A stretch of 64,000 bases of DNA from Okamejei kenojei. Lineage: Eukaryota. The notes beneath the pieces were generated by a model. The model did no database searches, was not told where the DNA came from, and was given only the letters and a program-made list of their open reading frames with translations. Location: contig CM069147.1 of the NCBI GenBank assembly GCA_035221665.1, forward strand, positions 47,244,001 to 47,308,000, read 5' to 3'. The position numbers were made by a program, and so were the translations under genes. The number at the start of each line of letters is the position of its first letter. Within the stretch, counting starts at the first letter, position 1. Below are positions 1-64,000 of this stretch, in pieces.

Positions 1-844
1 ACGCAAGAGATTTTGAGTGCAGGAGCAATGATGTCTTACAACAGTTTTACATGACCAAGGTGTAATCATAACTGGAGTTGTGATTACCAGACTGATTCCT
101 GGACATTTATACGAGGAGAGATTGGGTCCACGCGGCCCGAGTTTTGAATAGAAAGAGTGAATTGAATTGAATTGTACAAAATTAAGACAGTAAAATCACA
201 CAAACAAGAGTTGGAGTAGGCCATCTGGCCCCTCAAGCCTATGATCATGGCCCCATTGCTCATCTGGGCCAGTTGCCCAATTGCCCAATCTTTCAAATAA
301 TTTATCTTCCTTCGGTTTAATGCTTTAACCTCACAAAACGTTGGTGTAAAAAAAAACCTTTTCCCTCTGCATACATAAACTCCCGTGAATCATTATTAAA
401 AAAAACGTGTTATGTTGTAACAAGGACCCCTTTGGCAAACTGGTTGAAGGGAAAATGTAGTCTCGAAGAAGGATGGGCACTGTCTCAGGTTAAGGGGAAA
501 GTCATTAAGGAACAAGATGAGAAATCTCTTCACACTGAGGCTAATAAAACTGGAATTCTACCAGATTGCTGTAGAGGCTAAACAGCATAATATATTCAAG
601 AAGTAAATAGATAGACAAAAAAGTGGTATGACGAGAGATCTGGAATATGGTGCTGAGGTAGTGGGTCCTTGGAACAGGCTCAAAGGGCCAAATGGTCTAC
701 TCTTACTTTCGATGTTTCTGTGTTACTTATATTATGATCTAAATAATAATTGGGACTTTCCAGTTCATGCCATTTGAGAATAAATCTTGATCCCTCCTTT
801 TAAGAACAAAATACAATAGAGGGTTATATATAACCCAGCCTGTC

Positions 845-1697
845 ACGATCGACTATGTCATGCGGAAGACAATGAACAAACCTGACTTTGGAATACCGTG
901 GAGAACAGGAAGACGCCTCACAGGCCTAGACTTTGCCGTACTAGCAGAGTCGAGACACACCCTTCAAAGATGACAATACCGCTCTGGAGGAGAATGCATC
1001 AAGGGTTGGATTAAAGATCAGCTGCCAGAAGACTAAGACCATGCATACTGGAGACCAGTGGCCAATAGACCAACTGATATGGGGAACCTGTGGAAAACGC
1101 CACAAGATTTACCTATCTTGGCAGCATGTTCACAGTAGATGGAGATGTAGAGGTCGACATCAACTCCCAAATTGGTAAAGCTGCATCAGTATTCAGAAGA
1201 ATGCAGCCGATATGGTCTAGTGGCGGGATATCCAAGATGCTAAAAGTCAAGCTCTTCCAGTCCGTAGTCCTCCCTACAGCCCTCTATGCCAGTGAGACAT
1301 GGAAAATCAATGTGAAGATGAAAAATAAATTGGATGCATTCCAACAACGCTGCTTGAGGTAGATCATGAAGACTAGCTACAGAGACCACATCACAAACAA
1401 GGTGAAACTGCAACAAAGCCTCTCAGCCAGGACGTAGAGGTACGCAGGATGAAATTTGCAGGAAGTACTCAGAATGTGACAAGAACGTGCACCTAAAATA
1501 GCAATGATATGGCAACCTGACGGAAGAAGGAAAAGAGGCTGACCAAAACTAACATGGAGGTGAACATTCCTGAAGGATTTGGAAGCCCGGGATGCTAACG
1601 TATCGAGGGTGGAAGACGTCACACATGACCAAACAGAGTGACAAAAGCTTGCTGCCCAATGCACTCAACAGTGTGGGAGGAACTAAGTCCAAGTAAT
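845..1697 (+). mobile_element. 5'-truncated RTE-clade LINE relic
   Basis: Decayed RT C-terminus (LDFA.., FTYLGS, IGKAASVF, LYASETW, FQQRCLR) ending in a CTAAGT-like tail. Confidence 0.75.
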
Positions 1698-2965
1698 TCA
1701 GTGCTTGCTCCAAGCAATACAGAGTAAAAGGCCAATCCTGGGATGCTGAAAAATTGATTCCAAATTATGATAATGACTTTTGAAACCTTTATGATTACTG
1801 TTTCTTTTGAAGGACACAAGCCTGACCAGTACATTGAGTTTTAATAGTAACGAGCTCTTCAGATTTGGGTGTTTCCGTAAATAAGGGTGATGTGTGACCT
1901 GTGACATGGGTGGCCAAATTTGAAAGTAGTTAAATCATAATGAAATAGCACAGCATTAAAAATGGGCATACCTATGATCCTTTTGAACTAATCTGTAATC
2001 AAAATCGGCCATAATTTGACCAAAATTTAATGCTTTTAAAATGTGGAAAGAATTTTTAATTTATATGACATATGGGACATTGCCTCTTATACCAATTTCT
2101 AAGCTCCCTTACAAAATGTCGGTACATAACCCACCACGAGGCCTGTAGTTCATGTCATGGTCATTACAATCACATTGTTTGAATTTTTTAAATCGTGACA
2201 AGTGCAAAAAAATTCAAGTTATAACATTGACGAGGTCAGACAACGGGAGGGATTACAGAATGAGATATTGATAAAATGGGTGAGATTTTTATTTCATTTT
2301 AAGTTCTATTCATTATTAAGTATTTCACTGGAAAACTCAAACAAAAAATATAAACAATAAAAAAGAAACAATAAATATAAAAAAGTGACCAGAGGGACTC
2401 GCGTTCTGCTGCATAAACCTTGGGGCATCAGAAAACTATCTTATCGGGTGATAAATCATAAAAATTAAGCATAATCAGAATTTGGCGAATAGTTTTTTAA
2501 TTGCAAAATTAATGTAATATTTCTGGTATAAATTAGCCTAAGCGTTTGATGAAATCCTGCTTGAAAAATGTTACAAGAAAAGACAAGAAAACACAGGGAC
2601 ACATCTGATATTTTTCTTTGTAAAAACAGATTCTTTTATTTTTGCTTCATCTTATTATTTTGGCTATACACCATGATCAATACTACTTAAAATACATGAT
2701 ATGAAACAATGGAAATATTACATTAAAAAACAGGAAAATAGCCTGAATGTTTGGAGACCAGTTTTACTCCTGTGCTGCATTTATGGAAACACCCATTTCC
2801 TGCTGACTTCCATGAACAAAAGCTGGTTATCTTGTTTCTTGGATAATAGTAAATTAAAACTTTACGTGTGTTTATGTGCATGTTAATATATTTCCTGTAA
2901 ATTTTTGAGGAGGATTTTCTTGGAATGTGCATTTCTGACGTTTCTGATTTTTTTTTTTTTGACAG

Positions 2966-3091
2966 GAAACTAGATATCGTCAGAGGTACCTGGATATGAT
3001 CTTAAATGATTATGTGAGGCTGAAATTCATCACCAGGGCCAAAATCATCACCTATTTACGGACATTTTTAGATAATCTCGGATTTCTTGAG
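2966..3091 (+). CDS. KARS1: Lysyl-tRNA synthetase, internal coding exon (first in window)
   Basis: Poly-T + ACAG acceptor; translates [42 protein letters not shown] (class II LysRS, start of motif 1); donor GAG|GCAAGT. Confidence 0.96.
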
Positions 3092-3149
3092 GCAAGTCTC
3101 TGCACTTCTATCATAAATCTATCATAAATTATTCTGTGTAAAAAAAGAA

Positions 3150-3525
3150 TTACAGATGCTGGTTTAAATCGAAGGTAGACACAAAATGCTGGAGTAGCTC
3201 AGCGGGTGAGGCAGCATCTCTGGAGAGAAGGAATGGGCGACGTTTCGGGTCGAGACCCTTTTTCAGACTGATGTCGGGAGGGGGCGGGACAAAGATAGAA
3301 TGTAATCGGAGACAGTAAGACTAGTGGGAGAACTGGGATGGGGAAGGCGATGGAGAGAGAGGGAGAGCAAGGGCTATCTGAAATTAGAAAAGTCAATGTT
3401 CATACCGCTGGGATGTAAACTACCCAAGTGAAATATGAGGTGCTGTTCCTCCAATTTGCGCTGGGCCTCACTCTGACAATGGAGGAGGCCCAGGACAGAA
3501 AGGTCAGATTGGAAATGGGAGGGGA
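3150..3525 (-). mobile_element. Penelope-like element 3' end / pseudo-LTR
   Basis: Minus strand carries the GIY-YIG tail (EEQHLIFHLGSLHPSGMNIDFSNF) and the terminal repeat seen throughout the window. Confidence 0.8.
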
Positions 3526-3899
3526 ATTTAATTTATTTTGATTTTTGTTTAGCTTTCTTAATTAATGAATTTCTGCAGTGGCATCAAAACTCTTAACCCA
3601 GTGAGTTTGAAATTGGGAGTTTGAGATGCTGGATAGATTTTTTTTTTAAATTATCAGGACTTGGTACTGAAAAGGCCAATTGCTCTTAGTGGATAAATCA
3701 CTGGTCCAAATCAGGATGGATCCATGGTTATTGAGGAAGGTATGGGAGAAAGATGTGAATGACTTGGATATAATCTTCCAAACATCCAGATGTAGTGCTT
3801 GTGTATTGGAAAACTAAGTGTTACACCTTTCTTTAATAAAACTACGCAGAAGTCACACCAGTAACTTAAAGACCTCAATCTTTGGGAAATTTCTGTTAA

Positions 3900-4420
3900 C
3901 AATAATTGGACAAATGTGCACTGATCAGAAAAGTCAGTGTGGATTTGTTGAAGGCAGATCTTGTCTAATTAACTTGATAAAGATTTATGATGAAGTGGCA
4001 TGGAGGGTCAGTTAATGTTGGGTATGTTGTTTATCTGGATCTAGACCTCCAAAATATGTTTGATAAGGTGCCACATACTAAACGTGTCATCAAAATTGAA
4101 GGTGATGAAATGAAAGGTTGTGCAGCAACATGGATAGACAACTAGCTGATTAACAGAAAATAGAGCAGTAAGGAAAGGTTTGTTTTTGGACTTAAAGGAA
4201 ATGTACATTGGAGTTTCTGAGGGATCAATAGTAGGAGAACTGCTTTTAATACACATCAGTGACTTGTACCTCTGTAAAACTAGATAGATTTTGCAGATTT
4301 GGAGATGACACAAAACTTGGAAGAATAGTGAACTAAGAAGGACATAAGGAATAGAAGCAGGAGTTTACCATTCAACCCGTTATGCCTGCTTTGCTTTCAA
4401 TACGTTAGTGGCTGATTTTA
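3900..4420 (+). mobile_element. Old CR1 LINE RT relic
   Basis: SQCGFVEGRSCLINL and YLD..K.FDKVPH remnants with many stops. Confidence 0.7.
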
Positions 4421-4625
4421 TTTTTTAACCAATATTTCTTTACTGATGCTAACCCATATTTCTTTGTTCTTATTATGGTAATAAACTTCACAGAGACAAG
4501 CCAGTGGAATTGGCTGATAGGGGCAGGTAAAATTATAAAACTGAGAAATGTGAAATGGTAGATATGTGTGAGAGGAATGAGAAGTGGTAATAAAAACCAA
4601 AGCCCAATTTAAAAAATGAGAGAAT

Positions 4626-4940
4626 CATAGCATCATAGAAAATAGGTGCAGGAGTAGGCCATTCGGCCCTTCGAGCCTTGCACCGCCATTCAATATGATC
4701 ATGGCTGATCATCCAACTCAGTATCATGTACCTGCCTTCTCTTCATACCCCCTGATCCCTTTAGCCACAAGGGCCACATCTAACTCCCTCTTAAATATAG
4801 CAATGAACTGGCCTCAACTACCTTCTGTGGCAGAGACTCACCACTCTCTGTGTGAAAAAAGATCTTCTCATCTTGGTCCTAAAAGACTTCCCCCTTATCC
4901 TTAAACTGTGACCCCACGTTCTGGAGTTTCCCAACATTGG
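4626..4940 (-). mobile_element. CR1 LINE 3' end
   Basis: Reverse complement of the 3' UTR at 33400-33695 (same family). Confidence 0.85.
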
Positions 4941-5354
4941 AGAGAGATTTGAAGTGTTCAATAAAATTGGTCTTTACTAACTGCAATCATGATAAATCTT
5001 GTTAAAACGCTCTTTCTGGCACAGAGTATTGTTAAAGGCAGCGCACATTTGAAACGATGCAAAACTTTAGAAACAATGTAATAGAGATTTATAACAATGT
5101 TTTCAAGAATGAAGGACTTCAATTGTATGGATAACCAGCTAAAGTGAAAAATTTCTGCATGGAACAGAGAAGTTTGCAAGGGCTACATTTCATTCTGGTG
5201 GAGAAAAGGAAATGTGGAAAGTGATTAGTCTTGTAGAATTGATTGAGTGCATTTGGAACTTGATATAGCACATTTAACCTTTTTTTAATAGATACAATAT
5301 ATTTTGTGTGTTTTAACAACTTTGGTCCAATTTATGTAAATATCCTCCATCTAG

Positions 5355-5504
<150 letters not shown>

Positions 5505-5599
5505 TAAAGTGAAAAGAGCAGGAATGTGATTTTTTTGGGGATACTCTTCTTGTGACTGGTAGTTATAATATGATTTAATTAATATGGTAGTCATTATAC

Positions 5600-5830
5600 A
5601 TATAATGTCATTCAACAAGTAATCTGTTAATCAACTCGGGTAAGTGATAATGTTTGTCAGTGAAATGATGTTCTGGGGACTGGGTAACTCCGTGGCTCTT
5701 CTCTGATTCTTGCTATGGGATAATTTAAGCCCATCTAAGAATGGATTTGCTGGATCACACACAAATAACTGTATCACTCTCTTGACATTACATTGAAGTA
5801 TGAATTTAGATATAATCTGCAGGTCAATCC
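5600..5830 (-). mobile_element. Ancient Deu-domain SINE (SacSINE1-like) relic
   Basis: Degenerate similarity to the Deu-SINE core as recalled; not searched. Confidence 0.4.
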
Positions 5831-6757
5831 TAGGGTATGTGATGCTTCCTTCTGGCTGTCTTGTGTAGCTCTGTAAGGCACTAGTAATTGTCTAATTGTT
5901 AACTATTGATGTGAAGAAGGGGTTGTTATTTGAATGATCCAATCGGGTAGGATTGTGTGCGGTAATATATTGCTTCACAAGACATGTACCTGGGTGGCTT
6001 GTGGAGGTCCTTGTGTCAATCGTATTTACAAATTGCGCTATTTAAATAAAAACCTGTTTTCCTAAATTAATCTCGTGCGCTTTATAAAAAGTGGAAACAG
6101 AAAATGTTGTTGAAGACAGAATGAAGAACTGGTGAAGATGCACCAAAGACGGCAAGGAATGAGGGCATCATGTATGTTACAGGAGCACTAGAGACATCAA
6201 GCAATAAAGACAGTGAGGAGGACCAGGTGTGAGAGGACTTGCACGCTGGTGAAGCTGATCAGAATGGGAAAACTGATTGACATTTTAGTAAATGGCACAC
6301 TGACATCAATAGTAAATGCGTCTAGAGCAGTAATTGGGATGTCAAGAGGAACAGATTATCTCATGTTTCTATTATATGAACAGCAAACCGCTGTGCGCAC
6401 AAATGATTAACTTTGTTGTTTCCGGGGTCAATTTTATGGCGTCAAATGGATTAAGCCACATATTTAGAAGGCAATTGATAGCTATGCATAAGCAAATGTC
6501 TTGACTCAAAAGGGTTCATACTTGTTTTCCCCAGGGCAAAATAAAAGCCAGTGCCACAGCTGGAGTATAGCCTCTGGCTTGTTATCTTGCATACGCGCAT
6601 ATCTGGTTATGTTTGATTACATTAAAGAAATGCCTTGAGGAGTGGAGGGGCTTGGGATATTTTTGTATTGTCAATCAGGGTACCTATAACCAAATAACAG
6701 TAGTTTCATCACCCTAGACTGCACACTCAAGTCCCAATGTGAGGACGAATGCTCTGA

Positions 6758-6958
<201 letters not shown>

Positions 6959-7438
6959 TAATATGATTCATAGCATTGAACAAATGAATTCCAGTATGTC
7001 ATGGATTATTTATGGAGATTAGAAACTTTAGGAATGATTGTTAATTTTTGTGTGATATAATCTTAGTTTGTTTCACCTCTCTTTGTGTCCTGAAGTGATG
7101 CTCTGAAATTTTAACATTGACTCCAGCTTGTGCTGCCATTTTGTCAGTAACATTATTCATAAATTAAATTTTAACACGGAGTGTTGGTGGGATTTTTAAC
7201 TCTTGAGAGGAGGAGCATTTGTGAAGTTTTGGAATATACAGTTGTCATCTGATAGCCATAACTGCATCCTTCCAGCAGAAAATTGTGCATAATGATTGGC
7301 AAGCCTGATGTATTTTTCTTTTAATCTTACCTTCCTTACTAAACAAATTGTGGCCCCACCAAGTTGGCTTACATGTTGCCGAAGTGGATCTGACCTAGCA
7401 TCTTTTCAGAATTTAAGCATGAAGTTTTACTTTTACAG

Positions 7439-7612
7439 GTATGGTTAAACACATAACAGGTGGTTATAAGATTACATACCACCCTGATGGACCTGAAGGC
7501 CAGAGTTATGAGATTGACTTCACACCACCATTCAAGCGTCTCAGTTTGACAGCAGATTTGGAGAAAACTCTGGGGGAGAAATTTCCAAGTCCTGATCAAT
7601 ATGATACTGAAG
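7439..7612 (+). CDS. KARS1: Lysyl-tRNA synthetase exon
   Basis: TTTACAG|(G)[57 protein letters not shown]|GTAAGC; 174 nt, phase 1-1. Confidence 0.97.
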
Positions 7613-8321
7613 GTAAGCATGGATTTTTCTTATAACATTTTTAATCAAAGATGTCAACCTGGAGGCTGTGAAAATTACTATTCTTTTCTGCTCCTTAAAA
7701 TTTAATCTTAAGTTACTGAATCATTGATCCGATTGATCAGTCTTTCACTAGCTGTTCTCAATTCTTTAGCGGCTTCAGAAATATCTTATTTTGCACCCAG
7801 CTGTATCAAGAAAACTGCTCGGTGCATGTACTCTGCCTGATGAATGTACTATTGCATCTAGAATCTTCCAGAAACCTACCTTTTTATACCTCTATATGCT
7901 GAACCTAAATTAATCTTCCCTTCGTGATATAGTATAAAATTACACTAACCTGGATTGCATGATCAGTGGCAAGGAGCCATGTTCACTGCTGATATTTGCG
8001 TTAGGTTATAGCTTCCCTTTTATAGTCACTGGAAACTTGGTGAACTGAAAAGAAAACTTCATTCAAGACCGATTATCAGTGACCAACTTAGCTCCCCAAG
8101 TATTTATAAAAATATATTTTCTACTCAGATTCTTGCAAAAGCATACCCCCTTTCTCTTCCTATTGCTCCCTGCCCCCAGCTTATTGGTGCAAATGAGTTG
8201 TCAAATACCCAGGGCATAAACTCCCTTCAAGTTTTAGCTGTTCTAGTATGCCCTTGCTCTTGGTAGATCTCTTTGTGTGAATACACTATTTCGATACACC
8301 TTGAGATATTTTCCAACATTA

Positions 8322-9030
8322 AGTCAAGTCAAGAGTGTTTCATTGCCATATGGACCAGGAACAGAAGAATGAAATTCTTACTTGCTGCAGTTTTTACAGG
8401 CACATTAGCGCAAAAACATAACAAACAAATATACAGTAAATAATAATCAAATAAATTAGGTTATACTGGATAACCAGACTATAACAGCAAGCTGAAGTAC
8501 AAGTGTAACCCTTCTACAAAACAGAGTAGTTGGCGCTGAGGTAAGGCTGTGGTTAGGATTGTACTGTGCAGTTCGTGAATCTGATGTTTGATGGGAAGAA
8601 ACTGTTCTTGAACCCAGAGGTAACCGTTCTCATGCTTCGGATGGTAGCAACGAGATGAGAATGTGGCCAGTGTGGTCTGAGTCTCTGATGACATGCCTTC
8701 TTGAAGCGCATCCTGTAGATCCCTTCGAAGTCGGTGTGGTCATTACCAATGATAGACTGAGCAATGTCCACCACTTTCTGCAGCCTCCTACATTCCTGGG
8801 CATTGGAGTTCCTGATGCTCCCCATTTCTCACCTGTAGAGAGGTTCAAGAAAATGCCAAATCTCCTTGAACTTCTGAATTAGTGGCATTGATGAGCTTTC
8901 TTTGTGATTGCATCAATATACTGGGCCCAGGACAGACCATCAGAGGATCTTGAAGCTGTTGATGAGCTCCACTGCCATTCCAGTGAGGAAGCCAAGTTCA
9001 TGGACCTTGCTTTCCCTTCCTGAAGTAAAA
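8322..9030 (-). mobile_element. Rex/Babar-like LINE 3' relic
   Basis: Minus ORF remnant NSNAQECRRLQKVVDIAQSIIG..., FKNSFFPS; tail (CTTGA)n on minus strand. Confidence 0.7.
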
Positions 9031-10536
9031 AATATTGTAAATTCATATTCTTCTTAAATCTGACACATTACGTACTGTGCAGATATAGAAACGCGTCACC
9101 CAACCTAAATTGCCAATTCTGGTGTTAATGCTCTGTCTGAGCTTCTATTTTAAATTTATTCATTCAGTATAACTTACTGTTCTTGTGTTTATCCAGCTTT
9201 GCGTTTGCTTTTTGCTTTAACTAACCGTTCTGAGAACTTTTTGGTTAATAACATGGTGACTTTTGTTATATTTTGTACAATATGACATTATTTAATATTA
9301 TTCCTAAATATTGGTATGCAGGAGTTTGTGGATTCTGTGATTTGAGCATTCATGGAAAGTTAAATTGCATGTAAGCAGGTAATTAGGAGGCAGGTGATAA
9401 GAAAACCTTCACTGTCAGTAGGTTGGAGTGTAAGGGGAAAGAGGTATAGCTGAACTTGCATGAGCCTCTTGTCAGTGCCTTGCTGAATAAAGGATGCATT
9501 TGGCTTGGAAGGTTTGCATTGAAAGTTCACCAGATATATTTCTGAGATAACAACCTGTTGAGAAATTAAGTGGATTCATATTCTTTAGAGTTCAAAACAA
9601 AATGAGAGATGACGGTGTATGTGTTTCTCCGAGAGGGCTAAAGGTTAGATGCCGAGATTTTTCTTTCTCTGTCTGACAGTGTAGAGTTAACAGTTCTAGT
9701 TTCAGGATGGTGGTCAGCCTTTACGAAATGAAATGAAAAATGCACTCATTGAGAGGGTTTGGAATCATCATTGAGAGTGTTTGGAGATCACTGGATGCTC
9801 AGACTGAGTAAATTCAAGACTGAAATCAATATTTTTTGCATGCTAATGAAATTAAGGGGGTGGAACAGAGAAGTGAAAACTAAAAGTTCAGCCTTTGTCT
9901 TACTGAATTGTGGTTGAGACTTGAGGGGAGTGTGACCTCTTATTTCCGTGCTCTTGTATAAACTATACAGTTTTAGTGACATCTCATTATTTCGGATGAC
10001 ACAATTAAATAGTATCCATATCTTCAATCTCAAGTAATCATTTCTAGTGCAAATGTTCACAGGAAAAAATAGAATCTCATATCACTTAATTGAGAAGCCT
10101 CAGTTAAGAATCTAACCCTAGTTCTACGGTGATTGGGTGAAAGTTTTGTAATGACTTGTTGCACACAAAGTCAAACAAAAGTGCCACTGTGTTTAGGAAA
10201 ATAAGAGCCAGGATCAGAGAGGAATAACCCTCTGACCTGCTTCCATATTCAACAAGATCATGGCTTTGACTGACTTGGCTTCAGACTCACTTTCCTTTCA
10301 GTTGCATGTAACAATTGACTCCTGAATAGTCCAATAATTTATCTTGACCACATCAACGACTCATCCTCCAGAGCTCTATGATTTAGGAAATTCCAAAGAA
10401 TCACGAACTCCTGAGATATAAATCTTTCCTCTGGTCCATCATAAATTGACTTATTCGGAATTTATAATTTCCTTTAATAGAATTGAATGGTTCATTTAAT
10501 AGCATCATGAATTTCAATTTCATTTTATGTGAACAG

Positions 10537-10622
10537 AGGCTCGTAAATTCTTTGATGACATATGCGCCCGGAAAGGTGTTGAATGTTCACCTCCGAGATC
10601 TACATCCAGGCTTTTAGATAAG
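10537..10622 (+). CDS. KARS1: Lysyl-tRNA synthetase exon
   Basis: AACAG|(E)[28 protein letters not shown]|GTACAG; 86 nt. Confidence 0.95.
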
Positions 10623-11280
10623 GTACAGTTAAAATTCATTATTTAAATCGGGTTCTTGATTGCACACTAATTTGATAATGGGGCTATAACAAATTGGTTA
10701 AATGGCAAAATAATTTGCAAGAGCGCTCTTAGAATGTTGCATCTTGCAATTAACATTGTTATTTCTTTAAAGTGAGATTTGTATACCTAATTCATTTTAT
10801 ATTTTCATTTTACTTTGTAGTCTGCTCTTTAAGTATGAGCCTGGAATTACTGTGACAAATAAGAAAAGTTTGTTGACACTTATTTAAACCTATAAATTGA
10901 AGTTTTTCTTGTCTATAGGAAATAACTCCTACTGTCATGTGTTTGAGAGATTTTGCCTCCTAGTGAGATGACAAATGAAGCAGCAACTTTGTTGTTTCTT
11001 TCAATAGAGTCATAGGGCGTTGAAACAGGCCCTTTGGCCCAAATTGCCCATGCTGACCATGCCACAATAATGTGTGATGACTGTACTCCAGGATATTTTT
11101 AATATCACTTTTCCTCTTCCACATTTTCAGTGGACATAACTAAATTCAAAGAGCAGGATAGATTTTACAATGCATCTATCTCATATCTGCAAAAAAATTG
11201 AAAATTGAGTTTGCAAGCTAGTTTGTTTACCAATTGGTGTCCTCCTGATTTGCTATCCATATCCGATGTGGGATGTATAG

Positions 11281-11424
<144 letters not shown>

Positions 11425-11464
11425 TAAGGGTCAAACATCAAATACAACCAGGAGTAACATAATA

Positions 11465-12659
11465 TATGTTGTCTATATGGATTTCAGTAAGGCCTTTGAC
11501 AAGGTTCCCCATGGAAGGTTGGTTAAGAAGGTTCAATCTTTGGGTGTAAATGGCGGAGTAGCAAGATGGATTCAACAGTGGCTGAATGGGGGATGTCAGA
11601 GAGTAATGGTGGATGGCTGTTTGTCAGGTTGGAAGCCGGTGACCAGTGGGGTGCCTCAGGGATCTGTGTTGGGTCCACTGTTGTTTGTCATGTACATCAA
11701 TGATCTGGATGATGGGGTGGAAAATTGGATAAGTAAGTATGCAGATGATACTGAGATAGGTGGTGTTGTGGATAATGAAGTAGATTTTCAAAGTCTACAG
11801 AGAGATTTGGGCCATTTGGAAAAGTGGGCTGAAAGATGGCAGATGGAGTTTAATGCTGTTAAGTGTGAAGTGCTACATCTTGGCAGGACAAATCAAAATA
11901 GGACGTACATGGTAAATGGTAGGGAATTGAGGAATGCTGTGGAAACAGAGGGATCTAGGAATAACTGTGCATAGTTCCCTGAGGGTGGAATCGCATGTAG
12001 ATAGGGTGGTAAAGAAAGCCTTTGGTGTGCTGGCCTTTATAAATCAGAGCATTGAATATAGGAGTAGGGAAGTAATGTTAAAATTGTACAAGGCATTGGT
12101 AAGACCAATTCTGGAGTATGGTGTACAATTTTGGTCGCCTAATTATAGGAAGGATGTCAACAAAATAGAGAGAGTACAGAGGAGATTTACTAGAATGTTG
12201 CCAGGGTTCCAGCAACTATGTTACAGAGAAAGGTTGAACAAGTTAGGTCTTTATTCTTTGGAGCGCAGAAGGTTAAGGGGGGACTTGATTGAGGTCTTTA
12301 AAATGATGAAAGGGATAGACAGAGTTGACATGGATACGTTTTTCCCATTGAGGGTAGGGAAGATTCAAACAAGAGGGCATGACATGAGAATTAAGGGACA
12401 GAAGTTTAGGGGTAACGTGAGGGGGAACCTCTTTACTCAGAGGGTGGTGGCTGTGTGGAATGAGCTTCCAGCAGAAGTGGTGGAGGCAGGATCGATTTTA
12501 ACATTTAAAAGTAAAGTGGATAGGTATATGGACGGGAAGGGAATGGAGGGGTATGATCTGAGTGCAGGTAGATGGGACAAGGGGAAAACAAATGGTCGGC
12601 ACGGACTGGAAGGGCCGAGAGGGCCTGTTTCCTTGCTGTAATTGTTATATGGTTATATG
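11465..12659 (+). mobile_element. 5'-truncated, young CR1 LINE (RT and 3' UTR)
   Basis: MDFSKAFDKVPH, GVPQGSVLGP, YADD; one frameshift between ORFs 11477-11974 and 11934-12641; (GTTATATG)2 tail. Confidence 0.93.
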
Positions 12660-13403
12660 TAACTTTCTGTTTCAGCCGTGCTTTGTTCATATCATTAGAA
12701 AGTGGGGAGAGAAAATGTGCATGGACTGTGGATTGATTTTGAGGAACATGAATGTGAAGAGGAAGCAGTGGGTTGGGCACCTTCCTTTTTCATGAAATTG
12801 CCACACCATGGTGCTTTTGTTTTGGCACAGAGAGAGTGTACTTGAAGGAGACAGACGGTCTATGACTTAAACCTGTGATACATTCTGGGTGATTACTTTA
12901 TTCCTGTCTGTGCTTGCATGTAAAGCTTCAAATTAGTCTCTCTGTTGAAAATAAGGTCCTTAAGGTCATTGAGAAGAGAGGGTAGAATATAAAAACAAGA
13001 TGAAATTGAGTTTTTTCCCATGATTTTGCAATAATTAGATCAAAAAGTGACGTGACAGTCAAGCAAAGTGAAATGTTGAATGTGTCAAATTATTAGTTGC
13101 AGAATTGATATTTACAGTATTGTTCCTCATTTGTAAAAAATTATGAGCAGAAATCATGCAGCATTCAATTAACAGCAAATGTCACATAGTGGAACGTAAA
13201 ATCTTATTGTGAACATGTTACAGAGAATTTCCAAAGTTGTATAACATTGTAAGTATAATTTTCGTTGCCCTGCAGTCATACATGTGTTTTGTTATTTTAT
13301 TAAATGTATGACTGCAAGGCAACGAAATTTCGTTCAGACCGAAAGGTCTGAATGACAATAAAGAATGACAATAAAGGATACTTTACTTTATAAGTACAAC
13401 TGA

Positions 13404-13568
<165 letters not shown>

Positions 13569-14499
13569 TGACCATAATTCTACAAGTAGATTGATATTGA
13601 GATGTTTGTTATGTTGCCTAGATCTGTTTCCCTATGATGAACGATTGTGCAACTCAAATAGGTATTTAGCAGCATTACCAGTTTAATATAGTTTAAAGTG
13701 CACACCAAAGATTGTGAGCAGCAGGATTAAAACCCCTGTCTCACTGTGCGAGTTGGCCCACGAGTGACCCCGAGTTTTCACTCGTGGTGATCACGTAGCG
13801 GGAACGTCGGAACTCGCACGAGCAACTTATCGACTCGTGGCGCTAACGGCAGGTACTCGGGAAACTTGTTAACTCGTGAAAAAAATCAAACATGTTTGAT
13901 TTTTTCCACGAGTCAAATTAACTGTTCAAGTGTAAAATGGAAACATTTTAACTCGTTGCAATAACGTAGTGGCCCCGTGCGTTTATCTTAGTGTCTCGTG
14001 AGTGTACCGTGGGAACTTTAATAATCTGTTCTTTTGCTCGTAAGACTGAACCAAAGATAGACACAAAATGCTGGAGTTTATAACTCAGCGGACCAGGCAG
14101 CATCTCTGGAGAGAAGGAATAGAGTCGAGACCCTTCTTCAGACTTTCCTTCGCTCCAGAGATGCAGCCTGTCCCGCAGAGTTACTCCAGCATTTCGTGTC
14201 TATCTTCGGCCTTTCTGCCACTTGTCCCCGTGGCTTCACTCTGTCTCAATGAACGGCTTAAAGACCTGCCGAAGGGGCAAGTCTGGGGTGGTGGGTGGGA
14301 TGTGTCCACGTGTGATGCTCCATCCACCCCCCCGGGGCCGAGAGTGTGGGATTGGGAACACCGGAGATAGACACACACAATGCTGGAGTAACTCGGCGGG
14401 ACAGGCAGCATCTCTGGAGCGAAGGAATGGGTGGCATTTCGGGTAAGTCTGAAGAAGGGTCTCGACTCTATTCCTTCTCTCCAGAGATGCTGCCATGTC

Positions 14500-15470
14500 C
14501 GCTGAGTTGTGTGTGTGTGTCTCTCTCCCTCTCTGTCTATCTGTGTATCTGTGTGTGTGTCTGCTGTCGGGTCCCGGTGGCCGCTCAAAGTCACCCGAGC
14601 TGCTTGATTCCTCTGANNNNNNNNNNNNNNNNNNNNNNNNNNNNNNNNNNNNNNNNNNNNNNNNNNNNNNNNNNNNNNNNNNNNNNNNNNNNNNNNNNNN
14701 NNNNNNNNNNNNNNNNNNNNNNNNNNNNNNNNNNNNNNNNNNNNNNNNNNNNNNNNNNNNNNNNNNNNNNNNNNNNNNNNNNNNGGCCGCTCAAAGTCAT
14801 CCGAGCTGCCTCATTCCTCTGAAGTNNNNNNNNNNNNNNNNNNNNNNNNNNNNNNNNNNNNNNNNNNNNNNNNNNNNNNNNNNNNNNNNNNNNNNNNNNN
14901 NNNNNNNNNNNNNNNNNNNNNNNNNNNNNNNNNNNNNNNNNNNNNNNNNNNNNNNNNNNNNNGCTCAGTCACCCGCGCTGCTTAATTCCTCTGAAGTGGT
15001 GGCCAGCTGCTGTCTGTGTGTATCTCTATCTGTGTGTGTGTGTGTGTGTGTGTCTCTCTCTCTCCCTCTCTGTCTATCTGTGTGTGTGTGTGTGTGTACT
15101 GTCGGGTCCTGGCGGCCGCTCAGTCACCCGCGCTGCTTAATTCCTCTGAAGTGGTGGCCANNNNNNNNNNNNNNNNNNNNNNNNNNNNNNNNNNNNNNNN
15201 NNNNNNNNNNNNNNNNNNNNNNNNNNNNNNNNNNNNNNNNNNNNNNNNNNNNNNNNNNNNNNNNNNNNNNNNNNNNNNNNNNNNNNNNNNNNNNNNNNNN
15301 NNNNNNNNNNNNNNNNNNNNNNNNNNNNNNGCTCAGTCACCCGCGCTGCTTAATTCCTCTGAAGTGGTGGCCAGCTGCTGTCTGTGTGTATCTCTCTCTC
15401 TCTGTGTGTGTGTGTGTGTGTCTGCTGTCGGGTCCCAACGGCCGCTCAATGTCAGTCACCCGGGCTGCTT
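14500..15470. repeat. Compound ~130-160 bp tandem repeat with (TG)n/(TC)n, interrupted by three N gaps
   Basis: Recurring GCTCAGTCACCCGCGCTGCTTAATTCCTCTGAAGTGGTGGCCA; gaps at 14617-14784, 14826-14962, 15161-15330. Confidence 0.85.
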
Positions 15471-15687
15471 CCTTTTTTAAAATTATTTAAAATAGAGATC
15501 CATTGCAAAAAAGTATTTAAAAACATAAAAAAACAAGAAATGCTTGGTAGAATGCGCATTTTCCCATTGTAGGTCATATCAATAGATGCGGCTGCGCTGA
15601 AATAACTCAAAACCACAGGATGGAGATGTATTTTAACATTGTTGCTTTATTAAACCATACCTTCATTCACGGTTGGCTCAAGAGTAA

Positions 15688-15745
15688 CGGGAGAGGAACT
15701 TGCTAACTCGGGAGAGGAACTTGCTAACTCGGGAGAGGAACTTGC
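15688..15745. repeat. 21-bp tandem repeat, about 2.8 copies
   Basis: CGGGAGAGGAACTTGCTAACT repeated. Confidence 0.9.
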
Positions 15746-16179
15746 AACATCGCAGCAATTACATACCCGTGGGAACTCGGCCACACACTTGATCATACAC
15801 TTGCAGTCTCGTGGGCAGCCACGAGTCTATCACTCGGGGTACCTCGTGGGTCAACTCGCACAGTGAGACAGGGGCATTAGTCAATAACTGGTATACCTCT
15901 TTGCTGGTTCAGTTTTTTATTTGAACCTACTAAAAGGCATACTGAATGTTTTGACATTCAATAAAGACTAGCAACATATCACTTTATTTATCTCATTAAA
16001 ACTATCCCATTTGTCTTAAGCAATCTGGGTTTGACATACTGAATTATTGATATGCAATAATTATGTTTCAACACTTGTCTCTTGTCGTCTTTACTGTGCT
16101 TACATTTTATTTGCACCACTTAAAAATAGCTGACTTTCAGCATTGTTTAATTTAAAAAAAAATTAGATATACAGTCAAA

Positions 16180-16625
16180 GTCATAGTGGAAACAGACCTT
16201 TCAGTCTAACTTGCCCTCACTGGCCAACATGTCCCAGCTACACTAATCCCACCTGCCCATACTTGGTCCATATTCCTCCAAACCTATCCTATCCATGTAC
16301 CTGTCTAACTGTTTCTTAAATGTTGGGATAGACCCTGCCTCAACTACCTCCTCTGGTAACTTGTTCCATACATCCACCGCCCTGTGTTTGAAAAAGTTAC
16401 CCCTCGGATTCCTATTAAATCTTTTCTCCCTCACCTTAAAGCTATGTCCTGTGGTTCTTGATTCTGGGCAAGAGATTCTGTGCATCTACCCAATCTATTC
16501 CTCTCATGATCTTGTACACCTCTGCAAGATCACCCCCTCATCATCCTGCACTCCAAGGAATAGAGTCACAGCCTACTCAACTACCTATAGCTCCGACCCG
16601 CTAGTCTTGCCAACATCCTTGTAAA
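16180..16625 (-). mobile_element. CR1 LINE 3' end
   Basis: Minus ORF RTTGHSFKV..RGNFF..WNKLPEEVVEAGSIPTFKKQLDRYM. Confidence 0.85.
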
Positions 16626-17644
16626 ATCCTTGCACAATATATTAATAACAATTTGCTATCTTGGTGGGGTTGAGACATCCTAAAAGTGTTGATAAACTCC
16701 ATTACTAAACTATGCTGAGGTATCACGGTGGGAACATTGGGTCTTGAACGGGTCCCTTTCTGGCGACACTGGTTTGATTAATTTTACTATAGGCTGAATT
16801 AATGTTTTAATTATTGTAAAAAATAAGTCATTGTAAAGCCTTCTATTTTACTGAATTCCTTTGTCTTAGCTTGGAGGGTTGTTGACATAAAAAGGTAAAT
16901 GGACATAAGGTTGTTTATCAAAAATAAATCCCCATTGGAACATTTCCAATTCTTTCGGCTACAATATCTTTTTGCCTAATGTGTCTGTCCAATTTGACTC
17001 TTTTGCTGCACCCTCCAACCCCGATCATTCTTTTATGCATCTGCAAGGTTGACACAATACCTCCATCTTTGGCTACCTGTTTTGCAGGATCAGCCATGGT
17101 TATAGTTTGACTCCGCAGAGGTGCTCTGCTGATTGCTCAGTAACTTGTGTGACTCCCCATTTGGCTCTGGTCAGACTAATTGCTTGCCTGAGAATTTTGA
17201 TATGTCCAAGAGTTGTCTTAAATACTATATCTTACCCCCACCTGGTGGTTGATTGCAAAAATTACATCCACCATCATGTTGGGAAAGTTTGTATGTGGAG
17301 GATACGGAGTAAAAGAGATTGCTGTGTTACTTGGTGTTGAGAATGGAGAGGATGTATTTTGCATAATCTTGCCATCCTGTAAGTTGAATTATACAGTGCC
17401 CTCCATAATGTTTAGGACAAAGACCCATCATTTATTTATTTGCCTCTACTACACAATTTGAGATTTGTAATAGGAAATAATCACATGTGGTTAAAGTGCA
17501 CATTGTCAGATTTTAATAAAGGCCATTTTTATACATTTTAGTTTCACCATGTAGGAATTACAGCAGTGTTTATTCGTCACTCCCCCCCCCCATATCAGGG
17601 CACCATAATGTTTGGGACACAGCAATGTCATGTAAATGAAAGTA

Positions 17645-18690
17645 CCGTATTTCCCATTGACGAAGATGCACCTCCCTCTTTTGAGTTGCTAACTTTGGGG
17701 GAAAAAATACAAACGTTTGCCGTGATGGCGGCCATTTGCATTACGTTTTGTTTATACCACTGCAAGCCACATCCGATCCAATAGAGCCCCAGGCCGCAAA
17801 AACTCCACCAGTCACTCCACCAATCGACTTTCGACCCGCTGTTTCCTGGCCTCTGCTCTGCCTCCGTGACCCATGGGTGCGACACAATGAGGCCTAACAT
17901 CTAGGACAGGGGTCGGCAACCTACGGCCCTCGGGCCAGATCCAGCCCGTAACCCGAAATTCTCCAGCAAGCAGGCGTTTTTTTTTCAATTCGTTTCCGCA
18001 ACCTGGGAACTGCAGCCAGTCCCGGGGACGCAAACTGACCTGGGAACTGCAGCCAGTCTCGGGGCACGCAAGCGACCTGGGAACTCCAGTTAGTCTCGGG
18101 CTGCTAGATTCTAGGAGCTGGTGGCCTCCAACTAGAATCGACCTTGAAGTCGCAGAGCCTATGGACTTACCATCACGGAGTGGGCTGACTTCAGTGGCGT
18201 TGTGGCTGCGACTAAACTTTGGAGGCTTCGGTTTTGCTGCAACATGTTTCACAAAGCATGGGGGGGGGAATTGTCCCCCACCTCTCAAAACATGTGGGTG
18301 GGGGGGGGGGGGCAGGCCCCCCCATCGTCCCCCAGGATTTCCGTCCGTGCCAGGTCACCTCCCGGAGCAGACCATGGAGCCCCCAACCGACTCACCGGCA
18401 CCGTTCCTGCCCTCCGTCCTCCACTGTCTCGAAAGAATTCATTTTGAAAGAAAGATTTCATTTCCAACTACCACTCCGACTATCCCACCTTCTCCCCACC
18501 ATTAATTTTCTTTATCGCAAGAGTGAAGAGTTTTTTAATTGTCATACTATACTGGCAATGGAACAATGAAATTCTTACTTGCTGCAGCTATAGGCCTATG
18601 AATAACCTAAACTTCGGCCTCCAAGAAGCAGGTAATTTTTCGGGCCTTATTTTAGGGTAAAAAATAGCGTATTTGACGCAGGAAATACGG
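17645..18690. mobile_element. Non-autonomous Tc2/pogo-type element nested in the Tc1
   Basis: TA|CCGTATTTCC ... GGAAATACGG|TA; related ends at 53270-53935. Confidence 0.8.
17908..17960 (+). mobile_element. hAT (Charlie-like) terminal fragment
   Basis: CAGGGGTCGGCAACCTACGGCCC(T)CGGGCCAGATCC(A)GCCC typical of Charlie-type left ends; other end not found. Confidence 0.55.
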
Positions 18691-20502
18691 TAGTCGTTTA
18701 GTATTTTGTTACATATCCTTTGCATGCAATGACTGCTTGAAGTCTGCGATTCATGGACATCACCAGTCATCTCTGGTGATGCTCTGCCAGGCCTGCATTG
18801 CAGTCATCTTTAGTGTATGCTTGTTTTGGGGGTTGAACCCATTCAGCTTTCTCTTCAGCATATAAAAGACATGCTCAATTGGGTTCAGATCGGGTGATTA
18901 ACTTTGCCACACAAATTAACCATTTTTTAGCTTTGAAAAACGCCTTTGTTGCTTTAACAGTATGTTTGGGATCATTGTCTTGCTGTGCAATGAACCATCG
19001 CCAATGAGTTTTGAGGCATTTGTTTGAACTTGAGCTGATAGGATCTGTCTATTCACTTCAGAATTCATTATGCTACTACCATCAGCAGTTGTATCATCAA
19101 TGAAGATAAGTGAGCCAGTACCTTCAGCCATACATGACCAGGCCATAACACCCCCACCACTGTTTCACAGATGAGATAGTATGCCTTGGATCTTGGGCAG
19201 TTCCTTCTCTCCTACATACTTTGCTTTTGCCATCACTCTGATATAAGTTAATCTTCGTCTCATCTGTCCACAAGACCCTTTTCCAGAACTATGGTTGCTC
19301 TTTTAAGTACTTCTTGGCAAACTGTAATCCGGCCATCCTATTTTTGCGGCTAACCAGTGGTTGGCACCTTGCAGTGTAGCCTCTGTATTTCTGTTTATGA
19401 AGTCTTCTGCGGACAGTGGCCAGTGACAAATCCACACCTGTCTCTTGAAGAGTGTTTCTGATCTGTCGGACAGGTGTTTTTATGGGGGGGGTGGGTGTTC
19501 TTTATAATAGAAAGAATTCTTCTGTCATTATCTGTGGAGGTCTTCCTTGGCCTACCAGTCCCTTTGCGATTAGTAAGCTCACCAGTGCTCCTTTCTTCTT
19601 AATGATGTTCCAAATAGTTGATTTTGGTAAGCCTAAAGTTTGGTTGATGTCTCTAACAGTTTTATTCTTGTTTCTCAGTCTCATAGTGGCTTCTTTGACT
19701 TTCATTGACACAGCTTCGGTCCTCATGTTGATAAACAGCAATAAAAGTTTCCAAAGATGATGGAAAGACTGGAGGAAAGACTTGGTGTTGAGCGCTCTCT
19801 TATACCTGCATTAAGGAGGCAATTAAACACACCTGAGCAATTACAAACACCAGTGAAGCCATGTGTCCCAAACATTATGGTGCCCTGAAATGGGGGAGGG
19901 AACTATGTATAAACACTTCTGTAATTTCTACATGGTGAAACCAAAATATATGAAAATGGCCTTTATTAAAATCTGACAATGTGCACTTTAACCACGTGTG
20001 TTTTTCTATTAAAAATCTCAAATTGTGGAGTACAGAGGCAAATAAATAAATGACGGGTCTTCGTCCCAAACATTATGGACGGTTATGTATCACCCATTTT
20101 CCCTTCCCAAAAAACTTGCAATCATAATATTGGGCCATCTAAACAACACCTGTCCTGCCTAACACCAGCCCCCAACTTCTAAACAACATTCCTCTGTGTA
20201 ATTTGGGCCTACTATCCTTTACCATCTACAACACTTAAACTTGACAGTTCTACTACCGCAGTAGTTGATGAATAATAAGTCTAAATCTGAATTAAAATTG
20301 CTAATGTAGATTGTAATGATCTATTTATCATAGAAGGAAAATAATTATCAATTTGCTTTATTGATAGTTTGGCTTTTAATAAAAAATATTCAAGGAACCA
20401 ATTTCTGAGTTGCTAGCTAACCCTGTTTAATCCAATGGGAATGTTGAAAAAAATGTTTCTTTCCCAGAGAAAAGAATACAGTGTGTTTTAATGTTGCTAC
20501 AG

Positions 20503-20646
20503 GCTAAAGCTGCTGGTGATGATGAAGCCATGTTTATTGATGACAACTTCTGTACTGCTTTGGAGTATGGACTTCCTCCCACAGCTGGATGGGGTTTGGG
20601 CATAGATAGACTCACGATGTTCCTGACGGATTCTAACAATATCAAG
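20503..20646 (+). CDS. KARS1: Lysyl-tRNA synthetase exon (motif 3)
   Basis: CTACAG|[48 protein letters not shown]|GTAAAT; 144 nt. Confidence 0.97.
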
Positions 20647-20698
20647 GTAAATTGACTTTGTAAGATCAATGTTTTGTTATTTAATTTTTAAGTTATAA

Positions 20699-21540
20699 CT
20701 AGACCAAGTGCAGACCCGTTGGGTCTGCTTCCCCAACACACCCGTTCCCTACCCGTACCCCCATGGGAGGCGTGGTCCTCCAAGTCAAGCCATTCCCGAA
20801 CATAAGGTTCCAGCACTCCCTTGCCTCCCTCAGCAGTGCTCTTTAAAAGAAATTCCAATTGCATTTGCCCTGCGTGTTGCAATAGCAATTCGCCATCCCC
20901 GTGCAAGTCGAGCCATGGTGACGTCACCAGTTGAAGCTGGTCAGTTTGAAATTCAAAGTGTATTGATTTTTTTAAACTTTAATCAAAAAAATGTGAATCC
21001 GAATATGTAAAAATCTTGTGAAAGTTGGCATTTTTAAAGCTTTAATCGCAATAATGTGTCAAATATAGAATGAAATCTTCAGCGAAGAGGATCACTGCTC
21101 GAGCCATTGTGACGTCATCAGTTGAAGCTGGTCGTTTTCATTTCAAAGTTTTTTTACTTTCTTAGACTTTTTATCAGTAATATGTCAGGAATAAGTCAAG
21201 AAAAAAACATAATGTTCAGATAAGTGATCCAGGCCTCGAGGGGAAATATGTCAATCAGAATATGTAAAAATGTTATCGTTACTGCGTAGTGTTTTTGCGA
21301 AGATGTAAAGACAACCACATATACACACACATAGAGAGGAAGGGTTGGAGAGAGGGAGAGGATGGAGAGGGGAGGGAGAGGGAGGGAGGAAGGGAATAAG
21401 TGGGAGGGAGAAAAAAAGGAAGTAAAGGGGGAGGGAGCAAGGGAGGGAGAGGGAGGCTTCAAAAATGGCATACGTCAATTGCGATTAAAGCTTTAAAAAT
21501 GCCAACTTTCAGAAGATTTTTACATATTCTGATTCGCATT
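20699..21540 (-). mobile_element. Non-autonomous Helitron, 3' end (5' part rearranged)
   Basis: Minus strand ends GCAGACCC-AAC-GGGTCTGC hairpin + ACTTGGT-CTAG|T. Confidence 0.7.
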
Positions 21541-21848
21541 CCAGAACAAGGGGTCACAGTCTAAGGATAAGGGGGAATTCCTTTAGGACCAAGATGAGGA
21601 AAACATTTTTCACACAGAGAGTGGTAAGTCTCTGGAATTATCTGCCAGAGAAGGTAGTTGAGGCCAGTTCATTGGCTATATTTAAAAGGGAGTTAGATGT
21701 GGCCTTGTGGCTAAAGGGATCAGGGGGTATGGAGAGAAGGCAGGTACAGGATACTGAGTTGGATGATCATCCATGATCATATTGAATGGCGGTGCAGGCT
21801 CGAAGGGCTGAATGGCCTACTCCTGCACCTATTTTCTATGTTTCTATC
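21541..21848 (+). mobile_element. CR1 LINE 3' end
   Basis: MRKTFFTQRVVSLWNYLPEKVVEA.., (TTCTATG)n tail; same family as 33400-33695. Confidence 0.88.
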
Positions 21849-22296
21849 ATCTGATGCTAAAAGCAGGAAGCAGCCGTTCAAACAGCAGTATACAAAGAGA
21901 TGGCACTGAATGCACTGTCAAGTGAGGTGCGTAGAAGACGTGTCAATTGGTAGCAAAGTTATGCATTCTTGTACCCTTACATAGGTATGACTGCACATAA
22001 AAAAATAACATTTTTTCAGCAAAATGGCACCACGTAAAAATACTGATTTCCTCAGCAAAAATACTGATTTTCAGGTATTAGAATACTGAAATGCTGTGAT
22101 AAAACTCTGAATATATATTCTCATCCTGTTTTGGTATTAAACTATTTTTGCTGTGACTAATGAGAAAGAATTCAATATGTACTCTATTTCAATGAAATGT
22201 TGCTGAATCCAAGTATGCTTCCCCATTTAGTTCAACAGGTGTAAGCCACATTGCATGGGTGTGGCAAGTTCCTTCCTTGCACACTGTGTTCTTTTA

Positions 22297-23529
22297 AGAC
22301 CCTGTTCCACTTTCACGACCTAATTCGCCACCTCTGACGACCTTAAAAAAATCAAGGTCGCGGTAACATACGGCCTCCTATGTCTATGTCTACGACCTCC
22401 TATGACTATGAAGAAGACCTCCCACGACTATGAAGAAGACCTCCTTCGACTTTGTTGAAGACTGGCTTTGACCATGTACATATTACCTCTGTTTGCAGTA
22501 GCCCTTTTGCTTCATCAGCCTTTTAAGAAAGGCAGAAGGGGAAAAGCAAGGGTAAAGAGGAGCACAAGTCTCAATGGGGAATGGAGATGATGTGATGTAC
22601 GGTCCGAGTATACCAGGTGACTGGAAGAGATGGAACTTTAAGCACACATGTGGGGCAGTGGATGGCAAGCATGCCATTCTTGTCCCTGTCCCTCTACCCC
22701 TCATTTTCCTTTTTGTACAGGTTGGCATTCTGCTGGAACCATTCCTCAAGGTCCCCCTCCTGCTTCCTGGTGAAGGTGTAGGGCACAACCTTCCTCCAGC
22801 CCTCCCTCACCACCAATGGAGTATCTGCCTCTGATGCTGTGTCAGACGCAGGCAAAAGGGCTGCTTTGCTGCCTTCAAATGAGGCAGTGAGGCATTGGGT
22901 GGTGGTGGGGACATATACTACCACCCTGGTCTCCTCCTCCAGGGGTCTTTCATGCAGGGCTACTTCCTCCTGCATTATCGCCTCCTGTGGCATCACCTCC
23001 TGCCACTCCTCTTGAATGGGCAATACCTGCATGACAGGTTTTTTTTTAGGATTGTGTTCTCCCCCTGCGCTGCTGCCTTTTTGGTGTCATCTCTAAAACA
23101 CAAGTCTCCTCTCCAAAAAACTCTCCAGCTATGAATGAACATGCCTTGGAGTGACAGAGGTGACGTTCTGCTGTTTAAATAACCTTTTTTCTACTGACCT
23201 TTTTTCCACCCCTGAGCTATTACCTTCGACTGCCTCCGACCACCTATGACTACCTACAACTAGCATCACGACCTACTACAACCTACCTACCAGTAAAAAG
23301 TATCAAATTTTTCCCATGCCGACATTTTTTTTTACTCGTGGACATTTTTTATCAGGCTAGAAAAACCGCCACGACCTACTTGATGCGACGAGTATGCAGA
23401 CACCACTCACGAACATGAGGAAGACTTCCTACGACCTCCTATGACCTCGTAGAGACCATGCTGCGAGTATGAGCCAAGGACAAACTCGGCAGAGGTTGGG
23501 AATTAGGTCGTGAAAGTGGGACTGGGATT
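22297..23529. mobile_element. Internally deleted PIF/Harbinger transposon
   Basis: TTA TSDs; TIRs CCCTGTTCCACTTTCACGACCTAATTC / GAATTAGGTCGTGAAAGTGGGACTGGG; + strand WNFKHTCGAVDGKH (Harbinger DDE); - strand FTRKQEGDLEEWFQQNANLYKK (MADF/Myb-like). Confidence 0.88.
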
Positions 23530-23880
23530 TTACCTTGTATGACTTGTTTGATGTCAAGTTATGGCAGCTGGTCCCGTGTTACCAGATTTGTTGAATTCCC
23601 TTTAAAGTATGCCATGGTAGAACTTGAAATCACTAGCCTTTGACTTTTATAACGATTGCTTTGCAATGGTATTTGTTAACTTAAAATTGTTGTTAAGCAT
23701 CAACATGAAAAATTATGTGATTAATTTCAGGTTAATGCACACAGAGCATTTATTTTTCTAAATTGTATTCAGAGTATTATGTGTTATAGGTTAAGTCCAA
23801 AAATGGCTAAAATTGACTTTTGCATGCATTTCTAAAGTTTCGTACCAGCATTAAAAAGTTGACTGTTTCATTTACTTTAG

Positions 23881-23967
23881 GAGGTCTTGTTCTTCCCAGC
23901 AATGAAACCAGAGGACAACAAAAAGGAACGTCCTGATGCAACTGAAAATGCACCACCTACAAACTAG
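23881..23967 (+). CDS. KARS1: Lysyl-tRNA synthetase terminal coding exon
   Basis: CTTTAG|EVLFFPAMKPEDNKKERPDATENAPPTN* (TAG 23965-23967). Confidence 0.96.
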   Translation, partial: EVLFFPAMKPEDNKKERPDATENAPPTN

Positions 23968-24282
23968 GAGCCTTGCAATTCAACAAATCATAAAAAGAGA
24001 TTGCATTGCTACATTTAATTTTAGGAAACATGTTATTTCTTCTGGCTGTAGGGAAGACTTTAATCTTCATTCTTGTTGATTTTCAACTGTGCTGACATTT
24101 CACTGTTTTTGGTTTGTAATAATCACCCATTCCTCCAAATCACTTTGTATCAAGATAAAGTAACAAATTATTTGTCAGGTTTAATATCTTTTATACTTGA
24201 GTTTCTGCAAATATCCAAATCTGTACCATATAGACAGCATTTTCTGGTATTACAATATGATAAGACGATATGATGAATCATT

Positions 24283-24288
24283 AATAAA
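24283..24288 (+). terminator. Candidate KARS1 polyadenylation signal
   Basis: AATAAA about 315 nt after the stop codon in AT-rich unique sequence; no transcript evidence. Confidence 0.55.
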
Positions 24289-24770
24289 CAAAGAAGCAAT
24301 GAATTATTCCTAGGAGTAGACTGCAGTCTTTTACATTTATTATACATTTTGTTTCCTTCCAAGGAAGTGGGATAATAACATGGTGTAATATAAGACCTGT
24401 AGGCTTGAATTGCATCATATTCAATTCCTTTAGTGGCCTGATCTTCAGAGGCTAGTGTAGTTTCTTACACTGGCTAGACCTCACTCGGAATATTATTCAA
24501 TTCCGTCACTACACTGTAAAAAAAGAATGTGATTGCAATGTAAAGAGTGCAGAGGAAAGCCATTAGGATGTTGCCTGTATTGGAAGACTTTATATATGGG
24601 GAGGGATTGGATAGGCTGAGCTTGTTTTCCCTGGTGTGAAAGATATTGACAAAGCTGAGACATTATGAGAGTTGATGTTATCTTTCCCATCTTAGGTATA
24701 TCAAAAACAAGAGGTTTGGCTGGGAGGAAGGAGATTTGAGGAGATCCAAGGGTGAGGTTTTATTTTTATA

Positions 24771-25428
24771 CTAGACTAAGTGGGACCCGTTGGGTCCCAT
24801 GTTAACACTGGAGGGCTGGTCCCCCGACGCAATATTCTACCTCTCCACCAATTCCAATATTGGAGGGTGGGGGGGGGGGGCTTTCTGGAGCACTAGTATG
24901 GTTGTTGTGGGCTGAAGGGACTGGTTTCCAGAGGGCTAGTATGGATATTGTGGGCCAAATGGATTCTTGGGGAGGCAGCTCAGTCCCTCAAGCCTGATGT
25001 GCTGGCAGCTCGCTCACGGCTGGTGGGCTGGCAGTTGACATGCGGCTATTCCTTGAAATTCCATTTCAAGCAGGGTGCAAGGCCACCAAATTCAAATGCA
25101 GTTTCCTACCACTTCAAGCAGGGTGCAAGGCCACAAAATTCAAGTGCAGTTTTATACCAGTTCAAGCAGGGTCCAAGGCCACCAAATGCCAAGTGCAGTT
25201 TCATGCCACTTCAAGCAGGGTGCAAGGCCACCAAATTCAAATGCAGTTTCATGCCACTTCAAGCAGGGTGAAACCACCATAAAACCATGCAAAACACCAC
25301 ATAAACACCACACACAGTTCAGTAGACATTCAGTGTGTTCAGTTCATTCACAGCTCAGACAGAATCGTGACCTCTCCTCCATCTTGCAGAGACTGAGCCA
25401 CACCCACACTTCTGGGTTTTATAATCCC

Positions 25429-25467
<39 letters not shown>

Positions 25468-26193
25468 ACCAGAAGGCGAAGGCCTTTCATGGCGTGATTG
25501 ACGGAGAGATTCTCAACATTTTTAAAATACTAATAACACTTTTATTTTTCATTGATGGGAAGAATCCTCTGCACCTGCTGAGCGGAGGGGGGCTGGGTAA
25601 GATGGGCAAAATCACAGCCATAAGTGGTAGCGTTTTATCTAAAATCAATATACTTTGCAAACAGGAAGTTGTCAAGTTTAGGCTTTTAACCATTTGCAGT
25701 GCTTTAACTTCAAACCAACCACAACCAACCATTTGCTGTGCTTTAACGTCAAACCAACCACCACCAACCATTTGCTGTGCTTTTACTCCAAAACAACCAC
25801 CACATTTTCATTTTCAAACCACATTAAGGACACTCAAGGTCAGTAAAACCGTACTCGGTTTAGTAGACATGTGTTTAGTGTTATTCACAGCTCAGACTGA
25901 GAGACGTGACCCTCTCGCTCCCCCATCTTGCAGAGACTGACTGAGGCACTCAACACTTCCGGGTTTCATAGTCCCTCCGGAAGGTGCGTGGCCTTCAGGA
26001 GAGAGAATCTCAACATTTTTTAAACACTAATAACTCTTATTTTTAAACTATGGGAAAAATCCTCTTGACCTGCGCAGCGGAGGGGGACACTGAGTAAGAT
26101 GGCCAACAATCACAGCCGTTAAGTGGCAGCGTTTTTTCTAAAATCAATATGCAGAACAGGAAGTGGTCAAGATCAGACTTTTAGTAATATAGA
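24771..26193 (-). mobile_element. Complete non-autonomous Helitron
   Basis: Minus strand: A|TCTATATTACTAAAAG ... GGGACCC-AAC-GGGTCCC hairpin, ACTTAGT-CTAG|T; no TSD; internal ~47-bp repeats and duplicated 5' module. Confidence 0.88.
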
Positions 26194-27449
26194 TGGTTAA
26201 TAATCGGAAGAAACTGGAACTGGTGGGTACAATTACTATCTATAAGAGCCATTTAGAAGGAACAGCCAAGGCATAGAAGGTAACGGCGAATATGGGCAAA
26301 TGGAAGTAGTATAGATGGGCAAAAAGATTTAGCATGGTGAACTAAAGAGCCTGCTTTTCTGCTGTAGAAATCTATGTTCAAGGCTAAGGTCAATTCATTA
26401 GTCTGCCCATTTCTGCCCACAGTCTGCCAGATTATTTACTGTTTTAATCAAAGAAATTAACTATTATTCCACCTTACCTTAGCCCTCTGTCCAACATGTC
26501 CCAGTGTGACGTTAATCAAGAAGTAGTGAACTGCATCAGGCAAATTTTCTATTTCAATTAGTGGCTTTCAGTCAGTGAACAAAAACGTTCACTAAATTAA
26601 AATACTATAGAAAACAAAAATATTTAATACAATATCCTGGAAATACTCAGCTGGCCATGCAAGATGGCCTATTTTAACTGTGACTCCTTAATAGAGGCTA
26701 AATAATTTGTGACTAGTTTTGATTCTGCATCGTGGGTCTGCCATTCTAAAGTTGCTACACAATTAAACCTTAATATGGGCGATAATAAATCTTCCCCCCC
26801 CCCCAAAAAAAAGCAGACACAGTGGAGCATCCAAGCTTACTGTATCCAGGATATAGTTAGGTACCATTATCAAGGCAGTGATTTATAGCTAAACTATATG
26901 ACTGTGAGATGGAATTAATACTGCATGGGAAGCACGCTTGGCACTGTACACAGTTCTAGACTTTGGATCAAAGTTGCTTGGACCATGTTAACAGTGCCAA
27001 CATAAACAAACCAAAATGATAGAGGATATGTGGCATAAATTTGGTCAAAAAGAAATATGAAGCACAAGGCTCAGAATGATTAAATAAGACATGGCCTTAA
27101 ATTAAGCAAGAGGGTACTCTTGTGGACAATTAGAAATGTCATTGGGGAATAAGACTACAAAAATACCTAGGCTTTTTATACGTACAAAAAAAGCACAAGG
27201 GTAACCAAGGCGAAGATGTGACCGCTCAACGATAAAGGATGTAGTCAGAGGATGTGGGCGAGGTACTAAATGAGTATAGTAAATTCTCATTTTAATGGAA
27301 CTCTTTATAACAGATTTTGGTTATGGCGGATGGATCTGCCGACCCAACCCCGGATTGCAAGGTGCACCAGCGAGCCTTACTTCACCCACCGTGCAGTCCA
27401 ATGTCGCGGCTCATATTGTAGCCCCTGAGAACAGTAAGTTCTTCAAGGG

Positions 27450-28570
27450 TTACACAAAAGGCTGGAGAAACTCAGCGGGTGCAGCAGCATCTAAGGAGCG
27501 AAGGAGATAGGCGACGTTTCGGGTCAAGACCCTTCTTCAGACTGGTCAGGGATCAGGGAAACGAGAGATATAGACGGTGATGTGGAGAGATAAAGAACAA
27601 TGAATGAAAGATATGCAAAAAAGTATCGGTGATCAAGCGATTGTAAGCTGTTTGTGGTGTGAAAATGAGAAGCTAGTGCGACTAGGGTGGGGGAGGGAGA
27701 TAGAGATAGAGGGAATGCCAGGGCCTGAGGGCTGAGGGAGAGGTGGGAAGGGGAGGAGACAGCAAGGGTTAACAGAATTGAGAAAATTCAATGTTCAAGC
27801 CCAAAGGATGCAGACTCCCCAAGCGGAATATGAGGTGCTGTTCCTCCAACTTGCGGTGTTGCTCACTCTGGCCATGGAGGAGGCCCAGGGGGGACCGAGA
27901 GGTCGGATACGGAATGGGAGGGGGAGTTGAAGTGCTGAGCCACCGGGAGGTCGGGTTTTGGTTTTTGCGGACCGAGCGGAAGTGTTCGGAGAAACGATCG
28001 CCAAGCCTCCGCTTGGTCTCACCGATATAGATCATCTGGCATCTGGAGCAGCGGATGCAGTAGATGAGGTTGGAGGAGGTGTAGGTGAACCTCTGTCAGA
28101 CCTGGAAGGACTGCTTGGGTCCCTGAAAGGAGTGGAGGGGGGAGGTGAAGGGAAAGTGTAGCATTTCTTGCGGTTGCAAGGGAGAAAGTGCCCGGGGAAG
28201 GGGTAGAGCGGGAGGGAAGGGAAGAATTGACAAGGGAGTTGAGGAGGGAGTGGTCTTTGCGGAAGGCAGACAGGGGGGGAGATGGGAAGATGTGGCGAGT
28301 GGAGGGGTCCACGTTGGAGGTGGCGAAACTGGCGGAGGACTATGTGTTGTATTTGCCGGCTGGTGGGGTGAAAGGTGAGGACCAGCGGGACTCTGCTCTG
28401 TTTGCGAGTGGGGGAATGGGGACGAGAGGGCAGTGTTGCGGGGTATGGAGGAGACCCTGGTGCGAGCCTCATCAATAGTGGGGGAGGGGAATCCCCGTTC
28501 TCTGAAGAATGAGGCGATTTGTGATGACCTGGTGTGGAACACCTCATCCTGGGAGCAGATGCGGCGGTAT
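27450..28570 (-). mobile_element. Penelope-like retroelement (GIY-YIG endonuclease and pseudo-LTR)
   Basis: IYIGETKRRLGDRFSEHFRSVR; RVPLVLTFHPTS; terminal repeat with CTGAAGA..GAAAC core. Confidence 0.9.
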
Positions 28571-28689
28571 CAAAAGGTATGTTCTTTTATTTCTGAGGAT
28601 ATGAACTCTGGTTCTAAACTCCTACTAGTGAAAACATCCTCTCCAGCGAGTACTGGCCCAGTACCATCAAACATTCATCATATGTTAAC

Positions 28690-28736
28690 CCAATCATTCC
28701 TGGGATCATTCTCGTAAACTTCTATGGACCCCTGCT

Positions 28737-28771
<35 letters not shown>

Positions 28772-29420
28772 CAGCAGCACATCCTTCAGATATGGGGCTC
28801 AAAGCTGCTCACAATACTCCAAATGTGGTGTGACCAGTATCTTATCATTACATCCGTTTTTGTATTCTGGCCCTCTCAAAATAATGCTAGCATTTCATTC
28901 GGCTTCCTTACTACCTACTGGACTTCCAAATTAACTTTTTGGAAATCCTGCACCAGCACTCTGAAGTCTCTTTGCACCTCCAATTTCTCTCGTCTTACTA
29001 CCAAAATGCATGATTCCACACTTTGCTATATTGTATTCCATCTGCCACTCTCCCAACCTGTACAGGTCCTTCCGCAGTCACTGCTTTACACTACCTGCCC
29101 CTCTGCCTATCTTCGTATCATCTGTAAACTTGGCCACAAAGTCTTCAATTCCCTGATCCAAATCATTGATATGCAACATGAAGTATAGCGGCCCCAGCAC
29201 CGACCACTGCAGAACAACGCTGGTCACTGGCAGCCAACCAGAAAAAGACCCCATTATTGCTAATCTTTACCTTCTGCCATTCAGTCAACCTATTCATACT
29301 AGTATCTTCCCGCTGATACCGTGGGCTCTCATCTTCTTTAGCAGCCTTGTGTGCGTCACCTTATCAAAGGCTTTCTGAAACCCAGGTAAACAATATCCAC
29401 TGACTTACCTTTGTGTATCC
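28690..29420 (-). mobile_element. CR1 LINE RT fragment
   Basis: Reverse-strand VYLGFQKAFDKV and KFTDDTKIG remnants; continues at ~30090-30500. Confidence 0.8.
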
Positions 29421-29469
29421 TGCTATTTACTCCATCGCGGAGGGTTGGGGGGGTAGAGGGGGGGGGGGG

Positions 29470-30090
29470 TCAGTCTCAATCTATACCACAACAGGAGTTT
29501 GATAGACATAGGGAAGAAAAATCGCCTGTGACGTTCTGTCCTGCAACTTGGAACAATTCTGTTGCTGAAGGTACTCTTTAGGTTGACCAGTGTGTCATGG
29601 AGGGGGTGAGCTGTATTGTCCAGGATGTTCCACAGTTTGAGGAGCATCCTAACCTCCAAGACCACCTCCCAAGAATCCAACTCCATCCTCAGGACGGAGC
29701 CAGCTTTCCTGATGAATTTGTTGATCTTATTGGTGTCTGCGGCCTTCGCCCTGGTGCCCCAGCACACGATAGCGAAGAAAATGGCACTGGCTACCACTGA
29801 TTGGTTGAACATCTACAGCATCTTACTGCAGATGTTGAAGGAGCAGAGCCTTCTCAAAAAGTACAACCGGCTTTGTCCCTTGTACATGGCCTCAGTGTTC
29901 CTGGAACAGTCCAGTTTACTGTCCAGGTACACTACAAGGTATTTGTACTCCCTGGTAAACTGCACATCCACACCATTGATGGAGACGGGACAGGGGTGTT
30001 CCTCTATCTCTCCTCCTAATGTCCACCACTAGCTCCTTAGTCTTGTCGATGTTGAGCTGCAGGTGATTCAGCCCACATCACTCAACAAAG
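29470..30090 (-). mobile_element. Rex/Babar LINE fragment inserted in CR1
   Basis: FNQSVVASAIFFAIVCWG..AHPLH..RTERHRRFFFP. Confidence 0.8.
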
Positions 30091-30529
30091 TAGTTGACTA
30101 CACCTCTTCTGAGCATTCAGAAACTTCATGCTTTATAATGGACTCTAAAATCTACCCAACCACTGAAGTCAGGCTAACTGGCCTATAGTTTCTACTCTTA
30201 TGCTTCGCTCCCTTCCTGCACAGCGGAGTAATAATTTGCAATTTACCAATCATCTGGAACCACTCCTGACTAGCGATTCTTGAAAGATCACAACTAATGC
30301 CTCCACAATCTTTAAAGCCACTTCTTTCATAACCCTAGGCTGTAGATCAGCTGGTCTCCCTGACTCTCTTAAATTTCAAGCAGGTTTATTTCTTCATTAT
30401 CACTTTTCCAGCAGTCCAATGCCCACTCTTATCTGAAGAAACTTTTTCTATCCTCTTTTATATTATTAGCTAGCTTCTTTCATGTTTCATCTGTTCTCCC
30501 CGTATTGATTTTTTTGTTACCATTAGTTA

Positions 30530-33500
30530 CTGGGGGAGGTGGGACCAGTACAAACAGGACAGTCTGCACCTGGGCTGGAATGGAACCAATGTCCTTGGGG
30601 GAGTGTTTGCTAGTGCTGTCGGGGAGGATTTAAACTAATGTGGCAGGGGGATGGGTACAAGAGCAGAGAGGCAGGTGGGTGTAAAATGAGGGTAGAAGCA
30701 ATAGGTAGCAAGGTGAAAAGTAAAAGTGGCAGGCATACAAAACCAGGGCAAAAATCAAAAAGGGCCACTTTTCAACATAATTGTATAAGGGGTAAGAGCG
30801 TTGTAAAAACAAGCCTGAAGGCTTTGTGTCTCAATGCAAGGAGTATTCGTAATAAGGTGGATGAGTTGAATGTGAGATAGCTATTAATGATTATGATATA
30901 GTTGGGATCATGGAGACATGGCTCCAGGGTGACGTAGGCTGGGAGCTAAACATCCAGGGATATTCAATATTCAGGAGGGATAGAGAGAAAGGAAAAGGAG
31001 GTGGGGTAGCGTTGCGGGTTAGAGAGGAGATTAATGCAATGGAAAGGAAGGACATTAGCTTGGAGGATGTGGAGTCGGTATGGGTAGAGCTGCGGAACAC
31101 TAAGGGGCAGAAAACACTGGTGAGTGTTGTGTACAGGCCACCTAACAGTAGTAGTGAAGCTGGGGATGGTATCAAACTGGAAATTAGAAATGCGTGCGAC
31201 AAAGGCAAAACAATTATAATGAGTGACTTCAATCTACATATAGATTGGGTGAATCAAATTGGCAGGGGTGCTGAGGAAGAGGATTTTTTGGAATGTATGC
31301 GGGATAGTTATCTAAATCAACATGTAGAGGAACCAATGAGAGAGCAGGCTATTTTTAGACTGGTGTTTTTTGAGTAATGAGGAAGGGGTAGTTAGCAGTC
31401 TTGTTGTACGTGCCCCCTTGGGCAAGAGTGACCATAATATGGTTGAGTTCTTCATTAAGATGGAGAGTGACATTGTTAATTCAGAAACAATGGTTCTGAA
31501 CTTAAAGAACGGTAACTTTGAGGGCATGAGACGTGAATTGGCCAAGATAGACTGGCAATTAATTCTAAAAGGGTTGACGGTGGATATACAATGGAAGACA
31601 TTTAAAGACTTCATGGATGAACTACAAAAATTGTTCATCCCAGTTTGGCAAAAGAATAAATCAGGGAAGGTAGTGCGTCCGTAACAAGGGAAATCAGGGA
31701 TAGTATCAAAGCAAAGGATGATGCGTACAAAGTAGCCAGAAAAAGCAGCATACCAGAGGACTGGGAGAAATTCAGGGACCAGCAGAGGAGGACAAAGGGC
31801 TTAATTAGGAAAGGAAAAATAGATTATGAAAGAAAACTGGCAGGGAACATAAAAACTGACTGCAAAAGTTTTTATAGATATGTGAAGAGAAAGAGATTAG
31901 TAAAACAAATGTAGGTCCCTTGCAGTCAGAAACAGGTGAGTTGATCATGGGGAACAAAGATATGGCGGACCAATTGAATAACTTTGGAGACTTTGGTTCC
32001 GTCTTCACTAAGGAAGACATAAATAATCTGCCGGAAATAGCAGGGGACCGCGGGACAAAGGAGGAAACGAGTGAAATCCAGGTTAGTTGGGAAGTGGTGT
32101 TGGGTGAATTGAATGGATTAAAGGCCGATAAATCCCCAGGGCCAGATAGGCTGCATCCCAGCGTACTTAAGGAAGTAGCTCTGGAAATAGTGGATGCATT
32201 AGTGATAATCTTTCAAAACTCTTTAGAATCTGGAGTAGTTCCTGAGGATTGGCGGGTAGCAAACGTAACCCCTCTTTTTAAGAAGGGAGGGAGAGAGAAA
32301 ATGGGGAATTACAGACCAGTTAGTCTAACATCGGTAGTGGGGAAACTGCTAGAGTCAGTTATTAAAGATGGGAAAGCAGCACATTTGGAAAGTGGTGAAA
32401 TCATTGGACAAAGTCAGCATGGATTTACGAAAGGTAAATCATGTCTGACGAATCTTGTGGAATTTTTCGAGGATGTAACTAGTAGCGTGGATAAGGGAGA
32501 ACCAGTGGATGTGGTGTATCTGGGCTTCCAGAAGGCTTTCGACAAGGTCCCATATAAGAGATTAGTATACAAACTTAAAGCATATGGCATTGGGGGTTCA
32601 GTATTGATGTGGATAGAGAACTGGCTGGCAAACAGGAAGCAAAGAGTAGGAGTAAACGGATCCTTTTCACAATGGCAGGCAGTGACTAGTGGGGTACCGC
32701 AAGGCTCAGTTATGGGACCCCAGCTATTTGCAATATATATTAATGATCTGGATGAGGGAATTGAAGGCAATATCAACAAGTTTGCAGATGACACCAAGCT
32801 GGGGGGCTGTGTTAGCTGTGAGGAGGATGCTAGGAGACTGCAAGGTGACTTGGATAGGCTGGGTGAGTGGGCAAATGTTTGGCAGATGCAGTATAATGTG
32901 GATTAATGTGAGGTTATGTGGCAAAAACAGGAAAGCAGACTATTATCTAAATGGTGGCCGATTAGGAAAAGGGGAGATGCAGCGAGACCTGGGTGTCATG
33001 GTACACCAGTCATTGAAAGTAGGCATGCATGTGCAGCAGGCAGTGAAGAAAGCGAATGGTATGTTAGCTTTCATAGGAAAAGGATTTGAGTATAGGAGCA
33101 GGGAAGTTCTACTTCAGTTGTTCAGGGTCTTGGTGAGACCATACCTGGAGTATTGCGTACAGTTTTGGTCTCCAAATCTGAGGAAGGACATTCTTGCCAT
33201 AGAGGGAGTGCAGAGAAGGTTCACCAGACTGATTCCTGGGATGTCAGGACTGTCTTATGAAGAAAGACTGGAGAGACTCGGTTTATACTCTCTAGAATTT
33301 AGGAGATTGAGGGTGGATCTTATAGAAACTTACAAAATTCTTCAGGGTTTGGACAGGCTAGATGCAGGAAAATTGTTCCCGATGTTGGGAAGTCCAGGAC
33401 AAGGGGTCACAGCTTAAGGATAAGGGGGAAATCCTTAAAGACCGAGATGAGAAAGACTTTTTTCACACAGAGTGGTGAGTCTCTGGAACTCTCTGCCAGA

Positions 33501-33695
33501 GAAGGTAATTGAGGCCAGTTCATTGGCTGTATTTAAGAGGGAGTTAGATGTGGCCCTTGTGGCTAAGGGGATCAGAGGGTATGGAGAGAAGCCAGGTACG
33601 GGATACTGAGTTGGATGATCAGCCATGATCACATTGAATGGCGGTGCAGGATCGAAGGGCCGAATGGCCTACTCCTGCACCTAATTTCTATGTTA
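30530..33695 (+). mobile_element. Near full-length CR1 LINE (ORF1 tail and disrupted ORF2 APE-RT)
   Basis: ORF1 SGNH-esterase-like tail WGRWDQYKQDSLHL; LNARSIRNK, ETWL, YRPP, SDHN (APE); KSPGPD, NYRPVSLTS, QHGF, FADD (RT); several stops and frameshifts. Confidence 0.95.
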
Positions 33696-33733
33696 CTGGT
33701 TATATTGAACAATCGGTAATAACAGACACCACC

Positions 33734-33734
<1 letters not shown>

Positions 33735-33797
<63 letters not shown>
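33735..33797. repeat. Poly-C homopolymer (~63 nt)
   Basis: Uninterrupted C run; other C runs at ~25427-25467 and ~28738-28769. Confidence 0.9.
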
Positions 33798-33800
<3 letters not shown>

Positions 33801-33869
33801 ATTGTCCTTTATTACAAGGGTTACTGTACTTTACATCTATATATTCACCATGGAAAAGGACATGAAGGA

Positions 33870-34635
33870 CAGTAAAACCAAAGTGGGGAATACTAAATGC
33901 AAGGTCAATTTGTGATCAAGAAGGATATAGTGTTGGGGCTCTTGAAGCTTATTAAGGTGGATAAATCCCCAGGACCTGTTGGGATCTATCTCAGGTTATA
34001 GAGGGGTTAAAAAGGAGATTGTAGAGACCTTGCCGAAAATATTTGTATCTTCTCTAGCCACAGGTCAGGCCTCAGAGAACTGGTGAGTGGCTAATGTTGT
34101 TTTCTTTGTTTCAGAAAAAAAATAGAGATAATCCAGGAAATTAAAGGCTAGTGAGCCTCGTGTCAGTGGTAGGGAAGGTGTGGGAGAGGATTATTTGGGG
34201 AAGGATTTATTTAGAATGGGCTAAATAGGGACAGGCTGTATGGCTTTGTTTGCAACATGTTTTACTAACTTGATTGCATTTCTTGAGATGACAAAGGCAG
34301 TTGATGAGGGTAGCTTGGTGGATGTTTGTCTACATGGATTTTATTCGTTTTTGATAAAAGTTCCTCATGGTAGGCTTATCTAGAAGATTAGGCTTCATGG
34401 AATCGATGATGACCTTGTCATTTGGATTCTGGACTAGTTTACCCATAGAAGACAGTGGGTTGTGGTAGAAGGATGTTATTCTGTTTGTATTTCTATGACC
34501 AATGAAGTTCCATATGGATATATGCTAGAACCTCTGTTGTATGTGATATATTTAACAACTTGGATGTAAATGTAGATGGGTTGGTTAGTAAGTTTGCCGA
34601 AGACACCCAAATTGATGGAATTGCAGAAAGCGCAG
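33870..34635 (+). mobile_element. Decayed CR1 RT fragment
   Basis: KVDKSPGP.., VSKFAEDT remnants. Confidence 0.75.
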
Positions 34636-34639
34636 ACAA

Positions 34640-35262
34640 TTGCACCTCCTCCAACCTCATCAACTGTATCTGTTGTTCCAGGTATGGACTCCTGTATATC
34701 AGCGAGACCAAAAGCAGGCTCGTCGATCATTTCGCTGAACACCTCCGCTCAGTGCGCCTAAACCTAAACACTTTAACTCCCCCTCCCATTCCCACACTGA
34801 CCTTTATGTCCTGGGCCTCCTCCATTGTCAGTGAGCGCAAATTGATGGAACAGCACCTCAGATATTTCGCTTGGGCAGCTTGCACCCCAGCGGTATGAAC
34901 ATTGACTTCTCTAACTTCAAGTAACCCTTGCTTTCCCTTTCTCTCCATCCCAACCCCTTCCCAGTTCTCTGACCAGTCTTACTGTCTCCGACTACATTTT
35001 ATCTGGAAGGTAGACACAAAATGCTGGAGTAATTCAGCGGGACAGATACATTTTATCTGCCTGCTTTGTTGTTACCTACTCCCAGCTAATGATCTATTCT
35101 ACATTTTCTTTGATCTTCATTCCCTTTGTCCTGTTTTCACACCTTACACTTCCTTATCTATGTACCTCTCCCCCCTGACATCAGTCTGAAGAATGTCCTC
35201 GACCCAAAATGTCACCAGAGATGCTGCCTGTCCTGCTGAGTTACTCCAGCATTTTGTGTCTA
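34640..35262 (+). mobile_element. Penelope-like GIY-YIG fragment and pseudo-LTR
   Basis: CTSSNLINCICCSRYGLLYISETKSRLVDHFAEH. Confidence 0.85.
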
Positions 35263-36049
35263 TATTCTATTCTAAGTTCTGTTATGAGAAGAGATTACTT
35301 GGTGTGGAGCGAGGTGAACATTCAAGGTTGTGGTCAAAGCCTCCTTAAGAAATGCAACTTTATCACCCTCTCATGGGATCCCCGCGGTCAAAACCAATCA
35401 CAGAAGAGCATTCGGGATTACATAGAGCATTTAGGGAGACACAGATGCCCTGTGTAAGCGACCATCTGACTAATTACCTACAAGCCATCTTCTGCCCTGT
35501 GTGTGAAAGGCTATGCAGTTCCCATGTTGGGTGTTGGCCCCATTAATCACCACAGAACACACGGAACTGAAGTGGAATAACAAAACATTCTCGATTCTAA
35601 GTATCTGCTTATAAGAAGTATCCTATTGACAAACAGTCTTACAAAGCCATCCACTGGGTTCCTTGTAGTTTAACGGGCTACAACTGAACTAGCCAAAGAA
35701 TCAGGAGGCAAAGAGAAATGCGCCTCACATCTAGACAGAAACACTCAGCAGGCCTCGGGCAATGTCTGTGGCGAACAGAAAGAGTCCATGTTCCAAGTGG
35801 ACCACCTATCATTGCAACCCTGTCAAAACTTCCAACGAGCAGTCGCCTCCTGGAACACTTCGCTCTCCACTTGTGATGTTATTTCCAGCCCAGCCAGCAG
35901 CAAAGATTATAGTCTTTGGTCAGCAGATGCTGGTATCTGGAGCAACGCAGAGACTGCTGGGGGTACTCGGGGGGGGGTCGAGCAGCATCTGTGGAGGGAA
36001 ATGAACAGGTGGAAACCCTGCACCACCCCACACAACGTCGATTAATCCA

Positions 36050-36755
36050 TGTGACGTTCTTTGCAACCGCGTCAATGGCACTTGATCGATTCGGCAGCCC
36101 CGCTGTGTTTGGATCCAGTTTTCTTTCTGGAATCATTGCGCAGTTTGTGAATCATTCAGGTCATCGTCGGCTCTCCGGTGTCGCCGACGCCCAGCATCTG
36201 GAAACGTCCAGAACATGCCCACGTGACGTGGATGGCAGCGGGGGTGTCGCTCACTCAGCGGGCAGGGCGAGTGCACATGCGCAGTGCCGTGATTCTGGTC
36301 CTCTGGTGAGTGCCCATGCGCAGTGTCGTGAGTCTGGTCCTCTGGCGAGTGCCCATGCGCAGTGCCCCAAGTCTGGTCCTCTGGCGAGTGCCCATGCGCA
36401 GTGCCCCAAGTCTGGTCCTCTGGCGAGTGCCCATGCGCAGTGCCCAAGTCTGGTCCTCTGGTGAGTGCCATGCGCAGTGCCCCAAGTCTGGTCCTCTGGC
36501 GAGTGCCCATGCGCAGTGCCCCAAGTCTGGTCCTCTGGTGAGTGCCCATGCGCAGTGCCCCAAGTCTGGTCCTCTGGTGAGTGCCCATGCGCAATGCCCC
36601 AAGTCTGGTCCTCTGGCGAGTGCCCATGCGCAGTGCCCCAAGTCTGGTCCTCTGGCGAGTGCCCATGCGCAATGCCCCAAGTCTGGTCCTCTGGCGACTG
36701 CCCATGCGCAGTGCCGCGAATCTGGTCCTCTGGCGAGGAGGCAGCAATAGTGAAG
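36050..36755 (+). promoter_or_regulatory. Candidate ADAT1 promoter and non-coding first exon
   Basis: CpG-rich non-transposon segment between KARS1 and the ADAT1 ATG exon; repeated NRF1-like GC(C/A)CATGCGCA motifs; ends at a good donor GAAG|GTAAAG (36755/36756); the ATG exon at 42879 has an acceptor, so an upstream exon is needed. Confidence 0.6.
36269..36734 (+). repeat. 39-bp minisatellite, 12 copies
   Basis: Unit GAGTGCCCATGCGCAGTGCCCCAAGTCTGGTCCTCTGGC; ten 39-bp and two 38-bp units, no spacers. Confidence 0.95.
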
Positions 36756-36923
36756 GTAAAGTGTGTTCCTGTGGAGTTTTTATTCGGACACGTTTATGAA
36801 TTAATCCATGTATTTCTGTCAACATAAACAGTAAACTGAGATGATCTAAGTCCGAACGCATGCTTTCCAAAGATTAAATAATCACAAAAGCAAAAGCGCA
36901 CATTTGGAGTAGAGTGTACTGGT

Positions 36924-36951
36924 CAAAGATCTTACAGCTATAAGATCTTTG
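36924..36951. mobile_element. 28-bp palindromic micro-insertion with 8-bp TSD
   Basis: GTACTGGT|CAAAGATCTTACAGCTATAAGATCTTTG|GTACTGGT. Confidence 0.75.
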
Positions 36952-36974
36952 GTACTGGTCGCTCTGTTATAGGC

Positions 36975-38295
36975 CAGCTGAATCTCCCAGTTGCTAATCA
37001 TTTTAACTCCCATTCCCAATCCAACCTTCCCTCCGCCACTCCCTGGTTAATTCATCCCTTCCCACCCAAACCACCCCCTCCCCGCCCAGGTACCTTCCCC
37101 AGCAACTGCAGAAGATGCAACACCTGTCCCTATACTCTCCTCCCTCGACTCTGTCCAGGGCCCACGACAGTCCTTTAAGGTTAGGCAGAGGTTCACTTGC
37201 ACCTCCTCCAACCTCATCTACTGTTTTGTTCAAGATGTGGGCTCTTGTACATCGGCGAGACCAAACGTAGACTGGGCGATCGTTTCGCGGAACACCATCG
37301 CTCAGCCCACCTGAACCTACCTGATCTCCCGGTTGCTGGGCACTTTAATTTACCATTCCTACACAGACCTTTCTGTCCTCGGTCTACTCCATTGTCAGAG
37401 TGAGGCTAAACGCAAATTGGAGAAACATCATCTCATATTTGCATGGGCAGCTAACAGCCAGTGGTATGAATATTGATTTCTCTCGGCAGCCCCGGCATTC
37501 CTCTCTCCCTTCTCCCACCAATGTCGCACTAGCTTCTCATTTTCACCCTACAAACAGCTTTCAATGGTCTATTTCCTTTATCGTCGTTGCTTTTTTGCAT
37601 ATCTTTCCTTCATTGTTCTTTATCTCTCCACATCACCATCTATATATCTCGTTTCCCTTATCCAAAACCAGTTTGAAGAAGGGTCTTGACCAGAAACGTC
37701 ACCTATTCCAGCTCTACAGAGAAGCTGACTGTCCTGCTGAGTTACTCCAGCTTTTTGTGCCTATCTTCGGTTTAAACCAGCATCTGCAGTTCCTTCTTAC
37801 CCAATCCAACCTTTCCTTCCTGGGTCTTCTCCATTGCCAGAGTGAAGCCATGAGCAAACTGGACGAAAATCACCTCGTATTCCTCTGAGGTAATTTGCAA
37901 TCCAATGGTATAAATACTGTATTCTCCAATTTTAGCTAATACCCCCACTTTTGTCCCCTGTCTTCCCTGTGCCCCACATTTGTGTGCATAAATTTCTCCT
38001 AATATCCTGTTCCCCATAACCTTACATATATACATCCCTCTGGACTTTCATTCCACTTTTTATCTGATGGCCTTTTGTCCCTCTTTCATCTCTAACCTTT
38101 GCCAACCTAACTGCTAATTAACCCCCTTCACCTGTTTCCACCTATCACTTGCCAGAGTTTGTCGTCCCCACCACTTTCCCAGCTTTCTCCGTGACTATAA
38201 TCTGTCTGAAGAACCGTTCTGACCCGACCCAAAAATGTTGCCTGGCCATGTCCTGCAGAGATGATGCATGATCTGCTGAATTACTGCAGCACTTT
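36975..38295 (+). mobile_element. Penelope-like elements (nested fragments)
   Basis: CSRCGLLYIGETKRRLGDRFAEH; two pseudo-LTR copies (~37670-37800, ~38200-38295). Confidence 0.85.
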
Positions 38296-39099
38296 TTTTT
38301 TTGCTTTTGATAGAATGCCATTAAACTAGAAAGGGCAAAAAAGATTCATGACTCTAAAGAGTTTAAATTATATGGGTCTTATTTTCCCTGGTGTATGTGT
38401 TGAAGGGTGATAATCTGAGGGGTTTAACTAAGACATCTGGTCACAATCTTTTCCACAGGGTAGGGGAATGTAAAACTAGAGGGCATATGCCTAAGGTGAG
38501 AGGGGACAGATTTAAAAGGGACACGAGAGGCTTATTTTTCCACACAGCAGGTAGTGGATGAGGTGGTGAAACAGTGCTTCCACTTTCAAGGAAATTACCC
38601 AAAATTCGGGAAATTCTGGTTGTCTTCCGGTAATTTTAGGGAAATGAAATAATTTCGGGGAATTTCCGCATCTGGCCCGCGAAGGTAATACACACAGCAC
38701 TGCCAGTTTGGTGCTCAAAGGTTTTAAACAGAACGCTGTCAGTTTAACACGTGGGAATTTAAAGGAAGAGCTGTCGGCTTCAGCGCTATGGGTTCTAAAT
38801 GTAGCGTTACCGGCTGGAGGGCTATGGGCTTTAAACATAGCGCTTTGGCCACAATGCTATGAGTCACAGACCGTTCGGGAAAATTCTCGTATAACAACGA
38901 GTCTTTGGAATTCTCTTTCTCAGTGGAAGTTGAGCCTTTGATTATTTTTCAGGCAGTGGTAGAATTCTACTACAATCCCTGTAGTAAGTCGGCACACTTG
39001 ATATTTGCAGTGGGATTGGAGTGGTGAAAGGTAGGGTAGGTTTGTCATCGGGGTCACCAGGTGGGCACCCTCCTTCTTTGACGTTTCATTGATAAGCCC

Positions 39100-39690
39100 A
39101 CAACATCTCCAGAGGGCTCAACGGTGATACCTGGCGTCCCAGTTGCACCCTCCTCGGTTCCATACCCTCCTGTCTTCATCTTGCAGCCCAATTGGTGTCT
39201 TTCCTTTTAATCCAAAGCCAATTGATGCTTTTTTCTGCTGAAATTGACAATGACTTGATTGCTTGTTGGAGGATTCGACCCCTCACCCCCATTTTCTTCA
39301 ATAGACTGGTTGTAGATGTTGCAACAAATCCCCTGCATCCCACTTCTGCAGGGAAAATCTTGGTCTTCCAGTCATTCTGTTGCCAGTTCAGTGTACTTGA
39401 TCTTTTTCCTCTCATAAGCTTCTTCAAAATCATCTTCCCAGTGGGACTGTCAATTCCACAACGTATGCCAACTTGGCAGTTGTGGACCATGTCTGGCTGT
39501 AGTGTTATAGCCACAGTGTCTGGGGGAAACACAAGCCTTTTTTCCAAGTCCACATCCATTTTCCAATCCCGAGCAGGCTGCAGAATGCTTGCATCCTTTG
39601 ATGTTGTCTGGTGTTCTGGAGGTTGGCCTGCTGGTACAAATGTTGTGAAGTGAACATTTCCTGCCGATGTTTGTGGGGAAGCATTTGTGG
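39100..39690 (-). mobile_element. Hero-like (R2 group, restriction-like endonuclease) LINE 3' fragment
   Basis: DLEKRLVFP..TLQPDMV..PAEVGCRGFVATS..AEKSINWLWIKR. Confidence 0.8.
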
Positions 39691-40399
39691 AATTGTAGAA
39701 TTTTAACAGTGAAGTGACATTGAATTCTTCATATTGCTATGTGTTACCTATAAAAAGATTATGCAGGTCATTGCCTGGTTTTATACCATACTGTTTGCAC
39801 TTACCATATGCGCATGAAATGAGGGATTGTGCCTGGCTGGTAATGTCAAAAGAGGAAAATCTGTGATGGGGTGGAAGGCAGGGGAACTGAAACAACGAAA
39901 ATGTAAGATAAAAGGAGGTGCTAGTTGTACAAGGGAAAGGGGAATAACTAGTCAGTCTGGTGAAGGTATGCATGGGAGAAGCAGAAAAGTCCTCAGAAAT
40001 TCCTGGGCAGTAATCAGCTTACCAGAATCAGCGGTGAGGTCATCAATAAATGTTTTTATTTCAGATTTCCAGCAATGTGATCACAGACTGATCTTTTTGC
40101 CGCTTTACCTGGCCAAGTACTACCCCGTTTCACTTGCACATTCATCATTTTGGTTATGTAATTACTTTTACCTTTCACTTTTCACTGGCCCCTTCCCCTA
40201 TGGCATTTCAAATCCTGTTTTAATCCCTAACTTTTCCTATTTGCTGATGAAAGGTCATCATCAAAATGCATTAGATCTATTTCTCGCTCCCCCGATGTTG
40301 CTCGTTCATGAGCATTTTCATAGTTTTATTTTTTTTTTAATTTAACCTGGCCTTACATTTGATGAGCTTTATGAAACAACTACACCATCATGGACATGT

Positions 40400-41100
40400 T
40401 ACCCTGGGAATAGATTATGCAAGTCGAGTGTTGTAGTATGCACAACTGCGGTGAGATACGGACACAATGGAAACATCACTGGCACGTGGACACAGACAAA
40501 TACACAAAAACAATTTATACATAAAGTAAATGTAAAGTGGATGAAGAGGAACAATACTGTAAAAGAAAACGACATTAGTCCAAAAATTTTAATTAAAAAA
40601 AACAGGTCCATGGTACTGCCAGACATGGATGGTGGTTTTCCATTGTGGAGGTAGGATTAGGATTTTGCAGGTTGGTCGCAGTGAGGAGAGGCCATGGCCT
40701 AGATGGGGATTCTTGATAATAGATGTTGCCTTCTTGAGGCAGCACCTCTTTCAATGGAGGGGAGGGCTGTACCCATGCTGCACTGGGCTGAGTCCACCAT
40801 TCTCTATAGCCTCTTGCATTCCTATGCATTGGAATTGCTGTACCAAGCCATGATGCAATCAGTCAGGACACCTACAATACATCTGTAGAAATTTTCAAAT
40901 CATACAGCTTGATGAAGCCCTCTTTTGCATTTCTTCAATTTCCTGCGCTGTGTTGGCAATGGCCATCTTTTGTGCCATTTAAGCTCCCCATTAAAGAGTC
41001 GAGTGTTTTATCATCATATGTCCCAGATAGAGCAATGAAATTCTTACTTGGTGCAGCACAACAGAATATGTCAACATAGTACACTGTAAATAATATGATA
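40400..41100 (-). mobile_element. Rex/Babar-like LINE relics
   Basis: Similar to 8322-9030; GACAATAAA-like 3' motif with (CTTG)-type tails. Confidence 0.6.
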
Positions 41101-42880
41101 AACGAGAGAGAGAAAAAAAAGTTCAGTGTGTATATATACACAGACATATATTTATATACACACACACATATTCTTACACACATTCTTACACAGATTTGTC
41201 TGAACTCAGCCTTCTCTGCTGCCAGGGTGATGCCAAACGCAAACTGGAGGAACAGCACCTCCTATTCGTGCTGGTGAATTTTCCAATTTCAGGTAACCCT
41301 CATTGGATGTGCTCCTTTCTCCTTCTGATACAACCCAACCAAGCCTCACATTACACAGTTTCCCCTTCCCCACGTGGTTGCATCTGCCTGTCACCTACAC
41401 ACTGTACCTATTGTGTCTCCTATCCCAATCCCCAACTGGTTTCATCTGCACATTGGCCAACGTAAAGATATGGAGGTATGGTGAGCTGGTTGTCAGTGTG
41501 TATGTGTGAATTGATAGCTTTCAGGTGACTTTGCCAGGGCCATGAATTATGCCAACCATGACACTCTTTCTGACTCCGCTCTGACATTGGAGTCCAGAGG
41601 GAGTTTGGAGCCAGACCACAATGTAAATGTGCTGAGTAATCTGGGCACAGGTTAATTCTTGCAAGTTGAAAGGCTCCAAGGAAAATAGGCAAGTTTCAGG
41701 TAACACAAAATTGTAAGTTAATTGAATGAAGCATATTTAACTGTTTGAGGATTTTCCTGTTTTTTTTTTAACAGTTTGCTTGTTTCAAGATACACTTAAG
41801 TATGTACTTTTAATTGGCTTTTGAGTATTTATGAACACGTATTCACAAGCATGGAAAATCTTCTGACAGTTTTGACAGCTGTTGAGCACATGACTGGGTT
41901 AGCTTGCTGCCACGGCATTGTTAGGGATGTGGGGTGATTTCATGGTGGTAATGCTGTCCAAACCTCAAAGGAGGAACTGACTTTAGAGAACAAGCTGCCA
42001 TTGTTAAATGTGATATTGTCAGAATGGCACAGCACTCACCAACTAAAATAATCATCTTGCTAGGTCCAGACTGTAAGTTATGAAACACATCTGTAGATGA
42101 AAATTATGAGAGACTGAGAATATACTTTTGGGGTAACCAATGAAAATAATGCAAGAGCTATGGTTGGATAGATCAGAATGAAATCATTTTGGCGATTAGC
42201 TGGAAGGATGTTGGAGGAGGATAGAGTCGTTAACTCTTGCAAAGACCGTTCACAGATTAAAAAGAACGAGGAGGGATAAATTATCTATCGTATGAACAGC
42301 ATCGAAAAGGGATTTCATTTTCATGGCAGGACAATCCTGTCTGTGGCGATTCAACCATTCAGCAAGGATTTATGAAGTGCAGCACATTCATTTTGCTTGC
42401 AGTGAAAAAGGATATCGGGGTAGTAGTTCATAAGGATGGAGGGATGAGGAGGGAAGGGAGGTGGGATTAAATGGATTTAAAAGAAGGGAGCTCTGTTCTT
42501 GAGGAAAAGGAAACAGTAATAACGAAGAAGAGGACAGCTGGGAAATTAGTTGCTCGTGGATGCATGGAGGGAGGAGTAAGAGTACCTTTTGACATGATGA
42601 ACAGTTCAAAGGTGGGGCAATATGGGGAATGATGAAGCTCTGAGGACAGGATTGAAAGGGACATGGATGGAGAAAGATACGTAGAGATACGACTGAGGTG
42701 ACATAATGAAGAAATGTGAGGTCAGGGCACCAAGGGAAGTGAGACATGCAAAATGCAGAGCTTGAAGATGGAAAACAGCCTGGTGATAACATTTACTTCA
42801 CCCTAACTCTTTGTAGTGTGTTATCTTTGTATCCGTTTGTCACAGTGATTTTCATCTTGTTCCTCTTCGGACTTTCAGCA

Positions 42881-43049
42881 ATGTGGACAGCAGATGAAAT
42901 TGCCAGTATGTGCTATGCACATTATTCTACCAAGCTACCAAAGAAAGGTCTGCCAAATCCTGGACAAGAATGGACTCTGCTTGCCGCTGTGGTAAAAGTT
43001 GAGGAGCAACCAAACAGGCAATCAGTTTGCAACAGTGAGAGCAATGATG
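42881..43049 (+). CDS. ADAT1: tRNA-specific adenosine deaminase 1, first coding exon
   Basis: TTTCAG|CA-ATG; [42 protein letters not shown]... matches the vertebrate ADAT1 N-terminus; donor G|GTGAGA. Confidence 0.96.
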
Positions 43050-43284
43050 GTGAGAGAGCAGAATATTTCTGAAACCTGACATAATTAATCTTTCACTGAT
43101 GTGCATTTTAAACAGTGAGAACTTTGACATCCAATAAATGTAAATAGGCTGATTTGTTTTGTATTTCCAACGAGAAATTGCTGCTTTTAATTTTACGGGC
43201 CACAGCTGACCTTGGAGGCTTTGCTTTCTGGCCTATCCCACAGCTTGTGACACTGGGTTGGGTAAACAACAAGTCCTTCTGATC

Positions 43285-44175
43285 GTAGACAAAAATGCTG
43301 GGGAAACTCAGCTGGTGAGGCAGCATCTATGGAGTGAAGGAAATAGGCGATTTTCGGGTTGAGACCCTTCTTCAAACTGGGGTGGGGGGGCGCGAAGATG
43401 AAAGGAAGAGGCGGAGACAGTGGGCTGTGGGAGAGCTTGGAAGGGAAGGGGAAAGAGGGAGAAAGGAGGGACTACCTGAAATTGGAAAAGTTAATGTTCA
43501 TACCGCTGGGGTGTAAACTACCCAAGCGAAATATGAGGTGCTGCTCCTCCAATTTACGGTGGGACTCACTCAGGCCATCGAGGAGGCCCAGAACAGAAAG
43601 GTCAGATTCAGAATGGGAGGGGGAGTTGAAGTGCTGAGCCACCGGGAGATCAGGTTGGTTATTGCGAACTGAGCGGAGGTGTTGGACAAAGCGATCGCCA
43701 AGCCTATGCTTGGTCTCGCCGATGTAGAGCAGCTAACACCTAGAGCAGCGGATGCAATAGATGAGGTTGGACTTTATCCTTGGATGGAGTCAAGGGGGTA
43801 GGTAAAGGGACAAGTGTAGCATTCCTTGCGGTTCCACGAGAACGTACTAAGAGAGGGGGTGGTTTGGGTGGGAAGGGACGAATTGACCAGGGAGTTACGG
43901 AGGGAGCGAAAGCCGAAAGGTGAGGAGATGGGAAGATGTGGCCAGTGGTGGGATCCCGCTGGAGGTGGCGGAAATGTCGGAGCATTATCTGTTGTATGTG
44001 ATGGCTGGTAGAGTGGAAGGTGAGGACACGGGGGACTCTGCCCTTGTTACGAGTGGGGGGATGGGGAGTGAGAGCAGAGTTACGGGGTATAGAAGCGACC
44101 TTGGTGAGAGCCTTATAGATAGTAGAAGGGGGGAACCCCCGTTCCCTACAGAATCAGGACATCTTCGATGCCTTC
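43285..44175 (-). mobile_element. Penelope-like element fragment
   Basis: LRHFRHLQRDPTTGHIFPSP; GIY-YIG remnants; pseudo-LTR at 43285-43380. Confidence 0.85.
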
Positions 44176-44419
44176 TGATTGGTGCTTTTTCTTTTCATGT
44201 GGATGCTGGATTGTCTTGGACGTTTCAAGCTATGTCATTTTAAAATTAAATTTGTAAAACGCACCTTGTAATTAGCTAAACTTGCCAGCAGCTAGTCATT
44301 TGCCACATTGTCAAAGCTGTATAGAAACAGGAAGATTATTCCAGAATGTTAAGTTTGCATCTTTTAATGACTACATTGTTAATAGTATATTCAAATACTC
44401 ACCTGAAATTGTCAACCCA

Positions 44420-44740
44420 TGAATACCGCTCCCTCCACAACTCCCTGGTTAACACATCGCTTCCCACCCAAACCACCCCCTTCCCAGGTACTTTCCCCTG
44501 CAAACCGCAGGAAATACAACACCTGTGCCTATACCTCCTCCCTCAACTCCGTCCAAGTACCCCGACAGCCTTTTCAGGTGTGGCAGAGGTTCACTTGCAA
44601 CTCCTCCAACCTCTATCAGTATCCGCTGTTCCAGGTGTGGACCCCTATATATCGCAGGCTCGGCAATCATTTCGTTGAACACCTCCGCTCAGTCCACTTG
44701 GGCTTACGCGATCTCCCGGTTGATAAACACTTTAACACCC
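44420..44740 (+). mobile_element. Penelope-like GIY-YIG fragment
   Basis: FQVWQRFTCNSSNL..RLGNHFVEHLRSV. Confidence 0.8.
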
Positions 44741-45407
44741 CCTCTGAGGCTGCTTTCTTTCTTCCCATTTTTTATTCTTTCTCAAGTGAGAGTGTTCAGT
44801 ACCCCATCTATAGCGCAATGGATCTTAGACTTGTAGGTGAGAATGAATTTTGAGTGAGAAAAAATATTTGTCGTGTTTGGTGGGGAAAGGAAGTGAGATA
44901 CTGTGTATTGAACATATCATCATATTTGAAGAGGGTACACAAAATTATATCAATGGGCACGTTTTTGGCATATTTGTCTTACAAAATTAACCTTTCCATA
45001 TTTGACCACTTTGGATTTGCATTGGTGATTTTAGTTTATTAAACTGCAGCATGTGAACATTGTTGGCAATGCCAGAATATATTGTACCTAATTGTCCCTC
45101 TTCTGAGCAAGTAGTTAAGAATCTATGACATTGATGAGTCACATTGCAGACTGGGGAAGCAGAGTGCTTTCTTTCCTTGAAGGATATTAAAGGTTTTAAT
45201 AACAGTCTATTTTCATCACATGGTTTTGAGTTTAAAAAAAAAGTCCAAATTAATTTTATTGAATTTAGCTGTATGGTGTGAATTCATGTCTGCTATACGT
45301 GGTACTGAAGTCTGGTTGTTGGACCAATAATGTTCTTTATAATCACATGTTAATGTTTGAAGCAAAAGAATCTGGGATCTTTTATCAAACTAATCTATCT
45401 CTTGCAG

Positions 45408-45476
45408 CATACCTGGAAGTTGTTGCTATGGGAACTGGATCAAAATGCGTTGGACAGACAAAAATGAGTAAAAGTG
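45408..45476 (+). CDS. ADAT1: ADAT1 exon
   Basis: TTGCAG|(A)YLEVVAMGTGSKCVGQTKMSKS(G)|GTATGT; 69 nt; GTGxKC motif of ADAR/ADAT1 deaminases. Confidence 0.96.
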
Positions 45477-45776
45477 GTATGTGCTTAAAAAAATTAATGA
45501 TATAATGGTACTTCCTAGCTTAACATTTGTATTGTATTCCATTCGTTGTAAAGTTTTAAATAGCGTGTTTCATTTACCAAACTCTTTAGTACTGAAAATG
45601 TTCATACTGTATAGGATTTTGCAAAATGAAATCAGTGATAAACTTTTCATAGCCAAAATCTACATGGGTTCAATAATGGAGAGAAGGTGGTTTATAGTAA
45701 TTATAGGTGTATTAGGTTTGTTAATCCATTTCTATTTTCATTGAGTTGATTAGTAACCTAGGATTATAGGATGAGA

Positions 45777-46835
45777 CTAGATGTTGGGTCCTATGTTCAC
45801 ACGGGAGGGCTGGTCCCCCAACGCAATATTCCACCTCTCCACCAATTCCAATATTGGTGGCCAGTGAGGGGTGGGGGCTTTCTGGAGCGCTAGTATGGGT
45901 ATTGTGGCCCTAAGCGACTGGTTTCCAGAAGGCTAGTATGGTCATTGTGGGCCGAATGGATTCTTGGGCTGGCAACTCAGTCACTCAGGCCTGGTGGGCT
46001 GGCAGCTCAGTCACTCAGGCCTAGTGGGCTGGCAGCTCAGTCACTCAGGCTTGGTGGGCTGGCAGCTCAGTCACTCAGGCCTGGTGGGCTGGCAGCTCAG
46101 TCACTCAGGGCTGGTGGGCTGGCAGCTCAGTCACTCAGGGCTGGTGGGCTGGCAGCTCAGTCACTCAGGGCTGGTGGGCTGGCAGCTCAGTAACTCAGGG
46201 CTGGTGGGCTGGCAGTTCCCTAACGGCTATTCCTTGAAATTTCATTTCAAGCAGAGTGTAGGCCACCAAATTCAATTTCATAGCATTTCAAGCAGAATGC
46301 AGGCCATCAAATTCAATTTCATAGCATTTCAAGGAGAGTACAGGCCACCAAATTCAATTTCATAGCATTTCAAGCAGAGTGCAGGCCACCATATTGCCAA
46401 ACAACTAATTGCATTGTCATTATTGGCTAACAAATCATTTATTGCAAGTACATTGCAGACTCACAGTTCAGTTGATTCACAGTTTAGAATCACAGTTGGG
46501 ACTCTCCCTCGCGATCTTCCAGAGTAACTGACTCATGTCCAGACATCCAGGGTTTTATAGTCCTGTGCCCCCCCCCCCCACCTCACAGAAGGAGCGTTGC
46601 CTTCATCTTGGTGATTGACAGGTGAGAGGACCAATCTGCTGACCTCAAGAGTTTTTTAACACTCTTAACTTTTTTATTTTTCATCGATCGGAAAAATCCT
46701 CGGGGCTGCCTCAGCGGAGGAGGACGGTGAGTAAGATGGCCAAAAAGCATAGCGATATATGGTAGCGTTTTTGTCTAAAATCAATATATATAGCGCAGAC
46801 AGGAAGTGGTCAGGATGAGACTTTTAGTTTTTAGA
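45777..46835 (-). mobile_element. Non-autonomous Helitron (relative of 24771-26193)
   Basis: Collinear with 24771 copy; CTAG 3' end with partly deleted hairpin; 5' TCTAAAAACTAAAAG. Confidence 0.82.
45965..46215. repeat. 30-bp minisatellite (~8 copies) inside Helitron
   Basis: CTGGTGGGCTGGCAGCTCAGTCACTCAGG(G/C). Confidence 0.92.
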
Positions 46836-46993
46836 TCATATCCAATCTGCCCTGTAAACCTGCTTCTTTATCCACTTAGATCATGATTAATCTGCACCTA
46901 AACTTTATCTCACCTGACCACCATGTTTGGTCAGGAAGCGAACACTCCCTACCTAATCTCATCGTGGGAACATCTGTATATTCATTATAGGAA

Positions 46994-48256
46994 CTAGACT
47001 AAGTGGGACCCGTTGGGTCCCAGTCACACGGGAGGCCTGGTCCCCCAACGCAACCCATTCCCTAAAGCATTATTCCACCACTCACTCCTTCCCCCAACGC
47101 AACCCGTTCCCCCAACGCAATATTCCACCACACACCCATAGCCCCTAACTACACAGGCGCGACTCATTTCCCCTCATCCCCCAGCACTCCCTCCCCCTCC
47201 TCTTCATATGTTGGAGGGGAGGGGGGACGGTGTCTGGCTGGGGATCGTGGGTGGGAGGGGAGTGGGGTGCGGCTGGGAGGGGGTGGGGTCGGAGGGGAGG
47301 TGTGTTTGCGGGTGGGTGGGGGAGGAGGGATGTGGGAGGGGGGAGAGGGTGTGTGTGGGGAACAGGGTGTGTGTGGGCGGGTGGGTGGAGGCGGGGGTGT
47401 GTGGGGGGGATGGATGTGTGGGGGAGGAATATGGGCGGGGGGAGGTGTGTGTGGGTGGGGTGTGTGGGCAGGGGGAGGGGGGGGGTGTGTGGTCGGGCGG
47501 CGTGGGGAGAGGGGTGTAGGGGCAAGGGGTGTGGGAGCAGGGAGGGGTTGTGGGGCGGAGGGGTGTGGGGAAGGGGTTGTGGGAGGAGGGGGGTTGTGGG
47601 TGGGGGAGTTATGGGGAGGGGGGGTGTGGGCGGAGGGGTTGTCGGGGGAAAGGGGTATGTGGGCAGTGGGGGGGGGGGGGAGAGCTCGGAGAAAAGACGG
47701 GGCAGAGCCATGGGGGAGAAGGGGGTATCACGGGGAGGGGGGCAGGAGCCAGCGGGGGGACCAGAGGGGAAGGGGGTTGGAGCTGGCAGTGCAATGGGGA
47801 CTCAAAGTGGGCGCTGATCGCTCGCCGCCAGGATCACAATCTCCGCTTTCCGTTTGGCGACATCTCCGACTCCGCACCGCTTCTGGTCCCTCTGAAAATT
47901 GTGGAGACCTCCGCCGGCCATCCAGAGCATCCCGCTGCTCCAGTAAAGACGTGATGGTGCAGGAAGGGGCGGACCATCCCGGGGAGTGACGGGAGAAGAG
48001 ACCAAAACGCGCGGCGCTGACTGGCAGGAGAGGAGGTCGATCTGCGAAGTGCGGTTTTTAAGATTTTGAAACCTCGCTAACTTTTACAATATACCACTGA
48101 TCGGAACAAAACGTGTTGCATTCGCAGCACAGGAGAACGGCGAATGAGCTGGCAAAAGGTCGTAGCGCTGTCGCGTACCGTGTTTGCGCAAATAGAAAAA
48201 CTGCGCAAACCGGAAGAGCACAAGTTATGAGTTTCAGTTATATATTGATAGATAGA
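46994..48256 (-). mobile_element. Non-autonomous Helitron with G-rich interior
   Basis: Identical 3' terminus CTAGACTAAGTGGGACCCGTTGGGTCCC; minus 5' end TCTATC..TATATAACT; different internal sequence. Confidence 0.82.
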
Positions 48257-49214
48257 TGGTGATGCCCAGTACTGTTTTAAAAACAAATATAGATCAATAT
48301 TTCCACACCCCATGAGTAAATTGAAAACCAATTAATTTGTTCATTTTCATTGTGTAGTACACCATTAAATATTGGTTTCTTTCTCTCAGAATAGGGACTG
48401 GATAAGTGACTGGAGAAAAGGGTGACTTTTTCCCCTTGAAAAGGAAGTAAAGCAGAAATGTTCTTACATGAGCCATATTTGTATTTGTTTTAATTTTTCC
48501 TGCCTGGATGAAACAAAATTGTCATTTCTTGGAACCTCCTACATTGGAAATAAGTTCCAATGGTTCCCGCTTCGTTTCAGTTACAATGTAATCAGAAGGG
48601 AATATGATGCTTGCTAATTCTTTGGTAAATTCAATGTGTGAAACTGTAATGTCTTTAATATTCCATCCTGAAATAGTTTTGTCAGCGTATTAATTTCTGT
48701 CCTTAAGAATAAGCAAACACCATATTCGCTTCTGACTTCAGTGCTCTTTTGCAATTGAAGAGAAGTGGGAACAGAATTTTGACTCTGAGATTTATAGGTT
48801 CCTTTCAAAACTCCCCTTGCACTGATGTCTGTACCATTAATAATTTTTTGATGAGAAATATTTAAAAGTTCATCTGGGAAAAATGGTAACCAATGCCTGA
48901 TTTAAAGAATATGTAAATTTATGCAAAATTACTGATAATTAACGGTAAGCATACAATCGCATCCAAAAGCTTAACATCCTGTCTAGATGTGCTGTTGTGG
49001 CAATTGCATTGCCAATGAGTTGACGGATTTTATCTATCAAACGCATTACAATTCTACATAACAATTCTACATGGTTCAGAGTTCGCAGCAGCAACTTGTA
49101 CTCCGTAATTGTTATGTAAGGGAAGCAGCTACACAATTGTCGGGTTTGAGATTATTGATGTCCAGTGCACAGAACATCCGTTTTCATTTAGAAACCAACA
49201 ATGGTTTACAAAAG

Positions 49215-51512
49215 AAGTGGATTAGCTCAGCGGGTCAGGCAGCATCTCTGGAGAACATGGATAAATAATGTTTTGGGTTATGATCCTTCTTCAGCATGAT
49301 TGGAAGGGGATAGGGAAAAGAAAGGTGGAAGAGAATGGGGCAGGACAAAGCCTGGCAGGTTGAAGCAAGTGAGGAGGGCTTTTAGTTGGACAAAGGCCAG
49401 AAATGATAAGGCAAGGATTTAAGAGCTGTGCATTGTAAAGCGAGATGAAAAAATGAAGTGGGAAGGAGATGGAAGAAATAGGTACGAGTCAAGGTAGAGC
49501 ATTAGGGAGGGGGTTGGAGGTTATATGGGGAAAGAGGGGGAGGGTTACAGTGTTGCCTAAAATTGGAAAATTCAATTTTCATACCGTTGGGTAGTACGCT
49601 ATCCAAGCAGAATATGAGGTGTTGTTCCTCTAGTTTGCTTGTGACCACACTCTGTCAATGTTGGAGGCCCAGGACAGAAATGTTAGTGTGGGAATGGGAA
49701 GAGGAGTTAAAGTGGTTAGCAAACGCAGATCCAACAGGCCTTGGCGTTAGTGTTTGCTAAAATGATCGCCAGATCTATATTTTGTCACAGCGATGAAGAG
49801 GAGGCCATACCAGGAATACCGGATGCAGTAAATGAGGTATACAAGGTACACGTGAACCTCTCTATCACCTAGAAGAATTGCTGAGTTCCCTGGAGATGGG
49901 AGGAGGTTTAGGGACAGGTGTTACATCTCCTGTGGTTGCAAGGGAAAGTACCTGGGGACAGGGTGGTTTGGGTGGGAAGGGACGAATGAACCAAGAGGTT
50001 GTTGAGGTTGTGGTCCCTCCAGACTGCAATGTCGAAGGATGATGTGTTATATGCGGAGTGAGAGCAGGACTATGGAACACAGAGGAGGCGCATCTATAAC
50101 AGAATGGTTGAAATCTTGTTTGCTACAGCATCTACAGCATGTCCTAGAATGGAAAGCCTCAACTTGGAAGCAGATGCGGCAGCCGTCGAAAGACTTTAGA
50201 GATACAGCACGGAAGCAAGCCCTTTGGCCCACTGAGTCCGCGACGACCAGCGATCACCTGTAGACTAGCACTATCCTACACTAGCGACAATTTACAATTT
50301 CACTAAAAGCCAATTAATCTACAAACCTGTGCATCCTTGGAGTGCGGGAGGAAACCGGAGCAACCAGAACAACCAGAGAAAACCCACGCAGTCATGGAGC
50401 ACATACAGACTCCGTACAGACAGCAGGCGTAGTCAGGATCGAACCCAGGTCTCCGGTGTTGTAAGGCAACAACTCTACTGCTGTGCCGCAGTGCCACCCA
50501 AGGATAGTGGATCGTGCCACTGTACATTAGCATCAAGGTCTGTTCGATGTAATCAGCAAAAAGCAGGCATAGCTGGGACCCTTGCGAGTGCCCATGGCTA
50601 CTCCTTTAACTTGGAAAAAGTGAAAGGAGTCAAAGGAGAAGTTGTTGAGGGTGAGAACAAGTTCTGCCAGGCGGAAGAGTGTGTTGGAGGGAAGTTGATT
50701 GGGTCTCTGTTCAAGAAAGAACAGGAGGGCTTTGACCCCTTGCTGTTGGGGGGGTGGAGATGTTAAGGGACTGAATGAGGCAATGCAGGCAGGAAACTGA
50801 ATGTTATTGAAGAGTTCAAGGGTGTGTAAGATGTCTTGGATGTTACTTTGTGTAATCTAATCTACTGCATCTGGTGTTCCCGATGTGGTCTCCCGTACAT
50901 TGGTGAGACCAAGGTTAGACTCAGCGATCTTTTCATCACGCATTTATGTTTGGTCAAGGTCTGCGCGATCTGCCAGTTGGTATCGATTTTAACTTCTCTT
51001 TCCATTTCCAAACCGATCTTTCAGTCCTTGGCCCTCTCCATTGCCAGAGTGTGTCCACACGCAAACCGACGAAACAATACCTCGTATTCCGCTTGGGTAG
51101 CTTACAACCCAATGGCATGAGCATTGAATTATCCAATTTTAGGTACCTACATAAACCTCCCCCTCTCCCTTCTTTCCCCATGTAAACCCCCATTGTGCCA
51201 ACTGGACTCATACCTACCTCTCCCCTCCCCTTTCCCTTCAACTAACATTCCTTCGTCTAGCTTCACAATTTGCAGCTCTTCAATCGTTTTGTCTTTTCAT
51301 CTCTGGCCTTTTTGTGCAACCATCTGCCTATCAAAAAACTCTCCTCACGTATCAACTTAATACCAGCCCAACTTTCTTTTGCCCTTCCAGCTTTCTTTCC
51401 CTCTTTTAAAATCGGTCTGAAGGAGGATCCCGACTCCAAACATCATCCATCCTTGTTCTCCAAAGAGACTGGCTGTCCCATTGAATTACTCCAACACTTT
51501 GTCTTCATCTGA
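49215..51512. mobile_element. Penelope-like element with inverted 5' segment, split by a SINE
   Basis: Minus: pseudo-LTR and GIY-YIG (49215-50180), RT motif LAELVLTLNNFSF..QVKGVAMGT (50520-50830); plus: inverted GIY-YIG and pseudo-LTR (50840-51512). Confidence 0.82.
50195..50499 (-). mobile_element. HE1-like V-SINE
   Basis: tRNA-like head, V-domain (GGAGTTTG..TGGGTTTTCTC..CTCCGGTTTCCTCCC), CR1-like tail. Confidence 0.82.
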
Positions 51513-51682
51513 TTCAACCTGCTAAACACGTGAACTTCACCAGCCAATCATTTGTCTTGTAAAAATGTGACGTTCAAACCTTAATTATAGCATTTGCAAA
51601 TGTGGGCACATTCACAATTCTCATTATAAAAATATTTGTGATTATACCTTGATTTACCATGTTTTCTCCAAATATTTTCTAG

Positions 51683-51737
51683 GCAATATTGTTAATGATA
51701 GCCATGCAGAGGTGACTGCACGACGTGGGTTCCTGAG
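51683..51737 (+). CDS. ADAT1: ADAT1 exon with catalytic HAE
   Basis: TTCTAG|(G)NIVNDSHAEVTARRGFL(R)|GTGAGT; 55 nt. Confidence 0.97.
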
Positions 51738-51742
51738 GTGAG

Positions 51743-51989
51743 TAGTTTAATTTAGTTTAGTGATACAGCGTGGAAACAGGCCCTTCGGCCGACGCCCACC
51801 ACGATCCCCTGTACACTAGCACTACCCTATACACCAGGGACAATTTGCAATTAAAGCTAATTAACATACAAACCTGTATATCTTTCAATTTGGGAGGAAA
51901 CCGCATCACCCAGAGAAAGGACACGGGGAGAACGTACAAACTCCGTATAGACAGCACCCATAGTCAGGATCGAATCACCGGTGCCGCCC
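51743..51989 (-). mobile_element. HE1-like V-SINE
   Basis: Same family as 50195-50499; (CTAAA)n tail abutting the donor of the HAE exon. Confidence 0.8.
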
Positions 51990-53038
51990 ACTTTGTCGAG
52001 TACTATGTTTTTGGAAAACAATGCCACTTTTTATAAATTATCCTATTTATACTTTCATTGAAGTGGGAAAATTTAAATCACTGTTAGATTTGCAAGGATA
52101 AAAAAACTGGAGGAATTATTTTTATTCTGGTGCTAAAAACAAAGTTATTCTTAACTTGTTTTTAAAGATGGTAAATATTTTCATGAGTACATGCTGACAG
52201 ACTATGTGGCATTTTTACTGATCATTGATCCCGACAAAAAAATACAGGGAGTCTCTGGGAATACTACGTAAGTATTCCATTCTGGGAACTGCCTGTGAGG
52301 TGATTTTTCCATGTCAGAAAGTTTGTATGTCAGAAAGTGTTGCTATACATTCGCTTGCTATAATTTAATTTCACGCAACATTCTACTGCTACCCATAATT
52401 AAACTAATGGAATATTAAACCAATCATTAATAAATTCTCTTAATATTTATGAAAATGAAATCAGACAGAGCCTTGGAGGAGAATGAAACTAGGAAAGAAC
52501 TCACGTGTGAACAAAGGGACCAGAAGGACCTATGATGTCTTTGGCGAGTTGGCTGTAGGAAAATAAAGAGTAGCCAAAAAAAGTAGAGAAAATCCAAGGA
52601 ATTATAGGGCAGTGAATTTGAGTCAGTTGTAAGGAAGATATTAGAGAGGGTTAAATGATTCATTTATCTCACTGTTATGTGAAACATTTTGTTCTGTACA
52701 TGTGTAGTTGTTTGACAGAATAACAATTCCTCATGCCCAATTTATTAACATCATAATTTCAATTTTGATATAGTGAAGCAGAAAAGTATTAATGCATTTC
52801 TCCAGTCCCAGTTATTTCATGTTGCTACAATACACTATGCCGCAATATTATCTATGCTTACTTTTACTGAAAGATGTGCCGTAAAGTTGAAAAAGATATT
52901 CAAAGGTAATAAGTATATCACATTCAACCACAAATTGAAAACATTACTATTAGTCACATGTTGATATCAGATGTTTGTAATCCTGCAAATAAATATATTT
53001 ACCATTATGAGTTTTCACTTTTTCCCTTTGCATTGAAG

Positions 53039-53166
53039 GTATTTATATTGTCAACTTAAAGAAGCATTCACCAACAAAAATAGCATCTTCATCAAAAGCG
53101 GACAAAAAGCAAAATGGAAACTGAAGCCTGGCATTACATTTGTGTTCTTTACAAGCCATACTCCAT
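53039..53166 (+). CDS. ADAT1: ADAT1 exon
   Basis: TGAAG|(R)YLYCQLKEAFTNKNSIFIKSGQKAKWKLKPGITFVFFTSHTP(C)|GTAAGT; 128 nt. Confidence 0.96.
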
Positions 53167-53269
53167 GTAAGTCAACTAATAGCACTGAGCATTTCAACTG
53201 TTTAAAATTTTGATAAGGGAAATCTTTTAAGCAGTCATAGGAAAGGGAGGGTAATGGGAATTTGAAGTA

Positions 53270-53935
53270 CCGTATTTCCTGGCAATGAAGATGCTATTTT
53301 TTACCCAAAAATAAGGCACGGAAATTTACCTGCGTCTTGGAGGCTGAAGGTTAGGTTGTTAGCCAAGAAAGATAGACTTGGCTATCCCTCAGTACAGCAA
53401 CATCAAGAACGATTTTGCTATACTGAGGGATAGCCAAGTCTATCCCTCATTGCTGACAGCTGATGGGAAGTGGCTGTAAAGTAGGAAGTGGCTGTAAAAG
53501 GACAGCGCTGCTGGGGGGGGGAGAGTTCCTTTCACAGCATGTGGGGAGTATGGTCCGGGTCAGCATGGCCTGTGCTGCACAAATTGGCTGGGCCACCAGG
53601 GGTAAAGTTGCGGGGAGGGCAGGAACATTGAGAAGGAGGGGGTCAGGGATTATGCCAACAACTCAATCACTCATAGCTGTCGCGACGCTCCGGGCGCGGA
53701 GCCACCGCATTGTGGCCGGGGAGGGAAGTAGCGTGGGTGGCTGCGAGCGGCCACCGGGACCGGGCAGCGGAACCGGCCGCCACCTCAACACCTTCTGCCG
53801 GCCGCTCACCTCTGGCAGTGCTCTCCATCTGAACACCTCTCTCCTGCCGCTCGCCGGCCTCGCTCATGTCAGCCGCTTCCGGCAAATCCTTAAATTCCTT
53901 CGATGCAGGTACGTCTTAATTGCCGGGAAATACGG
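53270..53935. mobile_element. Non-autonomous Tc2/pogo-type element
   Basis: TA|CCGTATTTCCTGGCAATGAAGA ... TCTTAATTGCCGGGAAATACGG|TA. Confidence 0.85.
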
Positions 53936-55252
53936 TAGATTTTGCTAGAAATTAAATTGGATGAAGATGGCAATAAAAGAATGAGGGAAAGATACGGAAT
54001 AGTCCATTCCCGTGAATTAGGTGGCCACAACTTTGAGTTCCACTACTTACAATTGGCCAATGTATGATTCTTTTATTTAAAAAAAAGAAAAATATTAATC
54101 AATTATTTATAACACTTTTGGAAATATTTTATGTAAACATGTCAATTGGTGGTTTCACGTTGTTCACTTTACCTTTGATAATCTGATAAGAAAACATGTC
54201 AATGATTTTATATACTTCTGAACAGGAACATGGAAAGATGAAAGATACCTAGTACAGCAATTATTTCATTGAAATTACTGTGTTGGTCAAAATTAGTTTT
54301 CTGGCAATTACTCTAGATTAGTTTCTGAAGCAAGGTCTTAATTAATTGAGATTAAGGTGGACCCTCGTTTTGCTCCAAGACATAATTCACAAAAGTGATA
54401 GAATTATTCATCATTTATGATATCTGCATTTCTTCCACTAGTTAAGTTTTTCACCTATTGTTTTCATTCATGATGCATGTAAAGTGGTAAATGAATTTTA
54501 TCTATTTCATGATTATGATTTGTCACATTATGAACAATCATTTGTTTTGAACGAATCTCACCAATCATCCAGTAATATCTTAGTGCTGCAGACATTAAAG
54601 AAATTCTGTACTATTGAGGTATTGAATTTCTGTAGATAGTAATTTCGGAACAATGGAATTCTTGGTTGAAATCTGGAACAGACAATCTTTCCAAATCAAT
54701 TTGTATCAAATTGGCAGTAAAAGTGTCCAAACTGTTGTTTGCTTTCTTCCCTGCTGCATTCCCTCAAGGTGTCTAAAATGCAGTGTTTAAAGTTTGTAGC
54801 TGACAAATAGTTTTAGTACGTTTAAATACTGACATTTTTACGTCCAGAAAAAATATAATGTCTTACATGTGCCATTGTCCCAGCATCCCACTGCTTCTGA
54901 AATAGTTCCAGAAATATTTCCTTTCCTGTTTCATATTGAAGTTATATTTAATTTGTTTCACACATTGGCAATTAAAGCTGGATGAAAACTATTCTTTATG
55001 CTTCCTCAGTAACAGCTCAATATTTTAATACCATCACTTAACATGGGAAGGTATTGAAAAACAGATATCAGCAACGGAATTGTGAAAAGTAATTAGTCAT
55101 TTAGAAATACAATTATAATTGTATCATTTTTTTCCTGAGATGCCTCAGCAATTTTATTTCTGTCTACATTTCTTCCAGTGATGTGTGATGTCTAATGGCA
55201 ATTGAAAACTTTGAGTGATTTAAGTAGAAATCTTTACCTTTTATTCATGTAG

Positions 55253-55961
55253 GTGGTGATGCTTCCATTATTCCAATGATAGAAAATCACAACGAACCTT
55301 TAGTGAAAATGGGAGTTGTGGGGAGTGTTGAGCAAAAAGTTATTGCTGTTCAAGATAATAAAAATATTGAAGACGCACAAATATTAAATTATGAAGAGCA
55401 CTTACCGTACAAAAGACAGAAATGTGATTCGAGTTCTGCAGCGATTCCTGAAAAAAGGATTAAAAGAGTTAATGAAACTGGAGACATATCTGGAAGCAGC
55501 AGCGTTTGTAAAAATAAACCCAATCATCAGTCTGCAAAAGGAGGCATGGACATCCAGATCAATGATAATCAACCTTGTGGAGCAGAAACAATGTCCAAGA
55601 GCAATCACGATACCTCACTATCTCAAAGTGCATTTGCATTGAACACACAAAATAACAAACAGAAACAGATTGAAGTTTCCGATATACACCGAACTGGAGC
55701 TAAATGTGTACCAGGTGGCCTTCAAGATTCGCTTGGGCCTGGAATTAATTATCACTGCGTTGAATCCTTGAGAGTGAAACCAGGAAGAGGCAACAGAACA
55801 TTATCAATGTCATGCAGTGATAAGCTTGCACGTTGGAATATTCTTGGTTGTCAAGGAGCACTTCTCATGCATTTCTTTGAAGAGCCAATGTATTTCTCTT
55901 TTATTGTAGTAGGGTACTGCCCATATAGCGAGGAGGTCATGAAGAGAGCTATAATAGAAAG
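55253..55961 (+). CDS. ADAT1: ADAT1 large exon (PCG...SCSDK zinc ligands)
   Basis: TGTAG|(C)GDASIIPM...RTGAKCV...[32 protein letters not shown]...AIIE(R)|GTAATA; 709 nt. Confidence 0.97.
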
Positions 55962-56124
55962 GTAATAATAATTTGCTTCTTTTAAACAACATGAAAGGCC
56001 ATTCTGACAAAATAATTCTGAGAGAAATGTGACATTATTAAAAAATAGTTTTAATATTTTCATACAATTGGAATATGGAATAGAGTCCTTACCTCTTGAA
56101 TGACTTTTCATTGTTGTTCCATTC

Positions 56125-56420
56125 ACCTTGAGTCCAAACCCCACTCCAAAAATGTAAGCATCTGACCCAAGGCCGACATTTCTTGCAAAATGGAAAAAGC
56201 CCTTTACAGTTGGAAGTCTTCCTGAAATTCAGATATTAAACCAAATCGTCTCGTGCCCATTGCTGTGAATGGAAAGGACCCTCATGGTGTTGCATGGTTC
56301 TTGTGGGGAATTGGCCAACTTTTGTCCTTCAGCCAACATTACCACGTCAGATATCTGATAATTTATCTATACTCTTTGTAGGATTTTGCCATGTTGAAAA
56401 TAATTGACATGCTTACCATT
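56125..56420 (+). mobile_element. Ancient Deu-domain SINE (SacSINE1-like) relic
   Basis: CCCACTCCA..TTAAACC..GGCCAAC..CCAACATTACC..CAGAT similar to the Deu-SINE consensus as recalled. Confidence 0.5.
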
Positions 56421-56923
56421 ATTACTAAAATTATTACATTAAAAAAGACAGTTAATTGATTGTATAGTAGTTTGCAATATTCTGAATCTTGCAAAGAATG
56501 CATAAATGCAAGTTTTCTTTCTTCAAGTACTGATATGGGTGCCATGTTCCCTCCCTACTCTGAATGATTTCAGTTGCAGGGCAATGATATTTTGTTGCTG
56601 CAGTCTTGGATATCATTGAAGTATTCTCCTGGTTAACAACAGTTTTGAAGGTGAAATCTGTAAACGTTTAATTATTTGTCTCTTAACTGTGGGTCTGAAA
56701 GACTTCTTTCACTATTTACTGCAAAACGACTACTTCAATTCATCTAACCAACTATTTATGGTATACTTGTTGCTTGTGTTTTTAATCTTAGTTGGAAACT
56801 GGTAATTGCAGTTTAGATTTGCAGATTAGACTTGCTCTCAACATAATGTTTTGAGTTGCTATTTCTGGTTGTGTTTTGATGTGTAAAATGAACATCGCCC
56901 TCTAAACTGTTCCTTTTCCAAAG

Positions 56924-57069
56924 GTGTCGTCATGTAGGCTCGCTTCCAAGGGAATTCAGAGTCCAAGATGTAAAGATGCTACAGTCTCAGTTGCCGTTTG
57001 TACATAGTCGCCATTCAGCACTGAGCAACCACAATCCCAGTAAAGGGAGACTTGTACCTTGTGCAGCAG
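56924..57069 (+). CDS. ADAT1: ADAT1 exon
   Basis: CCAAAG|(R)CRHVGSLPREFRVQDVKMLQSQLPFVHSRHSALSNHNPSKGRLVPCAA|GTACTG; 146 nt. Confidence 0.94.
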
Positions 57070-57589
57070 GTACTGAGTTTGATTTTTTTAAATACTTATG
57101 CAAATGCTCCTCAGAATTTCAGAAAAACATACCAGAAATGGGATTGGCTGCTTAGTTTCTCGTGCCTGCTTTGCTATTCACTAAGATCATGGCAGCCTTT
57201 CTCCTCAATGCCTCTTTCCCGGATGGCGTCCTAATAACTGTCTATTGTCTAACAGGTTTCAAGACCATTCCCCCAGCTCCAACTGCAAATAAGTCTAAAG
57301 AGGTTCATAGGGTGGGGTTTTTAACTGATACAGGACCACAGTTCTTTAACCTTGAATGGGCAGCTAGAAGTGCCTTTAGTCACTTTAGCCTCAGCAGGTC
57401 GGGCGGCATCTCTGGAGAATATGGATGGTTGACGATTCGAGTCAATACAGAATAGAGTCTGAAGACGGGTCACCTGTTCTTTTTCTCCAATATGCTGCCT
57501 GAGCTGCTGAGTTACTCCAACATTTTGTGTCTATCTTCGGTGTAAACCAGTATCTGCAGTTCCTTCCTACACATTTACTGCTGGGGAAT

Positions 57590-58365
57590 CAGGCTCTTGT
57601 TTGTCTCCCTTCATTCTTCTTCTTTTGTGTCTTCTTCGTAAGTGCAAGGTCTGCAGTAGTACATGGATTATCCAGCAATCGGCATTGCAGTAGGTGTTGC
57701 ATTGTTTGGGTCTGTGTGCCACAGTCACAGGTTGTTGTACCCTCGATGTAGCCCCATTGGTGCATTGTCACCCTTGACTGCCCGACCCCGTTTCGCAGTC
57801 GATTGAGACATCTCCAGTTCAGCCAGTGCTCATCAGCACCTGGTGGTCAGCGCTCTGCTGCTGTGTGTCCATCTTGGTGGAAATAGGAACAGTGGTTAGT
57901 CTGTTCTTCCAGATCTGGAGGCGAGCTTCCGTTGGTGTTGTTTCCAATGGGGTGACGCTGGTTAGGGAGCTCTTACGGGATTTTAACCACCTAGGAGGGG
58001 GCACATGGTTGTGTAATGGGTGTCTATCGTCTGTCAGTTGTTTCAGACGCTCTGTCCTACTTGCAACAGCTCTCCTGATGTCTGGGGGAGCGATGCCAGC
58101 CAGAAGGTAGACGTTTTTTATGTCCATAGATCGTAGGCAGCCAGTAATGCTACGGCAGCTGGCATTCAAGGATGAGTTGATCTTCTTTGCATGTGTAAAT
58201 CTCTCTGAAGCAGGGCAGGCGTATTCTGCAGCAGAGAAGCAGAGTGCTAAGGCTGTAGTACGTACTGTTGTTGGGTTGGCACCCCATTTGGTGGTGGTGA
58301 GTTTGTTCAATATGTTGTTGCGGGTGCCCACCTTTGCTTTAGTTTCTTCCACATGTTCCTCCATT
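57590..58365 (-). mobile_element. Vingi/Ingi-like (I group) LINE 3' fragment
   Basis: RNNILNKLTTTKWGANPTTVRTTALALCFSAAEYACP; LNRLRNGVG..WG..CDCG..QTMQHLLQC zinc knuckle; (AAG)n tail. Confidence 0.72.
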
Positions 58366-58454
58366 AATATATTGCTTCCTCTGGACATGCATGATAAAAT
58401 ATTGCATGCATATGATTCAGAAACAAAGTGGATAGATTCTCATTTTATAAAAGA

Positions 58455-60688
58455 GCAATAAATGAGTTTTACCCATGAGAATTTTATCTCATGGGTAAAA
58501 CTATTATATGACAAGCCGACTAATAACATGCTGTCTCTGAAATTTCAACTATTCAGGGGCAATAGACAGGGATGTTCACTATGATCCCTGCTATTTGCTC
58601 TTGTAATAGAACCCTTAGCTGAAAGCATAAGAACACATCCGAATATCCATGGTTATAAAACAAAATACTCAAATAATAAAATAGCATTATATGCAGATGA
58701 TGTACTATTGTATATTACAAAATCGCAAATCAGTATACCAAATATATTAAATCTAATAGAGGAATTTGGATCCTTCTCAGGATATAGAATAAATTGGAAT
58801 AAAAGTAAAATTATGACGATAAAACCTCAAGACTCGACACATCTTTTAAAATTGCTACAGAAAATTTTAAATACTTGGGAATCGAAATTACCAGAAAATA
58901 TAAATCTTTATTCAATGAAAATTATATGCCCCTACTTACTAAATTAAATGCCCTGATTAAATTTTGGAAAACACTTCCAATGTCCTTAATAGGCAGATAG
59001 CTATAAAAATGAGCTTCTTACTACAAATTTTATATTTATTTCAATCAATACCAATATACTTACCTAAAATGGGTTTTTTTAATTGGATTCCGATATTACA
59101 AATGTTGTATGGGACTATAAATCCCATAGAATTCAAAGAAGACACTTGTGTAAACCTAAATAATTTGGTGGATTAACACTCCCTAATTTTTTGTATTATT
59201 ATTGGGCAGTAAATGTCAAAAATGTAATTCACCTGCTGGACAATTCTGCCCAACGGGTGGATTGGATAGTAATGGAGAGAGGATTGTTCCCCTTTTAATA
59301 TAGGACCTTCTCTCACCAATAAAACTGAATAATACAATATACAAGAAAAATCCAATTATTCATAGTACTATTAGAATTTGGAAACAAATAAAATTAACCC
59401 TTAAATTAAGAAACTTATCGCTTCTCTCTCCTATAGTTAATAATCCATCGTTTAAACCATCCATTATTGATAAATCACTTACACATTGGGAAAGAATAGG
59501 AATTAAAACGTTTGGAGACATGTATGAAACTGATTTTTTTTTTATCATTCTAACAACTACAACTTAAATACAATCTGAGAAGTAATCAATATTTTAAATA
59601 TTTTCAAATCCGTGATTATTTGAAAAAACATACACAAGAATACCAAGCTTTGACTCCAGACCTATTAGATGAAGCTATGAACAGAAAGGCGGACTCAACT
59701 AACTTAATATCATACTTATAAAATATCATCCTAAATATAGAAATACCATCATCCGATAGAATTAGCAGAGATTGGGAACAAGAACTATCTATAAATATCT
59801 CGAAAGAGAGTTGGGATAAACACTTGCTATATGTGCATAAATGCTCGATTAATGTAAGACATATTCTAATCCAATTTAAAATCCTACACAGATTATATTA
59901 TTCGAAAACTAAACTAAGTAAAATCTTTCCAAATGTTTCCCCCACTTGTGATAAATGTTTATCTCAAGATGCAACTATAGCACATTCCTTTGTTTTTTGC
60001 ATAAAAATCCAAAAATTTTGGAATGAAATCTTTGAAATTTTTACAAAATGATTTTAAATAAAATTGAAACCGAACGCAGAATTGATTATTTGTGGAACAA
60101 TGGAAGTCGGCTTTGAGCTGACTTCGTTCCAAAAGAGTTTCCTTAATTATGGCTTAATAACGGCAAAAAAACTCATAATTAAATTTTGGAAAAATGCATC
60201 TACACCAACGGTAAAAATGTGGATTTCAAATATGTCCGAAATGTTATACCTCGAAGACATGAGATTCGTCCTAGCAGGCAAATCAGACCAATTCTTAAAG
60301 ATTTGGTCTCCATTTATCGACTTATTACAAGCATAGCGTGCAACGTAACTTAGGAAATATATGGTTTCAGGACCTGGTGAGGGGTGTGTAAAGATATGAA
60401 GTAGGTACATCCCTTTTATCTTATCTTATTTTCTTATATTTTCCTTTTTTAAATTTTTCTTTTTTTAAAAATTCTTCCTCGCGTTCTACGTCTTTACGGG
60501 CTATTTCTTTTCTCTTTCTCACGTACTTACTATCTTATCTAACCTTCTCTATTTCTCTTTTTCTTCTGTTACTTTCCTATTATTAAAGTTTAAAACAAGA
60601 AGTGGTACATGAAATGTATTATGTTATTTTTGGCATACTACCGTACTGCACATTACTTCAAATAAAAATAAATAAATAAAAATAAAAG
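58455..60688 (+). mobile_element. 5'-truncated L1-clade LINE
   Basis: RGNRQGC, KIALYADD, FGSFSGYRINWNKS, C-terminal CDKC..HSFVFC; AATAAA and A-rich tail. Confidence 0.9.
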
Positions 60689-60852
60689 AGCAAAATCTAA
60701 AACTGGTCACATCATTAGATAGAAAAATGTCCTCCAGGGGGTGTTTTAACATTCAGTGATGAATAAAGTGAGTATTTTCACTTTTTGACTTTCTTTTCTT
60801 TTGGCTTAGATTATGTTATGATTTCACATGTTACATCACCATCAACATGATA

Positions 60853-61174
60853 GGCCAGCACAGTGGTGCAGTGGACAGAGCAGCTGCTACACAGCACCAG
60901 ACACCCGGGATAGAGCCTTACCTCGGGTGCTGTCTGTGTGGAGTTTGCACGTTTTTTCTGTGACCACGTGGATTTCCTCCAGGTGCTCTGGTTTCCTCCC
61001 ACATTCTGAAGATGTGCGGGTTTGGAGGCTAATTGGCCTCCGTAAATTGTCACTAGTGTGTAGGAAGTGGACGAGGAAGTGGAATAACATAGAACTAGTG
61101 TAAATGCGTGATCGATGGTCGGCGTGGTCTCCATGGGCCAAAGGGCCAGTTTCCAGGCTGTACCTCTAATCTAC
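60853..61174 (+). mobile_element. HE1-like V-SINE
   Basis: GCACAGTGGTGCAGTGG head, V-domain, CR1-like 3' tail. Confidence 0.85.
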
Positions 61175-61371
61175 ATTTTAAAAACTAGTCATTAAACTGC
61201 AACTTTGTTTTGGAAAATGCAGGAATTTGGTTGTATGTTTAAGACAAGCCAACTTTCTCTGCATGGTTCAGCATCTGAAAATATTTCTACATCTTTTCAT
61301 TCAATTCACTCTCTATAATGGTCATCACCTTATAAATTAGACATAATTAAAAAAATATATATATTTTACAG

Positions 61372-61471
61372 CAATAAGTTGGAGTGCTGTACCAGACCAA
61401 CCACTAGACGTCTCTGTAAATGGCTATAAACAAGGAGCCACAAAAAAGATACTGGAAACGCCCCAAGCGAG
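61372..61471 (+). CDS. ADAT1: ADAT1 exon
   Basis: TTACAG|(A)ISWSAVPDQPLDVSVNGYKQGATKKILETPQA(R)|GTACAA; 100 nt. Confidence 0.96.
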
Positions 61472-61801
61472 GTACAAATTACAATTTTTTAATTAGCTTA
61501 AATAATGTCATTAATATGCATATGCAATGGCATTTCTTACTTTTCCCCACATATATGTTCTGTACATTTAAATATATATATTACCGAATAATAAGCTAAT
61601 GGTATTTTGAGTGGTCGAAAAGATGAGCAGACTGATAGGCAGACCAGATGAATGTAAGATGAAATTTAATACAGAAATATGTGGTGCTGAATTTTGAGAA
61701 GGATAACAATATTGCTTATAACTCATCGAAAAATATCCCATGAAACTGTTTGATAAGGAATTTAAACAGGAGTACATGCCAAGCCAAGGAAAATACTGGG
61801 C

Positions 61802-62005
61802 ATAGACACAAAATGCTCTAATAACTCAGCGTGTCAGGCAGCATCTCTGGAGAGAAAGAATGGGTGACGTTTCAGGTCGAGACCCTTCTTCAGACTAGAG
61901 TCGGAAAAGGGAAAAGCATTATTTATCTCCAGAAATGCTGCCTGAGTTACTCCAGTATTTTTTGTCTATCGTCGGTTTAAAGCAGCATCTGCAGTTCCTT
62001 CCTGT
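61802..62005. mobile_element. Fold-back element made of two inverted Penelope-like terminal repeats
   Basis: AGACACAAAATGCT..GCAGCATCTCTGGAG.. arm and its reverse complement; hammerhead-like core on minus strand at 61866-61893. Confidence 0.75.
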
Positions 62006-62074
62006 GCAAAATCCTGGAATGTTGACTGAAAGCTTGAATAAAGACAGGATTTTAGGTACACCCTTTTTTAAGAG

Positions 62075-62680
62075 ACATAAAAGATTGCAGATGCTGGAAT
62101 CTGGAGCAGAAGGAAACTGCTAGAGGAACTCGGTGGGGGTGGGGGGGGGGGGGGTGGGGGGGGGGGGGGGGGGTAGGGGGTTAAACAGCCACCATGGGGA
62201 TAGAGGGATAGTTAAAGTTTCAGGTTGACACCCTGCATTGGGATGAGGGTAGAGTTAGCCATGAGCCTGCAGGTGATAGGTGAAAACAGTTGAGGAGGAG
62301 GATGATGATGGGCAGATGGAGTCAGCTAGGAGAAGGGGATAGGAAGTTTATTGTTTTAAATGTGTGGTGATGGGCAGATTGAACCAGGTTGGAGAAAGAA
62401 AGAAAAACTGTAGGTGAGGCAGCAGAATGGGGTTTGGAAAGATGGTTTGAGTGAATCTGGGTAGATCAGAAGGAAAGAGAGAGGAACGCAGGGTGACCTG
62501 TGATTAGAAAATTGAATGTTCATTCCATTTAGTTGTAGACTATTCCTCTGAAACATGAGATACTGTTCTAGTTTGCATTTGGCTTTGCCCTGGCAGTGGA
62601 AAATGCCAAGGGGCATGAAATGTCATGCAACTGAGAGCACAGATGCGTGCCAAGTGGTTAGCTAGTCTACAGTTGGTATT
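62075..62680 (-). mobile_element. Old Penelope-like fragment
   Basis: FHCQGKAKCKLEQYLMF..LQLNGMNIQFSN. Confidence 0.65.
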
Positions 62681-63349
62681 GCATTCAGCACCGGTGATCT
62701 GGCCTCCTACACGTTGGCAAAGCCAAGCATGATACAGCTTCAGGCTGTATAACTCTATAACATTATAACTCTATTGTATGCTGGGCCATTTCAAGTACAG
62801 AAGCACCATATTCCAATTGCCGTTCAAGATTTGGATATGAACGATGCAGTCATATTTTGTCGCAGAGGCAACTGGCCTTGACTAATGCTCTGTCATCTGC
62901 TGCTGCTGCTTTCAATCCTACATCTAGAGGGAGCTCTGAGAATGGACAACATGCAATAAATGGTTAGTTTCACCACGCAGCCTGAATGTGTTCCACAGAC
63001 TCACAGCAGTTCCTCATTCAGAGGCAGGTGGTGACGGCTGGGGTATCATGGGGATCAGTGCTTGGGCCCTTGCTTTTGTAGATGTATATCAATAATTTTG
63101 ATAAGGGAACCAAATGCAAAATGTATGTTTGCTGATAATAAATTTGATGCAAATGTGGAATATGTGGGAGATGCAAACACGTTTCAAGGTGATTTGAACC
63201 AGTTCAATGTGTGGTAAAATATAATGCAAATGCAGTGTAATACGAAATTATCCACATCAGGAGGCAGTTGATTAATCTGTAATAAGTGAATCCATTGGAA
63301 ACCATTCAGTAGCATTTTAAAAGGAATAAACTTGGTTCTTTATTTGCAG

Positions 63350-63436
63350 GTGTAGAATTTGCAAGGCTGAGCTTTTCATGGTGTTCCGAGAACTTCTCAC
63401 ATTTCTTTCTGAACAGAACTACCCAGTTTCCCTTCG
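63350..63436 (+). CDS. ADAT1: ADAT1 penultimate coding exon (gene continues past window)
   Basis: TTGCAG|(R)CRICKAELFMVFRELLTFLSEQNYPVSL(R)|GTAGGT; 87 nt. Confidence 0.93.
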
Positions 63437-64000
63437 GTAGGTCATAATTTCAGAGGCAAAATATAGAACTATTCATAAAACTTATTCAAATGTAACTGAA
63501 ATACAAGCAATATAATATTTAAGTGTATTCAGTAGTGGACTGTTTAACAAAGGAATCCATTACATTAATTCAAGTTTACTTTATAAAACAAAGATTTGAA
63601 TACTGTAAAATATTATGATGCAAGAATATTACACCTGTTATGATATTACATTCAATTCAAATTTTGAGGGAGCAGAATGCTGACCAGTGGCTTTACTTGT
63701 GTTAGCCAAAAAGTACATGGACAATTACATGAAAAATATAGCCCCGTAAAAATGAAATTCATGATTTCTCTCTGAAAGTAAGTTTAAATGTCACAGTGCG
63801 TGTATAAATTTTCAACGTGTTGAGATAAGTACAGAGAATTTACTGATGAAAATGTGTGTGTGAATGGTACAAATTTACCTAACTACTTTCCACCTTGCCT
63901 CTTGCAAAGATGCAATTCCTCCATTTCTGCCACAGTATAGGAGCAGGGAGGTTCTACTGCAGTTGTACAGTGTTTTGGTGAGACCACACCTGGAGTATTG

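What the first reader, a model, noticed from the sequence alone, without database searches (positions are those of the whole stretch)
27505..27546. Minimal hammerhead-ribozyme-like core in Penelope pseudo-LTRs, many copies in both genes
Seen on minus strand 27540-27513: CTGAAGA-A-GGGTC(TT)GACCC-GAAAC-GTC, i.e. CUGANGA box, one extra A, stem II, GAAA, a palindromic ACGT mini-stem III and a GUC cleavage triplet. Related copies lie at ~3239-3266(-), 35186(+), 37673(+), 43349-43376(-), 51416(+) and 61866-61893(-). Established: Penelope-like elements carry minimal type I hammerheads that often cleave as dimers. Caveat: stem I here looks only ~2 bp, so activity is uncertain. The best-preserved cores are antisense to the genes, while sense copies look degenerate, which could reflect selection against pre-mRNA cleavage (small sample).
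Basis: partly seen in the sequence, partly recalled or inferred. Interest (0 to 1): 0.7.

Follow-up and report, generated by a model that had tools for sequence, protein, structure and literature searches.

The report
Skate Penelope ends carrying idle hammerheads
A tiny self-cutting-RNA motif of an already known kind sits in the end repeat of a very common jumping gene of a skate; the copies scattered through the genome are likely idle, and they show no preference for either strand inside genes.

Summary
The motif at 27513-27540(-) is real. It matches the published minimal hammerhead of Penelope-like elements and lies about 230 nt after a GIY-YIG reading frame of a Neptune-type element in a skate. 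The genome holds 53,971 exact cores.

This copy is not in a KARS1 intron: it lies 3 kb past that gene's last exon and 15 kb before the ADAT1 start codon. Only 2 of 19 window copies keep an intact core. In 1.70 Mb of gene bodies the copies split 372 sense to 372 antisense, and intact cores 38 to 40. Catalytic bases decay like the flanks (6.3% vs 7.4%), and stem II shows no excess of compensatory change. Stem I has 2 bp and the predicted fold hides the GUC site. Cleavage was not testable.

One oddity: copy 5' ends cluster 2-4 nt before CUGA (13 of 30 young copies) and none lies at the cut site, which fits run-off from an uncut RNA start. The scan has reported this family and this oddity before, in this and other genomes.

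The parts
27513..27540 (-). Minimal hammerhead core: CUGAAGA 27540-27534, extra A 27533, stem II 27532-27521 (4 bp + CUUG loop), GAAA 27520-27517, ACGU palindrome 27517-27514, GUC 27515-27513; predicted cut between 27513 and 27512
   Evidence: sequence; fits consensus in PMC4209133
27541..27542 (-). 5' arm of stem I (G, U); pairs with 27511-27512 (C, G) as G-C and U.G; no further pairing seen
27446..27512 (-). 3' part of the pseudo-LTR, ending at the first of two common 3' ends; this copy lacks the optional ~35-nt tail
27543..27768 (-). 3' UTR of the element, pyrimidine-rich next to the core
27769..28586 (-). Frameshifted, 5'-truncated end of the element's ORF: C-x4-C-x2-C linker and GIY-YIG endonuclease (Pfam PF01541, E 2.6e-5 for 27772-28095); upstream limit approximate
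3141..3524 (-). Copy in a KARS1 intron, antisense; core 3239-3266 has G8>A (predicted dead)
14054..14205 (.). Head-to-head pair of broken end fragments in a KARS1 intron
14367..14508 (.). Second head-to-head pair of broken end fragments in a KARS1 intron
35166..35281 (+). Degenerate copy (G12>A, stem II broken) between KARS1 and the ADAT1 coding start
37028..37798 (+). Copy with ORF remnant; core 37673-37700 has C3>U and a broken 10.1-11.1 pair
38187..38296 (+). Old copy, boxes present but stem II and palindrome broken
43277..44044 (-). Copy in an ADAT1 intron, antisense; core has C3>U and no palindrome
49202..49325 (-).
51395..51512 (+). Old degenerate sense copy in an ADAT1 intron
57390..57568 (.). 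Head-to-head pair of broken fragments in an ADAT1 intron
61800..62003 (.). Head-to-head pair in an ADAT1 intron; the minus-strand arm has the only other intact core, 61866-61893 (G.U at 10.1-11.1)
23879..24308 (+). Last exon of KARS1 (context; places the focal copy outside this gene)
   Evidence: spliced contigs; Pfam tRNA-synt_2 on earlier exons
42870..43048 (+). First coding exon of ADAT1 (context)

Best explanation
The motif is the minimal hammerhead carried in the end repeat of a very high-copy Penelope-like retrotransposon of a skate; it likely cuts only weakly, as a dimer or with help from the element's own protein, and the scattered genomic copies are likely idle passengers. Shown: the sequence, the element anatomy, the copy number, neutral-rate decay, the absence of strand bias, and where copies begin and end. 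Inferred: tandem elements are transcribed from the upstream end repeat; reverse transcription starts at one of two sites about 65 and 100 nt downstream of the cut site, on RNA that is mostly uncut (or religated); most products are short end fragments, often joined head to head; after insertion they mutate freely because a lone core does not cut host pre-mRNA at a rate that selection sees. Untested: cleavage of any kind.
For: RT + GIY-YIG ORF, 3' UTR and core lie in order in 4 of 4 long copies, 95-98% alike. A ~4-kb tandem element has 233-nt direct repeats, 99% identical, each with the core (L242). The motif has the extra base after A9, G10.1-C11.1 and the palindromic 15.2-16.2 of the published consensus (PMC4209133). 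That paper saw no monomer cleavage and low dimer cleavage for such motifs; PMC11167929 found the Anolis PLE hammerhead protein-assisted and dispensable for insertion in vitro. No strand bias in 35 gene segments, 1,698,600 bases: 372:372 all, 38:40 intact, and 38 intact cores sit sense in gene bodies. Same-strand intact neighbours within 3 kb: 6 sense, 5 antisense. Non-CpG catalytic positions differ from the majority base in 221 of 3510 cells (6.3%), flanks in 816 of 11046 (7.4%); CpG sites 21-28% in both. Predicted pairing probability: stem I at most 0.03, stem II 0.23 in the focal copy and 0.04-0.05 in the two common forms; an alternative hairpin pairs over the GUC site. 0 of 30 young copies begin at the cut site; 4 of 653 in the larger set.
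Against: The two big master-level changes keep the fold: a subfamily of 5,266 exact copies has U.G for U-A in stem II with a UUCG loop, and stem I alternates U-A and U.G (174 vs 100 of 331), so masters may be under selection for an active ribozyme. The strictest classes lean antisense (exact 28-mer 9:19 in the first 1.56 Mb; 13:19 in the full set; strict class 21:27), and the interval for the sense fraction of intact cores is 0.37-0.60, so a modest depletion is not excluded. ViennaRNA ignores the non-canonical core and Mg2+, so it understates the active fold. Cleavage followed by circularisation would also leave no 5' ends at the cut site.
Confidence: 0.8

Rival explanations
1. The cores are active enough in host pre-mRNA that sense-strand intact copies are purged from introns.
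For: Inside the window the one intronic intact core is antisense. The strict classes lean antisense: 21:27 and 13:19.
Against: No class is significant. Intact 38:40 (p=0.91); intact vs broken by strand, odds ratio 0.87, p=0.61; a 22-position control downstream leans the same way, 54:61. Solo copies without an inverted partner are 175:176, intact 21:24. Decay is neutral.
Confidence: 0.08
2. The motif has lost ribozyme function even in the master elements and is kept for another role, such as promoter sequence, a protein-binding site or the joining point for inverted copies.
For: Stem I is only 2 bp. There is no excess of compensatory pairs within the family. Of 367 copies changed at both partners of one stem II pair, 75 of the first 100 listed are an A.A mismatch and 16 are compensatory (hand count; non-partner control 167), which points to a small amplified variant with a broken stem. 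One subfamily has GUU at the cut site. The downstream flank is as conserved as the core.
Against: Both catalytic boxes, G10.1-C11.1 and the palindrome are kept in all large subfamilies seen. Published PLE motifs with 2-bp helix I or GUU exist. The Anolis motif looked inactive until protein was added.
Confidence: 0.12

Closest known systems
Minimal hammerheads (min-HHR) of metazoan PLE pseudo-LTRs, Cervera and De la Pena 2014 (PMC4209133; read: main text parts 1-2 of 4, supplement file 2 part 2 of 3, term search of file 2; file 1 not searched)
   Same: CUGANGA + extra base, G10.1-C11.1, GAAA-C-G-U-H with no loop 3, place in the PLE end repeat, most copies solo and truncated. The nearest rows have a 2-bp helix I (Culex, Drosophila virilis).
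   Different: Stem II is shorter (4 bp + tetraloop against the usual 5-8 bp) and stem I contains U.G in this subfamily. Copy number is far higher: 53,971 exact cores against about 4,000 in coelacanth and 9,000 in Xenopus. No shark, skate, Callorhinchus or Leucoraja entry in file 2.
Poseidon element PAc of Anolis, Frangieh et al. 2024 (PMC11167929; read: parts 1-2 of 4)
   Same: Hammerhead in the end repeat; two 3' ends about 35 nt apart (tail); no sign of ends at the cut site.
   Different: Here the ORF starts after the tail rather than inside the hammerhead, and the protein has a cysteine linker of Neptune type. No biochemistry exists for the skate element.
Endonuclease-bearing PLEs, Neptune/Nematis clades (Craig et al. 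2021, PMC8557442, passages; Arkhipova et al. 2013, PMC3846280, passages)
   Same: RT, CX2-5CxxC linker, C-terminal GIY-YIG; partial tandems; head-to-head inverted end repeats with palindromic junctions; optional tail.
   Different: Neptune versus Nematis was not resolved by a tree. The short fragments outnumber long copies many times over and share one 5' edge.
Non-LTR retrozymes (bioRxiv 10.64898/2026.07.22.740005; read: part 1 of 5 and passages)
   Same: Non-coding, PLE-derived, type-I hammerhead; reported in one chondrichthyan.
   Different: Retrozymes are head-to-tail tandem arrays. These copies are solo or head to head (159 head-to-head pairs, 22 tail-to-tail).

Membership tests
PLE minimal hammerhead (min-HHR) | CUGANGA and GAAA boxes, NUH cut site | tested here: met
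   focal copy intact; 53,971 exact cores
PLE minimal hammerhead (min-HHR) | Extra base between positions 9 and 10.1; G10.1-C11.1 pair | tested here: met
   A at 27533; G-C in 241 of 345 copies, G.U in 56
PLE minimal hammerhead (min-HHR) | Palindromic 15.2-16.2 allowing a dimer | tested here: met
   ACGU at 27517-27514; CG in 174 of 350 copies, the rest mostly CpG decay
PLE minimal hammerhead (min-HHR) | Helix I of 2-6 bp and helix II | tested here: met
   2 bp and 4 bp, at the low end of the published rows
PLE minimal hammerhead (min-HHR) | Covariation in the stems | tested here: inconclusive
   One-sided U-A to U.G changes between subfamilies. No excess of double compensatory changes except 10.1-11.1 (12 vs 5.2 expected, confounded by CpG decay). 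One variant breaks stem II.
PLE minimal hammerhead (min-HHR) | Self-cleavage after NUH as dimer or with protein | not testable with these tools
   only contig-level runs were served; they cannot show RNA ends or strand
Endonuclease-bearing Penelope-like element | Single ORF with RT and C-terminal GIY-YIG | tested here: met
   RVT_1 (E 7e-7, at the cut-off) and GIY-YIG in one frame of 559 aa and 466 aa; the three near-full copies have broken frames
Endonuclease-bearing Penelope-like element | Pseudo-LTR by partial tandem, inverted 5' copy, optional tail | tested here: met
   L242 direct 233 nt, L241 inverted; two 3' ends
Neptune clade | CX2-5CxxC linker between RT and endonuclease | tested here: met
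   C-x4-C-x2-C in P0121; definition from PMC8557442, where Nematis also has a linker motif
Neptune clade | RT phylogeny with reference elements | not tested
   the 105 longer homologues returned carry no clade names
Non-LTR retrozyme | Head-to-tail tandem array with a hammerhead in each unit | tested here: not met
   same-strand intact neighbours within 500 nt: 1 pair among 70 intact cores
Canonical hammerhead (Rfam models) | Covariance-model match | tested here: not met
   no hammerhead family among 23 hits at E<=10

The most novel reading that the evidence does not exclude
The element's RNA starts 2-4 nt in front of the hammerhead, at an initiator-like YYANWYY site, so the 2-bp stem I is all that the RNA's 5' end allows. 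Internal priming in the 5' end repeat then runs off this start, like a retroviral strong-stop product, and makes roughly a million ~100-130-nt ribozyme-tipped insertions; pairs of these join head to head at the self-complementary sequence that spans the start. Skate genomes would be a very large natural record of the unknown steps of Penelope insertion.
Probability: 0.4. Interest if true: 0.45.

Novelty: new member of a known kind. Interest (0 to 1): 0.2.

Why it matters
As a motif it is ordinary: PLE minimal hammerheads have been known since 2014, and this adds a skate family. Two points have modest value. First, a direct test shows that intact cores are tolerated on the sense strand of introns, so a lone core is unlikely to cut host pre-mRNA efficiently. 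Second, the copy number is an order of magnitude above published cases and the 5' edge is sharp, which makes the open question of where PLE RNA starts, and whether the ribozyme acts before insertion, testable in this lineage.

Tried and rejected
Rfam scan: no hammerhead model hit; the motif is below what those models detect.

RNA evidence for cleavage or circles: all 24 runs were contigs. Laying them mapped host exons but cannot show ends, strand or level, and the 'go back' joints at repeats are uninformative.

ADAT1 transcription start: not located. One low-depth contig at 36085-36264 is only a hint.

Strand bias: a first 9:19 lean for the exact 28-mer weakened to 13:19 with more sequence and was not seen in broader intact classes.

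Divergent hammerhead families with other stems: the first 100 of 979 hits to a relaxed pattern looked like decayed copies of the same family.

Cleaved 3' product as the usual template: rejected, since 5' ends do not pile up at the cut site.

A 3' splice site at CAG|U as the cause of the 5' edge: less likely. Short copies keep GU upstream of CUGA and abut target-site duplications rather than a shared exon, and copies bearing the pyrimidine tract split 12:14 by strand.

Lunse et al. 2017 (dimer cleavage) was not held; I know it only from its citation in PMC6765202 (passages). A logistic regression was not run because the module was missing.

Full report
1. Observation. The minus strand 27540-27513 carries the 28-nt motif as described. 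With up to 3 mismatches it occurs 4 times in the window and never in 100 shuffles. In the window's genome the pattern with a free 2-nt loop centre occurs 27,185 times forward and 26,786 times reverse, 0 for the reversed control. A profile built from window and locus copies finds 19 fragments in the window. Rfam reports no hammerhead at E<=10.

2. Host context. ADAT1 exon 55228-55962 is 91% identical to a Rhinoraja protein and 78% or less to other rays and sharks, so the host is likely a skate (inference). KARS1 (Pfam tRNA-synt_2) is on the plus strand and ends with exon 23879-~24308, joined by a GT..AG splice in 4 of 4 runs. ADAT1, also plus, has coding exons from 42881 to at least 63437. The focal copy therefore lies 3 kb past KARS1 and 15 kb before the ADAT1 start codon. 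ADAT1's 5' UTR was not mapped. Scoring the 19 fragments, only 27513(-) and 61866(-) have both boxes, a 4-bp stem II and the ACGT palindrome.

3. The element. A GIY-YIG frame ends at 27769 on the same strand, about 230 nt before the core. Four long relatives, 95-98% alike, show RT, a C-x4-C-x2-C linker, GIY-YIG, 3' UTR and core in that order. The linker fits the Neptune type described in PMC8557442 (passages); no tree was built. Of 14 loci fetched for the upstream part, 3 extended more than 1.5 kb. One of them (L242) is a ~4-kb partial tandem with 233-nt direct repeats at 99% identity, a core in each, and the ORF starting after the tail; another (L241) has an inverted 5' repeat; all three have broken frames. 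This is standard PLE anatomy (PMC3846280, passages).

4. Fit to known ribozymes. Cervera and De la Pena (PMC4209133; main text parts 1-2, supplement file 2 part 2) list an extra base after A9, G10.1-C11.1 and a palindromic 15.2-16.2 as hallmarks, and all are met. They saw no monomer cleavage and low multimer cleavage. Frangieh et al. (PMC11167929, parts 1-2) found the Anolis motif active only with protein, not needed for insertion in vitro, and with no RNA-seq ends at the cut site. The skate motif is at the weak end: stem II 4 bp, stem I 2 bp. Folding gives z about +0.6 for the 42-nt region. Stem II pairing probability is 0.23 in the focal copy and 0.04-0.05 in the two common forms, stem I at most 0.03, and the drawn dimer (-12.7 or -6.7 kcal/mol) lies above the best cofold (-21.5). 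In the common forms the preferred hairpin pairs stem II bases with the cut-site region. These energies omit the catalytic core and Mg2+.

5. Strand-bias test. Gene spans of known strand were taken from Pfam exon hits (spectrin, fn3, myosin head) and fetched. Segments include exons, and one 80-kb segment lies between two same-strand spectrin clusters and is assumed to be one gene. First set, 29 segments, 1,559,200 bases: 346 sense, 343 antisense; intact 32:38; exact 28-mer 9:19. Full set, 35 segments, 1,698,600 bases: 372:372; boxes intact 85:77; with stem II and palindrome 38:40 (p=0.91, sense fraction 0.37-0.60); with stem I and GUC 21:27 (p=0.47); exact 13:19; intact versus broken odds ratio 0.87, p=0.61; downstream control 54:61. 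Removing copies with an inverted partner gives 175:176, intact 21:24. A strong purge is excluded; a depletion of up to about a third is not. Scaling 744 copies per 1.70 Mb gives roughly 1.2 million fragments and over 100,000 intact cores in the genome (extrapolation from gene bodies).

6. Selection on the motif. Among 351 copies covering both boxes, non-CpG catalytic positions differ in 221 of 3510 cells (6.3%) and flanks in 816 of 11046 (7.4%); CpG positions 21-28% in both. Inserted copies decay neutrally. Compensatory double changes are at chance level for 8 of 9 pairs; the exception is 10.1-11.1 (12 vs 5.2), which involves a CpG. At master level two changes keep pairing: a UUCG-loop, U.G, GUU subfamily with 5,266 exact copies and U-A/U.G in stem I. 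Against this, 367 copies are changed at both partners of the second stem II pair; in the first 100 listed I counted 75 A.A mismatches, 16 compensatory pairs and 9 others (non-partner control 167; single change 611). This suggests a small amplified variant with a broken stem.

7. Where copies begin. 338 of 689 copies have an opposite-strand neighbour within 150 nt: 159 head-to-head and 22 tail-to-tail pairs. Of 653 assigned 5' ends, 201 fall within 5 nt before the C of CUGA, 4 at the cut site and 14 within 2 nt of it (only four reference copies were used, and inverted arms and other subfamilies inflate the peak). In 30 young loci chosen by downstream sequence alone, 13 begin 2-4 nt before CUGA, 5 at +2, 8 extend into the 3' UTR, 4 elsewhere, and 0 at the cut site (some are two arms of one insertion). 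Several short copies have target-site duplications. So cleaved 3' products are not the usual template, though cleavage plus religation is not excluded. The sequence at the edge fits the initiator consensus YYANWYY (recalled), and PMC3846280 notes an Inr-like site in a rotifer pLTR. RT stalling or endonuclease cutting are alternatives.

8. Literature and earlier notes. Searches for hammerhead ribozyme + cartilaginous fish + retrotransposon and for a PLE hammerhead strand-bias test returned 0 papers; a search on pLTR truncation with start sites returned only PMC8557442. Subscription papers, supplement file 1 of PMC4209133 and the bioRxiv supplements were not seen. The scan itself has noted this family many times, 60 fitting notes in this genome, including the 5'-edge clustering. 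I reached my reading before opening these notes and do not count them as support.

9. Verdict. A real, known kind of motif in a new host lineage; the proposed antisense bias is not supported; activity is probably weak and context-dependent. Interest 0.2.

Noticed in passing
G000, pattern; L221-L226: Second subfamily with a UUCG tetraloop, U.G closing pair and GUU cut site, 5,266 exact copies.
   Followed up: partly
L062 oriented 3' end; window 3141-3269(-); model positions 87-94 and 141-148: An 8-bp long-range stem pairs the repeat body with the optional tail, and a hairpin lies just before the first 3' end; a candidate structure for the two RT start sites.
   Followed up: partly
L242:4734-4756: Right after the tail there is a splice-donor-like site overlapping the likely ATG of the element's ORF; a 5'-UTR intron as in D. 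virilis Penelope was not tested.
   Followed up: no
window 36085-36800: GC- and CpG-rich stretch with a 39-nt tandem repeat (about 12 offsets listed) and a low-depth unique contig at 36085-36264; possible ADAT1 promoter or first exon.
   Followed up: partly
window 11408-12641, 30865-33417: CR1-like LINE remnants (label recalled from the ORF sequences), the second about 3 kb long.
   Followed up: no
window 18700-19810 (-): Frameshifted Tc1-like transposase remnant in a KARS1 intron (label recalled).
   Followed up: no
window 58585-60333 (+): L1/Tx1-like ORF2 remnant in an ADAT1 intron (label recalled).
   Followed up: no
window 25045-25270, 45905-46264, 46243-46436: Tandem repeats of 48, 30 and 41 nt; the 48- and 41-nt units share sequence.
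   Followed up: no
window 14389-14510 and 14082-14182: Head-to-head Penelope end pairs form long hairpins that give weak, spurious microRNA-family hits in Rfam.
   Followed up: yes
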